Assembly (NCBI GenBank): GCA_039738415.1
Contig: JBCLLY010000001.1
Span: 53,621-117,620, forward strand
Direction of reading: 5' to 3'
Length of the DNA stretch: 64,000 nucleotides
Source: Candidatus Levyibacteriota bacterium
GTDB lineage: Bacteria > Patescibacteriota > Microgenomatia > Levybacterales > GWA1-39-11
Shown here: piece by piece, positions 1 through 64,000 of the stretch
Layout of the letters: each line of letters opens with the position of its first letter
Numbering within the stretch: the stretch's first letter is position 1
Program-made: the position numbers and the translations under genes
Notes under the pieces: generated by a model
The model's input: the letters and a program-made list of their open reading frames with translations, nothing else
Told to the model about the DNA's origin: nothing
Database searches by the model: none

Positions 1-32
1 CTCTCTCAGAAAGAGTAAACAGCAATAGAAAA

Positions 33-590
33 TTGGTTTCAAAAAACCAAACCTATCCACTAGAAAAAGCTGTTACTCTACTAACTCAATTTAAGACCGG
101 TAAATTTGATGAAAGTGTTGAGCTCCACGTAAGTACACGCGAACAAGGCGTTTCAGGTGTACTAAATCTTCCCCACGGAAGCGGTAAAACTTTGAGAATA
201 AAAATAGCAGATGATGCAATTCTCGCATCAATTGAGGCTGGAAAAATTGACTTTGACGTACTGGTCGCAACTCCTGACATGATGCCAAAGCTAGCTAAAG
301 TTGCCCGAATCCTAGGACCACGCGGCCTTATGCCAAATCCTAAAAACGGAACAGTAACTCCAAAACCAGAGGATGCTGTAAAAAAACTTTCAGGAGGAGA
401 AATACGATTTAAAACTGAGCCAAAAGCACCTATAATTCATTTGATAATCGGAAAAATGTCCTTTGGAGAAAAGAAAATTCTTGAAAACGCAAAATCAGCG
501 ATTGATGCAATAGGTGAAAATAAAATAAAGTCCGCAACGCTCACCTCAACTATGTCTCCGGGAATAAAACTCCAAGTTTCATCTATTTAA
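33..590 (+). CDS. rplA: 50S ribosomal protein L1 (reading frame open to window start; N-terminus may be truncated by window edge; TTG start at 33)
   Basis: Translation matches the L1 family (e.g. ...PLEKAVTLL..., GVLNLPHGSGKTLRI, GPRGLMPNPKNGTV). No in-frame stop upstream to position 3. Confidence 0.8.
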   Translation: MVSKNQTYPLEKAVTLLTQFKTGKFDESVELHVSTREQGVSGVLNLPHGSGKTLRIKIADDAILASIEAGKIDFDVLVATPDMMPKLAKVARILGPRGLMPNPKNGTVTPKPEDAVKKLSGGEIRFKTEPKAPIIHLIIGKMSFGEKKILENAKSAIDAIGENKIKSATLTSTMSPGIKLQVSSI

Positions 591-597
591 AAATCTT

Positions 598-1062
598 ATG
601 GAAACTCTCGCACCATCTTCTATTGAAAATTCTGTTGTAGGAAGGCCTTTCTTTTTATCAGGGAGTGTTCCTTTTCCTGAAGCAGAGCTTTCGGATAGAG
701 GAAATGTTGCTCTTCGTGATGAGCTTGAGGCTGTCTGGCCACAGGCAGAAGAGGATTTCGTAACCTTTTATCAAAGTACCCATGGTAATCCTATCCAGGA
801 AGCACTTGCACAAAGAGTTGATTATGAAAGCGTAACGCTTGAAGAGATAGGCAGTCTGGTAGACGTAAGCAGTCCCAATGCCTTACGAAAGGTAAGAGCT
901 GCACTACAAGTTGGAGAGCTTATTTATAAAGCAGATGTAGGTCTATGGAATTTTACAAAAATCGAAACGGTACAACTAATGGTAGGTCTTATTGGGAAAA
1001 AGTACAGAAATATTTATGTTAGAAATCTCTGCAATTCTCAGGATCTCAACCCGAATTCTTGA
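598..1062 (+). CDS. hypothetical protein; weak resemblance to a sigma-factor region-4 type HTH (TLEEIGSLVDVSSPNALRKVRAAL)
   Basis: ORF of 154 aa immediately after rplA; the motif resemblance is by eye only. Confidence 0.3.
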   Translation: METLAPSSIENSVVGRPFFLSGSVPFPEAELSDRGNVALRDELEAVWPQAEEDFVTFYQSTHGNPIQEALAQRVDYESVTLEEIGSLVDVSSPNALRKVRAALQVGELIYKADVGLWNFTKIETVQLMVGLIGKKYRNIYVRNLCNSQDLNPNS

Positions 1063-1092
1063 CCACTTTGAAAAAATTAGTATAATGCTTAT

Positions 1093-1464
1093 ATGAGACC
1101 TGAAGACTGGGACCATACCAAAAGAAACTATCTACAAGTTTTATATGATACAGAAAGCCAAGCAGAAATAGGCGAAGCAATGGGATTAAGTCCCGATAGG
1201 TCTACTCTAAAATCAAGTGAATCTCATCATCCTCAACATAAAGGACATAATTTACGACATTTAGGGCTTCTGCCAGAAGATATACTAGTTACTTCAATTG
1301 AAAATGGGGAACCAGAAATAAGAATTATTTCAGAAAGAGAAAATATAGCCACGCCAGAAGATATTGCAAAAAGAATGCATGAGCAAGATATTCGTATCGC
1401 AAAAATTCCATATGCAAAGCGAAGTCCAGTAGAGAGAAAATATCTAAAACACAGACAACAATAG
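1093..1464 (+). CDS. hypothetical protein (possible HTH, ...TESQAEIGEAMGLSPDRSTLKS...)
   Basis: 123-aa ORF with an extended -10 like TATAAT just upstream (tagtataatgc at 1079-1088). Confidence 0.3.
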   Translation: MRPEDWDHTKRNYLQVLYDTESQAEIGEAMGLSPDRSTLKSSESHHPQHKGHNLRHLGLLPEDILVTSIENGEPEIRIISERENIATPEDIAKRMHEQDIRIAKIPYAKRSPVERKYLKHRQQ

Positions 1465-1500
1465 ATTACCCTGAAAGAATTATTTGATTAATTCGTCTAA

Positions 1501-2160
1501 ATGAAACCGCTTGTAGCAATTTTTGCTCATCCTGACGACGAGGCTTTTGGACCCTCAGGAACCATTGCAAAATTTTCAAAAACCCACGATATTTACCTTA
1601 TTTGTGCAACCGGAGGCGAGGTCGGAAAGAATAGCTTGCCTCAAACCGAAAAAGCACTTTCACAAGTCCGCAAACAAGAACTGCTAGCATCTTCAAAAAT
1701 TTTAGGTGTCAAAAAAGTTTACTTCTTGGGATTTGAAGACGGAATGCTGTCAAACAATTTGTACCACAAATTAGCCTCGAAAATTGAGAGAAAACTTAAA
1801 GAATTAAAACCCGAAATAGTGATAACCTTTGAACCCCGCGGGGTCTCGGGACATATTGACCACATCACTGTTTCTTTCGTAACAACTTTTGTAGTCAAAA
1901 AACTAAACTTTGTAAAAAAACTTTTGTACTATTGCATAACGGACACTGAAAGGACCAAATACAAAAGAGACTATTTTATTTATTTTCCCGACGGGTACAA
2001 ACATAATGAAATTGATTGGAAAAATGATATCTCCTCTGTATGGGATACGAAAGTTAAAGCAATGAAGGCTCATAAGTCACAAAAACACGATTGTGATGTA
2101 ATACTGAAAGTTCTTGAAAAATTGCCCAGGAAAGAGAATTTTTTATTGCTCAAACCGTAG
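1501..2160 (+). CDS. PIG-L/LmbE family N-acetylglucosaminyl deacetylase
   Basis: N-terminal AHPDDE motif (VAIFAHPDDEAFGPSGT) and a later HxxH (GHIDHITV) typical of the PIG-L family. Confidence 0.7.
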   Translation: MKPLVAIFAHPDDEAFGPSGTIAKFSKTHDIYLICATGGEVGKNSLPQTEKALSQVRKQELLASSKILGVKKVYFLGFEDGMLSNNLYHKLASKIERKLKELKPEIVITFEPRGVSGHIDHITVSFVTTFVVKKLNFVKKLLYYCITDTERTKYKRDYFIYFPDGYKHNEIDWKNDISSVWDTKVKAMKAHKSQKHDCDVILKVLEKLPRKENFLLLKP

Positions 2161-2200
2161 TTATTTCTTTAACGCTTCAATGCCGGGAAGCGTTCCAGTC
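2161..2200 (-). pseudogene. duplicated 3' fragment of pgk (encodes MLLTGTLPGIEALKK*); a roughly 30-bp direct repeat of the true pgk 3' end at 2678-2707
   Basis: ctttaaCgcttcaatgccgggaagcgttcc at 2167-2196 vs ctttaaTgcttcaatgccgggaagcgttcc at 2678-2707. The minus-strand translation reproduces the pgk C-terminus. Confidence 0.6.
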
Positions 2201-2278
2201 AGCAACATCTATCTTTTCACTTAACAACTCAATAAAAGCTATTGTAATAATCAAAGTTTAAATTTATAATTCATTTTT

Positions 2279-2668
2279 ATGACAGCGGAGAACCCTAATT
2301 TTTCATCACCAGAAGAGTTTTACCAATTTGGCACTGAACTTGGTTTAGAATTTACTGAACCAGCAATAGAATCCGCTGAAGTAGCTCTCGCTCCTGAACC
2401 AGCAAATTCTGGAACAAATACAGATAAAACTGTTACGGGCTGGAGTGCAATACAAAAAGAAAGAAGAGAAAGGCAACATAAAGTAAATAAAGAACCTCCT
2501 CCAAACAATAGCCATGCTCATCGTTGGAGAATTGAAGAGGCTAAAGGACCGACTTCAGAAGGGCATTGCACAAATTGTGGTACTATAGAGATCTTTAGAA
2601 ATTGGTATGAAAATGATTATTCAGGGCTTAAAAAAACAAATAAACCAATAGATTTGTACGATTTATAG
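2279..2668 (+). CDS. hypothetical protein with C-terminal Cys pair (HCTNCG); lies between the two pgk-3'-end repeats
   Basis: 129-aa ORF; no family recognised. Confidence 0.35.
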   Translation: MTAENPNFSSPEEFYQFGTELGLEFTEPAIESAEVALAPEPANSGTNTDKTVTGWSAIQKERRERQHKVNKEPPPNNSHAHRWRIEEAKGPTSEGHCTNCGTIEIFRNWYENDYSGLKKTNKPIDLYDL

Positions 2669-2670
2669 TC

Positions 2671-3867
2671 TTATCTCTTTAATGCTTCAATGCCGGGAAG
2701 CGTTCCGTTTTCGATATACTCAAGCATCGCACCTCCACCGGTTGAAATGTGGGTAATATTATCAAGATATTCCTTTTTTGAAATCGCCGCAATAGTATCT
2801 CCACCACCGACAACTGAAATCGCATCATTATTGCGAGCTATTGAATAATATAGAAAATCCGTTCCACGCTTAAACTGCTCGTTTTCAATATATCCTACCG
2901 GACCATTCCAGATAATAGTCCTTGCACCCATTATTATCCTCCCATACTGTGCCATAGTTTCAGGCCCTACATCGAGAATTACATCATCACTTTTTACATT
3001 TTCAACTTTTCTAATACCTCCACCATTCTCATTATTTTTTTTATCTCCCACAGCAACGTCCTCCGGTAAAACTATTTGAGTTCCGTGCCGTTTTGCCTCA
3101 TCTATAATCTTTCTTACTTCTTTTTCCATATTCTTCTCACAAAGACTCTTTCCCACAGGAAATCCTTTTGCCGCAAGAAAAGTATTTGCAATTCCCCCGC
3201 CAAGAATTAATACGTCTGTTATTTTTGTTAATTTATGAAGTAAATGAAATTTTGTAGAAACTTTCGCTCCACCGATGATAGCAACAATCGGGTGCTTAGG
3301 ATTTTTTAAAAGCCCTTCTATAACCTCTATCTCACGCTTCAAAAGAAGTCCTCCATATGAGGGCAAAAGCCCGGCCACACCCACAACTGAAGAACTTTTC
3401 CTGTGACAAACACCAAAAGCATCATTGACATAAATGTCGGAAATGTCTGCAAGTTGCCTAGTAAGTTCTTGTCCCGAGGCGCTCGTTGGATCTTCCTCGC
3501 CTTTATAAAATCTGATATTTTCCAAAAATAAAATCTCCCCGTTTTTCTGATTTTCAAGCTGTTTTTTTCCTTTCTCAGCCAGAAAATCCTCAACTAAAGT
3601 AATTTTTACACCCGGCAGATATTCGCGAAGTCTTTTTACCACAACCCCCAGAGTGTGTTTTTTATCACGCTTTTTCGGTCTATCCAAATGTGCTACCAGA
3701 ATAAGCTTATTGTGTTTGAATAGTTTTTCAATAGTAGGAACGCCCTGTCGTATACGTTCATCGTCAGCAATTTTAAATTTTGGAGTTAAGGTTACATTAA
3801 AATCCACACGCAAAAGAATTTTTTTATTCTTAATCTTCTCGTTATCTATAAATTTAATACTTTCCAT
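2671..3867 (-). CDS. pgk: phosphoglycerate kinase
   Basis: 398 aa with canonical PGK motifs (RVDFNVP-like N-terminus, GGGASLE-like GGGAMLEY, C-terminal hinge). Length typical. Confidence 0.9.
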   Translation of the reverse strand: MESIKFIDNEKIKNKKILLRVDFNVTLTPKFKIADDERIRQGVPTIEKLFKHNKLILVAHLDRPKKRDKKHTLGVVVKRLREYLPGVKITLVEDFLAEKGKKQLENQKNGEILFLENIRFYKGEEDPTSASGQELTRQLADISDIYVNDAFGVCHRKSSSVVGVAGLLPSYGGLLLKREIEVIEGLLKNPKHPIVAIIGGAKVSTKFHLLHKLTKITDVLILGGGIANTFLAAKGFPVGKSLCEKNMEKEVRKIIDEAKRHGTQIVLPEDVAVGDKKNNENGGGIRKVENVKSDDVILDVGPETMAQYGRIIMGARTIIWNGPVGYIENEQFKRGTDFLYYSIARNNDAISVVGGGDTIAAISKKEYLDNITHISTGGGAMLEYIENGTLPGIEALKR

Positions 3868-3870
3868 AAT

Positions 3871-4857
3871 CTATTTAAAAAACTTTAAATATCTGCCAAT
3901 TTCAAGTTTGCTACCCATGGCAATAGGACGTCTTTCCGAAATTTGACTAGGCTGATATTTTAATGGATTTACCCCTTTACTATCAACCGCTTTTCCTCCC
4001 GCCTGCTCAATTATATACGACATCGGATTTACTTCATACATTAGTCTCAATTTCCCATTTATATCTTTCGTATTTGCCGGGTACATAAATATTCCACCTG
4101 AAATCATAATCCTGTGAACGTCTGCGACCATGCAGGCAATATATCTGGTTTTATACTCATCCTTTTTTATATCTTTAAGATATTTTTTGTGCCCATTATC
4201 AAGTAAATCATACAAGCCTTCATTAATTGAATATATTTTTCCCTCGGTTGGAACTCTCATATCCGGATGGGAAAGAAGAAAACTTCCTATCGAGGGGTCA
4301 AGAGTAAAGCCATTGACTCCTTGTCCTGCAGTATACACAAACATAATACTGGACCCATATAAAGCGTATCCTGCGGCAAGTTGCTTGCTTCCCTTTTGCA
4401 ATAATTCCTTTTCGTCGTGAGTGTCTTTTGACCTAATATTAAGAGGAGGCGCTTTATAAATTGAAAAAATAGTACCCATCGGGGCGTTGGTTGCGATATT
4501 ACTCGAACCATCCAGAGGATCAAAAAAGACTACGTATTCACCTCTCAAATTATCAGAAAAAATCGGTTTTTCCAGCTCCTCAGAGCCTACTGCATAGACA
4601 AGGCCTGAATTGATAAGAGTATCTATTAAAAGCTTGTTTGCGTACTCGTCCAGCTTTTGCACTTTTTCACCATATGTATTTATACTGCCGGCAGCACCCA
4701 AAATATCAACCAGACCTGTTTTTTTAATATGAGAGCCGATTATTCTAACGCTGTTTTCCAAAATAGTGAGAAGAAGCGTAAATGAACCGGTTGCATCCTC
4801 AATTTTTTTTTCTTCATTGAGTATAAACTCCGTAAGTGTCGTTACCTTATGGTACAT
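3871..4857 (-). CDS. fbp: fructose-1,6-bisphosphatase class 1
   Basis: FBPase-I signature FFDPLDGSSNIATNAPMGTIFSIY and a metal-binding region; 328 aa. Confidence 0.75.
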   Translation of the reverse strand: MYHKVTTLTEFILNEEKKIEDATGSFTLLLTILENSVRIIGSHIKKTGLVDILGAAGSINTYGEKVQKLDEYANKLLIDTLINSGLVYAVGSEELEKPIFSDNLRGEYVVFFDPLDGSSNIATNAPMGTIFSIYKAPPLNIRSKDTHDEKELLQKGSKQLAAGYALYGSSIMFVYTAGQGVNGFTLDPSIGSFLLSHPDMRVPTEGKIYSINEGLYDLLDNGHKKYLKDIKKDEYKTRYIACMVADVHRIMISGGIFMYPANTKDINGKLRLMYEVNPMSYIIEQAGGKAVDSKGVNPLKYQPSQISERRPIAMGSKLEIGRYLKFFK

Positions 4858-4858
4858 A

Positions 4859-6199
4859 TTATGCGATATACTTGCGGACAGTATGAGCAGTGCCTGCTAT
4901 ATTAAAACTTTCAAACAGAAATGCCAACTTCCTTCCTAAAGCCTCTCTTATTTTCTCTCTATCATTTTCAGATAAACTCCAGCAATCTTTTTTGAATGGA
5001 CCAACTGATTTTTTACGCATTTTATAAACAAACTGAGTATCATTCCAACCATCTTCGCGCTCGTCTGTACAGTTTTCCATAGTCCACTGATGCATTTTTT
5101 CCCGTAGAGAGCTAGGCAAATTATCAATCATAATATTCATAAATTCTGTCGCGAGGTGAACTTCTACCGTATCGTTTTGTACAAATTGTGTGAACATTTT
5201 TTCAGGTAAGGTTGACGCACCATGTTGAACCGAACCCGCAATTTTATATTTTTCCCGAGCAACACGACTTATATCTTTTAGAACGTTAAAGTCTATCGGC
5301 ACTTCGATTACTTTTCCGTTTTCATCAGGAATTCCTCCATGTGAAGTACCCGTCTGGACGCTTACTTTTGTAATCCCCGAAGTATCTCTGCCGATTATGT
5401 CTAAGTACCCTTCCATAAATGCCTCGAAATCCTCAACTGAACTATTTTTACCTCCTATATGTCCAATTTCCCCACCTATTGCGACAGTTACTCCGGGAGG
5501 CTGAATACCTCTAATATATTTGGTCAACTCGGCAGTCATTTCAAAATTTACTTTTTGCTGCTGTAAAAGTTCTTCTTTTTCTAAATCAACCAGCGTCGAT
5601 GCATCTATATCGATATTATAAAATTTCGCCATTAAAGAATCTTTTATCAAAAGCTTTATACTGTCAATTTCTTCCTGCGGATTAGTTTTAAATTTATCTT
5701 CTTTAAATTGGAAATGGTCTCCTTGGATAAAAACAGGACCGTTAAATCCTGCTTTTATCGCACCTGCCAAAACTGAAGCTGAAAACTCGTCAGGGTTTTG
5801 GTCACAATATTTCATTTCAGACCGGGCAATTTCAAAAATAAATGCGCCCGCCTCTATTTTTTGAGCCTGCTCAAATATGACTCTTGAAAAATCGTAATTC
5901 ATCATTCTAATATTCATAGCTGGAACGCTAAAACCATTAACTTCCCCATCACCAATCGCTTTATATAAAGGGTATATTGAAGCGGAAGCAATACCAACCG
6001 CAGAGGCAATTTTACGTATAAAAATTTGTGCCTCATGTCTTAACGATGAGTCCTGAGAAAGCGCTGATGTGTAGGCAAGTCTATCAATTCCATCAGCGCG
6101 TAACTTTTGCTCATCACAAACTTTAACAGAATTGTCCTGCTGCAGTGTCAAAAAGGTTGATATAAAAGAAGAGAGCTCCTGACTGCTATTTAGTACCAT
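4859..6199 (-). CDS. fba: class II (metal-dependent) ketose-bisphosphate aldolase family, likely fructose-bisphosphate aldolase (long form)
   Basis: Pattern GGEIGHIGG ... SHGG ... QHGAST parallels the class-II FBA ELGCTGGEEDG / VHGVY / FHGGSG blocks. Contiguous with pgk and fbp. Confidence 0.55.
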   Translation of the reverse strand: MVLNSSQELSSFISTFLTLQQDNSVKVCDEQKLRADGIDRLAYTSALSQDSSLRHEAQIFIRKIASAVGIASASIYPLYKAIGDGEVNGFSVPAMNIRMMNYDFSRVIFEQAQKIEAGAFIFEIARSEMKYCDQNPDEFSASVLAGAIKAGFNGPVFIQGDHFQFKEDKFKTNPQEEIDSIKLLIKDSLMAKFYNIDIDASTLVDLEKEELLQQQKVNFEMTAELTKYIRGIQPPGVTVAIGGEIGHIGGKNSSVEDFEAFMEGYLDIIGRDTSGITKVSVQTGTSHGGIPDENGKVIEVPIDFNVLKDISRVAREKYKIAGSVQHGASTLPEKMFTQFVQNDTVEVHLATEFMNIMIDNLPSSLREKMHQWTMENCTDEREDGWNDTQFVYKMRKKSVGPFKKDCWSLSENDREKIREALGRKLAFLFESFNIAGTAHTVRKYIA

Positions 6200-6279
6200 T
6201 AAATCAACATTAATGTATTTTGGTAAGTTTTGTCAATTCTCTTTTTATGAGTTTTTCTGATATCATAGACTAAATTTGT

Positions 6280-6624
6280 ATGAAAAATAATATATTTGGA
6301 GGTGCAATTTGGACCGACCATGCGCTTTCGCGTATGAAAGAACGAGGAATTCCAGATGATTATGCAATTTCTACATTCAAAAATCCCGATACTTCAAAAC
6401 GCAATGAAGGTGGGCTAAAACTCTCAAAACAAATAGATGATAAAACGGTCATATTGGTTATAAAGAAGAATGAAGAGAGCGAATGGCTGGTAGTATCAGC
6501 TTGGATGGATCCACCCATGGAAGGGACAAAAGATTTTAAGAAAAAACAAAGATACAATGAGTACAGAAAAGGATCCTTGGGGAAGAAAATCTGGCTAACA
6601 ATTCTCAAGCAGTTAGGTTTATAG
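6280..6624 (+). CDS. DUF4258-like small protein
   Basis: N-terminal HALSRMKERGI...NPD motif characteristic of DUF4258. Confidence 0.4.
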   Translation: MKNNIFGGAIWTDHALSRMKERGIPDDYAISTFKNPDTSKRNEGGLKLSKQIDDKTVILVIKKNEESEWLVVSAWMDPPMEGTKDFKKKQRYNEYRKGSLGKKIWLTILKQLGL

Positions 6625-6641
6625 AGGCTAGAAGCTAGAGG

Positions 6642-7367
6642 CTAGTAACTTACAAGTTTTACAATATCAGCGTCTTTTCTTAATTTCTCTATCCATGTTG
6701 TATATTGAGTTTGAAGTTTTTGCTGTTTTAACTGCTCTCTGAGCTGATTTCTTGTTTCCTCTTCGTTTTCAGCATTTGCCAAAAGGTCAGGATTTGCGCT
6801 AACAAATTCGTTAAATTCCTCGTCACTTACTTTCGTATTTTCGCTAAGCATTTTTTCAACTACAATCTGAATTCTTAGCTCTTGCGTAAATTCCTCTGAA
6901 GTTAATCCTTGAGCTTCTAATATCTGCTGGAAATTCTCTTCATTTCCACTACTTACCTGCTTAATAATTTCTTTTCTCTTAGTATCAACTTCTTCCTGTG
7001 TTGCGCTCAAGTTTTGCTTTCGTGCTTCCTGAAGAATTAATTTGCGGTCAACTAATCTAGTTATAACCTCTGCGCCGTGCTGTTTTTCTAATTCTCCAAT
7101 AATCGCAATCCTAGATACAGGCTCTCCATTTACAAGTGCTGCTATAAATAATCCTCTATTTATAAATAGAACAATTCCCAGTAATACCACACAAACTATT
7201 CCAATTAGAATATATCTTGTCTTTTTGGGAAGTACTTCTAATTTAAAAGGATTTAACCGAAACTTATCTCCTGCTTTAGAGAGGATTGGTACTAAAGACT
7301 TTGCTGCTGTTTTTATAACAGTGCTTGTTTTTTTTGCAGAACCTGTCGTTTTCTTTGCTGTAGCCAT
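6642..7367 (-). CDS. membrane-anchored SurA-N-like chaperone/PPIase-family protein
   Basis: N-terminal TM helix followed by coiled-coil-rich SurA_N-like region; 241 aa. Confidence 0.35.
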   Translation of the reverse strand: MATAKKTTGSAKKTSTVIKTAAKSLVPILSKAGDKFRLNPFKLEVLPKKTRYILIGIVCVVLLGIVLFINRGLFIAALVNGEPVSRIAIIGELEKQHGAEVITRLVDRKLILQEARKQNLSATQEEVDTKRKEIIKQVSSGNEENFQQILEAQGLTSEEFTQELRIQIVVEKMLSENTKVSDEEFNEFVSANPDLLANAENEEETRNQLREQLKQQKLQTQYTTWIEKLRKDADIVKLVSY

Positions 7368-7438
7368 GAGAACTAGTATAGATAAAATAAATCAAAAAAA
7401 CAATAGTGAATTATTACATTCAAACTTATACCTAGTAA

Positions 7439-8122
7439 CTATTCGCATTCGCTTACAATAGTATTTCCTAAAAACTTAATTTCATAAGTTGCTTTTTTAA
7501 TTGCGATTATTTGATAAGGATTTGTAAGCGCCTCAGTTACGATACAGCTATCACCAGGAATAGTCTCATTCACCATAAATTCTATTCTATCCTCAGTAAC
7601 TTCTATTTGCTTTAAGCCAACTGAATAACCCCCCGATGGCTTTTGCCCCATAATAACAGCAATAACCGTTTTCTCATTAAAATCAACGTCAGGGACAATT
7701 CCGCTTTCACCAAAAAGCACGTCCCATTCTTCCGGTGAATTTATAATGTAATTTCCTCGAGGAAACTGCAGGTTTATCTCGTTCGTCCCCTTTTTTATCT
7801 GTATTATCTCCAGGGGAGGAGTTTTGGTACTTTCAACAAAAGTCTTTTCTTTTACCTCGCACTGTCTGGGATAACTTTCCATAACAGCCCCTCCGACAGA
7901 AATACATTCTTCAAAGGAGGTTATCGAATTTCTTTTTATATTGTTAAACCCAAGATATAAAATGAATAGTGTAACTAAAAACACTCCAGATATGGCACCG
8001 TAACCTACGTGTCTTCTTCTTGAAACTTTTCTTGTAATTTTTTTTGGAGCTTTTGAAGCTCTCTTCTTGGGCATTAAGTAAAGTGTATCACAGGAAATGG
8101 TGGATGGTAAATAGCCAGCCAC
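7439..8122 (-). CDS. membrane-anchored protein, possible PrcB_C domain
   Basis: N-terminal TM segment; C-terminal ...TVIAVIMGQKPSGGYSVGL... resembles PrcB C-terminal domain. Confidence 0.3.
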   Translation of the reverse strand: MAGYLPSTISCDTLYLMPKKRASKAPKKITRKVSRRRHVGYGAISGVFLVTLFILYLGFNNIKRNSITSFEECISVGGAVMESYPRQCEVKEKTFVESTKTPPLEIIQIKKGTNEINLQFPRGNYIINSPEEWDVLFGESGIVPDVDFNEKTVIAVIMGQKPSGGYSVGLKQIEVTEDRIEFMVNETIPGDSCIVTEALTNPYQIIAIKKATYEIKFLGNTIVSECE

Positions 8123-8198
8123 ACATCGCTACGTTAGGACTTTAGCGGGCGGGTGAATTGTGAATAGGTTTCGAACTCAAACTAAAAGGGTTCAATAT

Positions 8199-8225
8199 TG
8201 TATAATATACTTGTGAGCGAGGGAG
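8199..8225 (+). promoter_or_regulatory. extended -10 (TGTATAAT, 8199-8206) and Shine-Dalgarno GAGGGAG (8219-8225) for the downstream CDS
   Basis: Read directly from the sequence. Confidence 0.4.
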
Positions 8226-8233
8226 ATGTTGAT

Positions 8234-9049
8234 ATGGGAATAGAAGCTTCTGGGGAATTTGCGGGTTTTTCTAGAGAAGATCTTGAATTAAAGCCCCAAT
8301 ACCCGGTTATTGTTCCGGCCGGCTTAAGAGATAGTGAATTAATGAAGCAAAGACCAGATGGCCCCATAATATTTGTAGATTCGCGTGATCCAAATACAGC
8401 AACTGTAATTAATCAAGACACCTGGGGTCCAAAACTAAAAAGAGATGGAAGAGCCGAAACTATCGCAATATCAAGCATTGCACTAAGACGCTTTGCAGCT
8501 ATTATTCTGCACACCTCTCCCAGAACTCCTGAAGATTCGCACGATAAAACTATTGAAATTCTTTCTGGCCTATTAAAAAAACCCAACGATGCTATCGCAA
8601 ATCAACACCTTGGGGTTATTGCAGTTGTTGAAGACCAAGGTAGTGACACGAGAACCGGCTGGCGAGAAGATGGGCTAAGAAAACATGGTATCATTATAGA
8701 CAGAAGGGGTGGTAAACAAGCGGTTTTTCAAAGCGGAGACTACACCATAAGCATGGGAAGGGTTGCTAAAAAAACTATTCTCCCAGAGCATCTTAAAGCA
8801 GATCCGCAGTCAAAAGATGTTAAGGAAAAAAGAGAACCAGGCGATGTTATTGAACTACCTACTACTTGCGGAGATTGCGGGCAACACCTTAAAGAAAAAT
8901 ATTACGAAAAATCCGGCAGACACGCAGTGCTATTAATACGTCAGGTTGAATGCGATAATAAAGCACATAGACGGGGGCCGAATGTAATTAGTAATATTTT
9001 TATCAGGACCTTGAGACCATTGGATAAAAATCCGAATCCAAAACCTTAA
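8234..9049 (+). CDS. hypothetical protein with C-terminal Cys-rich zinc-ribbon-like segment (CGDCGQH...CDNKAH)
   Basis: The ORF track start (TTG 8198) precedes the promoter-like element. ATG at 8234 has a good SD 8 nt upstream. Confidence 0.4.
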   Translation: MGIEASGEFAGFSREDLELKPQYPVIVPAGLRDSELMKQRPDGPIIFVDSRDPNTATVINQDTWGPKLKRDGRAETIAISSIALRRFAAIILHTSPRTPEDSHDKTIEILSGLLKKPNDAIANQHLGVIAVVEDQGSDTRTGWREDGLRKHGIIIDRRGGKQAVFQSGDYTISMGRVAKKTILPEHLKADPQSKDVKEKREPGDVIELPTTCGDCGQHLKEKYYEKSGRHAVLLIRQVECDNKAHRRGPNVISNIFIRTLRPLDKNPNPKP

Positions 9050-9906
9050 TCATCCTCCACAGTCAAATCCAGATAAATCCTGCGGTTTGTTGCTATCTCT
9101 AGTTCTCGTCTGCTCATAGAACCTATTTCTTTAATCTTACTCCCACCTTCACCAATAATCATTTTCTTATATTTTTTAGGGGCCAGAATTCTTGCCTTTA
9201 TATAAGTTAAATCCTTTTTCTTTCTGTTTTTTATCTCATCGACTACAACTCGAATTACATATGGCAGTTCGCGTCTGAGCCTCAGAAATGCTTTTTCCCG
9301 GATAAGCTCCTCGATAAATAAATTAGAGCTTATATTTAAAGCTTTATTGGGCATTTTTTCCAGATCAAATAATTTTCCCCCCTCAGGTAGCTTTTCAAAA
9401 ATCCAATCGATTATTTGATTTATATTTTCACCTTTTAGGGCTGAAACATAAACGATATCCTCAAATTCGTCTTCCAAAAATTTATATTGCTCTGAATAAT
9501 TTTTTTCTCTCTTATCAGTCTTGTTAAATACCAAAAGTTTTGGGATAGCAATTTTTCTCAACACTCCCAGGACTCTATTTTCTTCAAGTCCGCGCGCGCG
9601 AGTTGGGTCTATTACATAAACAACAGCATTTACTTCATCAGTTAGTGCGTGTTCTGCCGTAAGATTTATTTCCTTAAGTTTCGGATCATTTGTTTTTGCA
9701 AAAATTCCCGGTGTGTCTAAAAATAAAATTTGTCCTCGCCCCGGCTTACTCTTTGTCGCAGGATCTTCATACGCTGCCTGAATTAAAAATTGCGTAGTCT
9801 GGGGCCTGGGAGAAGTTATTGCAACTTTTTGCCCGATAATTCTATTTACAAGAGTTGATTTGCCTGCATTTGGCCGTCCGATAAGAGCTACTGTTCCCGA
9901 TTTCAT
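9046..9906 (-). CDS. era: GTPase Era
   Basis: G1 GRPNAGKST, G-domain motifs and C-terminal KH domain. Start chosen at internal Met (MKSGTVALIG) to avoid overlapping the upstream ORF; the track ORF extends to 9963. Confidence 0.85.
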   Translation of the reverse strand: MKSGTVALIGRPNAGKSTLVNRIIGQKVAITSPRPQTTQFLIQAAYEDPATKSKPGRGQILFLDTPGIFAKTNDPKLKEINLTAEHALTDEVNAVVYVIDPTRARGLEENRVLGVLRKIAIPKLLVFNKTDKREKNYSEQYKFLEDEFEDIVYVSALKGENINQIIDWIFEKLPEGGKLFDLEKMPNKALNISSNLFIEELIREKAFLRLRRELPYVIRVVVDEIKNRKKKDLTYIKARILAPKKYKKMIIGEGGSKIKEIGSMSRRELEIATNRRIYLDLTVEDD

Positions 9907-9907
9907 T

Positions 9908-10639
9908 TTAAACCCCAACCTCCTCTCTATATGTTTTTCCGATTTCAAAATATAAATTAACAAATGTGCGCACGCGCGCCTCAGTCACAGAACCGTTTTG
10001 AATTATTTCACCTAATCTTCTGTGCATTTCTGCCAAAGGAATTGCTCTTAATTTGAGGCTTGCGGTAACAAAATAATTGTGCCTATAAGGCAAAACTGAA
10101 GGGAAAAAATCTTCTGCTTCAATTGGCACTTCTATCCTTTTATAATGAAAATCTGAGAAATCTGTTCTACTTATTTCATGCTCCCATTCACCATTTTTAT
10201 CAAAATAATGTATCTTTTCTGAACCAATGACTACCCCTCCATTATTAGGTAGTTTAACTTTAATATCTCTGTCTCTTCCAATCTCTATTGCTGGCAAATT
10301 ACTGACAAGCTTCTCAGTAATTTCAACCTTACTTATTCCATGAGGGGTCGACAATACTGCTTCCTGAAGAAATTCTGCCGTTTGTGGGCTTATTTGAGGA
10401 CGGATATTGCATTGCCAATCAAAAACTTCACCTTTATTATCTACACATCTTGAAAGAGAAAATGAATTCCCCCTCGATGTTCTACCATTTCTAATAATTT
10501 CACCCAAATCAGCTGAGCCTCTTTGTTCAACAATCCAATCTTCACCTAAAATCCTAGCATCTGGAAATCTGGAATCATAGGACACAACAACCATTCCCAC
10601 TTCCCTTGCTCTATTAAAATCTGAAAATTCTGGAGTCAT
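9908..10639 (-). CDS. hypothetical protein
   Basis: 243-aa ORF between uppS and era; no family recognised. Confidence 0.35.
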   Translation of the reverse strand: MTPEFSDFNRAREVGMVVVSYDSRFPDARILGEDWIVEQRGSADLGEIIRNGRTSRGNSFSLSRCVDNKGEVFDWQCNIRPQISPQTAEFLQEAVLSTPHGISKVEITEKLVSNLPAIEIGRDRDIKVKLPNNGGVVIGSEKIHYFDKNGEWEHEISRTDFSDFHYKRIEVPIEAEDFFPSVLPYRHNYFVTASLKLRAIPLAEMHRRLGEIIQNGSVTEARVRTFVNLYFEIGKTYREEVGV

Positions 10640-10684
10640 AATAACAATTATACCTTATTATAGGATATTATTCAACTTATGCAC

Positions 10685-11479
10685 TTATAAAGTAGCTACT
10701 TTTGGTCTTTCCGCGTTCGTGCGAGGTTCGCCCCCTGGTCTGCCACCAAGTCGTCTTTCTCTTTTTGAAAAATCAATTATCGCCTCAACTATATCTTTTG
10801 AACCTGAGTTTGGCAAAAGCTTTTCTATAAAATATAACTCGGAGTTGGTGCAAAGCCATCCCAAATCCGAAGTTCTTTTCTCACCCGAAGTTCTAACTAC
10901 CAAATCCGCCGGAGGTATTTCTCCTCCCCCGTCTCTGTATTTAATTAAAATTTCAGGTGTTATTTCCTTTACTTTATCCGCAAGCATTTTTTTATAAATC
11001 CTAAGCTCCTGATCTGCCCCTGAATAATCAACTGCAAGGGAGAATACTGTGCCCGTATTTTTTGCGGTCATTTTTTCAGCTTTTTCAAACCGCTCTCTTA
11101 AATACTCAGGAATTCTATCCTTTCTGCCGATATGAACTATCCTGCCGTTTTTTTCCATCGCATCCGGAATCATTTCCTTTAACGTACTATCAATTACCTT
11201 CATTATTCCATCTGCTTCCTCGCGCGTTCTGGACCAGTTATCAGCCGAAAATCCCCAAATGGTAACGTATTTTATAGGAAGCTGCCATAAATCGTTATAA
11301 ATACGCTTTATTGCCTCAGCACCGGCTCTATGCCCGGCTGTAATACTTTTTTGAGCAAGCTTTGCCCAACGCCCATTTCCATCAGGAATTAAAAGAAAAT
11401 GCTTTGGAAATTTTTCAGTAGGAACTTTTTTTAGTTCTGGAAATTTTTCCCAGACCGTTTTTTCAGTTTTTGAGAACAT
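10685..11479 (-). CDS. uppS: isoprenyl transferase (undecaprenyl diphosphate synthase)
   Basis: LIPDGNGRWA motif and the cis-prenyltransferase fold signature. Confidence 0.85.
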   Translation of the reverse strand: MFSKTEKTVWEKFPELKKVPTEKFPKHFLLIPDGNGRWAKLAQKSITAGHRAGAEAIKRIYNDLWQLPIKYVTIWGFSADNWSRTREEADGIMKVIDSTLKEMIPDAMEKNGRIVHIGRKDRIPEYLRERFEKAEKMTAKNTGTVFSLAVDYSGADQELRIYKKMLADKVKEITPEILIKYRDGGGEIPPADLVVRTSGEKRTSDLGWLCTNSELYFIEKLLPNSGSKDIVEAIIDFSKRERRLGGRPGGEPRTNAERPKVATL

Positions 11480-11542
11480 AAAAATTTGTTACAGGTTTAT
11501 ATTTTACTAAATGTGAAAATAAAGTACAAATCCTATTACATT

Positions 11543-12202
11543 TTAAATATAACGTGCGATAAATTGCGTTCTGTGAGAAAAACTGGGACCAAATTCCTTA
11601 AGCGCATTCCGATGATTTAAGGTTCCATAACCTTTATGCGCTTCAAATCCGTATTCTGGATATTTGGCAGATAAATCAGTCATCACTTTATCACGCTCAA
11701 CTTTTGCGATAATTGAGGCAGCGGCAATTGAAATACTGCGGCTATCCCCTCTTATTATCCCTTTTTGCTTGCCCGCCATAGCCTTGGCGGCGGCGGGAGA
11801 AAACATTTTATCTGGAATTTGGAACGCATCAATAAGAAGGTATGGATTTTGTATTTTTCGAAACAATTCTTCAGCCACCTCTCTCATACCTTCATATGTT
11901 GCCTTACCAATTCCGATTTTATTTATTGTTGAAACAGGGATTAAACTTATGTGCCAACATTGAGCTAATTTTTTTATGACCAAACTCAACTCTTCGCGCC
12001 TTTTCTTAGAAAGCTTTTTTGAATCATTGATGCCAATGGAAAGTAAATATTCCTTTTCTTTTTGTTTTAAATTTGAAGAAAAAACTACTCCTCCAACCCC
12101 AACCGGTCCGGCAAAAGCACCTCTGCCTACCTCATCAATACCTATTACTGAAAAACCCTGATCCCACAATGGAGTCTCGTAAGACAAATCGGGAAGTATC
12201 AT
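11543..12202 (-). CDS. rnhB: ribonuclease HII
   Basis: GIDEVGRGAFAGPV N-terminal catalytic motif; 219 aa. Confidence 0.85.
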   Translation of the reverse strand: MILPDLSYETPLWDQGFSVIGIDEVGRGAFAGPVGVGGVVFSSNLKQKEKEYLLSIGINDSKKLSKKRREELSLVIKKLAQCWHISLIPVSTINKIGIGKATYEGMREVAEELFRKIQNPYLLIDAFQIPDKMFSPAAAKAMAGKQKGIIRGDSRSISIAAASIIAKVERDKVMTDLSAKYPEYGFEAHKGYGTLNHRNALKEFGPSFSHRTQFIARYI

Positions 12203-12448
12203 AAATTTAGTATATCAAAAGGAAATATCCATTTTGTCCCATGTATCGATTATCCTATCACAACAATCCACCCCTTCAGTTAAGCACCGCAAGCGACGAT
12301 AAGAAATACCTAGTCCCCTTGTGGGGCAATAGTTAGTACCAATGGGGTATATAGTCCTTAATCAGAACCGAAATTGAAAATAGTTAAAGTGGGTGGAATT
12401 GGGAGGCGTCCCGAGTTTTACCTCGGGACGCCGGATCTGTTGAAAGTG

Positions 12449-13225
12449 TTAGTTGATAGTGACAACCCCTTCCCGAAAGAAAAGTGTGTGGTTGGCCTCA
12501 AGGTGGGCAAGGAGCCGTAGGAGGCCGCTGTGGATGAATTGATCACCCTCTGAAGCTAGCCCTTTGAGGCTGAACGGCACGAAAACGCACCGTTTGATGC
12601 CCTCGTAAGCATCAATCATGCCTGCCTCTGCGATCACGTAGTTGTCTCCTTCCGCAGGCTCGAGAGCATCGAAAGGAACACGGTTGGCCATCATGGCAAT
12701 GCCATCAGGCTGGTTTTCTTCGTGATTGTAGGTCAAAAAGAAAGTAGAATTCGGGTTGATCCCGTCCCCACTCAACGCGAAAAACGTGTTTTCATCCGAC
12801 GAGTACCCCGTTTCCTCGAGACCTTCCCGTTGGGCGGTCTGAAGAACGGTTTCGTAGCGGTCGCGCATTCCTCGAGGCAGTTCTGTGACAGTGTTTCCTT
12901 CACGCGGATCGCGGAAAGGCCGTCGTACCTCAACGGTACCTATGTACACCCTACCATCCGGATGGATAGCAAGGGGTACGATGACAACACCGCCGCCGTG
13001 AACCTCACGATATACGGGCTGCGACCACTTGCCGTCGGGGTGACTACCCCAATCCAACTGATGCCCTTGCGACTCATTGATTAGAGTCAAATGGCTCAGA
13101 TGGATTTCCACCCCGTCAGAAAAGATCCTCCACCGCTGGTTGTAACCTGCAGGTAGAGGGTTCGGAACGGAATGAAGCAATGGTATCGGAACTTGGGAAC
13201 TGTTGGACACAATGGTCCTCCTCAA
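12449..13225 (-). CDS. NUDIX hydrolase (GC-rich, likely horizontally acquired)
   Basis: Nudix box ELPRGMRDRYETVLQTAQREGLEETG. Local GC roughly 55% vs about 35% in flanking DNA. Confidence 0.6.
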   Translation of the reverse strand: MRRTIVSNSSQVPIPLLHSVPNPLPAGYNQRWRIFSDGVEIHLSHLTLINESQGHQLDWGSHPDGKWSQPVYREVHGGGVVIVPLAIHPDGRVYIGTVEVRRPFRDPREGNTVTELPRGMRDRYETVLQTAQREGLEETGYSSDENTFFALSGDGINPNSTFFLTYNHEENQPDGIAMMANRVPFDALEPAEGDNYVIAEAGMIDAYEGIKRCVFVPFSLKGLASEGDQFIHSGLLRLLAHLEANHTLFFREGVVTIN

Positions 13226-13531
13226 ATAATTTCTCCTTAACGGAGAATTCGTCCACTAAATATAATGGAAAAATTCCCCGCAAGGAGTTTGCTTTCAACA
13301 GATTTTTAATGTGCCTTTGTACAATAAAAACCGGAGCTGTTCCAGCTTCTTATACAAAACAAGATATTCTACCTGAAAATCAGCTAAATGTCAATATTAT
13401 AGGATTCAATATTATGGGTTTTGAGCCTAAATCAGTGAGTGTATTAAAAAAGCTTTCTATCTATTATTGAACAAATATTTAAGAAGATTCGAAAGATTGA
13501 GTAATATCATCCTTGAGACTATAATCTCATT

Positions 13532-14206
13532 ATGAGCGCAGAATTTTTTTTCCAACACCACCCCCCTGTCCCTGAACTAAAACTCGCTATTGAGTCAAAC
13601 ATAAGAGAACAAGGCTCTAAAGACGAACCGGTAATTTATCTCGCGAAAAAACTTGCAGAATTTGCCGAAGAAGGATTACATACAGTAAATAATAGATTAG
13701 CTAATCAATATAAATATCTCCATCCCCATAAATTTAGAGATACCCTTTTTGCAATAACAAAGCTAGATAATGCTTATATTATTTTTTCAAATACAATTGT
13801 ATCGTTAGATGATGCTTTTAAGACGGGTAAATTTAATAATGCAGAATTTGAAAGAAGGATAAGAAAAGCATATGCAGGAACACCTTTTCGTTTTGAGGAT
13901 ATTGGTCTGCCACCTGTTGAGGAAATAAGTTCTGAATTTCTTGATACACAAAAATTAATGAGGGAAAAGGATCCAACATTCACCACATTCTTGCAAAATC
14001 CCCGCTGGCTTCCTGCTGGTCATCGACAAAGGCTTGAGGATATGGGAATATTGGATTTTTTCGCAAGACAAGGAATAATAGAGAGATGGAACAGCACTGC
14101 TATGAGTGCAGTCAATCTTTGCTCCGTACTACCTGAAAATGAATCTCTTGGGTTAGACTATAAACCAGATGAAGAATATATAGTGCAATTACTTAGAAAT
14201 TTTTAA
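13532..14206 (+). CDS. hypothetical protein
   Basis: 224-aa ORF; no family recognised. Confidence 0.35.
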   Translation: MSAEFFFQHHPPVPELKLAIESNIREQGSKDEPVIYLAKKLAEFAEEGLHTVNNRLANQYKYLHPHKFRDTLFAITKLDNAYIIFSNTIVSLDDAFKTGKFNNAEFERRIRKAYAGTPFRFEDIGLPPVEEISSEFLDTQKLMREKDPTFTTFLQNPRWLPAGHRQRLEDMGILDFFARQGIIERWNSTAMSAVNLCSVLPENESLGLDYKPDEEYIVQLLRNF

Positions 14207-14452
14207 AACACCTAACACCCTCTTATACAAATACACCAGTAGTAAAATTATCAGAATTCCAAATATAGTATAAAAGTATGACAGATAATTATCCTTTAAC
14301 CTCCATAAGCTTGAAGAAACGAATAATTTTGCAAACTTATCAAAATAGAAAAATACGATAGGATGAAGCGCAAAAAGAGCCAGGCCGGTTCATCAGGAAA
14401 ATTAACAGTTTTTACAGTTGTTCTTGTGGATGTTAATGTAATTACAGTCAGA

Positions 14453-15184
14453 TTATATCGCTTTTCCAGTAAATTTTACTTTTTTCGCAAATTTAAAGCT
14501 TCTTTCAATCCCCTCAAGGATGGCTTGTTTTTGCTCAGTAGAATAATCTGTATTTTTATTCACTCTTTCTGAAAGTCCTTGAGAATACTCTTCAAATCCA
14601 TCCTCACCGTTATTCAGGTAATACGCAAAACTTAATCGGGCTAGAGGATGAAAGTGTAGCACAATGCCAGCGTCAGTCCACGTAACTCCCTTACCCTCCA
14701 ACCATTCTTTTATTTCAGTGTTCAATGCTGTTTTTTGAGTGGGCGAAATTTCTGGCTCGGCTGGAAGTAACTCAAAATCCCCTCTTCTTGTTTTTGCAAG
14801 GGCAAAAGCAAAGCCAATTTTATATCCGTCTTGATAATGATTCAACGGACTTTTACCGAGATGTTTGTACTCGTCACTTTTAGGAACATTTAACCTCATG
14901 CCATCGGAAAGTCCTTCGATGCCGGAAGTGCCTTCAACTTTTGGATCTTGCACTACTATATGCATAAAACTTTCGTGAATACCAATCTGGTCAGGTTGGG
15001 TAATTCCAATTTCAGCAAGTCTCTTTACAACCGAATTCATGTAGCCCATGATGTATGCCGTTGCTATTTCCGGTGATGTTATTCCTCTTACTGCATCAAC
15101 CACAATCGGTTTACCCGCCTCTGCTCGGTGCACACCTTGTTCATATCTATGAAGCATTTTTCCAGCAAAATTACCTCTTTCCAT
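14453..15184 (-). CDS. hypothetical protein
   Basis: 243-aa ORF; no family recognised. GC-rich structured element lies in its 5' leader region. Confidence 0.35.
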   Translation of the reverse strand: MERGNFAGKMLHRYEQGVHRAEAGKPIVVDAVRGITSPEIATAYIMGYMNSVVKRLAEIGITQPDQIGIHESFMHIVVQDPKVEGTSGIEGLSDGMRLNVPKSDEYKHLGKSPLNHYQDGYKIGFAFALAKTRRGDFELLPAEPEISPTQKTALNTEIKEWLEGKGVTWTDAGIVLHFHPLARLSFAYYLNNGEDGFEEYSQGLSERVNKNTDYSTEQKQAILEGIERSFKFAKKVKFTGKAI

Positions 15185-15235
15185 GACGGTATTATATAAT
15201 AATTATCAGCTAAAGCATACATTATGTAAATAAAC

Positions 15236-15540
15236 ATTTTTATATGTCATGAGCGGCTGGATGGCTCTGCTGCGCCCGCTCATTCGAGTCTGAGCCTGAG
15301 GGCTTCGGCCGTGAGCTCAGCCGAATCGGCTCTTCCCTCAGAGTCGAAGATCTGCGGAGGGAGTCTGTCGAAGGGTTAGGACTTATTATTTAACGGAACA
15401 AGCGATAACTTTTAAGTAAACCAAGTCGTTTCCAACAGCGCTGTCATCGCGAGGCTACGAAGTAGACGGGGCGGTCTCATGAGATTGCTTTGTTACACTC
15501 CCTCCAAAGGCGGGCACAGCAGGGTAAACTTCTCATCCAT
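15236..15540. ncRNA. GC-rich highly structured element of unknown identity (candidate ncRNA, leader or REP cluster)
   Basis: Nested perfect stems: ATGAGCGG...CCGCTCAT; CTGAG-GGCUUCGGCC-GUGAG-CTCAG with a UUCG tetraloop; AGCCGAAUCGGCU; GAGTCTGAG...CTCAGAGTC. No ORF. RNase P P4 (AGGAAAGUCCGGGC) and the tmRNA tRNA-like end are not found. Confidence 0.3.
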
Positions 15541-15554
15541 TCAGCTTTATATTT

Positions 15555-15585
15555 AAAAAAACCAGACAAAAGTCTGGCTTTTTTA
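15555..15585. terminator. bidirectional intrinsic terminator (ACCAGAC-aaaa-GTCTGGC flanked by A6/T6 runs)
   Basis: aaaaaaaccagacaaaagtctggctttttt. Confidence 0.55.
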
Positions 15586-15589
15586 AATG

Positions 15590-15660
15590 CAGGGCCGGAT
15601 GGAATCGAACCATCTTCAAAAGTTTTGGAGACTTCTATTCTACCGGTAAACTACGGCCCT
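15590..15660 (-). tRNA. tRNA-Trp (anticodon CCA)
   Basis: Minus-strand fold: acceptor AGGGCCG/CGGCCCT, anticodon stem GAAGT/ACTTT with loop CUCCAAA, T-arm GATGG-TTCGATT-CCATC. D-stem is AU/GU-rich. Confidence 0.7.
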
Positions 15661-15791
15661 AAGGTTTTAAAGTACTGCTATACATTATATTTCATCTCTT
15701 ACCTCAAGTAAATCAAAAGTCCATACAATAACACCCGGCAGTTCTACATATCCTACAGAGACCCTACATACCCTATCATTTTTAATCTTGT

Positions 15792-15815
15792 GTATCATAT
15801 ATTAATATATAATAC
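15792..15815. promoter_or_regulatory. 24-bp palindrome GTATCATATATTAATATATAATAC (1 mismatch copy of the recurring operator-like palindrome)
   Basis: Seen at 4 sites (15792, 16254, 60106, 62456). Confidence 0.4.
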
Positions 15816-15855
15816 AATACCCTCAAATACCAAACAACATTCACTAAGCAGTAAA

Positions 15856-16248
15856 TTACGGCTTCATTCTACCCGAGGCAGCGCTAAGAGAATATGAGGC
15901 AAAGTCAACAAGAACTTTTTTTAACTCCTGCATTATTTTATCTTCATTTATTTTATTACGAGCAATTTCAAAACCCCTAGGTCGTAGGTTTAAAAATAGC
16001 TGCATCCTGTTTATGGTTATCTTTGTAACTCCTAGTGCTTCTGAAATCGCAGCATCATCAATCCCTTCTTGCAAGAGTGTTATAATCGCCAAACGCTTGG
16101 CAAGCATTATGCGTTCAGTTTCTGATAGTATTGAAAAGAGAAATTCTTTAGTTTCATTATTATTTAACTTCCCCAGAACCATTGCAAATACTTGTAAAAT
16201 TTCCTTCTTCGTCCTGGGGTCAAGTTCTCGTGGTGATAAATGCGGCAT
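15856..16248 (-). CDS. TrpR-like (YerC/YecD family) DNA-binding protein
   Basis: Helix-turn-helix region ...AKRLAIITLLQEGIDDAAISEALGVTKITINRMQ... typical of the TrpR-related family. Start placed at ATG (MPHLSP...) because the TTG at 16284 would translate the palindrome. Confidence 0.55.
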   Translation of the reverse strand: MPHLSPRELDPRTKKEILQVFAMVLGKLNNNETKEFLFSILSETERIMLAKRLAIITLLQEGIDDAAISEALGVTKITINRMQLFLNLRPRGFEIARNKINEDKIMQELKKVLVDFASYSLSAASGRMKP

Positions 16249-16253
16249 ATTTC

Positions 16254-16275
16254 TATCATATATTAATATATGATA
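16254..16275. promoter_or_regulatory. perfect palindrome TATCATATATTAATATATGATA immediately upstream of the TrpR-like gene start (candidate operator)
   Basis: Perfect 22-bp inverted repeat 6 bp from the ATG. Confidence 0.45.
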
Positions 16276-16737
16276 TATCGTCAAGCTACTTTAAGTAAAC
16301 AATTATGGAAGAATAGCAATGTACTTAAATGTACTTAAATGTGCTTATAAGAGAATCTCTCCTTGTCTTCCATAAGCCATATATAGAACAAGGTCTTTAA
16401 CTTTCTAAAAATTCGCGTTTTAATATTAAAGACGAGGCGAAAACCAAAATAAAAATTAAGCAGTTTATGATTAAATCTACCCCAACCTTTCTATTGGAAA
16501 ATCTTCAACTACTCGTTTGTGAATTATATATCGATATATAATTCACTGATATAAAAGGCTAATTTGAATATTGACACTCTGGTTGAACACTATTTAAAAG
16601 CTAAAAATCTGCTCTACCACCGGCAGCTTTTATGGAATATGAGGCTAATCTCACTAACATGTTTTTTATTTCTCTCATTGCCTGATCCTGATTTATTTTA
16701 GACATAGGCAGTTCAATTTTGCTATGATATAACCTAA

Positions 16738-17406
16738 GTGGAAAAAGTAAAAAAGCATATCAAGGAAAAACAGCTCACTGTCTCAAGGCACTGGAAATCC
16801 CTCCTGATTTTTGGTGTTGTATTTTTCACTATATTTATAATTTTTACCTTCATGGTTAGAGCAAATATGCTAACTGCTTTTGACTTTGATGCAACAGTAA
16901 GACTTCAAGACGATATTCCACTAAGATTTGACTCCTTCTTTTCAACGATTTCCATTCTCGGACGGTTTGAGTACACTTTTGGGGCATTTGTATTTGCTTT
17001 ACTATTTAGAAGACGAATTTTAGGCATAATCCCCTTCTTCTTATTTGGATTCGCGCACGTAATTGAGTTAATCGGAAAAACTATTTTAGAACATCCGGGA
17101 CCACCCCGTATGTTTTTACGCTCTCAATTCGGCGATTTCCCTGGACTTTATGTGTTTACAAATGGGTCTTATCCATCGGGTCATTCTCTACGGATAGTAT
17201 TTCTATCAATCGTATTTACTTACTTTATATTTAATTTTAAAAGACTTCCAAAACATATTAGGTTTGCGCTTTTTGCGCTTATCTTCGCGGTATTTTTTAT
17301 AATGCTCATATCCCGTGTAAGCTTGGGCGAACACTGGACAACCGATGTTATAGGGGGGTCACTTCTGGGTGCTTCTTTTGCCTTCTTAGCGCTAATTTTT
17401 CTTTAA
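16738..17406 (+). CDS. PAP2 family membrane phosphatase
   Basis: Multiple TM helices plus PAP2 motif SYPSGHS and a later SRxxxxxHxxxD-like block. Confidence 0.6.
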   Translation: MEKVKKHIKEKQLTVSRHWKSLLIFGVVFFTIFIIFTFMVRANMLTAFDFDATVRLQDDIPLRFDSFFSTISILGRFEYTFGAFVFALLFRRRILGIIPFFLFGFAHVIELIGKTILEHPGPPRMFLRSQFGDFPGLYVFTNGSYPSGHSLRIVFLSIVFTYFIFNFKRLPKHIRFALFALIFAVFFIMLISRVSLGEHWTTDVIGGSLLGASFAFLALIFL

Positions 17407-17415
17407 AATAGAGGG

Positions 17416-17589
17416 TTACTTCAGCTTATCTTCTTCCTTGTGCGCCGTCTTTTTTTTGCAAGTACGACAGTACTTTACCAATTGAAGCTTTTCAGGTGTA
17501 TTTATCTTATTTCTACTAGTAATGTAATTGCGTCGTTTACAAACTTTACAATCAAGCCCTAATTTTAGTCTTGTACCTTTTTTTGCCAT
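17416..17589 (-). CDS. rpmG: 50S ribosomal protein L33
   Basis: 57-aa translation MAKKGTRLKLGLDCKVCKRRNYITSRNKINTPEKLQLVKYCRTCKKKTAHKEEDKLK with two CxxC pairs. Not in the ORF track because it is under 60 aa. Confidence 0.8.
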   Translation of the reverse strand: MAKKGTRLKLGLDCKVCKRRNYITSRNKINTPEKLQLVKYCRTCKKKTAHKEEDKLK

Positions 17590-17671
17590 GAGGGTAATTA
17601 TAAATTATAAACTTTAAATTAGCAATATATTTGAAGGTATTTAATGTCAGTTAATCCGAGATAATCTTGAA

Positions 17672-17760
17672 TCCTAAATCTTAGGTCTTAAGTCTTAGGT
17701 CTCAAGTCTTAGGTCTTAAGTCTTAGGTCTCAAGTCTCAGGTCTTAAGTCTTAGGTCTTG
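17672..17760. repeat. tandem repeat of about 14-bp unit (AGTCTTAGGTCTYA)
   Basis: cttaggtcttaagtcttaggtctcaagtcttaggtcttaag... Related copy at 43600-43625 in reverse orientation. Confidence 0.8.
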
Positions 17761-17783
17761 AGCATTACACTATTTGAGCCTTC

Positions 17784-17804
17784 GGTCCCGCTTAGCGGGA
17801 CGAC
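17784..17804. repeat. recurrent hairpin GGTCCCGCTTAGCGGGACGAC (copy 1 of at least 7)
   Basis: Other copies at 21897, 29627, 38578 (TTT-loop variant), 38804, 38861 and 56952. Confidence 0.7.
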
Positions 17805-17844
17805 CTAGTTCTTATCCCAGTCGTTTCTTGTCGCGCAAAAAATG

Positions 17845-17916
17845 AGCCCAAAGGGGGAATCGGACCCCCGACCTAGTTCTTACCAAGAACTCGCTCTACC
17901 ACTGAGCCATTTGGGC
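17845..17916 (-). tRNA. tRNA-Thr (anticodon GGT)
   Basis: Cloverleaf: acceptor GCCCAAA, D-arm GCTC-AGTGGTA-GAGC, anticodon stem AGTTC/GAACT with loop UUGGUAA, T-arm GGGGG-TCCGATT-CCCCC. Confidence 0.75.
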
Positions 17917-17924
17917 ATACGCGC

Positions 17925-18045
17925 GACTTAGAACGACGGGATCCCGTACATCTAAGCCAATTCTATCAAATTGGCAAGATGGTACTGGGGCCAAGAACTC
18001 GCTCGGACCCTGTCCGCCTCTGGCGGAACTGAGCCATGCCGGCAA
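17925..18045 (-). pseudogene. degenerate tRNA-Thr-like fragment carrying a CCGCCAGAGGCGG hairpin insertion
   Basis: GCCGGCATGGCTCAGTT + CCGCCAGAGGCGG + ...GAGCGAGTTCTTGG shares D-arm/anticodon-stem sequence with the adjacent tRNA-Thr(GGT) but cannot fold as a tRNA. Confidence 0.4.
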
Positions 18046-18161
18046 CACTAGGCTATTTTATCAATAAGAATTACTAAAAACTAGACCTTGAATATATACT
18101 TTACGGATAGATTGGCTTGAAGGTAAACATATATTCAGGTAAAATATAGTTTGTGCTGCGA

Positions 18162-18231
18162 TGGCGGATCACCGCCCTAGCGGGACAAGGTGGTCAATCG
18201 CATCCCGACGTTACGTCGGGGCGCCCGTTTG
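18162..18231 (+). pseudogene. 5' portion of a degenerate tRNA-Tyr-like gene (acceptor and D-arm intact, anticodon arm replaced by TCCCGACGTTACGTCGGGG); ends in 42-bp direct repeat DR1 (18190-18231)
   Basis: GCTGCGATGGCGGA...GTGGTCAATCGCA...CGCCCGTTTG matches tRNA-Tyr(GTA) at 18485 in acceptor, D-loop and variable-arm segments. Confidence 0.45.
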
Positions 18232-18235
18232 CAAT

Positions 18236-18478
18236 ATGTATTATATTTATATATTAGTAAACTCAAGTGAAAAATATTACGTTGGAAGCACATCGCAGAT
18301 TGGAAAGAGACTAAAAAAACATAACGATGGCGGAGCTATTTGGACAAAAAAATACAGACCTTGGAAATTAATATACAGTGAGGAATTTGAACTAAAATCT
18401 GAAGCTGTAAAAAGAGAAAAACAAATAAAAGCTTATAAAGGCGGAAATGCATTTAAAAAACTTGTAAATAAAAAATAA
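18236..18478 (+). CDS. GIY-YIG nuclease family protein (small, YhbQ-like)
   Basis: MYYIYILVNSSEKYYVGSTSQIGKRLKKHN... has GIY-YIG motifs (YIYIL ... YVGST ... R ... H). Confidence 0.75.
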   Translation: MYYIYILVNSSEKYYVGSTSQIGKRLKKHNDGGAIWTKKYRPWKLIYSEEFELKSEAVKREKQIKAYKGGNAFKKLVNKK

Positions 18479-18484
18479 TCTAGT

Positions 18485-18569
18485 GCTGCGATGGCGGAGT
18501 GGTCAATCGCAACAGACTGTAAATCTGTCGCCCGTTTGGGCTACGTAGGTTCAAATCCTACTCGCAGCA
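18485..18569 (+). tRNA. tRNA-Tyr (anticodon GTA), long variable arm
   Basis: Acceptor GCTGCGA/TCGCAGC, anticodon stem ACAGA/TCTGT with loop CUGUAAA, variable arm CGCCCGTTTGGGCTAC, T-arm GTAGG-TTCAAAT-CCTAC. Confidence 0.85.
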
Positions 18570-18589
18570 CAAATAGTTAAGATTGCTCA

Positions 18590-18660
18590 GTGGTCAATCG
18601 CATCCCGACGTTACGTCGGGGCGCCCGTTTGGGCTACGTTCCGCCAAGGCGGAACTCGCA
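18590..18660 (+). pseudogene. 3' portion of degenerate tRNA-Tyr-like gene (DR2 18590-18631; T-arm replaced by TTCCGCCAAGGCGGAA; acceptor 3' strand CTCGCAGCAC intact)
   Basis: 42-bp near-identical direct repeat of 18190-18231, followed by tRNA-Tyr 3' end. Confidence 0.45.
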
Positions 18661-18841
18661 GCACACATTCAGTATTCGGTATTAAAGCATTAGTATATTA
18701 AAAGATTAAAAAACTTCCCCTCTACCACTTTTTAGAAAGTGACGAACATAAATCCCATAATGATTTCCTAAGCACTGGCAAGAAATCTTTATACTTAGAC
18801 TACAGGATGTTTATAACCTGTGGACAAATTTAACTATGAGT

Positions 18842-19075
18842 TTATTCTCTATCTATAGGATAGTTTGGGGGATTATTGAGGTAATCTCTGGTCTGAAGAA
18901 TCCTTTTTGCAGCCTTTTTGGGGTCATCTACCTGTATTCCGTGTCCACCCTTAATCATTAAAACTACATCTATGGGCGGTGGGGATTGATTCGTAGGTTC
19001 ATATACATTAATTGTTTCGTCAGCAAGGGGACGCCTTGCAAATGGCATAAGGACGGGCTGTTTGGAAATCCTCAA
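18842..19075 (-). CDS. hypothetical small protein
   Basis: 77-aa ORF only. Confidence 0.2.
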   Translation of the reverse strand: MRISKQPVLMPFARRPLADETINVYEPTNQSPPPIDVVLMIKGGHGIQVDDPKKAAKRILQTRDYLNNPPNYPIDRE

Positions 19076-19847
19076 AAAACCTGAAGCTATAGTATCGTCA
19101 ATATCTACTGCAATAAATTGGCAGCACTTCTGTCCTCTGTCAGTATTTGCCTAACAAATTCAGGCCTTGCGATAGTTCATGAGAAATAAGGTGAGGGTTG
19201 GATTTTTTTGAAGTGAAATCGATTTTCTATTTTTTTATGCCTGATTTGACACTACTTCTCATGAGACGCAAGCTTTTGGCTCAAATACTATCTTGCGTAA
19301 CTTGCTAAGAAAAAGTACACGAATTGTCTTCCTCTCCATCTCAATTTCCTAATAACTGCTGTCATACCCCATCACCCCCTCTCTATTAATATGCAAATAG
19401 CCCAATATGCAAATTTCAAATGGGTCATTTGAATTAATTAACTTGTTAATTTTTATTGATTTCATAATTAATGCTTTAACCTTCTAATCTTTTAATTTTT
19501 AAATCTTTTAATACTGTTCCTCTCCCCTGATCTCTTGATTTACATCCGGTGTTGCAAAACTCTGCTCCATCTCAACCACAAAAAATGAAATCATTAGAAC
19601 GGACACGATAAAGAAAAAAAATATTCTTTTCGGATGCGTGAAAAATTGGCTGTTCTGTTTAAAAGATATTAAAATTCTCATGGATATATCCATTGAATAG
19701 CTTCATTTGAACCTAGTCAAATCGGCTTTCATTTTGCATAATATTGCATATAATTACATAGTATTGTATACTGAAAATTAGAATAATTTTCAGATAGATA
19801 TAATAGTAGAAATACAGTAGATATAAATTGATATTGATATTAAACAA

Positions 19848-20258
19848 ATGGATACGAATAGCAACAACATAAAGGGTAAATATATTCCTTTAGATAAGCT
19901 CGAGATTTATCAGCTTTCACGAGAATTATCGTCTCTCGGATGGAAAGTCTATCAAGTACTTGGAGCGAGAGAAAGAAATATCATGGGTGATCAATTCATT
20001 CGTTCAACTGACTCAGTAGGCGCAAATATTGCTGAGGGTTACAGCAGATTTCACTACTTAGACAGAATAAAATTCTGCTATACCTCGCGTGCGTCGCTTA
20101 TGGAAGCCTCAAATCATTGGCTAGAACTCTTAAAGGAAAGGGGATTAGTTTTAAAAGCAGACTATGATTCTTATATCCTGAATTCGAGACTGTTATCCAT
20201 AAAACTAAATAATTATATAAGCTCTCTTTATAAAACAAGGTCCAAGAATTCACCATGA
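19848..20258 (+). CDS. four-helix-bundle protein (23S rRNA intervening-sequence protein family) copy 1
   Basis: GANIAEGYSRFHYLDRIKFCYTSRASLMEASNHWL signature. Confidence 0.75.
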   Translation: MDTNSNNIKGKYIPLDKLEIYQLSRELSSLGWKVYQVLGARERNIMGDQFIRSTDSVGANIAEGYSRFHYLDRIKFCYTSRASLMEASNHWLELLKERGLVLKADYDSYILNSRLLSIKLNNYISSLYKTRSKNSP

Positions 20259-20302
20259 ATATCTATGTATCAATGAATTTCAATAGTATATCTTAATTTA
20301 TC

Positions 20303-20578
20303 ATGGATAATTTTTACAACGTAAATCAGGCAGCCTATATCATGAAGGTCCACCCTCTAACTATCAGGAGGTATATCCGGGAGGGCAAGCTAAAGGCTGT
20401 AAAGCTGGGAGGAAATGTAAGAATAAAAGAACGTGATCTTCAATCATTTATGAAAGATTTTGAGCCGAGACAACAGGCAGACACCTTATCATTTAGAAGA
20501 ATTATTCAGCAGAAAGAATTTACAACCGCAGACCCATTCCTCCGACTTAAGGGGCGTGCGGCTACTGTGGAACTTTAA
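20303..20578 (+). CDS. excisionase-family helix-turn-helix DNA-binding protein
   Basis: VNQAAYIMKVHPLTIRRYIREGKLKAVKLGGNVRIKERDL matches the MerR/Xis-type HTH_17 pattern. Confidence 0.6.
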   Translation: MDNFYNVNQAAYIMKVHPLTIRRYIREGKLKAVKLGGNVRIKERDLQSFMKDFEPRQQADTLSFRRIIQQKEFTTADPFLRLKGRAATVEL

Positions 20579-20579
20579 C

Positions 20580-20667
20580 CATGAATTATGAATAATGAAG
20601 TAAGAAGCATGAAGTAGGAATTATGAAGCATGAAGCAGGAAGCATGAAGTATGAATAATGAAGCAGG
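20580..20667. repeat. heptanucleotide tandem array (CATGAAG/TATGAAT units)
   Basis: It fills the whole intergenic spacer and runs into the first codons of the next gene. Confidence 0.8.
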
Positions 20668-21040
20668 GAAGATAAAAAATTTTACCGATCTAAATGCATG
20701 GAAATATAGCCATAGTTTGGTTTTAGAAATTTATGAAATTACCAAGATTTTTCCTAAAGAAGAGCAATTTGGACTCACCAATCAAATAAGAAGAGCAGTC
20801 GTATCAATAAGTTCAAATATTGCTGAGGGATTTAGCAGAACTTCCTATAAAGATAAGTCTCATTTCTATTCAATGGCGTTAGGTTCTTTAACAGAGGTTC
20901 AAAACCAACTTATGATTGCGCGTGATTTAGGATACTTTTCAGTAGAAAAGTTCAATGAGTTAATAAAGGTCAGCATTACGGTAAGTAAACTTTTAAATGG
21001 ACTGCTTAAAAAATCAAAAACCATGATTCGTGACTCATGA
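20651..21040 (+). CDS. four-helix-bundle protein copy 2
   Basis: NIAEGFSRTSYKDKSHFYSMALGSLTEVQNQL signature. Confidence 0.75.
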   Translation: MNNEAGKIKNFTDLNAWKYSHSLVLEIYEITKIFPKEEQFGLTNQIRRAVVSISSNIAEGFSRTSYKDKSHFYSMALGSLTEVQNQLMIARDLGYFSVEKFNELIKVSITVSKLLNGLLKKSKTMIRDS

Positions 21041-21078
21041 TTCATGATTCGAGTTTAGGATTTAGAATTTAATTAATT

Positions 21079-21501
21079 ATGGCACTATCTAAAAAAGTAA
21101 TACTTGCCCCCGACTCTATCTATGCGTACATAGACCGTGTGTCTGAAAAACACCAGCAGGCGGTAGCATTTTTCCGATATTTTTCACAAGAGCATTACCG
21201 GCTCTTCATTGATTGCGTAAGTCTAAACAAGGTGTACGAGGACATATATCTTAAAATGAGCCAGGATTTGGCAAAGGATTTCATAAAGATTATAAGTGTC
21301 TCAGATATTAATATAGTCTACCCTGATGAAGGAGAAACAAAGGCAGCAATAAAGGCTTTGATTAATTACCGTACGCTTGATTTAACTTTCTCCCAAGCCA
21401 TTCTTTCAGTTGTAGCAAATAGAAGAAGCATTAATCAGGTGGTTACATTCTCTTATTTGCCTCCATTATTTGGTCTGCAAACGTTCTATTTACCGATATA
21501 G
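21079..21501 (+). CDS. hypothetical protein
   Basis: 140-aa ORF flanked by heptamer arrays on both sides. Confidence 0.3.
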   Translation: MALSKKVILAPDSIYAYIDRVSEKHQQAVAFFRYFSQEHYRLFIDCVSLNKVYEDIYLKMSQDLAKDFIKIISVSDINIVYPDEGETKAAIKALINYRTLDLTFSQAILSVVANRRSINQVVTFSYLPPLFGLQTFYLPI

Positions 21502-21507
21502 AAAGAA

Positions 21508-21633
21508 GAATGCTTCATTCTTCATACTTCATACTTCCTGATTCATGCTTCATTCTTCATACTTCATACTTCCTGATTCATGCTTCATACTTCATGCTTC
21601 CTGCTTCCTGATTCATACTTCATGCTATATATC
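21508..21633. repeat. heptanucleotide tandem array (ATGCTTC/ATACTTC/CTGATTC units; reverse complement of the 20580 array)
   Basis: About 18 units. Confidence 0.85.
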
Positions 21634-21809
21634 AAAAGGTTAATTAAGATATCAATATGTATCGTAATAATGCTAGTTTTGTCAGCAACCCCCGCACCCA
21701 CGGGACTTATCGATCGGGGAATTGGGTGCGGGGCAAAAAAACCACAACTAATTATCTAATTCAATTAGAGGATTTTGAAATGCTATTTATTTTGCTATAA
21801 TTACTTATC

Positions 21810-21881
21810 GCCGTCTTAGCTCAGTGGTAGAGCAGCTGTTTTGTAAACAGCAGGTCTAGGGTTCGAATCCCTAAGACGGCT
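21810..21881 (+). tRNA. tRNA-Thr (anticodon TGT)
   Basis: Acceptor GCCGTCT, D-arm GCTC-AGTGGTA-GAGC, anticodon stem GCTGT/ACAGC with loop UUUGUAA, T-arm TAGGG-TTCGAAT-CCCTA. Confidence 0.85.
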
Positions 21882-21888
21882 CAACAAT

Positions 21889-21944
21889 GTAGAGCATCCC
21901 GCTAAGCGGGACGGGTCGCGAGTTCGAATCTCGCCTCAGGCTCA
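21889..21944 (+). pseudogene. tRNA-like 3' fragment (D-stem 3' half, CCCGCTAAGCGGG hairpin as anticodon arm with TAA triplet, T-arm GCGAG-TTCGAAT-CTCGC, acceptor 3' strand, no 5' half)
   Basis: Read directly; lacks a 5' acceptor partner. Confidence 0.4.
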
Positions 21945-22082
21945 AATTTTGGCAAGCACGACTTGTACTGGGATAAACAGTCCTTCGACAAGCTCAGGAT
22001 TAGAAACAGGTCTAGGGCTTGCCCCGTATAGCCGCCACCGTGAGGCAAAGACGTAGACTTTGCGAACGGGAAGGTTTATGCG

Positions 22083-22107
22083 GGGTTCGAATCCCTAAGA
22101 CGGCTCA
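22083..22107 (+). repeat. 25-bp direct repeat of the tRNA-Thr(TGT) 3' end (GGGTTCGAATCCCTAAGACGGCTCA), about 200 bp downstream of the gene
   Basis: Identical to 21859-21883. Confidence 0.8.
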
Positions 22108-22141
22108 TAAAATTTTCTGCTAAATGGTACTGAAATTCAAA

Positions 22142-22267
22142 ATGAGATGGGGATATTTTTTAACATCTATCCTTGTTGCTGTTATTGTTGGTGTAGTATC
22201 TGGAATTATTGTTGATGGAGAAGATTGGAGAATATACTTACTTGCCGGAGGAGTTTACCCTGAGTAA
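22142..22267 (+). CDS. possible 41-aa small membrane protein (MRWGYFLTSILVAVIVGVVSGIIVDGEDWRIYLLAGGVYPE)
   Basis: Short ORF with one hydrophobic helix. It is below the track threshold and so speculative. Confidence 0.2.
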   Translation: MRWGYFLTSILVAVIVGVVSGIIVDGEDWRIYLLAGGVYPE

Positions 22268-22374
22268 AACCGAAGGGCTGGGACTGATTTTCTGGAAAAT
22301 CTTTATAAATTAAGGCTTGCTCAATTCTTTAAGATATCTTGACGCTTAAACGGCATTAACTGACTAAGAAGTCC

Positions 22375-22405
22375 TTGACATGAGGTGGGGGGGGGAGTGT
22401 TTAAT
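22375..22405 (+). promoter_or_regulatory. sigma70-like promoter TTGACA-19bp-TTTAAT with a G9 homopolymer (22387-22395) in the spacer
   Basis: The paralogous promoter at 23641 has G5 and a 17-bp spacer. Confidence 0.5.
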
Positions 22406-22414
22406 ATATATTAT

Positions 22415-23527
22415 ATGAGAGTTTTTCTGCCTAAAAGATCAAAGAAATCAATTTCGGTCATAGGGTTGATCGTAGTATTAATAAACCTTATGGTATTACC
22501 TCTTTTTGTAAGTCAAGTTGATGCCGGAACTTTTACCAGCCGTACAGTAACCATCTCTGACTCACGGGCAGGAAACACCGGCACAACGTATGATTTTGCC
22601 TTTACCGTTGTCGCAACCACAGCAATCAAGCAGTGGAACATTAAGTTTTGTACTGTTACAGGAGCCTACGATGACGCTTGCACAACACCAACCGGAATTG
22701 TAACAACCGGCGCAGCCATCGGATCAGACAACGTAACCGGCTCCGGCAGAACTAACACGTTTGGAGGAAACGGTGTTTTACAAACAGTTGTTACCACTCC
22801 TTCTACCCAAAGCCCGACAGGGGTTACTGTTTCTTACACCGGAATCACAAACCCAACAACAGCCGATACCACCTTCTTTGCCCGTATCATTACATATTCA
22901 GATCCGGGAACAACAGAGATTGACAGTGGGACAGTTGCCGCTGCCATTTTAACCTCCACCTCAATTGCCGTAACTGCCGCCATTGACTCAGCGCTTACTT
23001 TTACTGTGGCAGCTGTCAATAGCGGAGGAACCGTCAATGGAGCAACCACCAATATTACCACCACTGCTATCCTCATTCCTTTTGGGACGCTTTCTTCCGG
23101 TTCAACCAAAATTGCCGCTCATGACTTGACAGTGGAAACAAATGCTTCTGGCGGATACACGACCACTGTCAAGGCAACCGCTACTCCACCTTTAGTTAAT
23201 GGCTCAAATAATATTGATGTCTTTACCGGTGCTAATTCAAATCCAACAATTTGGAGTTCACCGGGTGGTACTGCCAACTCTGTTAATACCGGATTCTTTG
23301 GGTATACCACCAATGATGCGACTCTAGGCACAGGCACAGCCGACAGATTTACAGATACGGGTAATGAGTGGGCCGGAACTACCACCTCTCCTTTAGAGGT
23401 TGCCTTTTCCGCAACCGGTGCTTCTTCAGAGACAACAAGGGTAGGCTGGCAAGCTGAGGTTAACAGCATCCAAGCCGCAGGATCATATACCGGAACTGTT
23501 ATTTTAACGACTACGCCAACGTATTAA
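22415..23527 (+). CDS. Thr/Gly-rich secreted surface protein, tandem paralog A (signal peptide; C-terminal ...GSYTGTVILTTTPTY)
   Basis: Start set at ATG MRVFLPKRSKK. The track start GTG 22385 would translate the G tract. About 95% identical to paralog B. Confidence 0.6.
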   Translation: MRVFLPKRSKKSISVIGLIVVLINLMVLPLFVSQVDAGTFTSRTVTISDSRAGNTGTTYDFAFTVVATTAIKQWNIKFCTVTGAYDDACTTPTGIVTTGAAIGSDNVTGSGRTNTFGGNGVLQTVVTTPSTQSPTGVTVSYTGITNPTTADTTFFARIITYSDPGTTEIDSGTVAAAILTSTSIAVTAAIDSALTFTVAAVNSGGTVNGATTNITTTAILIPFGTLSSGSTKIAAHDLTVETNASGGYTTTVKATATPPLVNGSNNIDVFTGANSNPTIWSSPGGTANSVNTGFFGYTTNDATLGTGTADRFTDTGNEWAGTTTSPLEVAFSATGASSETTRVGWQAEVNSIQAAGSYTGTVILTTTPTY

Positions 23528-23640
23528 CTACGCGTACTATCAGAAAGATCACCAAGCAATTCTAGAACCTTATCCCTGAAGAAACCATAATCATAGCGGA
23601 GAAACTGTATACTATGTGTTGGACACCGTACAAGAAGTCC

Positions 23641-23669
23641 TTGACATGGAGTGAGGGGGAGTGTTTAAT
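23641..23669 (+). promoter_or_regulatory. sigma70-like promoter TTGACA-17bp-TTTAAT with a G5 tract
   Basis: Duplicated with gene B; the same architecture is seen at 49382-49410. Confidence 0.5.
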
Positions 23670-23678
23670 ATATACTAT

Positions 23679-24791
23679 ATGAGAGTTTTTCTGCCTAAAA
23701 GATCAAAGAAATCAATTTTGGCCATAGGGTTGATGGTAGTATTAATAAACCTTATGGTATTACCTCTTTTTGTAGGTAAAGCCAATGCCGACACCCTCAC
23801 AACCCGCAATCTAACCATCTCTGACTCACGGGCAGGAAACACCGGCACAACGTATGATTTTGCCTTTACCGTTGTCGCAACCACAGGAATCAAGCAGTGG
23901 AATATTAAGTTCTGTACTGCTGCGGGAGCCTACGCTGACGCTTGCACAACACCAACCGGAATTGTAACAACCGGCGCAGCCATCGGATCAGACAACGTAA
24001 CCGGCTCCGGCAGAACTAACACGTTTGGAGGAAACGGTGTTTTACAAACAGTTGTTACCACTCCTTCTACCCAAAGCCCGACAGAGGTTACTGTTTCTTA
24101 CACCGGAATCACAAACCCAACAACAACGGATACCACCTTCTTTGCCCGTATCATTACATATTCAGATCCGGGAACAACAGAGATTGACAGTGGGACAGTT
24201 GCCGCTGCCATTCTCACCACCACCTCAATAGCCGTAACTGCCGCCGTTGACCCAGCGCTTACCTTTACTGTAGCTGCTGTCAATTCCGGAACCGTCAATG
24301 GAGCAACCATCAATGTGACGACTTCAACTGCCGTCCTTATTCCTTTTGGGACGCTTTCTTCCGGTTCAACCAAAATTGCCGCTCATGACTTGACAGTGGA
24401 AACAAATGCTTCTGGCGGATACACGACTACTGTCAAGGCAACCGCTACTCCACCTTTAGTTGATGGCTCAAATAATATTGATGTCTTTACCGGTGCTAAT
24501 TCAAATCCAACAATTTGGAGTTCACCGGGTGGTACTGCCAACTCTGTTAATACCGGATTCTTTGGGTATACCACCAATGATGCGACTCTAGGCACAGGCA
24601 CAGCCGACAGATTTACAGATACGGGTAATGAGTGGGCCGGAACTACCACCTCTCCTTTAGAGGTTGCCTTTTCCGCAACCGGTGTTTCTTCAGAGATAAC
24701 AAGGGTAGGCTGGCAGGCTGAGGTCAACAGCATCCAAGCCCCAGGATCATATACCGGAACTGTTATTTTAACGACTACGCCAACATATTAA
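23679..24791 (+). CDS. Thr/Gly-rich secreted surface protein, tandem paralog B
   Basis: 370 aa; tandem duplication unit about 1266 bp. Confidence 0.6.
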   Translation: MRVFLPKRSKKSILAIGLMVVLINLMVLPLFVGKANADTLTTRNLTISDSRAGNTGTTYDFAFTVVATTGIKQWNIKFCTAAGAYADACTTPTGIVTTGAAIGSDNVTGSGRTNTFGGNGVLQTVVTTPSTQSPTEVTVSYTGITNPTTTDTTFFARIITYSDPGTTEIDSGTVAAAILTTTSIAVTAAVDPALTFTVAAVNSGTVNGATINVTTSTAVLIPFGTLSSGSTKIAAHDLTVETNASGGYTTTVKATATPPLVDGSNNIDVFTGANSNPTIWSSPGGTANSVNTGFFGYTTNDATLGTGTADRFTDTGNEWAGTTTSPLEVAFSATGVSSEITRVGWQAEVNSIQAPGSYTGTVILTTTPTY

Positions 24792-24808
24792 GCTAAAAAA
24801 AATTAAAA

Positions 24809-25762
24809 ATGAAAAATTCAAAGTTCAAAATGTTTAGCAAAACTCTTAATCAGAATAAACTGGTAGTAATTGCCTCTTTAGTCGCATCAACTTTGTTCTT
24901 ATCTGTTTTTCTAGGCTTCACGCTCGCTCAAAATACTGTTTCCAGCCAGTCTCTTGAGGTTTCTCCTCCATCACAAGAACTAAGAGCAGATCCCGGGCAG
25001 ACTATTACTGCAAAAGCAAAGGTGAGAAACAAGAGCGCGGAGAGCATAAACATTAAGGTTAGAATTGAAGATTTTACAGCAATTGGTGAGGAAGGACAGG
25101 TGGCTTTAATAGAGAAAGGCCCACAATCTTTAACTTCCTGGACTGTTGTTGAATCGGACACTTTTCCTTTAAAGCCCGGTGAGGCGAAAGAGGTTATCGC
25201 CAAAATTAGCGTACCCAAAGAAGCAGCCGGTGGCAAATATGGTTCTTTTGTCTTTTCAATCGGCGGGGAGGAGGCAGCTCCAGGTACTGCTGCCATTGCT
25301 CAAGAACTGGCCTCTCTTTTTTTAATCAGGATTTCCGGGCCAGTCAGCGAACAATTAACCATAGCCGAGTTTAAAGCACCTGCCTTTTTGGAGTTTGGGC
25401 CCGTCCCCTTTACCCTAAAGTTTCAAAACTCCGGTAATGTCCATGTCAAACCATTTGGGCTTATTAATATCACGGATGTTTTCGGCCGCGTGGTTAAAGA
25501 TGTAGTCGTAAGAGGTGAGACCAATATATTTCCAGGGGCATCAAGAATAGTGACAGTAAGCTACGATGAAAAACTGCTCCTTGGACCATACAAAGCCCAG
25601 GCAGTCTTAAATTTTGGCAGCAAGAATGAATCGATAACTGCCACCACCACTTTCTTTGTTTTTCCGGTTAGAATAGCTGCTGCTGTTCTTCTGGTTCTGT
25701 TCGTCCTTTACATTTCCAGGAAAAGGTTGGTTAAATCTATCAAAGCCTTGTCTGGAAAATGA
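24809..25762 (+). CDS. DUF916/CscA-like cell-surface protein (signal peptide, Ig-like body, C-terminal TM anchor plus KR tail)
   Basis: Architecture: N-terminal signal, ...LTSWTVV..., C-terminal AAAVLLVLFVLYISRKRL. Adjacent to Thr-rich secreted proteins, as in Gram-positive csc/WxL loci. Confidence 0.45.
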   Translation: MKNSKFKMFSKTLNQNKLVVIASLVASTLFLSVFLGFTLAQNTVSSQSLEVSPPSQELRADPGQTITAKAKVRNKSAESINIKVRIEDFTAIGEEGQVALIEKGPQSLTSWTVVESDTFPLKPGEAKEVIAKISVPKEAAGGKYGSFVFSIGGEEAAPGTAAIAQELASLFLIRISGPVSEQLTIAEFKAPAFLEFGPVPFTLKFQNSGNVHVKPFGLINITDVFGRVVKDVVVRGETNIFPGASRIVTVSYDEKLLLGPYKAQAVLNFGSKNESITATTTFFVFPVRIAAAVLLVLFVLYISRKRLVKSIKALSGK

Positions 25763-25786
25763 TACAATCGCGAATTTCGCAGTTGT

Positions 25787-25897
25787 CATTCTGGGGACTC
25801 AGAGCGAAGCGTGGAGGACTCCAGAATCTAATCAGATACGGATTCTGGACACCTGCCCGCAGATGCTGCGCATCAAGCGTTGCAGGCGGGAGCCAGA
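25787..25897. repeat. REP-like palindromic element (GTCATTCTGG...CCAGAATGAC outer inverted repeat with internal CCTGCCCGCA...GCGTTGCAGGCGGG hairpins)
   Basis: Read directly; related copies are dispersed across the window. Confidence 0.7.
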
Positions 25898-25935
25898 ATG
25901 ACGGGGAAGTGCGAAACTTGTAACAATGTTAATTA

Positions 25936-26343
25936 ATGAAACGCTCAAAATTACTATTTCTTATTATCCTCGCGGCAAGCGCAGGATTTGCACTACGCTG
26001 GCTGATTACAAATTTACAAACCAAGCCTGATATAAGTTTAATCCTGCAACAAAATGTAACGGGAGAACAGACCACTGCCGATCAGTTTATCACCTATATA
26101 GACTATGATGGCACTGAGTTTAAACCGGCAGCAGTCACTGTTAAAAAAGGCAACTATATTGCCATTACCAATCAGAGTAAAGATAAGCAGATGTGGCTGG
26201 TGTCTGATAATGCGGATTTAAATACAAAAAGGGGTTATGGGGAAGGTGAGAGGTTGCAACTTACTCTACTCAAAGAGGGTCGTTACATTGTAACCAACAG
26301 GCTTGATACAAAAGCCTCCATAGAAATTGTTGTTGAGCCTTAA
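25936..26343 (+). CDS. small secreted protein
   Basis: Signal-peptide-like N-terminus; 135 aa. Confidence 0.4.
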   Translation: MKRSKLLFLIILAASAGFALRWLITNLQTKPDISLILQQNVTGEQTTADQFITYIDYDGTEFKPAAVTVKKGNYIAITNQSKDKQMWLVSDNADLNTKRGYGEGERLQLTLLKEGRYIVTNRLDTKASIEIVVEP

Positions 26344-26378
26344 CTTTTCCTGTATAATACCCAAACCTATCCTAAAAT

Positions 26379-26900
26379 ATGGCCCAGAGATTAGTTTTAA
26401 CCCTAGTATTTATTACCTTACTCCTCATTCTTACTACAAGCCTGGTGGAGGCACAAGTATTAAGCGTCACTGCTACAGTACCTGTATCTGATGTTTGGGC
26501 AGAGGCTATTGTTAAAAATTCCAAGGTTCTTTCTGTTTGGGACGGACAAGAACTGTCTTATTTTGTTAGAGTCATAGGTCTAGATTATGAAATACTGGAC
26601 AATCATAAAGTCCAACTCCAGGTCTTTTTAGATGATCAACTGGTTACAGCCTTAACCCAAGAGTCTAAAGATTTTACTAAGTTTTCATTTATCCCCAAAG
26701 AAGAAGGTCGATACCACCTTATTTTCACCGATATCACTTGGGATCGTCACATAGAGCTGAAAGAATTAGAATTTGATCAGCCTCGTATTAAGATTTTCAA
26801 TGCTTTAGATACCTTTTTTCTATTGAGTAGTATGTATATTGATGAGAGCGTTCCTAATATTATCAGAACAGCCTTCGTAACAGGAAAACCAACAAAATGA
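26379..26900 (+). CDS. secreted protein
   Basis: Signal-peptide-like N-terminus; 173 aa. Convergently overlaps the next gene by about 120 bp. Confidence 0.4.
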   Translation: MAQRLVLTLVFITLLLILTTSLVEAQVLSVTATVPVSDVWAEAIVKNSKVLSVWDGQELSYFVRVIGLDYEILDNHKVQLQVFLDDQLVTALTQESKDFTKFSFIPKEEGRYHLIFTDITWDRHIELKELEFDQPRIKIFNALDTFFLLSSMYIDESVPNIIRTAFVTGKPTK

Positions 26901-27784
26901 GTTGTGGAATAGATGTAGTCGCCGTTTTCCAGTGAAACTGCAAGCGTAGCTGTATAGATTCCGCCGTAAAGATTGGGAATATCAAAAGCTCTTTGCCAGC
27001 GCCTGATCTTGCCTGGCAAAATAGTTTTTTCCTCCAGTTCAAAGGTTTGTTCTTCTCCGAATAATGGTTTAATAGTTAGAGCTGGTTTGGCACTGAAATA
27101 GTTAAGAGAAGTATTTTTGATCCTGATAGTTGCTCCGATAGGACCCCTTTCATAAATCTTATGGTCAAAATCAAAGGTGACAATTTCAGCCTTATTTTTT
27201 TGATCTTGTACTCCAATATTCGCCAAAGCCAACACCCCTATTTTAGAGCTAACCGGTACGCCTGGGAAGATAGGGGTAAAAAAGATCATGGCATAATAAC
27301 CGCCTAGTGGTACCTTATCAGGCACAGTAATTTGGATAGTAAAATCCTTTGCGGTTTTAGCTGGCAAGATGGCATCTTGGTCGCTGAGGGAAATCCAATC
27401 CATCAGTGGGGAAGCAATGTTTTCTTCAGATATTGTAATACCGTATTCCTCATCAGAGGCGTCAAAGCCTTCAACCGAGGCTCTTAGCGGTAAGGGAGCA
27501 TCAAGCAGGTTTTCTATTTTAACTTGATAATTTTGTTTTGTTCCCGGATCTAACTTCACTTTCAGGATAACCGGAGAAACACGAATCATTTGCTTAACAT
27601 GGGGCTGAACTTTTTCTAAAGCTATCGCTCTATTACTTAATATACTAAAACATATAGCAATAGTTAAAAGTGCACCTGCCCGCAATGCTAGCGCAAGCGT
27701 TGCCCGCCGGCATGCCTTTGGCAATGCCAATGGCGGCCAGGCAGGCGGGAGGTTAAAAGTTAGATACTTCTTCATAATTTTCAA
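26777..27784 (-). CDS. DUF916/CscA-like cell-surface protein (paralog); N-terminal region includes a translated GC-rich palindromic element
   Basis: ...LMDWISLS...GGYYAMIFF..., C-terminal TM plus NRKKVSK. N-terminal PPAWPPLALPKACRRATLALALRAGA is encoded by a REP-like palindrome (about 27655-27745). Confidence 0.45.
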   Translation of the reverse strand: MKIMKKYLTFNLPPAWPPLALPKACRRATLALALRAGALLTIAICFSILSNRAIALEKVQPHVKQMIRVSPVILKVKLDPGTKQNYQVKIENLLDAPLPLRASVEGFDASDEEYGITISEENIASPLMDWISLSDQDAILPAKTAKDFTIQITVPDKVPLGGYYAMIFFTPIFPGVPVSSKIGVLALANIGVQDQKNKAEIVTFDFDHKIYERGPIGATIRIKNTSLNYFSAKPALTIKPLFGEEQTFELEEKTILPGKIRRWQRAFDIPNLYGGIYTATLAVSLENGDYIYSTTHFVGFPVTKAVLIILGTLSSIYILLNRKKVSKALKILIRG

Positions 27785-27799
27785 TTTTTAATTTCTAAT

Positions 27800-27960
27800 G
27801 AGATTGCCACGCTCCATTTCATTCCGCTCGCAATGACAGTAAGTGCGAAAGTTGCCTTTCATAGTCGTCATTGCGATCCGCCAGCTGGCGGATCCTCGCA
27901 ATGACGGGTAAACTCATGATCGCAATGACGAGAGAAGGGAATTGTTTTTTAAAGTCTTGA
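27800..27960. repeat. REP-like cluster (GTCATTGCGA-TCCGCCAGCTGGCGGA-TCCTCGCAATGAC; CGCAATGAC four times)
   Basis: Long perfect inverted repeats. Confidence 0.7.
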
Positions 27961-28049
27961 TTGTTCATAATTTTGCACTTTGAATTCAAACTTTTAACTT
28001 TTAACTTTTAACTTTTTCAGCCAGAGGCTGATCCGCCTTTGGCGGAAAC

Positions 28050-29105
28050 TTAATACACCGGTACTACTACATAGACAACAGTATTAGTATAACTTCCTGC
28101 TCTGGTAGCAGAATCTCCTGTAACACGGTAAGTTATTGTAAATTGCTCGTTTGTTACAGTTGGATCCTCAATAACAGCCGTATGATCTGCTATCGGATCT
28201 CCAGGCGCTGATGTAGTAAATCCTGCATGTTTTGGCCCTCCAGTGGTAAACCTGTCTGCTGTGCCTCCCGCCAGATTATTATCATCAGTTGTATAACCAA
28301 AACCGGTTCCCGACCAGACAGCAGGGGCGGAATTAGGACTTGCAAAAGCTGGGATAGTATTTGATCCAGAGGTTAAAAGTCCTGTATTTCGACCATATAT
28401 AGTATAACCGTTATAGGCATTAGTCGAGGTGGTTAAAACTGTTGTTTTGGCACTGTCGGTAAAAGAGTTTCCGGAATTGAGGTTGGCAAAGGTGAGAGTT
28501 GCCGAGGATATGCCAAAAGTAAGCGAGGGGTTAGAAGTGGCAATGGCAGCAGATTCAGGTCCATACCCGCTTTCAGTAAAATTGCCCCTTTTGGCCTTCC
28601 CTTTTATCTCATAAGTAGTGTTGGCGTTCAGGGTTCTGACAAATTCACCCGTTGCCCCACCCCAGTCAGTATAGGTTTGCCAATCCTCTGTTCCTAAAAC
28701 TGTACCAACAGTATTATCATTTTGAACGTATTTAGTAGTAACAAAATCATCATCAGAGATAGCAATAGCAAATAAGGCGTCCGTGGGGTTACTCCCATTA
28801 TCGATAACGAACTTAAGCCTGTCATAATTGGTGGCCGGATTGGACAAAGTTGGCACTGGCGGAACATTGGCCTGCATAGTAAAGATTAACCCTGTACCAG
28901 CCTTAAAGCTTGTCGAACTTAATTGTCCAAACTCCAATTCCCCTGCTACCCCGAATAAGGAAAAATTAGTCGAATTAAAACCATCCGTTCCCCCACTGCC
29001 AAAAGTATAGTCTTTTAATTCGTAGTTAGTGCTGGTCGGCCCGGCAAAAACAGATAGAGGAAAGATTAATACAATTATAAAGAGTAAGATCAGTAGTTTA
29101 GCCAT
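28050..29105 (-). CDS. Thr/Gly-rich secreted surface protein (same family as 22415/23679; C-terminal ...GSYTNTVVYVVVPVY)
   Basis: Signal peptide and shared C-terminal block W..GFGYTT.D..L.GGTADRFT... Confidence 0.5.
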   Translation of the reverse strand: MAKLLILLFIIVLIFPLSVFAGPTSTNYELKDYTFGSGGTDGFNSTNFSLFGVAGELEFGQLSSTSFKAGTGLIFTMQANVPPVPTLSNPATNYDRLKFVIDNGSNPTDALFAIAISDDDFVTTKYVQNDNTVGTVLGTEDWQTYTDWGGATGEFVRTLNANTTYEIKGKAKRGNFTESGYGPESAAIATSNPSLTFGISSATLTFANLNSGNSFTDSAKTTVLTTSTNAYNGYTIYGRNTGLLTSGSNTIPAFASPNSAPAVWSGTGFGYTTDDNNLAGGTADRFTTGGPKHAGFTTSAPGDPIADHTAVIEDPTVTNEQFTITYRVTGDSATRAGSYTNTVVYVVVPVY

Positions 29106-29162
29106 AAATCAAAGATTAAAAATCAAATCTCAAAAATAAAAATCAAAAATCAAAAACTATCA

Positions 29163-29537
29163 TCATCTGTTTTTCTTCATAGTGATGATACTTGCCGCTA
29201 AAATATTGGCTAACTGTTCTACTTCATCAATTAAAGGGTTGATTTTTTCTGATGGAACCCTTTTTGTTTCTTTTAACAAAGTCAGCCAGTATTTTGCTTC
29301 ATTGGCACTTTTTAATGCATGAGTGTAAAAATTAATATAATCTCTTTTACTTGAGGCTGACTTTGCTTCGGTGATATTTGCCCCAATTGAAGTTGCACTT
29401 CTTATCAACTGATCTGCTATTACCCAACAAGAACGCACACTCGGCAAACTATCTGTTAATTCTATTACCTGAATTGAAAATTTAAAAGCTCTATCTAAAA
29501 AATTTTCTTTCTCTTTTTTTTGGTCTTTTATGTCCAT
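29163..29537 (-). CDS. four-helix-bundle protein copy 3
   Basis: IGANITEAKSASSKRDYINFYTHALKSANEAKYWL. Confidence 0.7.
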   Translation of the reverse strand: MDIKDQKKEKENFLDRAFKFSIQVIELTDSLPSVRSCWVIADQLIRSATSIGANITEAKSASSKRDYINFYTHALKSANEAKYWLTLLKETKRVPSEKINPLIDEVEQLANILAASIITMKKNR

Positions 29538-29570
29538 TTTTGAGATTTAATTTTTGATTTTTTATTTTCT

Positions 29571-30506
29571 TTATACCTTAGTATAGTATATTGACCGTCC
29601 TTTACCATAAGCAAAAAGAAGTCCCAATCCCGCTAAGCGGGATAAATCCCTTGAAGCAGTAACCTGGGCGACCTTAAACATTGTTTGGACTTGATGGTTG
29701 GTTATCTTGACCTCCGGAGATTCAAGGTAGCGTAATATCTCTCTTTGTCTTTCATTAAGCTGTAGGAGTTTAGTCGGCAGGGAAGAAGAAAACCGCCGTC
29801 TGACAATTTTATCCTCCATCTTGACTAAATGAGTCAAAACTACTTGGGTAAAATCTTCTAAAAAGGGGGTTAAAGCAGACTCGCTCTGCAAAAGTAAGCT
29901 TTCACTGTGGGCGAATAAGTCTTCCAATACTAAGAAACCTCTCATATCATAACCATGCTTGTATAAAAATAGATAAGAGGTGAGAATAGCAACACGTTCG
30001 TTACCTTGGCGGAATACCGGATCTTTGAGGAGTTTGATAAAGGCTAAACCGGATTGAATTACTGGTATTTCTTGACCAGCTTGGAGGTATTTGAGAAATT
30101 CTTCCAACTGTACAATAAAGTTTTCAAAATTGAGAACCCTTCCCAGAGTTGGTGCACAGGCTATATTGTAAAGCGCTAGTATCTCCTCAGATGTCACCTT
30201 CGACTTTGAAGCAATCCAGGTATGATGCAGAAAATCCAGGGCTTTTTTATAATTTATTAGTTCCTGCTCCTTAGTAGTGGTTTTTTTGGGATTATAAGTG
30301 GAAAGCAGATTAGCAATCTCTGTTTTGGTGATTGGCTCCTGTGTGGTTGTTGGTAATGAGTGAAGTCTATCTATCATTGTTTCCCATCTAAAGACAAGCT
30401 CGTCTTTTGGTGAGATAGGAGTTACAAGTAACTTCGTTCTCAGTAGGTCAATATCATCAATGGTTTTTTTTAACCTTGGTGAGAAACTATAACTTAAATT
30501 TAACAT
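29571..30506 (-). CDS. Fic-like protein with degenerate active-site motif (DPVFRQGNER instead of HPFx[DE]GNGR) and C-terminal winged-helix
   Basis: By-eye motif alignment. C-terminal ...VTASRDLSRLAGLGLLFAYGKGRSIYY is wHTH-like. Contains a CCCGCTAAGCGGG hairpin in frame. Confidence 0.3.
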   Translation of the reverse strand: MLNLSYSFSPRLKKTIDDIDLLRTKLLVTPISPKDELVFRWETMIDRLHSLPTTTQEPITKTEIANLLSTYNPKKTTTKEQELINYKKALDFLHHTWIASKSKVTSEEILALYNIACAPTLGRVLNFENFIVQLEEFLKYLQAGQEIPVIQSGLAFIKLLKDPVFRQGNERVAILTSYLFLYKHGYDMRGFLVLEDLFAHSESLLLQSESALTPFLEDFTQVVLTHLVKMEDKIVRRRFSSSLPTKLLQLNERQREILRYLESPEVKITNHQVQTMFKVAQVTASRDLSRLAGLGLLFAYGKGRSIYYTKV

Positions 30507-30759
30507 AAAATTCTCTTTCTTTAAAAATCATACTTTAATGTCAAAAAGAAAGCAATAGGGTATCTTATCACTTTCTTATCATCCATATACTAAGCATAAC
30601 AAGAATTGTTAGTACAGTCTAAACCTAATTTATTGATAAGAATAAGATAAGTTAAAAATTACGTAATTATATCTTGACAGACCACTAATAATCATTAGAT
30701 ACTTAAAATAAGGTAATTTACATAGGTAATTACATAGGTATTGTGAGTAACATCGAACC

Positions 30760-33700
30760 ATGAACAGAGATCAAAAAATAATTGTGATAAGTAAGGCGGC
30801 CAAATTTTTGGGAGTATCTATTGATACGGTGCGCCGCTATGACAAACTGGGCATTCTGCACTCTACCCGCCCCGGCGGTAAAATTCGTTACTTTGATATT
30901 CAAGAATTAAAAGCAGTTAAGTCCTCAAAACCTTTTATCGCTAAATCCCACATGGAAGGAGTCCCGCTTCGCCGCGAGGCGAGCCGGAGGGACTCCTTCC
31001 ATGTGAGAAGAAGGAAAATGGACAGCCAAGTTATTAACGCCATGAATACCTGCGTCACAACTGTCATTCCAGACTTTCTTACCATGAGCCTGTTGAATGA
31101 GATCCGGCATCTACATAAATATTTATGGATTCCCACTTTCGGGGTAATAATAGCACTTTTGCTACTCCTCCTCTTTTCTACACAAGCTCAGCCAGCTACA
31201 GGAACTAACAAACAGATCAATTTTCAGGGAAAAGTTGTTAACATTAATGGTACCAATGTTACCAATGGCAATTATTCATTTGTGTTCAGCTTATATACGG
31301 TTTCCTCCGGCGGATCCGACATCTGGACAGAAACAAAAACACTCACCGTAACAGATGGCATTTTCCGTACAGCTTTAGGATCAACCACTGCTTTTCCCGG
31401 ATCGGTTGACTTTAACACCGATAATATTTACTTGGGGATTAACTTCAACAGTGACGGCGAGATGACTCCAAGAGTCCAGTTCACCGCCGTGCCTCAAGCG
31501 TTTAATGCGTTAAAGGTTGCAGGGCTGACTGTGACTGATACCACCGGCACTTTTACGCTGGCTGATGCCAAAACCTTAACTGTCAGCAACACTTTAACTT
31601 TTGCAGGTACAGACGCCACCTCTTTTACCTTCCCTAGTACTACTGGTGGGACGGTCATAACCAGCAATGCGCCAACCCAATCCATTACCTCAACCCAAAC
31701 ATCAGGTACTGTATTGAGTGTTTCTAACTCCACTGGACTAGAAGCAGCTATTAAAGGTCAAGTCATTACCCTCTCCGGTGCTAACGCTTTTGACCAAACA
31801 GGTCTAGAATTTAACTTATCAGGGGCAACCGGCGCTAACTTAAATGACATTGTGGGTTCTGGCTCCACTTGGAAAGTATCAAAAGCCGGAGTTATAACCG
31901 TTGCATCTTGTACCGGTTGCAGCGGCGGAACTACTTGGAACAACATTACCAACCCAACTGGTACTCAGTCACTCACCTTCGACGATGGAGAACTAACTGC
32001 CTGGACAGTAAACTCAAATACCGAAACTTTCCAGACTATTACCGCAAACTCCCTAACCACAGGTACCGGCCTGTATATCGCTTCATCATCACTCTCATCG
32101 GGTACTCTCATTAACCTTGTTATCACTGGTACAGCTGGACTTACTAACCAAAAAGGTATTAATGTTTCACTCTCTGGCGCTAATGGTGCTGGAGCTCAAA
32201 CTACTTACGGTGGTTACTTTAGCAATACTCACACTGGAACTTCTACCAATGTCGGCCTGTACGCCACAGCCACTGGCGGAACAAACAACTACGCCGCAAT
32301 ATTTGCAGGCGGCAATGTAGGCATCGGCACCACTACTCCGACTGAAAAACTCTCCCTTGCCGGGGGTAACTTCTTACACACTGCCTCAGGTAATCCGACC
32401 TTAAAAGGGACATATGATACGACCGGGAATGCGTATGGAGTATATGTAAGCGGAAAATATGCATATGTTGCAGATGATCTCTCAGGTCTTCAGGTCATTG
32501 ATATAAGTACTCCTTCTAGCCCCACGCTTGTCGGGACATATAATACCAGCGGGAATGCGTATGGAGTATATGTAAGCGGAAAATATGCGTATGTTGCAGA
32601 TGATGGCTCAGGTCTTCAGGTGATTGATATAAGTACTCCTTCTAACCCCACGCTTGTTGGGACATATGATACGAGTGGGCTTGCGCGGGAAGTATATGTA
32701 AGCGGAAAATATGCGTATGTTGCAGATTATGACTCAGGGCTTCAGGTGATTGATATAAGTACTCCATCTGCCCCCACGCTTGTTGGGACATACGATACGA
32801 GCGGGGAGGCGTATGGAGTATATGTAAGCGGAAAATATGCATATGTTGCAGATGTTGCCTCAGGTCTTCAGGTGATTGATATAAGCGTACCATCTAGCCC
32901 CACGCTTGTCGGGACATATAATACGAGTGGGCTTGCGCGGGGAGTATATGTAAGCGGAAAATATGCGTATGTTGCAGATCAGACCTCAGGTCTTCAGGTA
33001 ATTGATATAAGTACTCCTTCTAGCCCTACGCTTGTCGGGACATATAATACGAGCGGGGATGCGTACGGAGTATATGTAAGCGGAAAATATGCGTATGTTG
33101 CAGATATTGGGCCAGGTCTTCAGGTGATTGATATAAGTACTCCTTCTAGCCCCACGCTTGTTGGGACATATAATACGAGCGATCTTGCGTGGGGAGTATA
33201 TGTAAGCGGAAAATATGCGTATGTTGCAGATGGTGCCTCAGGTCTTCAGGTGATTGATATAAATGGCATCGAAACACCTTCACTTTATGCAGGAAATATA
33301 GCCACAAATGACCTTACAGTTACAGAAAATGCCGATATCGCCAACAACTTGTCTATCGGAAATGGCCTCAATGTCGGGTCTGGCGGAATATTCTCAGCAG
33401 GAACCATCGCCCTTGTCTCAACAGATGTTAGCAATTCCCTGATCATTACAGCAAACTCGGTGACTACAGCAACGAGTATCAAAGTTAATACTACCGGACT
33501 TACTACTGGCAATGCTTTGGAAATTCTGGGCCCCTCCTCAACCAACCTTCTGACTATCGGAAGAACAAATCAGGGCTTTCTTGATTTTGCCAGAGTATCC
33601 ATTGGAACCTCTCAACAGCGCGATCAACTTCATGTTCAAGGCCGCATCAATACCACATGGGATTGGATAGATGAAAGTTTCCTTGGCTCAATTGCAGGAG

Positions 33701-36144
33701 GTGGTGCGGCCACTGCAGTAACAGCTGATACTCTCGTACGTAGTTTTGTAATGGATGAGATAACCGAATGTGGTTGGCGTTTACAGCAGTCAACGGGTTT
33801 TTCTGCCATTCAAGCTCGTGCCGGAGATGCCGCCGCCACCGCCAATGATGGTTGTCGCACAGGCTCTGGAGGTCTTGTTGGTCTTCGCAAGAATGAAAAC
33901 CCGGTAATGGAAACCAAGGTTACGATGGACAGCACCGCCGAACATATTGTCAGAATCGGCTTTACCAGTGATGCGGCCGGCGCGGCTATTCAAACCGAGC
34001 CGGTTGACGGTGTCTTCTTCCGCAAAACAGCAGCGCAAACCAACTGGTTCTGCGTTACCCGGGCCACCAACACCGAAACTGCTGTTGATTCTGCCACCGC
34101 GATTTCCGCTAGCGGAACTTTCCAAACTCTTAGGATTGAGATTGAAAATACCGCCGACGACGGAGCAAGATTCTTCATTAATGGCACCTCAGTCTGCAGC
34201 AGTCCGATCTTGACTAACATTCCGACCGCCAATCTTGGTTGGGGTAACGCAAATGCTGAAACCAATATAACTGTCAAAAACCTATCTACCGATTACATAA
34301 AAGTCTGGCAAGACGCGCCACCAGAAGGAGCCGGAGCCTCCGCGCAAGCAACTGAGGCAGCGCCACAGGCTGCAGATATGATTGAGAGTGCCGATGTAGC
34401 GGAGTTTTATCTTGGTGACCCGACAATTCTTGTGCCAGGAACAGTCGTCAGTCTAAAAGATCCAACTAATTCTAATGAAACACGACCTAGTGTTGAAAAA
34501 TCACAAAGGGCGTACGATCCTAGAGCGTTAGGTGTAGTCTCAACCTCCCCCGGATTGACTTTGGGTAATCCCGGAGATGAAAAGGCTGTTGAGGTTGCTT
34601 TGGCGGGAAGAGTACCAGTTAAGGTATCAACTGAAAATGGACCGATTAGGGCGGGAGATTTATTAACTTCTTCTTCCCAGCTAGGAGTGGCGATGAAAGC
34701 CACCAAAGCCGGTCGGATTATTGGGCAGGCCTTGACTTCATATGCAGGAGAAGAGATCGGCACCGTACTGATGTTTATTCATAATTCGTATTCACAGGGA
34801 TCAAAATTAGCGGATATTTTGCCGGGGTTAACTTCCACCTCCGAGGAGTCAGAGCCCACCTCGGAGGTGTCTCTGGGCAAGCTTGCGCTGGCCCAGTTTG
34901 TTGCCGAGAGAGAGCAGTTGGCGCAAGCGGTGGATTTATCAGAAATAGTTACCGATAGAGTAAGCGCTGGACTTGAGGTGATTACGCTAAAACTTATCGC
35001 TTCGGAAGTTAATCTTGACAGTATTTCAGCGGCAACAGGAGAAGATATTGCCCTTAATCTAACAAGCAATGGTAAGTTTATAATCAAAGATGAAGAGGGA
35101 CAGACTGCCATAAGTTTTGATAGCCAAGGAAATGCATTCTTTAAAGGAACTGTATCAGCAGACAAAGTTAAAGCAAACCAGATAGAAGGGTTGGAGATAT
35201 TTACCAATAAATTGGCAAGCTTGAGTCAGCAAGTGGTCCAACTTCGCCAAGGCTTCGATGGACAAGCAGGAATTGCAACATCATCTGCTGTCATTCTGGG
35301 GACGAGTGAAACGAGGACACCAGAATCAGGATTCTTGACAAGCCAGAATGACCCCTCGACTACGCTCGGGGCAGGCAATATAGTTACCCTTGGTAACATC
35401 ATATTTAAGAGTGGAAAAGTTACCCTCGACCTCACAGTTTTGGGCAGACTTGAAACACAGGGATGGCTAGTAGTGGGTGGCCCAGCTGAGTTTAAAGCTC
35501 CTACCCTATTTGAAGCACTGGTTACATTTGTTCAAAATGTGATTTTTAGAGGTGATGTCAGTTTCCTTGGGAACGTAAAATATCTTTCAGATATAACGTT
35601 CCAAGGTCGACCAACCTTTAACAAAGACACCGCAGGCTTTGCCGTTATTTACAAAGACGCCGACACAGTAGAAGTTGTGTTTGAAAAAGAGTACGCCCAG
35701 ATCCCCCTGGTTAATATAAGTATTACTTTAGATGACTTATGTCATCCTGAACTTGATTCAGGATCTCAAGATTCTTTGGCTACGCCTCAAAATGACAATG
35801 AATGTAAAACCAAACAAGAGACACTTGAGCAAGCCATATTGAGTGGAGATATCCGATATATTGTTACAAAACGAACAACAAAAGGATTCATTATAAAAAT
35901 TAATAAAGTTGCACCAGATGATGTAAAGTTTTCCTGGAGTGCCTTATCTGTAAAAGATGCAAAGACGTTTCAGTCTGTCATTCTGGGGACGAGTGAAATG
36001 AGGACGCCAGAATCTGATTCTGGACAAGCCGGAATGACGGCGTCAAACCCTACGCCTACACCTACTTCTACACCGGAAGCTTCCCCTTCAGCTACTTTAT
36101 CAGATACTCCATCAGCTATCCCAACAAGCACAGCAACTCCTTGA
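30760..36144 (+). CDS. giant cell-surface protein with eight LVIVD repeats (beta-propeller) and Thr-rich regions; N-terminal excisionase-type HTH is probably fused
   Basis: Eight units of ...GNAYGVYVSGKYAYVADD.SGLQVIDISTPSSPTLVGTY... (LVIVD repeat). Signal-anchor IPTFGVIIALLLLLLFSTQA lies after residue about 125. It carries at least four in-frame palindromic-element insertions. Real start may be about 31018. Confidence 0.6.
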   Translation: MNRDQKIIVISKAAKFLGVSIDTVRRYDKLGILHSTRPGGKIRYFDIQELKAVKSSKPFIAKSHMEGVPLRREASRRDSFHVRRRKMDSQVINAMNTCVTTVIPDFLTMSLLNEIRHLHKYLWIPTFGVIIALLLLLLFSTQAQPATGTNKQINFQGKVVNINGTNVTNGNYSFVFSLYTVSSGGSDIWTETKTLTVTDGIFRTALGSTTAFPGSVDFNTDNIYLGINFNSDGEMTPRVQFTAVPQAFNALKVAGLTVTDTTGTFTLADAKTLTVSNTLTFAGTDATSFTFPSTTGGTVITSNAPTQSITSTQTSGTVLSVSNSTGLEAAIKGQVITLSGANAFDQTGLEFNLSGATGANLNDIVGSGSTWKVSKAGVITVASCTGCSGGTTWNNITNPTGTQSLTFDDGELTAWTVNSNTETFQTITANSLTTGTGLYIASSSLSSGTLINLVITGTAGLTNQKGINVSLSGANGAGAQTTYGGYFSNTHTGTSTNVGLYATATGGTNNYAAIFAGGNVGIGTTTPTEKLSLAGGNFLHTASGNPTLKGTYDTTGNAYGVYVSGKYAYVADDLSGLQVIDISTPSSPTLVGTYNTSGNAYGVYVSGKYAYVADDGSGLQVIDISTPSNPTLVGTYDTSGLAREVYVSGKYAYVADYDSGLQVIDISTPSAPTLVGTYDTSGEAYGVYVSGKYAYVADVASGLQVIDISVPSSPTLVGTYNTSGLARGVYVSGKYAYVADQTSGLQVIDISTPSSPTLVGTYNTSGDAYGVYVSGKYAYVADIGPGLQVIDISTPSSPTLVGTYNTSDLAWGVYVSGKYAYVADGASGLQVIDINGIETPSLYAGNIATNDLTVTENADIANNLSIGNGLNVGSGGIFSAGTIALVSTDVSNSLIITANSVTTATSIKVNTTGLTTGNALEILGPSSTNLLTIGRTNQGFLDFARVSIGTSQQRDQLHVQGRINTTWDWIDESFLGSIAGGGAATAVTADTLVRSFVMDEITECGWRLQQSTGFSAIQARAGDAAATANDGCRTGSGGLVGLRKNENPVMETKVTMDSTAEHIVRIGFTSDAAGAAIQTEPVDGVFFRKTAAQTNWFCVTRATNTETAVDSATAISASGTFQTLRIEIENTADDGARFFINGTSVCSSPILTNIPTANLGWGNANAETNITVKNLSTDYIKVWQDAPPEGAGASAQATEAAPQAADMIESADVAEFYLGDPTILVPGTVVSLKDPTNSNETRPSVEKSQRAYDPRALGVVSTSPGLTLGNPGDEKAVEVALAGRVPVKVSTENGPIRAGDLLTSSSQLGVAMKATKAGRIIGQALTSYAGEEIGTVLMFIHNSYSQGSKLADILPGLTSTSEESEPTSEVSLGKLALAQFVAEREQLAQAVDLSEIVTDRVSAGLEVITLKLIASEVNLDSISAATGEDIALNLTSNGKFIIKDEEGQTAISFDSQGNAFFKGTVSADKVKANQIEGLEIFTNKLASLSQQVVQLRQGFDGQAGIATSSAVILGTSETRTPESGFLTSQNDPSTTLGAGNIVTLGNIIFKSGKVTLDLTVLGRLETQGWLVVGGPAEFKAPTLFEALVTFVQNVIFRGDVSFLGNVKYLSDITFQGRPTFNKDTAGFAVIYKDADTVEVVFEKEYAQIPLVNISITLDDLCHPELDSGSQDSLATPQNDNECKTKQETLEQAILSGDIRYIVTKRTTKGFIIKINKVAPDDVKFSWSALSVKDAKTFQSVILGTSEMRTPESDSGQAGMTASNPTPTPTSTPEASPSATLSDTPSAIPTSTATP
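30949..31005. repeat. 57-bp palindromic element translated in frame (CACATGGAAGGAGTCCC...GGGACTCCTTCCATGTG)
   Basis: Perfect 17-bp inverted repeat arms; 57 nt is 19 codons. Confidence 0.7.
35290..35352. repeat. 63-bp REP-like element (GTCATTCTGG...CCAGAATGAC) translated in frame (VILGTSETRTPESGFLTSQND)
   Basis: Same element family as 25787, 49232 and 56805. Confidence 0.75.
35741..35765. repeat. GTCATCCTGAA-CTTGA-TTCAGGATC hairpin inside the giant ORF
   Basis: Identical half-element to the start of the 42913 element. Confidence 0.6.
35977..36038. repeat. second REP-like element translated in frame (VILGTSEMRTPESDSGQAGMT)
   Basis: Near-identical to 35290-35352. Confidence 0.75.
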
Positions 36145-36177
36145 CAAAGGTTCAAAAATACCCTACTCTAAATTAAG

Positions 36178-36876
36178 ATGAGAGTTAAATTTCCCTTAAA
36201 AAGGGTAGTATTTGCTTTAACAGCTGTTTTGATTATTACAGCGGCAAGCGCTCCTGCTTATTACTTTTATTATCAAAACCAAAAATCGCAGGAGCTTTTG
36301 AAAAATCCCACAGAGGCAGCCCGCGAGGAAGTAAGGGCTCTGATGGCAAAAGTTGGTCAGCTTTTAGAGCTACCGCAGGGGGAAGAACCCACTGTTGCTA
36401 CAGTTTCTGATAAAGAGAAGCTAAAAGACCAGTCCTTTTTCGCCAAAGCAGAAAATGGAGACAAGGTCTTAATTTACACCAATGCAAAAAAAGCCGTCCT
36501 TTATAGACCATCTACCAATAAAGTTATTGATATGGCGCCGGTTAATATTGGTGCTTCGACAACCACAGGATCGGGACAAGCTGCGCTCTCACAAACACAG
36601 CTACTCAGAGTTGCTCTCTACAACGGTACAACAACCACAGGTTTGACCAGAACAGCTGAGGCGGATATAAAAAGTAAGCTGACCAATATTGAGGTGGTTT
36701 TAAAGGAAAATGCTAAGAAAAATGATTATACTAAAACTTTGGTAATTGACATCTCTGGTATTAAAAAAGAGGTAGCTGTGCAGGTGGCAAAAATCCTGGG
36801 AGGCGAGGTGGCAGAGTTGCCCGATGGTGAAACAAGGCCGGATGCGGATATAATGGTAATTATTGGTCAGGACTGA
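36178..36876 (+). CDS. LytR_C domain-containing membrane-anchored protein
   Basis: C-terminal LRVALYNGTTTTGLTRTAEADIKSKL...KNDYTKTLVI matches the LytR C-terminal domain pattern. Confidence 0.45.
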   Translation: MRVKFPLKRVVFALTAVLIITAASAPAYYFYYQNQKSQELLKNPTEAAREEVRALMAKVGQLLELPQGEEPTVATVSDKEKLKDQSFFAKAENGDKVLIYTNAKKAVLYRPSTNKVIDMAPVNIGASTTTGSGQAALSQTQLLRVALYNGTTTTGLTRTAEADIKSKLTNIEVVLKENAKKNDYTKTLVIDISGIKKEVAVQVAKILGGEVAELPDGETRPDADIMVIIGQD

Positions 36877-37209
36877 ATTTAATTTTCCTCCTTGTAATAA
36901 TCTTCTTTCCCAACGGACGCGGCCGCTACCGTCTTTTACACCAAAATCTAACCCCTGCCTAACCCATTCATGATTAATACCCTCTCAAGTTCCGTAAACC
37001 CCGCACCCACAACCTCACCACTCGCCTCGCTGAAGCTGGGGCGAAGCCAAGTCAGACTTGGCTTCGCCTAAGCGAAAAGTCAATCCCATAGAGTGAATCG
37101 AGAAGAATTAGTCCCTGAGAAATTGGCAAGGAAATTGGCAAGGACGGTCCTTGACATACCCATATGTTGCGGGGGGAAGAATTGAAAATTTCAAATTAAA
37201 AATTAATGC

Positions 37210-37845
37210 TTAATTTCCTTCCCGCAGCCATTTGGCACCGGCATAGACTAAAGGACTACTACTCATCCCCCAGATAATTTTAAAAATAAGATATGGAATT
37301 ATCATTTGTATAATAAAGCCAAATGTAAACATAGGTGTCAGCATATAAAAAGCTAAAAACATAAATACGAAAGTATCAATTGTCATAGACATAAAAGTCG
37401 ACAGATTTGTTCTGAGCCAAAGCATCTTTCCCTTGGTCTGAACTTTCCAAAAATTAAATGACCAGACATCGTGAAACTGAGAAAGAAGAAATGCTGTAAT
37501 TGAGGCAAAAACAATGCGTGCTGAAGTTCCAAATATAGTCTTGTATTCTTCATTATGGGCAAAACGGCTAGCAGGAGGCAATACGACAAATAGTATTATA
37601 AAAAATAAAAATACGATAAGAGTTATTACTCCCGCGATAATAAAATCGTGCGCTTTTTTCTTTCCATAAACTTCTTCAACGATGTCTGTAATTAGAAACG
37701 AAAGCGGAACTATTAAAAAGGCAACGGACACCTGGAACGGTCCGAACGGAACAATTTTTCCGCCCAAAACGTTCATGGCGATAAGAAACCCGATAAACAA
37801 ACCGAAAATTATATAAAGTCTTAATTCTTTTGAGATTGCAAACAT
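37210..37845 (-). CDS. YhhQ/DUF165-family membrane protein (queuosine-precursor transporter family)
   Basis: Multi-TM protein with ...FLITDIVEEVYGKK... conserved block. Confidence 0.45.
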   Translation of the reverse strand: MFAISKELRLYIIFGLFIGFLIAMNVLGGKIVPFGPFQVSVAFLIVPLSFLITDIVEEVYGKKKAHDFIIAGVITLIVFLFFIILFVVLPPASRFAHNEEYKTIFGTSARIVFASITAFLLSQFHDVWSFNFWKVQTKGKMLWLRTNLSTFMSMTIDTFVFMFLAFYMLTPMFTFGFIIQMIIPYLIFKIIWGMSSSPLVYAGAKWLREGN

Positions 37846-37869
37846 GAATGCAATTCTAGCAAAAAATTA

Positions 37870-38640
37870 AGCTAATAACAATTGGATTGGAAAATTTGAA
37901 TTGCTGAATGTGAATGAGTGCCGTGTCCCGAATTGATATCGGGACACGGCACAGAACTTGCGAGCGATGGAAGGATGTGAGCCCTCCTGTTGAACTTCCG
38001 CTTGAATTGGCGTCTCCGGTTTTGGATCAGATCTGTGAGCTGTTCGAACTCGTCTTGCCGACGAGGCAGATCTGGCAAGGCAGATCAGGCACAGTATCTG
38101 TCGGGCTAGGCTCAGGCACACATGGTATGAATGGTGGCTGACGTGGTCGTGAATCATCAGGGCATTGCGTTGATTGGTACGGTTGTGCGCTATCAGAACA
38201 CACAACCACTAGAAAAAGCACAAATAGTGCCGGGATGAAATACCGCATGATTGTCCTACCTTACAAGGATTGCAAGCGCCGTATCGTAGATTTCGCGCGA
38301 CGTGAATCGCGTGATGTGGGTCCTTCCGGGAACAACATGTACCCAAACGGCCACTTCGAGATTGCTCTCAAAAGGCACGCTAAGTCTGCTCCCCTTCGTA
38401 CCAGGCAAGATGTTTCCATCTTTGATGACGATTCCCCGGCGCATGCGCCTGAAAACCTTGAGTCATTCCCGCGAAAGCGGGAATCTATGTCCTGGATCCC
38501 GTATCCCATTCGACAGGTTCGACAAGCTCACTGCAGGCAAGCTCAGGGCAGGCAAGTACGGGATGACAAAACCTCTCGTCCCGCTTTGCGGGACTTTTGT
38601 CCGATACATATCGGACCTCGCAAGTTATTAAAGAACTAAT
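37870..38640. repeat. GC-rich non-coding block packed with palindromic elements (GTCATTCCCGCGAAAGCGGGAATC, GTCCTGGATCCCGTA...TACGGGATGAC, GTCCCGCTTTGCGGGAC)
   Basis: Many short overlapping ORFs on both strands with no coherent frame. Strong inverted repeats throughout. Confidence 0.5.
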
Positions 38641-38803
38641 TCCACCCCCCTAAGCACAGCAAATGCACTTATTCGAGTGAATTTATGGAAATATTCTACC
38701 ACAAAAGAGGCAAATAGTCAGATATACCTCCGAAGTGTATCAGGTAGGACACATCGGGATAAATTGAAATTGTAAAATTAAATTGAGCCAAAAGGTCCCG
38801 CTA

Positions 38804-38881
38804 AGCGGGACGACTTACTCTTTATCCCAGTACAAATCGTGCTTACCCATGTGAGCCAACGGTCCCGCTAAGCGGGACGAC
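38804..38881. repeat. two tandem copies of GGTCCCGCTAAGCGGGACGACTT(A/G)CTCTTTA
   Basis: 38804-38824 and 38861-38881. Confidence 0.7.
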
Positions 38882-38909
38882 TTGCTCTTTACCTGCCCGC
38901 CAATGCTTG

Positions 38910-38982
38910 AGCCGACTATCAGATTCGAACTGATGACCTACGCTTTACGAAAGCGCCGCTCTACCAGCTGAGCTAAGTCGGC
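38910..38982 (-). tRNA. tRNA-Thr (anticodon CGT)
   Basis: Acceptor GCCGACT, D-arm GCTC-AGCTGGTA-GAGC, anticodon stem GCGCT/AGCGT with loop UUCGUAA, T-arm ATCAG-TTCGAAT-CTGAT. Confidence 0.85.
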
Positions 38983-39182
38983 ATAGGCGAATGCAGGCAG
39001 GCGAAAGCGTTACCCCGCCTGCAACGCCCTGCTTGCAGTGGCGGGCAGGTCTACCAGCTGTCCGATGAGTGATTAATATCGCTATCGGACTCCGATCTCG
39101 CGCATCGGAGAGCTACATCGGCACAGACTAAATTATAGCAAAGAAAATTGCTTTTTATATGTAGTTTAAGATAACTTTAGAT

Positions 39183-40769
39183 ATGACCGGTTTTAAAAAA
39201 ATCATAAAAAAACGAATAAGAATTTTTCTTCTTCTTTTCTTTATTCTAATAACGCTTATCATACTCTCGATAACATTGATTTTGGTTCAAACTCAGAAAG
39301 ATACCCGTAGTCGCGCCGCGTCGGGGACTTGCACCGTAGATAGTCCAATTATAGTTGATCTGGTAGAACAGGAGTTTTTACAAATCCTAAATGACAAAAG
39401 AGAAGGGATGGGAAGAGGCAAACTTAGACCCTCACAAACCCTGACAAAAGCCGCACAATGGCAAGCAGAAGACCTAAAGCAGCACAACTCATTTTCTCAT
39501 TATGACTCTCTGGGAAGGATTACGCAGGAAAGATTTTTAGCCTGCGGAATATCCGCAACCACCGCTGGCGGAGAAAATATAGCAATGGCCACCAACGCCC
39601 AAAATGCATTCAATGCTTGGCAGAATTCCCCTAGACATAAGACAACTATGGAAAATGGAAGCTTTTCCCAAACGGGAATTGCCAGGGTTCAGCAAGGAAA
39701 CACGTGGCTTTGGGTACAAACTTTTAGCAGTGGCAATGACGGAACCTCTCCGGAGCTCGAGGGATCAAACACTCCCACCGCAACTCCTACTTCTACACCT
39801 TCACTGACGCCAACACCGACAACGGTTCAGGGGGAAGAATATGCTCATTCATTAAGTATTTGGTTTTCCAAAGCAAGCTATCAATACGGAGAAAATATGA
39901 ACATTGGTTGGCAATTAAGTCCAGCTCTTCAGCTTTTTTACGTTAATGGAATACTTGTATGTAATGGAACTAGAATTAGAACCTGGCGAATCGAACAATC
40001 CGGTGGCTCCGGTAAATATCAATGGCTTATCATTGGAAGCTACAGTCCCACAAGCCCTACCACGTGTACCGTAACGCTTACTGCAGATACGGGTACAGCT
40101 ACTGCTGTAATCGCAAGAAATAACGCTTTAATAAGTTTTGGTACCTTGTCACCCACCGCAACTCCTACTTCTACTCCTTCACTGACGCCAACACCGACTA
40201 ATGTTCCTGTATTAACAGCGACTCCAATTCTAATCTCTCAAGCGCCCTCTTCAACTCCAACATCAATTCCGACCACGACACCTCCACCAAATACAACGAC
40301 AATTAAATTTTCATTTAAGCTCGTAGGAATTGGCGCAAATACCTCTCTAGGACAAAATCCCAACCCCAAAAGACCTCAAAGAAGCCTTCCTGTTTTGATC
40401 TCGAAAACTATTAGCACCGTCACAATTGCTCAATACAATCCTATTACTTCACTTTTTGAGGGGACACTTTATCTTCCTAACGAATACCTTAAGCCTGAAA
40501 ACAACATAACTTTTATACTTAAAAGCATGCTGGAACATAAAGTCTTTTTATCCTCCCTCCTAACCGGCAATACCATTCCGCAATTTACATTTAGAAGCGG
40601 CGACATTACCTCAAGTGGCACTATTGACTTGAATGACTACATAGATATGATTGCCTGCATAAAAGAAATACGCTGTACACCGGACAAATCTAGCATAGAT
40701 CTTAATGACGACTCACTCGTAGATATCCTTGATTTGAATATTTTGTTCAGAAGTTTCTTGAAAAATTAG
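39183..40769 (+). CDS. secreted CAP (SCP/PR-1-like, YkwD-type) domain protein with Thr/Pro linkers and a C-terminal dockerin-like repeat
   Basis: N-terminal TM/signal; CAP block ...HYDSLGRITQERFLACGISATTAGGENIAMA...WQNSPRHKTTM...; C-terminal IDLNDDSLVDILDLNILF. Confidence 0.55.
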   Translation: MTGFKKIIKKRIRIFLLLFFILITLIILSITLILVQTQKDTRSRAASGTCTVDSPIIVDLVEQEFLQILNDKREGMGRGKLRPSQTLTKAAQWQAEDLKQHNSFSHYDSLGRITQERFLACGISATTAGGENIAMATNAQNAFNAWQNSPRHKTTMENGSFSQTGIARVQQGNTWLWVQTFSSGNDGTSPELEGSNTPTATPTSTPSLTPTPTTVQGEEYAHSLSIWFSKASYQYGENMNIGWQLSPALQLFYVNGILVCNGTRIRTWRIEQSGGSGKYQWLIIGSYSPTSPTTCTVTLTADTGTATAVIARNNALISFGTLSPTATPTSTPSLTPTPTNVPVLTATPILISQAPSSTPTSIPTTTPPPNTTTIKFSFKLVGIGANTSLGQNPNPKRPQRSLPVLISKTISTVTIAQYNPITSLFEGTLYLPNEYLKPENNITFILKSMLEHKVFLSSLLTGNTIPQFTFRSGDITSSGTIDLNDYIDMIACIKEIRCTPDKSSIDLNDDSLVDILDLNILFRSFLKN

Positions 40770-41246
40770 CCTAGAAAAATATAATTAGCGGAAAAAGGCT
40801 CAGCCTCAGGATTTAGTGTTCAAAAGCGGTCAAACATAGTCATTTAACTACCTAAATATATCAACTCTTTGTGGTAATTTTTTAATCAATTATTTCGAGG
40901 GTAAGTTTGCAGGCTTACTAGCTTCTAGCTACTAGCTCTTGTGTCTAATTTCCAATAATTTCGGCTCGAAAGTCTTTGGAACGCACCGATTTCCCTAATA
41001 TCTAAGTGAGTAAGACTCATTCATCCCGCAAAGCGGAACAAATATATGTCTCGTACCCTCAAATACATGATCGAGAATACTCGTATTGATTAGTGTAGAG
41101 AAAAACAATTGTGCGTTTTAAAGAGCTTTAGAGCCATTCTTAGAATATCCTAGTTTTATACTCTTGTCAAGAAATTTGACCAGCTCCTACTCCTACTCCC
41201 GACAACTATTTCCAAAGGTATAGAAGTATGATTTAAAGTATAGCAG

Positions 41247-41296
41247 TATACTAGATACTAGATACTAGATACTAGATACTAGATACTAGATACCCT
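41247..41296. repeat. (ATACTAG)n heptamer array immediately upstream of uppP
   Basis: Seven perfect units ending 2 bp before the ATG. Confidence 0.85.
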
Positions 41297-41297
41297 T

Positions 41298-42080
41298 ATG
41301 GAATTATTTCACGTCATTATTCTCTCTTTTATCGAAGGTGTCACCGAATTTTTGCCTATATCCTCTACAGGACATCTGATTATTGCCTCAAGACTCTTAG
41401 CTATACCCAATACGGAATTTCTGAAAACTTTTGAAATAGCTATCCAGTCAGGCGCGGTACTTGCTGTAGTTAATCTGTATTGGACTAAATTAATAAAGGA
41501 TAAAAAACTTATTTTAAAATCATTTGTTGGACTCTTTCCTACAGTAATTTTTGGAATAGTTCTCTATCCCTTCCTGAAAAATGTATTATTTGAAAGTACT
41601 CAAACTATATCAATCTCTCTAATAGTTGGAGGCTTGGCGATACTTTTCATAGAGAATAGGCTCAAGGCTCGTGGAAATAATAATGGAAAAGATAATAGTG
41701 AATTATCGGATATTACCTATAGACAAGCCTTTTTGACGGGTTTAACCCAGAGTATCGCAATTATCCCGGGAGTAAGCAGAGCAGGCGCCAGCATATTCGG
41801 AGGAATGCTATTTGGCATGAGTAGAAAAACAGCCACGGAATTTTCATTTATACTCGCGCTTCCCACGATAGTCGCCGCAACAGGATTTGATTTAGTCCAA
41901 ACTGGACCAAGTTTTTCTCAAACCGAAATTATTTACCTAATTGTTGGAATTGGGCTTTCATTTGTAATCGCTCTACTTGCTATTAAATGGCTTCTAAAAT
42001 ACGTCTCAACACACAGCTTCACAAAATTTGCCTGGTACAGGATAGTAATAGGAATAATATTCTTACTTTTGTTTTTGTAG
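41298..42080 (+). CDS. uppP: undecaprenyl-diphosphatase
   Basis: Multi-TM protein; ...IIPGVSRAGASIFGGMLFG... BacA/UppP signature. Confidence 0.85.
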   Translation: MELFHVIILSFIEGVTEFLPISSTGHLIIASRLLAIPNTEFLKTFEIAIQSGAVLAVVNLYWTKLIKDKKLILKSFVGLFPTVIFGIVLYPFLKNVLFESTQTISISLIVGGLAILFIENRLKARGNNNGKDNSELSDITYRQAFLTGLTQSIAIIPGVSRAGASIFGGMLFGMSRKTATEFSFILALPTIVAATGFDLVQTGPSFSQTEIIYLIVGIGLSFVIALLAIKWLLKYVSTHSFTKFAWYRIVIGIIFLLLFL

Positions 42081-42158
42081 GTTAGATAAACAAACCAAAT
42101 CCTTAATTCATGATTCTTTATTCTTAATTCTTTCTTTGTTGTGTTATAATCGCCTCAA

Positions 42159-42806
42159 ATGCCGTCACGTTACGTTTTAAGAGATTTCAAACAAAACGAA
42201 TACTATCACGTCCTAAACTACGGCGTGGACAAACGCAACATCTTCGGGGACGAGGAAGACTTCCGGACTTTTCTCTACTATCTCAAAGTCTACCTTTTAC
42301 CCAAAAGTACAATTGAGGAGAAAATGCCAAATCTGCCCAAAAGAATGCTTTCTAAAAATAGAAATAGTGAAGTTGAGATAATCGCATATACTTTAATGCC
42401 AAATCATTTTCATTTGCTTTTACGTGAAAAAGAGCTGGGAGGAATTTCACTTTTTATGAAACAACTATCCAATGCCTACACTAAGTACTTCAATGAACGT
42501 CATACCCGGTCAGGAAGCCTCTTCGAGGGTCCTTTTAAGGCAGCAAACGTAAAAAGTGAGGATATAACTCAAGTAGTACGATACATTCACCTAAATTCTT
42601 TTCTGGCAGGCATTGTAGACGATCCTGAAAAATACCGCTGGTCGGATTTCCCGACTTATACTAATTCAAAGGAAGTAAATATTTCAAATACAAAGGTCGT
42701 AATCTCACGCTTCAACACTCCGGCAGATTACAAGCATTTCGTGCACAACTACATGGATTATGCTGAAAAGGTGAAAACTCTCGACCACATTCTGATAGAT
42801 AACTAA
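42159..42806 (+). CDS. IS200/IS605-like Y1 (HUH) transposase, RAYT-like (REP-associated tyrosine transposase)
   Basis: HUH motif MPNHFHLLL and catalytic-Tyr block VVRYIHLNSFLAGIV. Its 215-aa length fits RAYTs better than minimal IS200 TnpA. TATAAT at 42147. Confidence 0.7.
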   Translation: MPSRYVLRDFKQNEYYHVLNYGVDKRNIFGDEEDFRTFLYYLKVYLLPKSTIEEKMPNLPKRMLSKNRNSEVEIIAYTLMPNHFHLLLREKELGGISLFMKQLSNAYTKYFNERHTRSGSLFEGPFKAANVKSEDITQVVRYIHLNSFLAGIVDDPEKYRWSDFPTYTNSKEVNISNTKVVISRFNTPADYKHFVHNYMDYAEKVKTLDHILIDN

Positions 42807-42854
42807 TTAGTTGGCAGGAATAGAATTTAGGAGATAGTTCCAATGTGAGGTGGA

Positions 42855-43020
42855 TTTAAACACGAGTTTCGCACTTCATTAAAAGATAGGCATACTTTAT
42901 CAAACACCTTTGTCATCCTGAACTTGATTCAGGATCCAAAATAGATTCCGGATCAAGCTCGCCTCGCTGAGGCTTCGTCGAAGCGGGTCCGGAATGACAA
43001 GTGAGAAACTCGTGTTAAAA
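42855..43020. mobile_element. MITE-like non-autonomous element with 16-bp terminal inverted repeats (TTTAAACACGAGTTTC / GAAACTCGTGTTAAAA) enclosing a GTCATCCTGAA...CCGGAATGACAAG REP unit; flanked by 16-bp direct repeats TAGTTGGCAGGAATAG (42808 and 43082)
   Basis: Read directly; lies immediately downstream of the RAYT stop. Confidence 0.55.
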
Positions 43021-43198
43021 AGACTTTTTGGGAAAAACTGTTTATCTCAACTACTCCTACTCCTAATAACTATTAACTAGCTAGTTGGCAGGAATAGGAG
43101 CTGGAAGATAGTTTACGAAATGAATTATTGTTAACAAATGGTTTTTGGGGTTACGCTCAAACTACTCCTACTCCTACTCCTAACAACTAAATCCTAAG

Positions 43199-43411
43199 CT
43201 ATATTTCCGTTTTCATCTGAATTCCTAGAAGATAATAAATCGCTTCTTTTTTATATCGTCTGTCACCTCTGGAGTTTATACGTATTGCAGGCAACTTTCC
43301 TCTTTTGCCCCATCTTTTTATAGTTAGGGGAGAAACTCTAAGCAACTCGGCAACCTCCCGTACTGTAAGAAGATCTGGTAAATCTGCTATTGATATCTTT
43401 TGATTACTCAT
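43199..43411 (-). CDS. excisionase-family helix-turn-helix DNA-binding protein
   Basis: LLTVREVAELLRVSPLTIKRWGKRGKLPAIRI matches the Xis/MerR-type HTH. Confidence 0.55.
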   Translation of the reverse strand: MSNQKISIADLPDLLTVREVAELLRVSPLTIKRWGKRGKLPAIRINSRGDRRYKKEAIYYLLGIQMKTEI

Positions 43412-43489
43412 TTTCTAAGTCTTATACTAACCTACTATATCTAATGTAGTAGAACACATACATAGTTGTCAAGTGGCAAATTAGTCAAA

Positions 43490-43680
43490 ATTGACACGCA
43501 GGCCCTGAGTCCGCCAGCTGGCGGATCGAATGGGTCAAGACCCAAAATGAGTCGCAGACCTTGAGCGAGACTGAAGACTGATGACTGAAGACCCTTAAGA
43601 CTTAAGACTGAATACCTAAGACCCTGAGCGAAGCCAAGTCAGACTTGGGCAAGACTGAAGGATGATAGCTTTTACATTAC
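43490..43680. repeat. repeat cluster (GAGTCCGCCAGCTGGCGGATCG hairpin; GCGAAGCCAAGTCAGACTTGGGC hairpin; AAGACTTAAGACTGAAT units related to the 17672 tandem repeat)
   Basis: Read directly. Confidence 0.6.
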
Positions 43681-43903
43681 TTTGATATTAATTGTTATAT
43701 GTTAAGCACAAAGCACTATCAAAATATAACAAAAGATAACAATCAAATACTAGAAACTGGTTGCTAGAAGCTAGTTTCTAGTTACTAGACTGTGCCTTCC
43801 CCGTTGATCCGGTACTTTTACCTGCCCCGCCTGCCAGCCTTTAGAGGAAGCATGCGCAAGGGTAAAAAGTACAAAGATGAACCTGAGGTTATTTCTCTTC
43901 TTG

Positions 43904-44683
43904 TTACCCAAAAAGGCGCTCTCTTATTACATAGTAGCCAAAAATAGGCAGTGAGAGCTGTCTTTTTAATCTCCAAGGCTCCATTATTAGTCTGAAGAGC
44001 CATTCAAACCCAGCTTTCCTCAAAAATCTAGGCGCACGAATAACTTTTCCACTAATAAAATCAAAAGATCCGCCTACTCCCATAGCACAAGTTACAGGAA
44101 TACTTTCCAAATTTTCCGCTATCCACTCCTCCTGCCTGGGAAATCCTAGAGCTACAAACAGAATGTCAATGACATTTGTAGATGGTAGATGGTAGGTGGC
44201 AGATGGTAGATTTTTGTTACTAACTTGATACTTTTGCGCGGTAGTAAAACCTTCCTCATTCCAACTCTCGCCAACGTAGTTAACCACAAGACCTGGGAAC
44301 TTTTTTATTAAGCAGTCGGCAGTTTTGTCTGCTACACCTGACTCCCCACCAAAAAATCCCACCGTTAAGCCCTCTTTTGCACATTGCTCAACTAGTGAAA
44401 GCATCATATCGATACCCGAAATCCTCTCCTCAACCCCCTTTTTTAACAATCTTGATGCCATGAGCACACCTATACCATCCGGAATTGACACTTGAGCCCC
44501 ATTCAATACCTTCTGATAGGACCTATCACTCAAAGCGTGCATCATGATTTCGGGATTTGGTGTTACTATATAGAACTTTTCACTACCCCCTTTTAGTCTT
44601 TTAATAATATATTTAAGGACGTAGTCGCTATTTTGCGTGGAAACATTTGTTCCGAGAATTTTTGTTGTAGTAAGAGTGTTCAT
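43904..44683 (-). CDS. WecB/TagA/CpsF family glycosyltransferase
   Basis: 259 aa with the family-typical central region and C-terminal FEWLFRLIMEPWRL-type block. Confidence 0.65.
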   Translation of the reverse strand: MNTLTTTKILGTNVSTQNSDYVLKYIIKRLKGGSEKFYIVTPNPEIMMHALSDRSYQKVLNGAQVSIPDGIGVLMASRLLKKGVEERISGIDMMLSLVEQCAKEGLTVGFFGGESGVADKTADCLIKKFPGLVVNYVGESWNEEGFTTAQKYQVSNKNLPSATYHLPSTNVIDILFVALGFPRQEEWIAENLESIPVTCAMGVGGSFDFISGKVIRAPRFLRKAGFEWLFRLIMEPWRLKRQLSLPIFGYYVIRERLFG

Positions 44684-44973
44684 AATACTAAAGGCTACAT
44701 ATTATAAATGATTATCTCTTTATTTTCAGCTCTTCGTTCACTTTTTTTACTCTCTAATTTATACTTTAAATTCAATAATAACTATCTATCTAAATAAAAA
44801 TGTTACCTAAATAAATAGATCAGTATAATTATTTATATAAGTTACTGCTATTTTACTGTTTCTTGGTCTATCCGTGAAAACTTTTTTCATTTTTTTTGTT
44901 ATTTCGCAATTTTAATAAATTTATCTAAAAAAATTGGTTGTATATAATAATTTTATATAAGATATCTTTTAAA

Positions 44974-45981
44974 TCAGCTATTATTTATGCTTCTTTTATA
45001 GAGTTCCAGATTTTCTATAGCGACTCCCGTTCCCCTTACTACACAATATAAAGGATCTTCAGCAACATATGCCGGAACTCCAGTTTCACGTGTAACGTAT
45101 TTGTCAAAGTTGCGTAGCAACACGGTCCCACCGGTAAGAACTATACCTTTCTCTATAATATCTGACGATAACTCGGGAGGTGTCATTTCAAATACATTTC
45201 GTATGGTAGAAATTATTTTTTTTAAAATAGGCTCAATTGCTTCAAATACCTGCTCCTCAGTAATTTCCTCCTGGCGCGGCAAACCGGTAACACTATCCCG
45301 TCCGCGGATTTCCATTTTCTTGTCAGAGTTTTTTGAAGGAATAGCATTGCCTATTTTTATTTTTATTTCCTCAGATGAGCGCTCTCCTATAATAATTCCG
45401 AACTTTTTTCTAATATAATTGGCAATCGTATCCTGAAGCGCATCTCCACCAATCCTCGCCGAAGCATGATTTACAATTCCTCCGAGTGAAATAACAGCCA
45501 CGTCTGTCGTCCCTCCACCGCTGTCTAGAATCATGTGCCCGGAGGCTGCAGCAATCGGAATTTTTGCGCCAATTGCAGCCGCAAGCGGCTCTTCTATCAA
45601 ATAAACGGCACGTGCTCCTGCAGAATGGGTTGCGTCTATAACTGCACGCTTTTCCACCTGAGTCACGCCTGACGGAATACACACCATAACCTCTGGCTTA
45701 ATTAGTCTGCTTTTGCCTGAAACTTTTTGTATAAAATATTCAAGCATCGCCTCGGTAATCTGATAGTCAGCAATTACTCCATCTTTTAAAGGTCGCGAGG
45801 CTACAATATTTCCCGGAGTTCTACCAAGCATTTCTTTTGCCTCAGCTCCAACTGCTACAACTTTATTTGTGTCAGCTCTCACCGCAACAACAGTTGGCTC
45901 GTTCAAAACCACGCCCTGACCAGCAACATATACAAGAGTATTTGCGGTACCTAAATCTATTCCAATTCTTTTTCCAAACAT
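44974..45981 (-). CDS. mreB: rod shape-determining protein MreB
   Basis: Actin-fold motifs IGIDLGTANTLVYV, DSGGGTTDVAV; 335 aa. Confidence 0.9.
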   Translation of the reverse strand: MFGKRIGIDLGTANTLVYVAGQGVVLNEPTVVAVRADTNKVVAVGAEAKEMLGRTPGNIVASRPLKDGVIADYQITEAMLEYFIQKVSGKSRLIKPEVMVCIPSGVTQVEKRAVIDATHSAGARAVYLIEEPLAAAIGAKIPIAAASGHMILDSGGGTTDVAVISLGGIVNHASARIGGDALQDTIANYIRKKFGIIIGERSSEEIKIKIGNAIPSKNSDKKMEIRGRDSVTGLPRQEEITEEQVFEAIEPILKKIISTIRNVFEMTPPELSSDIIEKGIVLTGGTVLLRNFDKYVTRETGVPAYVAEDPLYCVVRGTGVAIENLELYKRSINNS

Positions 45982-46051
45982 ATATTATTAGTTATTTCGA
46001 CCAGAGGTCAATCGGCCTCTGGTCGAAGTTATTAGGAGTAGGAGTTAGTTT

Positions 46052-46408
46052 TTAAACAGTCCTTCTACTCATTACATTTAACATTTTACAAATTTCCTCT
46101 AACAGTAATTCTGCTGGAGTATATTTTTTAGATTCAGAATAACCCAAGTTTTTTGCAATTAAAATCTGAGTATCAAGCTCTAAAGCAGAACCATACGAAA
46201 TTTTGTAAAATCTTTTATAATCGTTTTCACTTTTTCGTCCATATCCTTCAGCAATATTTGATGGTATGCTGACAACTGCTCTTCTTATTTGAGATGTAAG
46301 TCCATACATTTCTTCCTTTGGAAAATCGTTCGTTAATTTATATACAGCCTCAACCAATAAAATCGCTTTTTGCCAAACAACTAACTCTTTATAAGACTTA
46401 ATTTTCAT
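46052..46408 (-). CDS. four-helix-bundle protein copy 4
   Basis: NIAEGYGRKSENDYKRFYKISYGSALELDTQILIA. Confidence 0.7.
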   Translation of the reverse strand: MKIKSYKELVVWQKAILLVEAVYKLTNDFPKEEMYGLTSQIRRAVVSIPSNIAEGYGRKSENDYKRFYKISYGSALELDTQILIAKNLGYSESKKYTPAELLLEEICKMLNVMSRRTV

Positions 46409-46410
46409 AA

Positions 46411-46468
46411 CTACTCCTACTCCTACTCCTACTCCTACTCCTACTCCTACTCCTACTCCTACTCCTAA
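46411..46468. repeat. (TACTCC)n hexamer array abutting the start codon of the minus-strand gene at 46408
   Basis: About 9.5 units. Confidence 0.85.
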
Positions 46469-46570
46469 TTAACTATATCCCAATACTACTTTTATGTATC
46501 ATTTTTAGCTTGTTTATATTCACTATATCACTTCGATTGCATGATGGCAATCGATGATGGTATATGTCAA

Positions 46571-46703
46571 ATGATGAAGACTGAATGATGAATCATGAAT
46601 AATGGATCATGAATCATGAATACTGAATGATGAATCATGAATAATGAATCATGAATACTGAATAATGGATACTCTATACTGAATACTGGATACTGAAATG
46701 AAA
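46571..46703. repeat. heptamer tandem array (TGAATCA/TGAATAA/TGAATAC units)
   Basis: Same family as the arrays at 20580, 21508, 48974, 52066 and 58255. Confidence 0.8.
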
Positions 46704-46819
46704 TGCCGGAAGTTAGATTTTTGAAGTGAGAGATGAAAAGTGTGATATAATAAATATATACTTGAAACTTCTCTAGAAAGCACTTGATTCCTGAAATTAT
46801 TTCCTAGATACTAATTAAT

Positions 46820-48031
46820 ATGGTTAAACATATAAAAAACCCTATCTTCAGTACACTTTTAGTGATTGCACTGATTACTGCTGTTGCTTTGGGCGCAATC
46901 GCATATGGAAGAGGATATCGGGTAACCCGCGATGAGAACGGACGAAATATTGTGGCGGGAACAGGGCTTTTGGTTGTGACATCAGTACCTGATGGCGCCC
47001 GCGCATTTGTAGACGGTAAGCTAACTACGGCAACAGATAATACGATAAATCTCAAGCCGGGCAAATATAGCGTTAAAATCGAAAAGGACGGTTATTTTCC
47101 CTGGGAAAAGCAAATAGAAATAACAAATGAACGTGTAACCGAAACAAACGCTCTCCTATTTCCCAAAGCACCTCAACTTACAAATCTTACCACGACAGGC
47201 GTAAAAAATCCCGTTACAGACAAGGACAGACGCATTATCGCCTACACTGTTGCTTCCGCTTCTTCTGAGCTAAATGGTATATATACTTTGAATTTAAATC
47301 GCGGCATAATTCCTATCGGAAGTGCGAGACGGCAGCTCGCAAATAATCTTATCGATAATTTTTCTGAAGCAAAATTAGAGGTTTCACCCGATGGGCTAAG
47401 AATTCTTGCAACAATTAAATCAGAATTAACAGGCTCTGACAGAACTTATATTTTAAACACTAATGAATTTAACTCCTCTCCTTTACTTATCACTGCAACT
47501 GCACAAAATTTAAGAGATGAATGGAGACTGGAGGAGGAAAAAATTTACAGCGGTAAGATTAGATCTCTACCTAGAAAAACACAAGAAATATTTAACGCTT
47601 ATATTACATTTCCTCTTTTTTCACCCGAAGAAGATAAGGTTCTTTACATAGCGTCCATTAGCGGTAACCTATTACCAACGGTTAATCCGCCAATCCCAAG
47701 CACAAATTCAACCCCCGAAACAAGAAGCTTAGTTGAAGGAAATGTATATATTTACGACATAAAAGATGACAAAAACTATTTATTAAAGGAAAAAGGCGAT
47801 AATCCTTTTCCTAAATTTATTTGGCATCCCGGAAATAGACACTTATATTACATAGAAGGAAATCGTATAAACTCTATTGAATACGACAGATCAAATATCA
47901 CAACTATTTACGCAGGACCATTTCTAAATAACTTCATAACTCCTTGGGCGGATGGAACAGGACTTGTAATCTTAACCAGCTTTAATGACCCGAGTATCCC
48001 ACCAAATCTCTACAGGCTGATTTTTAGATAA
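46820..48031 (+). CDS. PEGA domain-containing membrane-anchored protein
   Basis: N-terminal TM; LLVVTSVPDGARAFVDGKLTTATDNTINLKPGKYSVKIEKDGYFPWEKQIEI is a PEGA domain. Confidence 0.55.
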   Translation: MVKHIKNPIFSTLLVIALITAVALGAIAYGRGYRVTRDENGRNIVAGTGLLVVTSVPDGARAFVDGKLTTATDNTINLKPGKYSVKIEKDGYFPWEKQIEITNERVTETNALLFPKAPQLTNLTTTGVKNPVTDKDRRIIAYTVASASSELNGIYTLNLNRGIIPIGSARRQLANNLIDNFSEAKLEVSPDGLRILATIKSELTGSDRTYILNTNEFNSSPLLITATAQNLRDEWRLEEEKIYSGKIRSLPRKTQEIFNAYITFPLFSPEEDKVLYIASISGNLLPTVNPPIPSTNSTPETRSLVEGNVYIYDIKDDKNYLLKEKGDNPFPKFIWHPGNRHLYYIEGNRINSIEYDRSNITTIYAGPFLNNFITPWADGTGLVILTSFNDPSIPPNLYRLIFR

Positions 48032-48091
48032 TTCGGTTTAAGAGGGCACTCCCCGCTTGCTACTTTTGTAAAAATGCGGAATACTTAATAT

Positions 48092-48946
48092 ATGAAAAAA
48101 ATCCTGTTTTATATATTTTCTGTGGCTTTGGTTTTTACGAATAATACTTCTTTTGCCCAAACACTTCTCCCCGAACACGCGCAGTCCGAACCGGTCATAG
48201 TCAAAGCAACAATTGGAGAATTCTATCTCAATATAACGGCCTACCAGTCTCCTAACGCATCTATCGTAATAGAAACTGTAAGTAGCATATTTCTCGCCTC
48301 CACAACCGCAGATGGAAACGGATACTTCGGATTTTCCAACATCTTAATTACGCAGGATTTTCCGGGATTTTGTTTTAGAGCAATAGATTTTAGAAGAATT
48401 GGAGAATCCGAATCATGCGTAGAAATTAAGGAGATAATAACCGAGGATAAGAAGTACTCAGATATATTTCTTCCTCCTACGATAGGGCTGTCGAAAAAAT
48501 TAATCCTTGCCGGAGAGAACGCTCAGATATTTGGATATTCGATGCCCTATGCAGCAGTTGCTATAAATTTTGAAAAAGAAACCATAACTCTTCAGGCAGA
48601 TGAAACAGGATACTATGAATACATTTTTGAAAATGCACCGGCGGGAGTTTATGCTTTTTCGTCTAGGGCAAAACTGCAAGAAGTTGACTCGCTTGAACCC
48701 AAAAACAAAGCAATACTTGAGGTAATAACCCCTCAGGAGCAGATAAGACAAGACATCACGGGATTTTTGGAAGATGTAGAGAAAAAATTTCCGGGAGCGC
48801 TTATTTTTGCTGCTCTTCTAATTATTTTGCTAGCGCTTCTTATAGCACTTATTTGGAAAACAAAGCCTAGATTTATTTACGCATTCTTTGACAAATTCAA
48901 GAAAAAATACCCAATGCACCACGACTACTTTTTGTTCAAACAATAG
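48092..48946 (+). CDS. secreted protein with C-terminal TM anchor (hypothetical)
   Basis: Signal peptide and C-terminal hydrophobic segment ALIFAALLIILLALLIALIW. Confidence 0.4.
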   Translation: MKKILFYIFSVALVFTNNTSFAQTLLPEHAQSEPVIVKATIGEFYLNITAYQSPNASIVIETVSSIFLASTTADGNGYFGFSNILITQDFPGFCFRAIDFRRIGESESCVEIKEIITEDKKYSDIFLPPTIGLSKKLILAGENAQIFGYSMPYAAVAINFEKETITLQADETGYYEYIFENAPAGVYAFSSRAKLQEVDSLEPKNKAILEVITPQEQIRQDITGFLEDVEKKFPGALIFAALLIILLALLIALIWKTKPRFIYAFFDKFKKKYPMHHDYFLFKQ

Positions 48947-48973
48947 GTTGGTAGAAAGTAGCATGTAGTATGG

Positions 48974-49165
48974 AGTATTCAGTATTCAGTATTCAGTATT
49001 CAGTATTCAGTATTTAGTATTCAGTATCCATGATTCATTATTCATGATTCATTATTCATTATTCAGTCTTCAGTATTCATGATTCATTATTCATGATTCA
49101 TGATTCATTATTCAGTATTCATGATTCATTATTCATGATTCAGTCTTCACCATCCACCATCTACA
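48974..49165. repeat. heptamer tandem array (ATTCAGT/ATTCATG/ATTCATT), about 27 units
   Basis: Read directly. Confidence 0.85.
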
Positions 49166-49231
49166 AGTCTCTCTTCCCTCCGCCAGCTGGCGGATTGTAG
49201 CTAGTATCAGTTATAAGTTAATTTCACCGTT

Positions 49232-49310
49232 GTCATTCTGGAGGAAACGCAGTGACCGATAGAATCTAAAGATTCTGTAGAGATCCTGAAATAAATTCAG
49301 GATGACGAGG
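49232..49310. repeat. REP-like element (GTCATTCTGG...TTCAGGATGAC); the reverse complement of the copy at 52522-52600
   Basis: Near-identical inverted copies sit upstream of the paralogous genes 49422 and 52684. Confidence 0.75.
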
Positions 49311-49381
49311 GGGGTTTTTAGGATGACTACATCAATTATCTATCTTCCCTCTTCCCTCTTCCCTAATACCCAATAATGTGC

Positions 49382-49410
49382 TTGACATTTATAGAATAAG
49401 TGTCTTTAAT
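49382..49410 (+). promoter_or_regulatory. sigma70-like promoter TTGACA-17bp-TTTAAT
   Basis: Same architecture as the promoters of the 22415/23679 paralogs. Confidence 0.45.
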
Positions 49411-49421
49411 AATAACTAGGT

Positions 49422-50978
49422 ATGATTATTGGAAATTATTCCGTTTATAAAGCTTCTCTTATTTTTAGCTTAACAGCTGGATTTCTTTTGTTTCTTTACC
49501 TAATTACGCCCAAAGCCTACGCCGCGAATCTTCTTAATTCCAGCAATACCATTACAACCTCACGTCCTTCAGCCTCATCTCCGTTTTTCGTGAATGCCGC
49601 AACAGGTGACACACTTGCATCAATTTATAATAACGGCTCGTTTTATCTTGCTTCAGACTCCGCAAAGACTATTAAAAGCTTTACAGGAAGCTATACTGAC
49701 GTAGGAACAATTGTCGCTTCACAGTCTGCAGCTCTTACTACGGTATATTTTGGCGAGACACTCGGCGTCGCCGCATTTAAAGATGCTGACGTTCTAGTTG
49801 TACCTATATCCGCAAGACATAAAATTCAATTTACCATTCCTACTACAATTCCAAATACCGGAGATATAATAATAACTTTCCCATCGCTTGCAACTGGCGA
49901 TGCAAATAACGAAGCATCCCCTTCTGCAAGCACTTTCCAGTTCAATAATATGGATGCAAATGATGGAACGCTTATTAAAATTCTCGATGATAATACTGAC
50001 ATCACTGCAAATACAACTATCTCTGCGACTAATCCTTCAGGGGTTGGAGATGGTCCTGATATAAATATTACGATAGATACTGGAACTATCGCAGCAGGAA
50101 GCTTAGTTGAAATATTTATAGGGTGCACGACTGTTGCGGCCGGTGACTGCACAGTATCAACACCCACTCTAATAAATCCTACAAAATCTGCAGTTGCAGG
50201 AACCGCTGATGTTTGGAAAATAAATGTTCAAACAAGAGATGATAGTGATATTAACCTAGACAATGCTACGATAGCTATCGGTACGATAGACTCAGTCGCA
50301 GTTAGAGCGACTGTCGACCCCACTCTTTCATTTACCATAGTAGGACTTGCAAATGGCGACCAGGTAAATTTAGGAAATACAGATGGATGTCTGCAGGCCG
50401 AAACAACAAATACAGGGATACCCGCTACTGCTACTGAGGTAAATTTAGGTCTTCTTTTAGATCCTCCCGGAACCGATGTAAAAATAAGAAGTATCGCAGC
50501 ACAAAGGATAAATATCAGCACAAATGGTGCTGGAGGATATGCTCTAACTGCGACCAGCTCAGGCACACTGATAAATCCTTCTACCGGATTTTTCCTAGAA
50601 TCATCCACCACACCAACAGCTTTCCCTGCGGCAACTGATTGGTTCGGAATTCATGCCTGTGGACTAGACACGTATGGAGGGGGTATTTCAACCACTTTTT
50701 GGAATACTACAGCAACAAACACCGAATGTGGGACCTGCGTTACGGGCTCAGGTTCTTGTCCTGACGCAGCAGGCCCGGGTACAAATATATGTAAATATGG
50801 ATGGCCTACCCAGGCCTCAGCATTAACTCTCGCATCTGATACTACTGGGCCTATTGGAAATACCGTAGCTCTAGGAAACGGCATAATTTCTGTTGCATAC
50901 GCCGGCACTGTTGATGCTCTTATTCCTCCAGGTGAATACAGAACAGTTATTACTTATGTCGCGACACCGACGTTTTGA
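49422..50978 (+). CDS. Thr-rich secreted surface protein (family member; C-terminal ...PGEYRTVITYVATPTF)
   Basis: Signal peptide; shares sequence blocks with 52684..54177. Confidence 0.55.
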   Translation: MIIGNYSVYKASLIFSLTAGFLLFLYLITPKAYAANLLNSSNTITTSRPSASSPFFVNAATGDTLASIYNNGSFYLASDSAKTIKSFTGSYTDVGTIVASQSAALTTVYFGETLGVAAFKDADVLVVPISARHKIQFTIPTTIPNTGDIIITFPSLATGDANNEASPSASTFQFNNMDANDGTLIKILDDNTDITANTTISATNPSGVGDGPDINITIDTGTIAAGSLVEIFIGCTTVAAGDCTVSTPTLINPTKSAVAGTADVWKINVQTRDDSDINLDNATIAIGTIDSVAVRATVDPTLSFTIVGLANGDQVNLGNTDGCLQAETTNTGIPATATEVNLGLLLDPPGTDVKIRSIAAQRINISTNGAGGYALTATSSGTLINPSTGFFLESSTTPTAFPAATDWFGIHACGLDTYGGGISTTFWNTTATNTECGTCVTGSGSCPDAAGPGTNICKYGWPTQASALTLASDTTGPIGNTVALGNGIISVAYAGTVDALIPPGEYRTVITYVATPTF

Positions 50979-51081
50979 GTTAGTGATTAGTGATTGATAA
51001 ATTTAATAAGTAAGTAGTATATTTAGATATACAGCACAATATAACAATAAAACAATTTAACAATATAGCAATTTAATTAAT

Positions 51082-52062
51082 ATGAAAAGGTCTGTCCAAA
51101 CGAAACACTTTCTAAAAATCAGCCTACCGGCTATTCTTATTTCTTTTTTTCTAGTCGCAATAGCACAGATTGCTCTCGCTCAAACCACTCCAACCAGAAG
51201 CATCGTAATCTCCCCGCCTACAATTGAGCATACTCTAAATCCTGGAGAAAGAGCTGAGGGGATTTTGAAGGTCACAAACAGCGGAAATACAGATCTTGCT
51301 TTCGGAGCAAATATACACGATTTTATAGTTGAGGATAAAAACGGAACACCTGTCATTCTTACTACAGATAAATTATCTGAAAAATATTCCGGCGCATCGT
51401 GGATAGCTGTTACTCCAAAAACATTTACTGTTCCCGCCGGAACAACAAAAGAGATCAACTATTATCTTCAAGTTCCCCTCGATGCTGCTCCCGGAGGACG
51501 TTATGCTGCCGCAATTTATGAACCAATTGACATAATTAGAGTCGAGGGTACCGGCGCCGGAGTTAATACACAATTAGGGTCACTTTTTTACATAACTGTC
51601 GCAGGACCGGTGACGGAAAGCGCGCAAGTCGAGCTTTTTTCAGCTCCTCCATTCTCGGAATATCCACCGGTAAAGATTTTTACAGAAATAAGCAATAACA
51701 GCGATGTGCATATAAAACCAAGTGGCAATATCGTAATTAAAAATATGTTTGGTCAGGAAATTGCCAGACAAACTTTTTCCGGAGGAAATATATTTCCAGA
51801 GGCAAATCTAAGATATACAAATGAATTCTTTTCAGACTCAAATTTTAAAATAGGCCGCTATACTGCTGAGCTTTCCGCGATATACGGACAGGATAACAAT
51901 CTACCTCTTTTTGCAACACTTAGCTTCATAATTTTCCCCTGGAAAGTCGCACTGGTACTAGTACTAATCGCGTCAATCTCAGTAGTCGCATTCTTACTAT
52001 TCAAAAGGAAGAAGAACAAAAAAGACACAAAACCATCTGAAACCCCAACGCCACGGGGATAG
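51082..52062 (+). CDS. DUF916/CscA-like cell-surface protein (paralog)
   Basis: ...ASWIAVTP...GGRYAAAIY..., C-terminal TM plus KRKKNKK tail. Confidence 0.45.
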   Translation: MKRSVQTKHFLKISLPAILISFFLVAIAQIALAQTTPTRSIVISPPTIEHTLNPGERAEGILKVTNSGNTDLAFGANIHDFIVEDKNGTPVILTTDKLSEKYSGASWIAVTPKTFTVPAGTTKEINYYLQVPLDAAPGGRYAAAIYEPIDIIRVEGTGAGVNTQLGSLFYITVAGPVTESAQVELFSAPPFSEYPPVKIFTEISNNSDVHIKPSGNIVIKNMFGQEIARQTFSGGNIFPEANLRYTNEFFSDSNFKIGRYTAELSAIYGQDNNLPLFATLSFIIFPWKVALVLVLIASISVVAFLLFKRKKNKKDTKPSETPTPRG

Positions 52063-52065
52063 GTA

Positions 52066-52318
52066 AGTATTCAGTATTCAGTATTCAGTATTCAGTATTC
52101 ATGATTCAGTATTCATGATTCATTATTCAGTCTTAAGTATTCAGTATTCAGTATTCAGTCATCAGTCTTCAGTCTTCAGTATTCATGATTCATGATTCAT
52201 GATTCAGTCTTCAGTATTCATGATTCATGATTCATGATTCAGTCTTCAGTATTCATGATTCATTATTCATGATTCATTATTCATTATTCATGATTCATTA
52301 TTCAGTATTGAGTCTTAA
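52066..52318. repeat. heptamer tandem array, about 36 units
   Basis: Read directly. Confidence 0.85.
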
Positions 52319-52444
52319 GGGTATTCAGAAGTTAAGCAAACAATTTTCAATTTGAAATTTAAAATTTTAAATCAATTTAAAATGCTTAAAAATTAAAATA
52401 AAACTGTCATTGTGAGTGTTTCCCTTGTCATGCTAGAACTATTT

Positions 52445-52600
52445 ATAAGTCATCCTGAACCCCCCCCGTCATCCTGAAAACTCCTCTCGTCATCCTGAAC
52501 CCCCCCCGTCATCCTGAATTTATTTCAGGATCTCTACAGAATTTTTAGATTCTATCGGCTCTTCGAGCCTCCAGAATGACAACGGTGAAGTCGTCAGCTA
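52445..52600. repeat. REP-like cluster: four tandem CGTCATCCTGAA units followed by a full GTCATCCTGAA...CCAGAATGAC element
   Basis: Read directly. The spacing is too short and the units too small for a CRISPR array. Confidence 0.7.
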
Positions 52601-52683
52601 AAAATTATTTGACAATGTTCACTATTTATGCGCAAAATAAGTCAGGCCTTCCGCCAACTGGCGGATTTAGGTTTTATTTTTAT

Positions 52684-54177
52684 ATGCACCAAAAGATCTT
52701 ATTTAAATTTTTTCTAAGCTTATCAGGCTTTATAGCTTTATTTTTGGCAAATAACGAGGTCTACGCCGCGGATTTGGTAAATGCCAGCAATACCATCACA
52801 ACCTCACGTCCTTCAGCCTCATCTCCGTTCTTAGCAGACGCTGCCTCCGGTGATACACTTGCGTCAATATTTAATAACGGCTCTTTTTATCTTGCTTCAG
52901 ACTCCGCTCAAACCCGTCAAGGAGGTACTGGTACGCTTATGGATACTGGCACCATAATCTCTTCCCAGTCTGCAGCACTCACTACAGTGTATTTTGGGGA
53001 ACAGCTAGGCGTCGCAGCGGGCGCAAATGCAGATGTCCTAATCGTACCAATTACGGCAATGCATAGAATCCGATTTACTATTCCTACCGAAATTCCAGCT
53101 AACGGAGATATTGTTATTACTTTCCCATCGCTTGCCACGGGCGATGCAAATAACGAAGCATCCCCTTCTGCAAGCACTTTCCAGTTCAATAATATGGATG
53201 CAAATGATGGAACCCTAATACAAATCGTTGATGATGGAACAAATATAGATGCCTCGACAACACCTACCGCAACTAACTCTACAGGGGATGGAGATGGTCC
53301 TGATATACATATTGCAACTACATCAATTATTGCGGCAGGGAGCGTTGTTGATATATATATCGGATGCTCAGCTGCAATTACTTCCTGCTCTGCGCAAGTC
53401 CCCACTCTAATAAATCCTACAAAAACAGCAGTCGCGGGAACCGCTAATGTTTGGAAAATAAATGTTCAAACAAGAGATGCTACCGACGTTAACCTAGATA
53501 ATGCAACAATAGCTGTCGGTACGATAGACTCAGTCGCAGTTAGAGCGACTGTCGACCCCACTCTTTCATTTACAATTACCGGAGTAAATAACGGACTGGC
53601 GGTAAATACCGGAAATACAACAGGATGTTTGCAAACAGAAACAACAAACGCGGGCGCGGCTTCCACTTCAACCGAGGTAAATCTGGGGCTTCTTGCCAAC
53701 GCTCCATCCGGAACAGATGTCAAGGTAGGAAATATAGCAACACAAAGGATAAATATCAGCACAAATGGAGCTGGAGGATATGTTCTAACTGCAACTTCTT
53801 CCGGTCAGCTTATAAATCCTGCAACCGGATTTTTCCTAGCTTCAGCAACAACTCCTACTGCTTTTCCTGCAAGCGGAGCTGATTGGTTTGGAATTCACGC
53901 ATGCGGATTGGACGTGACAACCGCTACGTGGAACTCTACTGCAAGCACTGCATGCAATACTTATATTTCAGGCTCAACAGATCCTATTTGCCTTTATGGT
54001 TGGCCTACCCAAACAACCGCAGTTACGCTTGCTTCAGACGCCACAGGACCGGTGGGAAATTCTCTCACTGCCGGAAATGGAGTTGTCTCTGTTGCTTACG
54101 CAGCTGCAACTGACGCTGGCGTACCCCCTGGAGAATACAGGACTGTTATAACTTACGTTGCAACGCCGGCATTCTAG
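52684..54177 (+). CDS. Thr-rich secreted surface protein (paralog of 49422)
   Basis: Start placed at ATG before the signal peptide (MHQKILFKFFLSLSGFIALFLA). The track ORF begins at 52576 inside the REP element. Confidence 0.5.
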   Translation: MHQKILFKFFLSLSGFIALFLANNEVYAADLVNASNTITTSRPSASSPFLADAASGDTLASIFNNGSFYLASDSAQTRQGGTGTLMDTGTIISSQSAALTTVYFGEQLGVAAGANADVLIVPITAMHRIRFTIPTEIPANGDIVITFPSLATGDANNEASPSASTFQFNNMDANDGTLIQIVDDGTNIDASTTPTATNSTGDGDGPDIHIATTSIIAAGSVVDIYIGCSAAITSCSAQVPTLINPTKTAVAGTANVWKINVQTRDATDVNLDNATIAVGTIDSVAVRATVDPTLSFTITGVNNGLAVNTGNTTGCLQTETTNAGAASTSTEVNLGLLANAPSGTDVKVGNIATQRINISTNGAGGYVLTATSSGQLINPATGFFLASATTPTAFPASGADWFGIHACGLDVTTATWNSTASTACNTYISGSTDPICLYGWPTQTTAVTLASDATGPVGNSLTAGNGVVSVAYAAATDAGVPPGEYRTVITYVATPAF

Positions 54178-54265
54178 AAGAGTTCAAAATTCAAAATGAA
54201 AAGTTCAAAATTGCAACTCAAAATTTAAAATTAACTTTTGACTTTGCACTTTTAACTTTGAACTT

Positions 54266-55987
54266 TTAATTGAGGTAATCTCGACTATTCATGCTATTTT
54301 CCGCTTGAATATCCTGCTTTTCCCGCACTCCTATCATAGGAATTTCAAATGTAACCTTTGTCCCGCGCCCCTGTTCTGATTCAAGGCTGATTTTACCACC
54401 GTGCGCCTCAACTATCGCCTTCGAGATATACAAACCTAACCCCGTTCCGCCCCCTCTATACTCAGAGCTTGTTTGATAAAATTTGGTAAATAATTTATCT
54501 TGAAGCGGTTTGGAAATTCCAACGCCATTATCCTCAACACAAACCCGGACGTTTTTACCCTCAACTAGGGTTGAAACTTTAATATTTCCGCCGTCATGAT
54601 TATATTTAATAGCATTTGACAGCAAATTATTCAAAACTTGCCCCATTCTAAGCGAATCTAAGGAAAAGACGGGCACATCCCCATCTTTTTCAAAAACCAA
54701 GCTTATATGGCGCTTTTCTGACAGAATTTTAAACATTTTAACGCGTTCCTCGATGATACTTATGATATCCGAAGGTTTCATTTCCGTTTGAAAACTCCCA
54801 CTCTGAATTCTGGCAGCATCAAGCAGCTGATTTACATCATTTAGCATACGCTCGGATGAAACCAGAATCGTCTCCATCATTTTTACTCTGTCCTCATTGT
54901 CAAGCTTATTTGAGCGCAGCAGTTCTGCACTTCCCCTAATTGAACTCAAAGGGGCTCTAAGCTCATGAACGACCATATTTGTGAAATTCTCCCTGAGGCG
55001 TTCTGCCTCATACTCCATCGTCACGTCTTGAATGGTGACTGCTACCCCAATTACGTTCAGAGTTGCGTTATCAAAAACAGGGTTAATGTATAGGTTAAAC
55101 CTCTTTTCGTATAACTCAATACCCCTAAACAGCTTCATTTGCTTCTTCTCCATTACGGCTCTTACCTCAGCAACCATATTACCCTCAAACTTAAATTGTG
55201 AAAGCACTATTTGAGCGTCCAGCGGACCATCCAGATGCAAAAAGGCTCTTGCCGCGTTATTTAGAGTTACTAACTTCAAATCTCCCTCTTTTTCTCTCAT
55301 AAAAAGTAAGGCTCCTGAAGAGAGAGAGAAAATAAGCGACTGAATTTTTCCCTTTTCGGTTTCTATAACATTTTCAAGCCGTCCTATCGCAAGTTGGCTC
55401 TGATTTACAATTTTATAAAGCAAACTCATATCTTTGTCCTGATAGACTTTTTCTTTTGGTGAGGTGATGGAAATAATTCCGACGAATTTGTTATTTAAAA
55501 CTAAAGGAATATTAAAATATGACTTGGGGACTATATCAGAAGATATATCATTATCAACCTCTGCATCTTTTTCTTCGAAAATTTGAGGTGGAATTTGGGT
55601 AATACTAAAGTGTTTTAGGCTGTCATCCAGCGCATACATAGAGTTAAGAACGATATTTTTTACCTCCTGCTGATATTTTTCAGATGCTACGCCGTAAATG
55701 AAGCTCTCAAATATCACTTGCGCGTCCTCTACTACAGCGTATGAAGCAGTCTTAAGTGGAAAAAGGCGCTTGGCGGTAAGTGCTATTGTCTTTGCAATAT
55801 CGCGGGTCTTAAGACTATATCCGATTTTATCATTTACCTCACGCAGTATATTTAACTCATAAAGCTGGCGCCCTAACTCTGCCTGCGTTTCTTTAAGTTT
55901 TTTGCGGTTTACCTCCCAGAGGAAAGAAAAAACTATAGCAAGTGAACCAAATAGAATAAGCGAAAGAAATAATAAAAGAATAAGCAT
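54266..55987 (-). CDS. sensor histidine kinase (TM, GAF/PAS-like, HisKA, HATPase_c)
   Basis: H-box HELRAPLSSIRG; N, G1 and G2 boxes (NLLSNAIKYN, DNGVGI, GGTGLGL). Confidence 0.8.
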   Translation of the reverse strand: MLILLLFLSLILFGSLAIVFSFLWEVNRKKLKETQAELGRQLYELNILREVNDKIGYSLKTRDIAKTIALTAKRLFPLKTASYAVVEDAQVIFESFIYGVASEKYQQEVKNIVLNSMYALDDSLKHFSITQIPPQIFEEKDAEVDNDISSDIVPKSYFNIPLVLNNKFVGIISITSPKEKVYQDKDMSLLYKIVNQSQLAIGRLENVIETEKGKIQSLIFSLSSGALLFMREKEGDLKLVTLNNAARAFLHLDGPLDAQIVLSQFKFEGNMVAEVRAVMEKKQMKLFRGIELYEKRFNLYINPVFDNATLNVIGVAVTIQDVTMEYEAERLRENFTNMVVHELRAPLSSIRGSAELLRSNKLDNEDRVKMMETILVSSERMLNDVNQLLDAARIQSGSFQTEMKPSDIISIIEERVKMFKILSEKRHISLVFEKDGDVPVFSLDSLRMGQVLNNLLSNAIKYNHDGGNIKVSTLVEGKNVRVCVEDNGVGISKPLQDKLFTKFYQTSSEYRGGGTGLGLYISKAIVEAHGGKISLESEQGRGTKVTFEIPMIGVREKQDIQAENSMNSRDYLN

Positions 55988-56100
55988 ACATTAGGTTAGC
56001 ACCTAATAGTATTTAGTATCAAGTATGGGGATATGGAGCCGCTTTGATAAGACTTTATACTACTTGATTTATTTCAATACATTGATACAATTGTATTGTA

Positions 56101-56336
56101 TGAGTAACTATGTAGTAACCAATATTAGACTTGCCGAAGAGGACTATTTGAGACTAAAGGAGGAAGCGGCAAGAGGAAGAAAAAGTTTTTCAGCTGTTAT
56201 CAGAGAGAAAATATCGATTAGAAAAGCCGATGATAACTATGCAGCAAAACTGTTGTCTGTAAGTGGTAATTGGTTTGATAAGTCTGAATATGATGCAAAT
56301 AGAACAGAACTTGATAAAAGGCTATCCTTTTCATGA
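56101..56336 (+). CDS. vapB: VapB-type antitoxin (ribbon-helix-helix-like)
   Basis: Small ORF overlapping vapC by 4 bp (ATGA). The perfect 12-bp palindrome ATACAATTGTAT sits at the start, a candidate operator. Start set at ATG MSNYVV. Confidence 0.45.
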
Positions 56337-56725
56337 AAAAAATACTGCTCGATACTTCAATCATCATAGATTTTCTCAGAAGAAAAGATAAAGAACATAG
56401 TCTTTTTTATGCTTTTGCAAAAATTAACACTCAATTTTATACTTCAATTATTACTCATTCAGAACTATATGCAGGTAAAAGTGTATGGACTGATACACAA
56501 GCACCAAAAGATCTTGAGTCTATATTTTCAGGGATTGAGCTGCTCCCTTTGCAGGAAAAAGTTTCAAAAAAAGCAGGTGAAATAAAAGCTACCACTGGTC
56601 TTGATCTCATTGATTCAATTATTGCAGCTACTGCAATAACAGCAAGTCTTCCTCTTCTTACCCTAAACATTAAGGATTTTAGAAAGGTTAAAGAACTTAT
56701 ACTTGAACTTCACCCAACTCTGTAA
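56333..56725 (+). CDS. vapC: PIN-domain toxin VapC
   Basis: MKKILLDTSIIIDFL... with PIN acidic residues; 130 aa. Confidence 0.7.
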   Translation: MKKILLDTSIIIDFLRRKDKEHSLFYAFAKINTQFYTSIITHSELYAGKSVWTDTQAPKDLESIFSGIELLPLQEKVSKKAGEIKATTGLDLIDSIIAATAITASLPLLTLNIKDFRKVKELILELHPTL

Positions 56726-57026
56726 TCATAAAACCAAAAAAACTCATGGCAAACGGAGTCGAAGAAATCTTCATTTTTCGAGGAAAGTCCGATAACTATT
56801 TCATAATGTCATTCTGGCGTAGACCAGAATCTATTTCCAAAACTGAACTCTATTCCCTTTTACTTATTCTCTATTACCTATCTGGGGTGTGGTGCCCCCG
56901 CCTTGTCCTTTCGGACGCGGCGGGGACGGATTTGAAAACGTGCCCTCCTTCGTCCCGCTAAGCGGGACTATGGCGGGCTAAGCAGGTCATGCGGCATTTG
57001 CCCCGCTTTCCGAGGCGTGCTTGGCT

Positions 57027-57242
57027 CTATAACGAGCCGGATGCTTTGGATCCGAACTGCTCAACCTGAACTTTTCCATACTCGCGAAGGTGTCTTGGCT
57101 TGAGTTTGCCTTTTTCAAGCAATATAGCAAGCTTTTTCAAGTCCCTTCTGAGCTGAAACGGACAAGTTCCGGATGCCCGCGTAGGGAGTTCACCAGGGCG
57201 GACTTCCAACGATTGAACCACAGAAGTTTTCTGGGCGTTCAT
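57027..57242 (-). CDS. hypothetical small protein in GC-rich islet
   Basis: 71-aa ORF; flanked by the repeat GCCCCGCTTTCCGRGGCGTGCTTG. Confidence 0.25.
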   Translation of the reverse strand: MNAQKTSVVQSLEVRPGELPTRASGTCPFQLRRDLKKLAILLEKGKLKPRHLREYGKVQVEQFGSKASGSL

Positions 57243-57361
57243 GGTATTTCCTCCTTCTAGCCTTTCCAGGCACTTGTACCCTTCGGCGAGCCTCAGGGTT
57301 TGGGTGTGAATCTAGGCTTTTTAGGGGTTCAACCCATAATAGGGGTTGAACCCCTATATTG

Positions 57362-57661
57362 TCACCGCTGATCTAGTGGGGCAGCGTAACCTCTCAAGTC
57401 GGCACCATCTATAAAGATGCTTTCAAGATTAAGCCTTGCTTTTAAAAGCCGCTCACGGACTTCATCGGAATTATCCTTTTCGGAGGCAGCAAGCGCAGCC
57501 AAATACCCGATAATGGCCTTCTGAAGCTTGCGCTTCTCTGCTTTTGCTTTCACTGCTTGATACAACCGAAAATTCGGCAAAACCTCACCAAGATCGATAC
57601 GCGCTAGGAGTTGTCGGCGAATCTCCTCACGATATTCTTCAGATGACTTACTGGTTGCCAT
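57362..57661 (-). CDS. hypothetical small protein in GC-rich islet
   Basis: 99-aa ORF; same flanking repeat upstream (57680-57702). Confidence 0.3.
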   Translation of the reverse strand: MATSKSSEEYREEIRRQLLARIDLGEVLPNFRLYQAVKAKAEKRKLQKAIIGYLAALAASEKDNSDEVRERLLKARLNLESIFIDGADLRGYAAPLDQR

Positions 57662-58254
57662 TGGATCTCCCTTTCTTGCCCCGCTTTCCGGGGCGTGCTT
57701 GTATCCTTCATTGAGCTCAGGATTTGGGCGTGAACTTCGAAAGTGTTGGCAGGGTTCAACCCTGTCACTTATGGAGTGGGTTCGCTCTTTTGAAGCTTTT
57801 GCTTGATGTTATCGATAACCATGCTTCCCACTATGGGAATACACGCTATGAAAACGGTAAGGACTGCTCCGAGAAAAAGGAAAGCTCCCCCTACCTTGCG
57901 AACGATTTGCACCTACGCCTCCTCATGTGTGATTGCGGTTTTACCCGAAATTGTGAAGTTAAAAATTACTAGTTACTAGAATCCAGTTACTAGTCTGACC
58001 TGCGTATTTTCAAGGAGCTTCACTTCTTTCGAAGTGACGCAGACCCGTCAAAATCGCTCTTTAAGGCGTGTATGAATAATACCTGAAGCCTTCAAGTAAG
58101 ATATGTCGGGTCAATGTGCTGCCTAGCGCAGCCAACAGAAACGCAAGCAATCCGCCGATGAGGCGGAGCGAAGTTGACCGCCTAAGCGATTACGCAAATT
58201 ATACTCCCGGAAAGCAATAAATTCAAACTATGGGTTAAGTTTATGCTAGAGGCT

Positions 58255-58380
58255 AGATACTGAATACTGGATACTGAATAATGAATAATGAATAATGAAT
58301 AATGGATACTGAATAATGAATAATGAATACTGAATACTGAATACTGAATACTCTATACTGAATAATGAATACTAGATACT
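58255..58380. repeat. heptamer tandem array (ATACTGA/ATAATGA units)
   Basis: Read directly. Confidence 0.85.
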
Positions 58381-58732
58381 ACTTTGTGAGGTTTTCGAGT
58401 CTGTCAGCGGTTCTTTTACTTCCAATTACGATTATATATGTTCCTATCACAAAACAGCTTCCTTTTATCAAAAATACGCCAACTGAAGCTAAATCTGTGT
58501 AGGAAATCTGAAGATAAGTGTTAACTGCGTCTATTATTATGCCTAATGCGAGGAATAATACTCCCGTTCCGATTGTTTTAAATCCATGCGCGAGTATCCC
58601 GCTTCCGAATTTTTTCGTTACCTGATACATGATAACTGAGGCTGTAACTGCGGCAAACGCAGCGATAAATGACACTCCCTGAACGAGAATTGTTAAAAAT
58701 TGAAGATTTTGTAATATTTCCATGGGCAGCAT
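58379..58732 (-). CDS. small multi-TM membrane protein (hypothetical)
   Basis: 117 aa with 3-4 hydrophobic helices. Confidence 0.4.
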   Translation of the reverse strand: MLPMEILQNLQFLTILVQGVSFIAAFAAVTASVIMYQVTKKFGSGILAHGFKTIGTGVLFLALGIIIDAVNTYLQISYTDLASVGVFLIKGSCFVIGTYIIVIGSKRTADRLENLTK

Positions 58733-58737
58733 AAATT

Positions 58738-59325
58738 TTAATTACTATTTGATTGTTGCATATTATCTGTTTTGTTTTCAAGTGGAGTCTGTGGTTGCGA
58801 TGCTATTGGATTATTATTTAATTCTGATAATGCTTTATTTATACTATCCATTTCTTCTTTCGGAAATTGTCCTGCTCCAGTATTTGACTGAGGGGAATTT
58901 GCTGAAGATATTACCTCTGGAGTAGCTACGGCTACATCTGAAAATGGATTTGCTCCCATAACAGCTGGCTCAGGATTTTGGGTTTTAACTTGTGGATCCT
59001 GAATAGAAGATGCTGAAACCGGAGGAAAAACAGAACCTGAAATAGCGCTTGTTTCTATTACTGCAATACCGGGATAAGTGGCAAGAATTGACTCCATGGT
59101 TTTTTTCACAATCAAGCCAGAGAGTTCTACAAATTCATTTATGAGAAGCTGTAATGTTCTTTGCGCGTCTCCCTGAATACTTATTACTTCACCCTGCTCG
59201 CTCATCTCAATTCCCTGCACATTTTTAACCTTCGCAAGAGTAATATCCGGACCAAGAACAATAATCTGCTTTTTTATAAGCTCGGTAAATATTTTTTTAT
59301 AGTCGGAATCGCTTTGCGGCTGCAT
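58738..59325 (-). CDS. hypothetical protein
   Basis: 195-aa ORF with a Q/N/P-rich C-terminal tail. Confidence 0.4.
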   Translation of the reverse strand: MQPQSDSDYKKIFTELIKKQIIVLGPDITLAKVKNVQGIEMSEQGEVISIQGDAQRTLQLLINEFVELSGLIVKKTMESILATYPGIAVIETSAISGSVFPPVSASSIQDPQVKTQNPEPAVMGANPFSDVAVATPEVISSANSPQSNTGAGQFPKEEMDSINKALSELNNNPIASQPQTPLENKTDNMQQSNSN

Positions 59326-59434
59326 AATTTTTTAATTTTTAATTTACAATGAAATCTAAATTATTAAATATTTTATTTTTTAAACATTTTAAATTGATTA
59401 AAAATTTAAAATTTCGAATTTCAAATTTGGCTTC

Positions 59435-59806
59435 CTATTCTCCAATCATTTCTTTTACTTTAGTAACTAAATCTTCAGGTGAAACCTGATATTTGAGTAT
59501 GTATCCTATTGCACCCAAATTCAAAGCCTCTTTTACCATGTCGTCGTGTCCGAAATTTGTGAGCATGGATACTTTCATACTTGCAGTATTTGGATTTGCT
59601 TTAATATTTTTTAAAGTCTCGTTTCCGCTCATCTCAGGCATCATCTGATCAAGTAAAATTAGGTCAAATTGCTGAGTTTGGAGCAGGTCTAGAACTTCTT
59701 TTCCATTTGATGAAACTGCTACGTCAAATCCACCGCTTTTTAAGGCTGTTTGAAAGACGTTTCTCGTCTCCTCCTCATCATCAACTAAAAGAATTCTTTT
59801 TGCCAT
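59435..59806 (-). CDS. response regulator receiver domain protein (CheY-like, single domain)
   Basis: RILLVDDEEETR...DLILLDQMMP...K receiver motifs. Confidence 0.8.
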   Translation of the reverse strand: MAKRILLVDDEEETRNVFQTALKSGGFDVAVSSNGKEVLDLLQTQQFDLILLDQMMPEMSGNETLKNIKANPNTASMKVSMLTNFGHDDMVKEALNLGAIGYILKYQVSPEDLVTKVKEMIGE

Positions 59807-60105
59807 AATGGTTAAGGTAATAGTTATTAAAAATTAGGTAATAGTTAAAACTTCAAACTTGTATCTATTTTCTATTACCTACTACCTATTGCCTCTCTTC
59901 TACCGTATCACCTATACAAATAAAAATCAAGCTGTCGCTTAATTAAAGTTAAATATCGGCTGTGTCAAGAAAATTATTTTGCAATTTTGATATAACAAGG
60001 TCTCGTTAGGGAAAGAGGTTAAGCTCCCCTTCAAAACTATTACACCACTTACTATCATCATGCCTTTTTAATTTTTATAAATTTTTAAACCTAAAGTTTT
60101 CCTCC

Positions 60106-60129
60106 ATCTCCATGTGTATCATATATTAA
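60106..60129. promoter_or_regulatory. perfect 24-bp palindrome GTATCATATATTAATATATGATAC (operator-like), 58 bp upstream of the next CDS
   Basis: Identical copy at 62456-62479. Confidence 0.45.
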
Positions 60130-60187
60130 TATATGATACAGAATAACTAACAACTACTGCTTAGCCAATTTGTTATAATAAATTATT

Positions 60188-61471
60188 GTGAGCGAGCAAG
60201 GTGAAATAAGACCATTTGAGATTAATGAAACAATAGATGTCAAAAAGCCCCTTTTTGATGCTGGTGCATTTACTATAACCCACGCATCAACAAGCGGATT
60301 TGAGCTTAAAATAGACCATCCTCTACGAAGAAGAACACCTGACCAGCCCCTTCCTTTAAATACTACAGAAAAAGAACTACTAAGAGATAACTTAAAAGGA
60401 AATCCTGAAAAAGGAATTGGGAGTGAAATTGATTTTGTGAAAAATCAAGCCAAAAAAACGGCTGGAAAAGAAGACCGTGAACCATCCACGCAAGACTATA
60501 CAGATAAATTTGCTCCAAATGTGGGCATTAGAAATATTTACGAAGAAAAGGTCGCTGGAAGAGACGTCCTTCATGTTGACACAAAACCTGTTACATTCAA
60601 ATTATACAGTGAATTAATTACACGTGAGCAAGCCGGCAGAGAAGACTTGATGGGATTGGGCGAATCTACAGGTACAGCTGCCGCAATTTTTACAAAAGAC
60701 GGAAAGCTGATTCTGCAATATAGGGGGAAAGGAAATAGAGCCTATGGCAATATACCTGGAGCAAGCGCAGCTGGAATGCTTAAAGGAAAATTTAATAGAG
60801 AGCAAGAAACTGATGAAAACGGAAAAGTTCGTAATGTAAATAGAGGAATTTTAACTGATGTTAATCCTCTTGCAAATATAAATACAGAAATATCCGAAGA
60901 GCTTCAAGTTGACCCAAAAGATGCTGATATAATACTCGTTGGAATAGCTCATGACGAGATAAAACCCCACAGTGAATTTATGTATATAGCAACTCTTGAT
61001 AAAACCTCCGATGAGTTAGCTGAAAAAGGACTTATACCTGACGATATGGAAGGACATGACTTCAAGGAGAGATATTTTACAATTGATGGCACACCTGAAG
61101 CTATAAGAACTCTTTTAACCAAAGTTAAATGCCCTCTACCCTCAACTCATTCTGCTGCATTTTTTATGGCAGGATATATGAAGGTGGGTGAACAGGATGG
61201 AGATAAAGCAGCCGAAGAATGGGCAAGACAAGTTGCGCTTGAAATAAAGTCTAACGCTGAAGAAATCGACCGCTTTGTAATTGAAAACCACGATAATTTC
61301 CCTTCACAAGCTCCTGGTAAACCAGAAAGAAGCAAAATAGGATACGACCCACTCTATCTTCCGGAAGAACAAGGTCTTCCATCACTATTAGATGAGCTTG
61401 TCAGAACTCAACTCGTCTCTGAAGCTATGTATTGGAAGCTAAAAAGCAAATATGATCCTCAGAATGAATAA
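60188..61471 (+). CDS. hypothetical protein (427 aa)
   Basis: No family recognised. GTG start in the track. Confidence 0.4.
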   Translation: MSEQGEIRPFEINETIDVKKPLFDAGAFTITHASTSGFELKIDHPLRRRTPDQPLPLNTTEKELLRDNLKGNPEKGIGSEIDFVKNQAKKTAGKEDREPSTQDYTDKFAPNVGIRNIYEEKVAGRDVLHVDTKPVTFKLYSELITREQAGREDLMGLGESTGTAAAIFTKDGKLILQYRGKGNRAYGNIPGASAAGMLKGKFNREQETDENGKVRNVNRGILTDVNPLANINTEISEELQVDPKDADIILVGIAHDEIKPHSEFMYIATLDKTSDELAEKGLIPDDMEGHDFKERYFTIDGTPEAIRTLLTKVKCPLPSTHSAAFFMAGYMKVGEQDGDKAAEEWARQVALEIKSNAEEIDRFVIENHDNFPSQAPGKPERSKIGYDPLYLPEEQGLPSLLDELVRTQLVSEAMYWKLKSKYDPQNE

Positions 61472-62369
61472 CAAGACTGGCTTAAATCCTGAAATGAAAA
61501 ATCCAGTTCAAGCTGCTTTTATTTTTGATGTAGACGGGGTAATTACTAACCCGAGAGAAAAAAGGGTTACGAAAGTAGAACTGCTTGAAAGACTGGCAAC
61601 AGAGCTTGAATTAAATACTCCAGTAATACTTAACACCGGCCGTTCAAATGAATGGATGATTGAGCGCGTAATACTACCTCTAAAAGACAAGCTTAACGAT
61701 AAAACCGCCCTATCTAACTTTTTTGCAGTTGGGGAGAAAGGCTTAACGTGGGTATCATTCGATGAGGATGCAAATATCAAACAAGGAGTATTTAATAGAA
61801 ATGGAGCTCTGGTTGAGGGATTTGACCTGTCTGTGTTTTTGGATAATCAAACCGTTGAACATTTCCAAACGCTGGAACGTGAAACAAAACAACTAATTGA
61901 CTCCAAATATTCTCACTCTACTTTTTTTGACGCAACTAAAAAAGCTATGATTTCAACCGAAATGCACGACGGATATGACCAACCAAAATATGCACTTGAG
62001 CAAATCCAATTTACCGCTGACCTTCATGAACTCCTGAAACGAGAAGGTCTTGAGGGTAAATTTAAAGTCGACCCGACGACCATTGCAACAGATATTCAAA
62101 TTCCTGAAGCTGGAAAACATCTTGGCGCAAAACATATTCTTGACTGGCTTAAATCGGCAAATATTAATCCAAAGCATTTTATAACCTTTGGCGATAGTGC
62201 CTCAGACCTTGAGATGGCGGATTATCTGAATGAGCAAAACCTATCTGTTGATTTCATATTTGTGGGTGGAAAAGAAAATCTCAGCATTACTCGCCCCTAC
62301 CGTATTCATTACACAACCAAATCCTTTGATGAAGGGACACTGGAATATCTTTCTGGTCTTGCTTCTTAA
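61452..62369 (+). CDS. HAD-superfamily hydrolase
   Basis: Motif I FIFDVDGVITNP, plus later HAD motifs (GRSN..., GDSASD). Confidence 0.6.
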   Translation: MILRMNNKTGLNPEMKNPVQAAFIFDVDGVITNPREKRVTKVELLERLATELELNTPVILNTGRSNEWMIERVILPLKDKLNDKTALSNFFAVGEKGLTWVSFDEDANIKQGVFNRNGALVEGFDLSVFLDNQTVEHFQTLERETKQLIDSKYSHSTFFDATKKAMISTEMHDGYDQPKYALEQIQFTADLHELLKREGLEGKFKVDPTTIATDIQIPEAGKHLGAKHILDWLKSANINPKHFITFGDSASDLEMADYLNEQNLSVDFIFVGGKENLSITRPYRIHYTTKSFDEGTLEYLSGLAS

Positions 62370-62455
62370 ACGTAATTTAGTCAGTACGTACTTATATAAG
62401 ATATAACGGAACCCCTTTTACTTTTACTACCTAAAGACTTAACAAATCTTACCCC

Positions 62456-62479
62456 GTATCATATATTAATATATGATAC
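62456..62479. promoter_or_regulatory. perfect 24-bp palindrome GTATCATATATTAATATATGATAC between convergent genes
   Basis: Identical to the copy at 60106-60129. Confidence 0.4.
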
Positions 62480-62496
62480 ACGGTAATCCAAACGGA

Positions 62497-63333
62497 CTAT
62501 TGTGGTAATAATTTGAAGCCACTACCATCTGAGGTGATCACGATATCTCCATTAACCGTAGAAAGATATTTGAGTTTAAATTTATCTAATGCTGAAATTA
62601 CTTCTTTGTGCGGGTGACCGTAGCGGTTATTACGACCAGCAGAAATCATAGACAGTTCTGGTCGGAAGGAACTAAAAGTATCATCATTAGTTCCGGTATA
62701 AGACCCGTGATGCGCAAGCTTAAATATTTCAATTTGATTTAAATCATTTAATAATAAATTAAGATACTCTTTGTCCAAATCTCCGGTTAATATAGCCTCA
62801 AAATCCACATAATCTAGTAAAAATACCAAAGAGCTGTTATTTCTGTCTTCGTCAATGTCTGTAAATTCCTTAGGCGGCCACAAAACGTCAATTTTAAGTT
62901 CATCATTAATCTTTATACTCTCACCCTGCTCGAGGCGGCGAACCGATATGTTCATCTTCTCAAGCTTATTTAAAAGCGCCTGATAACCCAGAACATCACT
63001 ATCTCCATCACTTGTAGCAAAGTTACTAACCGAATAGCTATCCAGAACGTCTAAAAATCCTGCATAGTGGTCGGAATCTGCGTGAGTTACCACCATAAGC
63101 TCAATATTATGGTCATACATGGGCATAAAACGCCCTAAGCATTCCACGATTTTTGCGTCGGGACCTCCATCAATTACGATATCCTGTGAAAAGGCGCGGA
63201 TATAAATACCATCTCCCTGCCCTACATCACAAAACACCATTTTAAAGGAAATATTACTGGAAGCTCTAAATTGAGCTATCAAAACGATAATAATTATTAT
63301 AAATGAGCCTAATATGGGTAATATTAACTTCAT
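62497..63333 (-). CDS. comEC: ComEC/Rec2 C-terminal metallo-beta-lactamase domain protein
   Basis: HxHxDH-type motif VTHADSDHYAGF. Overlaps the upstream competence-domain ORF by 4 bp. Confidence 0.65.
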   Translation of the reverse strand: MKLILPILGSFIIIIIVLIAQFRASSNISFKMVFCDVGQGDGIYIRAFSQDIVIDGGPDAKIVECLGRFMPMYDHNIELMVVTHADSDHYAGFLDVLDSYSVSNFATSDGDSDVLGYQALLNKLEKMNISVRRLEQGESIKINDELKIDVLWPPKEFTDIDEDRNNSSLVFLLDYVDFEAILTGDLDKEYLNLLLNDLNQIEIFKLAHHGSYTGTNDDTFSSFRPELSMISAGRNNRYGHPHKEVISALDKFKLKYLSTVNGDIVITSDGSGFKLLPQ

Positions 63334-63986
63334 GTCTTGCTTCTCTTTCTAAGTAGAAAATAAACTATAACTAGATAATAAAGTATAACAATTGGCAAAG
63401 TAAAACTCGTAAGTGACAAAGGCACATAGAAAATTGAGGTTAACTCCACTACTTTTGAAAAGATTAATAAAAATGGATAGGCCAAAAGTAAAAGCGGCAG
63501 CGATAAAATAGGCGCAACCAAACTTAATACGCCGGAAATTAAACCCAAAATCATAATTATAGGCACGGTCCAAAGAAGCAGAACATTAATAAAAATTGAG
63601 AGCAAGTTTACCTGCCCAAAAGCTATCAGAAGAAACGGCAGTGCGCCAATTTGAGCTGAAAAAGTTGTCGCAAAGTCCTCTTTAACTAAATTTGGAATTA
63701 TTTTAAAAACAACACTTACCACTTTTTGAAATAAGATTATACCTAAAGTAGCAGAAAATGAGAGCTGAAATCCTATATCTGAAATTAGATTTGGAGCAAC
63801 CAAAAGCATTAGCCAGCCTGAAAAAAACAGCGACATCAATGCGGTCCTCTGTCTGCCAAATAACATGGCAACGAATGCAAATGTCGCCATAATACTCGCT
63901 CTGACTATCGGAGGGTCAAAACCGGTTAAAAGTGCGTAGAAAAAGATACCGATAACCGTGAAAATAATTGCGTACTTCTTTTTCAC
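63330..63986 (-). CDS. comEC: ComEC/Rec2 membrane competence domain protein (separate ORF from the MBL domain; may extend beyond window end)
   Basis: Multi-TM protein with the competence-domain pattern immediately upstream of the MBL-domain ORF. Confidence 0.55.
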   Translation of the reverse strand: MKKKYAIIFTVIGIFFYALLTGFDPPIVRASIMATFAFVAMLFGRQRTALMSLFFSGWLMLLVAPNLISDIGFQLSFSATLGIILFQKVVSVVFKIIPNLVKEDFATTFSAQIGALPFLLIAFGQVNLLSIFINVLLLWTVPIIMILGLISGVLSLVAPILSLPLLLLAYPFLLIFSKVVELTSIFYVPLSLTSFTLPIVILYYLVIVYFLLRKRSKT

Positions 63987-64000
63987 AACTCCATTTATGA

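Follow-up and report, generated by a model that had tools for sequence, protein, structure and literature searches.

A probably domesticated RAYT-like transposase homolog adjoining repeats of a separate, orphan REP superfamily in a Patescibacteria genome

Background

Class-2 Y1 transposases share the signature Y---NP, and those of subclass 2.1 carry the motifs NH[YF]H and Y[IV]HLNP (Quentin et al. 2018, PMC6006769). Repetitive extragenic palindromes with a CGTC or TGTC tag form a superfamily described by Di Nocera et al. in 2013, for which no dedicated transposase is known (PMC3733652). They are defined by the C/TGTC tag, a stem of 8-9 bp starting with AT, a loop of 4-5 nt and a CCA/CTA tail, and by their occurrence as dimers and in intragenic copies (PMC3733652). 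They are reported from Proteobacteria, Bacteroidetes and other phyla, with no tyrosine transposase next to them, and the superfamily includes RPE-4 and RPE-6 of Rickettsia and dRS3 of Neisseria (PMC3733652).

The DNA analysed here (the window) is a stretch of 64 kb in which a Y1 gene is followed by a repeat of the TGTC type. The best overall explanation of the locus is probably a domesticated RAYT-like gene that has lost the palindromes once bracketing it, with the adjoining TGTC repeats coming from a separate superfamily. The outcome is mostly corrective: a RAYT-like domesticated transposase homolog lies beside a known orphan REP superfamily.

Results and discussion

The protein is a class-2 Y1 transposase on the RAYT side

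The gene and its immediate surroundings contain the following features.
42142..42150, forward strand: TGTTATAAT, an extended -10 promoter-like element read from the sequence, ending 8 nt before the ATG
42159..42806, forward strand: Y1 HUH gene of the RAYT-like class-2 TnpA_Y1 type, an ORF of 215 aa
43199..43411, reverse strand: HTH_17/MerR-like gene of 70 aa (Pfam HTH_17, 42 bits), convergent with the Y1 gene

A 215-aa HUH/Tyr (Y1) protein had been predicted at 42159-42806, and both the ORF and the two motifs are indeed there. The HUH motif is H83-F-H85, within PNHFHLLL at aa 81-88, and the second motif is RYIHLN at aa 141-146, so that Y142 of RYIHLNS is the presumed catalytic tyrosine. A proximal tail motif, YRWSDF, lies C-terminal to it. 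Across the family alignment PNHFH, RYIHL and the Y.WS tail are invariant. The family consensus around the tyrosine is RYIHLNP, the class-2 Y---N(P) motif, and never contains Q; the window protein (YIHLNS) retains the Asn and has Ser in place of the family Pro, a position at which its orthologs have Pro (L002) or Ala (L005).

Profile searches agree with the motifs. The window protein matches Pfam Y1_Tnp at 43 bits (cut-off 23) and no other Pfam family, the C-terminal domains Bac_DnaA_C, HTH_23 and HTH_28 being among those absent. Against the NCBIfam equivalog REP_Tyr_transpos (NF047646) it scores 47 bits, below the RAYT cut-off of 80, and against the IS200 model (NF033573) 14 bits with a cut-off of 55. 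The comparison with the REP_Tyr_transpos cut-off concerns the window protein alone; by the threshold of E<=0.01 used for the aligned family members, REP_Tyr_transpos is matched by 19 of 19 (best 1.3e-17) and the IS200 model by one of the 19. A PDB search with the single sequence gave marginal matches only (E ~0.7) and profile and fold searches were required. The AlphaFold2 model (mean pLDDT 89.6) has as its top PDB fold match 4ER8, the E. coli TnpA_REP (E = 3e-6), with the IS608 and ISDra2 TnpA proteins ranking behind, at an identity to solved structures of only ~14%. Because of the Y---N(P) class, the 47 as against 14 bits and the best fold match to 4ER8, we place the window protein on the RAYT side of class-2 TnpA_Y1 and not with the IS200/IS605 TnpA proteins. 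The original description of the protein as RAYT-like is upheld by motif class, by the preference for REP_Tyr_transpos over IS200 and by the fold, and falls short in that 47 bits lies under the RAYT cut-off.

Set against the individual systems, the protein resembles each in part. With RAYT/TnpA_REP (4ER8; in the sense of Nunvar 2010, Bertels & Rainey 2011 and class 2 of Quentin 2018) it shares the Y1 HUH fold, the HUH motif and a single catalytic Tyr in Y---N(P), but it stays at 47 bits for a cut-off of 80 and the GT[AG]G tag is absent. Its likeness to TnpA_Y1 subclass 2.1 (Bertels group 1, and probably the TIRYTs of Di Nocera et al.) comes from comparing its motifs with the published table, and the shared set comprises NH[YF]H, F/W-[EQ], Y[IV]HLNP and a proximal tail with a conserved Ser (WSS there, WSD in the window). 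Like members of that subclass, the gene has no adjoining REPs and its product exceeds the 150-165 aa of classical RAYTs. It differs from them in length (215 aa, with a median of 238 in the subclass), in lacking a Pfam-detected C-terminal HTH-like domain and in lacking GGGGWSAS terminal inverted repeats; many of its relatives, moreover, are bracketed by palindromes, whereas the subclass is reported without REPs. The TIRYT model was rejected: the best inverted repeats spanning the gene measure only 22 nt (77%) and 16 nt (88%), which is chance level, and are without GGGGWSAS. The same fold and HUH/Tyr chemistry occur in the IS200/IS605 TnpA proteins (IS608, ISDra2; subclass 1.1), from which the window protein and gene differ by an additional C-terminal tail of ~65 aa and by the absence of Y---Q, of a TnpB and of multiple copies.

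The gene is single-copy, syntenic and under constraint

If TGTTATAAT acts as a promoter, the Y1 mRNA would have a short leader or be leaderless. The motif TGYTATAAT occurs at the equal position in orthologs L002, L005, L088, L089, L094, L097 and L099. On the other side, the HTH_17 gene adjoins Y1 throughout the clade, being 91-93% identical in L002-L006 and present also in L088, L089, L094 and L099. The gene order BacA - Y1 - HTH_17 - WecG - MreB is common to relatives of 79-86% identity, and the Y1 gene itself is syntenic in eight relatives in this range; synteny around it ends outside the close clade.

The original prediction had named an IS200/IS605 TnpA accompanied by a TnpB as the contrary case; no TnpB adjoins the gene, whose neighbours are BacA/UppP and the HTH_17 gene, and the IS200 score given above points the same way. 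No second or degraded Y1 copy was found in the 64-kb window, including the region of hairpins near 57.3 kb, and the small ORFs near those hairpins have no Pfam match. The Y1 protein clusters are each found on 1-2 contigs, and where Y1 paralogs share a genome, their identity is no more than 50% and 67% and their hairpins differ. Among the orthologs dN is 0.10-0.20, while dS is saturated in nine of the ten pairs and so gives a bound only; in the sole computable pair dN/dS is 0.04. The window Y1 gene is under strong purifying selection. A gene that is single-copy, syntenic and constrained shows the pattern of a domesticated transposase. Low copy number together with short-range vertical inheritance, by which RAYTs are characterized, is found for this gene too, as are the scattered long-range positions seen in RAYT/TnpA_REP.

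In ultra-small genomes of ~1 Mb there is strong pressure to shed selfish DNA. A conserved and constrained RAYT-like gene that lacks REPs and stays at a fixed locus is therefore well suited to testing whether RAYTs are retained because they serve the host.

The TGTC repeats belong to an already described superfamily

The sequence GTCATYCTGR has 15 matches in the 64-kb window where 0.40 are expected, a number reached in 0 of 100 shuffles. The sites are at 25785, 25893, 35290, 35343, 35741, 35977, 42912, 49232, 49297, 52449-52508, 52571 and 56808, and the members are as follows.
42911..42998, forward strand: TGTC-tagged REP dimer E5, with the unit GTCATCCTGAA…GGAATGAC, from the sequence and unit detection
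25785..25902, no strand: TGTC-REP dimer E1, with an outer stem of 10-11 bp formed by GTCATTCTGG/CCAGAATGAC (z = -3.65)
27867-27905, 35290-35352, 35741-35795 and 35977-36038: further TGTC-REP members
49232-49306, 52449-52580 and 56808-56833: further TGTC-REP members

The left unit of E5 reads TGTC-ATCCTGAA-[CTTGA]-TTCAGGAT-CCA and the right unit is inverted, ending in GGTCCGGAATGACA; as single-stranded DNA the dimer forms a pair of hairpins (-19.8 kcal/mol, z = -3.6). Examples of single units are tgtcATCCTGAA[CTTGA]TTCAGGATcca at 42912 and cgtcATCCTGAA[TTTAT]TTCAGGATctc at 49306 and 52508. Three members lie in frame within the ORF 30760-36144.

In the window units we find the tag, stem, loop and tail, the dimers, the intragenic copies and the absence of a linked transposase that define the CGTC/TGTC-tagged REPs. 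The units GTCATCCTGAA…GGAATGAC thus fit this superfamily, with which they share the AT-start of the stem, the inverted orientation of the dimers, the in-frame copies and the placement of dimers within longer palindromes. They differ from it in the long, internally structured loops (19-26 nt) of some window units, in the tandem half-site arrays at 52449-52518, and in their host phylum, Patescibacteria, which is outside the five of PMC3733652.

Dimers with CGTC or TGTC tags are common in these reduced genomes. The gene in which the in-frame copies of the window reside is a giant surface-protein gene.

The repeat next to the gene lies in a lineage-specific insertion

Downstream of the Y1 gene two structures are superimposed.
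42800..43190, forward strand: two tandem modules of ~110 nt, at 42800-43073 (interrupted by the insertion) and at 43074-43190
42855..43020, no strand: MITE-like insertion of 166 bp carrying the TGTC-tagged REP dimer, with inverted repeats of 22 nt whose core is AAGTGCGAAACTCGTG

A REP unit with terminal inverted repeats had been predicted 3' of the gene, and these are present: the unit at 42912-42998 and the inverted repeat at 42855-42876 / 42999-43020 (22 nt, 91% complementary). The motif of this inverted repeat also flanks the REP dimer at 25769-25922 on both sides, and has five matches against 0.83 expected. In the eight orthologous loci (L002, L005/L098, L088, L089, L094, L097, L099) the 166-bp insertion is absent; it is lineage-specific.

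Each of the ~110-nt modules has TTAGTTGGCAGGAATAG at its start and the imperfectly complementary CTACTCCTAAYAACTA at its end, and between them the modules contain the direct repeats D1 (40 nt, 83%) and D2 (22 nt, 95%) and the inverted pairs I1 and I4. A similar module lies 3' of the ortholog in L088 and none in the tightly packed L089. The 16-bp direct repeats that had been taken for a footprint of transposition belong to this duplication. Their sequence, TAGTTGGCAGGAATAG, has just two occurrences, at 42808 and 43082, each inside the 40-nt, 83% direct repeat, and these repeats lie 15 and 53 nt outside the ends of the inverted repeat. We therefore rejected the reading as a target-site duplication: the copies do not abut the inverted-repeat ends and are part of the tandem duplication of ~110 nt. 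One TGTC copy adjoins the gene, then, because the 166-bp element inserted into a duplicated 3' intergenic module.

The TGTC repeats are very probably not the partner of the gene

According to the original prediction the gene is the RAYT of a REPIN system formed by the GTCATCCTGAA…GGAATGAC dimers, the downstream copy being part of its REPtron. The dimer does lie 106 nt after the Y1 stop codon, its family occurs in the window far more often than expected, its units are REPIN-like inverted dimers folding into long hairpins, and the role of transposase for the CGTC superfamily is vacant (PMC3733652). However, no TGTC unit, nor indeed any hairpin, is found upstream of the window gene, and the unit downstream lies inside the insertion that is missing from all eight orthologous loci. 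The flanking arrangement was sought in 80 homologous loci, every one of which contains a Y1 gene by construction: of ~37 TGTC units in these, 0 are within 500 nt of Y1, with ~2.4 expected by chance. A REPtron flanking both sides is found neither in the window nor in eight close orthologous loci. A further sign of a RAYT is a high genomic copy number of the extragenic 16-mers that flank the gene (Bertels 2017, analysis 4); within the 64 kb all upstream 16-mers are unique, and of those downstream only 16-mers of the simple repeat (CTCCTA)n recur. The window gene thereby differs from RAYT/TnpA_REP in having neither flanking REPs nor an abundant flanking 16-mer. RAYTs are further characterized by cutting their cognate single-stranded REP hairpins beside a GT[AG]G guide; no GTAG-tagged hairpin family was found in the window or at the brackets of its relatives. 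Members of the Y1 family are bracketed by another type of palindrome (see below), and CGTC-type REPs are present in several phyla without adjacent tyrosine transposases (PMC3733652). That these repeats are the RAYT's own system is, in our judgement, very unlikely. The adjoining TGTC repeat is a chance insertion from an orphan superfamily and not the partner of Y1, and gene and repeats do not form a system.

The lack of adjacency weakens the TGTC link only, because an enzyme acting in trans need not adjoin its substrates. One could thus imagine that the Patescibacteria Y1 clade supplies the missing enzyme of the CGTC/TGTC REPs, acting at a distance, and the window would then be a rare case of physical linkage. 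This reading is disfavoured because there is no enrichment near the 80 Y1 genes and because the relatives have a different bracket palindrome, and we give it hardly any credence.

Relatives of the gene are bracketed by their own palindromes

A RAYT/REPIN system had been called unusual for a small AT-rich, possibly CPR genome. RAYT-like genes are not unusual in Patescibacteria, this clade alone comprising 3,489 clusters at 50% identity (E<=1e-30). Two copies of the gene's own palindrome bracket Y1 in 24 of 72 homologous loci, which are more distant than the close orthologs, compared with 0 of 718 control ORFs. In a metagenome set, more distant and partly fragmentary, 5 of 46 Y1 genes are bracketed, a weak confirmation. 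The bracket is a perfect palindrome specific to each member, with stems of 7-15 bp, loops usually of 3 nt and tips that are often GGT-N3-ACC. It spans gene and promoter, the upstream copy lying ~25-75 nt before the start, just 5' of the TTGACA box, and the downstream one 1-45 nt 3' of the stop codon; in most cases the two are direct repeats. Occasional extra copies exist, 7 of 11 of them intergenic, and hairpin copies that lie in frame within Y1 genes are found near aa 52 or aa 157. Related Y1 proteins carry related hairpins. The bracketed relatives are a REPtron-like unit, and the window's clade has lost the bracket.

As in RAYT/TnpA_REP, the palindromes of the relatives co-vary with the protein, and their in-frame hairpins recall those of subclass 2.4; they differ in being perfect, in having mostly 3-nt loops and in being usually direct rather than inverted. 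A literature search for RAYT or IS200-like genes in CPR/Patescibacteria gave nothing relevant, and with no describing paper found we regard the REPtron-like arrangement of this clade as new. A likeness of the ATTCC…GGAAT brackets of some relatives to the stems of the TGTC REPs was considered and dismissed as superficial, these brackets being without the GTC tag.

The layout of the relatives, with direct-orientation palindromes around a single small gene and a hairpin 5' of TTGACA, is also IS200-like: as in IS200/IS605 units, a single gene has a hairpin at either end, and the two mostly share a strand. The loss of synteny beyond the close clade further implies that the unit has moved over long time scales. 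The gene could on this basis be an ordinary IS200/IS605-type IS, or a decaying remnant without ends that persists by chance. Yet the motif is Y---N(P) and not Y---Q, the IS200 model gives 14 bits against 55, no tnpB is adjacent, and the gene is single-copy, with same-genome paralogs of only 50-67% identity. It is also intact and constrained at a fixed locus in eight species-level relatives (dS saturated, dN 0.1-0.2), and dispersed solo hairpins are present in relatives. We consider such an origin extremely improbable, and retain the reading of a domesticated RAYT-like gene.

Candidate substrates of the window protein

One feature of the window resembles the relatives' brackets.
57318..57357, no strand: REPIN-like doublet TTAGGGGTTCAACCC-ATAATAG-GGGTTGAACCCCTA, the palindrome type that brackets the nearest outgroup Y1 genes

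It forms a 14-bp hairpin (-15.6 kcal/mol, z = -6.1) and may be compared with the doublet AGGGGTTCAACCCC[TGAA]GGGGTTGAACCCCT upstream of the Y1 gene in L009 and with the brackets in L008 and L091. It is the best candidate for a cognate REP in the genome, though a weak one. The window has 3 GGT-N3-ACC hairpins where 0.72 are expected and shuffled sequences reach up to 5, so that the excess is not significant, and the copies are clustered in one odd 1-kb region; we accordingly discarded their enrichment as a sign of a cognate REP population.

These hairpins raise the question whether the gene is an active RAYT that has lost only its gene-proximal copies, with cognate REPs or REPINs in other parts of the genome, of the AGGGGTTSAACCCCT doublet type at 57318-57357 or of the TCCGCCAGCTGGCGGA family. 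A doublet almost identical to that of the window brackets a 44%-identical homolog in L009, TCCGCCAGCTGGCGGA has four copies in 64 kb with 0 expected, and the Y1 protein is strongly constrained. In L005/L098 the hairpin TTCGCCA[AC]TGGCGAA, resembling the TCCGCCAGCTGGCGGA family of the window, lies at the canonical -72 position, and TTGACAGGGT[TCG]ACCCTGTCAA lies at -326 with a second copy at +7.9 kb. Copy numbers are nevertheless very low in the available sequence, the candidate hairpin types differ among close relatives, and no insertion polymorphism of either type was observed. Moreover, three of the four TCCGCCA hairpins are <=70 nt from TGTC elements and may belong to those mosaics. We judge this alternative unlikely.

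Under the preferred reading of a domesticated gene, the window protein would be a RAYT-like HUH enzyme that nicks and joins single-stranded DNA, from a Patescibacteria clade that is very large and whose proteins have ~215 aa. Many members of the family show a REPtron-like arrangement, protein and palindrome varying together; in the window lineage the bracket has been lost, and the gene is kept as a single-copy, syntenic chromosomal resident under strong purifying selection. By homology with TnpA_REP and IS608 TnpA, the protein may bind a hairpin on single-stranded DNA; cleavage next to the hairpin would proceed via Y142, with H83 and H85 holding the metal as in the homologs. Its substrates in this genome would most likely be hairpins of the AGGGGT-N3-ACCCCT type located in trans, such as 57318-57357.

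Other hairpin families of the window

Rfam identifies only five tRNAs in the window and no RNA family for any of the repeats. The assignment of 17990 and 18641 to the CCGCCAGCTGGCGG family could not be sustained, neither site being a member even with 2 mismatches. A 29-nt palindrome had been listed at two sites, of which it is complete at 37040 and reduced to one arm plus the loop near 43627. The palindrome families as such are real and far above chance: besides GTCATYCTGR, CCCGCTWAGCGGG has six matches in the window with 0 expected, and CCGCCARCTGGCGG is found at four loci (27878, 43511, 49180 and 52651), also with 0 expected.

The Y1 gene and its relatives

The Y1 gene (a RAYT-like transposase homolog) and its downstream region contain the following features.

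42159-42806, + strand: Y1 ORF, 215 aa, with PNHFHLLL (HUH motif) and RYIHLN; presumed catalytic Tyr, Y142
downstream of Y1, convergent with it: 70-aa HTH_17/MerR-like gene
42808 and 43082: two exact copies of TAGTTGGCAGGAATAG
42855-42876 / 42999-43020: inverted repeat, 22 nt, 91%
42912-42998: GTCATCCTGAA…GGAATGAC unit

The ORF with an HUH motif and a catalytic-Tyr block is present as the original prediction described it, and the interpretation that went with it is partly borne out. The protein exceeds the cut-off of the Pfam Y1_Tnp model (43 bits, cut-off 23) and scores 47 bits with the NCBIfam RAYT equivalog, under the cut-off of 80, versus 14 bits with the IS200 model (cut-off 55). All 19 aligned relatives match the RAYT model and only one matches the IS200 model. 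YH.xN.G, MPNHFH, G.L..G, RYIHL and Y.WS are invariant across the family alignment. An AlphaFold2 model of the protein is confident (pLDDT 89.6, pTM 0.88), and its top PDB fold match is 4ER8, the complex of E. coli TnpA_REP with a REP hairpin; the IS608 and ISDra2 TnpA structures rank below it. ISDra2 TnpA and 4ER8 were also reached by sequence in a profile search. Quentin et al. (PMC6006769) take Y---NP as the signature of class 2 (TnpA_REP-like), and NH[YF]H, Y[IV]HLNP and an SS tail together as the marks of subclass 2.1 (Bertels group 1), for which a lack of REPs is reported. The family of the window protein has this combination of motifs. There is no tnpB beside the Y1 gene, whose neighbours are BacA/UppP upstream and the HTH_17/MerR-like gene downstream.

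A first search gave more than 1,000 homologs, nearly all of 205-230 aa, with 1-2 contigs per cluster, and an exhaustive profile search gave 3,489 clusters (50% identity level) at E<=1e-30. The records that name an organism are mostly from Patescibacteria (Curtiss-, Davies-, Levy-, Shapiro-, Beckwith- and Woesebacteria, Saccharibacteria, Parcubacteria), while some MAG titles differ. In eight species-level relatives (79-86% identity) the gene has the same genomic place, in the order BacA - Y1 - HTH_17 - WecG - MreB with small variations, Y1-HTH_17 being the steadiest pairing; outside this close clade the synteny is gone. Among the close relatives Y1 has a dN of 0.10-0.20 with dS saturated (dN/dS 0.04 in the sole computable pair), and within these loci it is more conserved than UppP and WecG. 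Two genomes each have two Y1 paralogs, which are only 50% and 67% identical, and no second copy lies within the 64-kb window. The single copy, short-range synteny and constraint fit the RAYT pattern of Bertels et al. (PMC5581495) and not an active IS, and we regard it as very unlikely that this gene is an ordinary IS or an IS remnant.

Repeats beside the Y1 gene and dispersed in the window

The dispersed hairpin families of the original prediction are real, being far above chance in the window (GTCATYCTGR, 15 matches, expectation 0.40; CCCGCTWAGCGGG, 6 matches, expectation 0; CCGCCARCTGGCGG, 4 loci, expectation 0). The sites at 17990 and 18641 fall outside the CCGCCAGCTGGCGG family, and of a palindrome pair placed at 37045 and 43595 there is a long palindrome at 37040 and a half copy only near 43627. 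The TGTC units have the layout TGTC-ATCCTGAA-[CTTGA]-TTCAGGAT-CCA, with the variants ATTCTGG…CCAGAAT and ATTGCGA…TCGCAAT, and their usual inverted partner ends …GAATGAC(A). CGTC-tagged REPs often have TGTC as the tag, a stem of 8-9 bp starting AT, a loop of 4-5 nt and a CCA tail; they are mostly dimers, sometimes nested within longer palindromes, intragenic units exist, and they 'apparently lack a dedicated transposase' (PMC3733652). Judged by sequence, the TGTC units of the window are CGTC-tagged REPs as there defined. As single-stranded DNA the window dimers are predicted to fold into two hairpins or into a single long hairpin closed by GTCATTCTGG/CCAGAATGAC.

The original prediction joined the Y1 gene and these units in one REPIN system, and a TGTC copy does lie beside the gene, inside a 166-bp element with AAGTGCGAAACTCGTG-type inverted repeats at its ends; the same type of repeats bounds the dimer at 25769-25922. 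Of two tandem ~110-nt modules (42800-43073, 43074-43190), the first is split by this element, and the 16-bp 'flanking direct repeats' once read around it are the starts of these modules, not a target duplication. It is absent from all orthologous intergenic regions; in the ortholog L089 the Y1 gene lies 38 nt past BacA and 32 nt ahead of HTH_17. The homologous loci often carry TGTC/CGTC units, ~37 in 1.2 Mb in all, mostly as inverted dimers 60-110 nt apart, and none of these is within 500 nt of any Y1 gene. The 16-mers flanking the window's Y1 gene do not recur in the window, except for a simple hexamer repeat. The gene is of a known kind and so are the adjoining repeats, but the two do not form a functional pair; a single system of Y1 gene and TGTC units is very unlikely. 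What stands of the original interpretation is the RAYT-like Y1 gene and the repeats, not their pairing.

Of the four TCCGCCAGCTGGCGGA palindromes, those at 27878, 49180 and 52651, but not the one at 43511, have a TGTC/CGTC element no more than 70 nt away, and one is the loop of the CGTC unit 27867-27905; the hairpin families therefore form mosaics and not independent populations. At 52449-52518 a complete TGTC hairpin comes after four tandem left half-sites GTCATCCTGAA, which have C8 or AACTCCTCTC as spacers, and the mirror case, …TTCAGGATGAC GAGGGGGGTTTT TAGGATGAC, is seen at 49296-49327, at the end of the element 49232-49306. These arrays look as if the DNA had broken and rejoined at the tag several times, or slipped there. 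The C-terminal part of the 1794-aa ORF 30760-36144 includes three in-frame TGTC-tagged dimers (35290-35352, 35741-35795, 35977-36038), with the translations VILGTSETRTPESGFLTSQND, CHPELDSGSQDSLATPQND and VILGTSEMRTPESDSGQAGMT, a placement that resembles that of the in-frame Rickettsia palindromic elements.

Palindromes bracketing Y1 genes

We scanned 150 nt per side of the homologs; other ORFs from these loci, none shorter than 150 aa, were the controls. An identical perfect palindrome is present on both sides of 24 of the 72 Y1 homologs with full flanks versus none of 718 control ORFs; in a metagenome set, more distant and partly fragmentary, 5 of 46 Y1 genes are bracketed. Examples, and the loci with an in-frame copy, are:

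L010: GATTACACCC[CAA]GGGTGTAATC
L013: TTCCACCC[GCC]GGGTGGAA
L048 (complete Beckwithbacteria genome): ATCACACAC[CCG]GTGTGTGAT
L015, nested doublet: ACAAGGTTCGACCTT[GTGC]AAGGTCGAACCTTGT
in frame at ~aa 157, just past the Y motif: L051, L053, L059, L040, L064, L080
in frame at ~aa 52-61: L061, L065, L034

The upstream copy lies 23-75 nt ahead of the ATG, immediately 5' of a TTGACA box, and the downstream copy 1-45 nt past the stop; the two are direct in 17 cases and inverted in 5. Related Y1 proteins have similar palindromes. Extra copies occur in ~10 loci; most of them are intergenic, and some share a conserved 5' flank. In nine loci the palindrome also lies in frame inside its own Y1 gene, at one of two fixed positions in variable loops, a feature reminiscent of subclass 2.4 with its intragenic REPs. 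That this third, intragenic copy has a fixed position suggests self-regulation or self-targeting. We found no description of the bracketed arrangement in Patescibacteria in the literature searched; the REPtron-like organisation (Y1 gene plus palindrome unit) of this huge Patescibacteria Y1 clade is unreported and is the part worth pursuing.

Absence of the bracket in the window's clade

No bracket was found in the close relatives of the window gene. Its upstream spacer consists of heptamer-like repeats, after which comes a conserved TGTTATAAT, 8 nt ahead of the ATG. In the nearest outgroups (L008, L009, L091, L093; 44-46% identity) AGGGGT-N3-ACCCCT palindromes or doublets bracket or precede Y1. 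The window has one doublet of this type at 57318-57357, near-identical to that of L009 and predicted to form a 14-bp hairpin (z = -6.1), with a related hairpin at 57745-57765; enrichment of the type in the 64 kb is not significant. The close-clade locus L005/L098 has TTGACAGGGT[TCG]ACCCTGTCAA at -326 and +7.9 kb and TTCGCCA[AC]TGGCGAA, like the window's TCCGCCAGCTGGCGGA family, at -72.

By analogy with TnpA_REP and IS608 TnpA, the Y1 enzyme would bind the hairpin on single-stranded DNA, for example the lagging-strand template, and cleave beside it through a 5'-phosphotyrosine on Y142, with the metal coordinated by H83 and H85. In the bracketed relatives the palindromes, or the whole unit, may be processed or mobilised. 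The window's lineage no longer has the gene-proximal sites, so the Y1 protein there would either act on rare hairpins dispersed elsewhere, in trans, or have been recruited to a host task. A hairpin-acting RAYT-like enzyme with lost gene-proximal sites and either of these roles is, we think, the probable reading.

Other repeats and duplications

A GC-richer stretch (56900-57980) follows a VapB/VapC-like pair (56025-56725; PIN domain 65 bits) and contains three short ORFs on the minus strand (47, 99 and 71 aa) without Pfam match. Between them lie hairpins of the kind that flanks Y1 genes in related genomes, but here they surround unrelated small genes: GGCAGGGT[TCA]ACCCTGTC, the TAGGGGTTCAACCC…GGGTTGAACCCCTA doublet and GCCCCGCTTTCCGRGGCGTGCTTG, which is repeated.

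Many intergenic regions carry tandem 7-nt arrays (TCTTAGG, ATGCTTC, ATACTAG, TATTCAT and others) of up to 35 copies, which also make up the Y1 upstream spacer in the window and in the ortholog L099. The heptamer and hexamer arrays contain the words that are most over-represented in the window.

17679-17759, 20581-20663, 21510-21626, 41248-41293, 46570-46697, 48976-49142, 52066-52313, 58257-58373: heptamer arrays
46411-46467: perfect hexamer array, (CTACTC)x9.5
17785-17801, 38795-38811, 38862-38878, 21896-21912: GTCCCGC[TWA]GCGGGAC hairpins, conserved flanks …GACGACYTRSTCTTTATCCCAG
18204-18220, 18604-18620: CCCGACG[TTA]CGTCGGG, two copies around tRNA-Tyr
15789-15816, 16250-16277, 16518-16545, 60113-60140, 62453-62480: 26-28-nt AT-rich palindrome TGTATCATATATTAATATATGATACA, five intergenic sites

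The GTCCCGC[TWA]GCGGGAC hairpins lie 30-60 nt past the 3' ends of two tRNA-Thr genes; tRNA-Thr 21810-21882 is directly followed by one of them, and this one by a T-arm-like GGGTCGCGAGTTCGAATC. The tRNA-associated hairpins may act as signals for processing or termination, or may be repeats derived from tRNAs, and the TGTATCATATATTAATATATGATACA palindrome resembles the operator of a dimeric regulator. Two ~380-aa ORFs (22385-23527 and 23661-24791), 90-98% identical over the compared stretches, form a tandem gene duplication, and a 126-bp unit is repeated 6.8 times at 32407-33262, inside the giant ORF 30760-36144.
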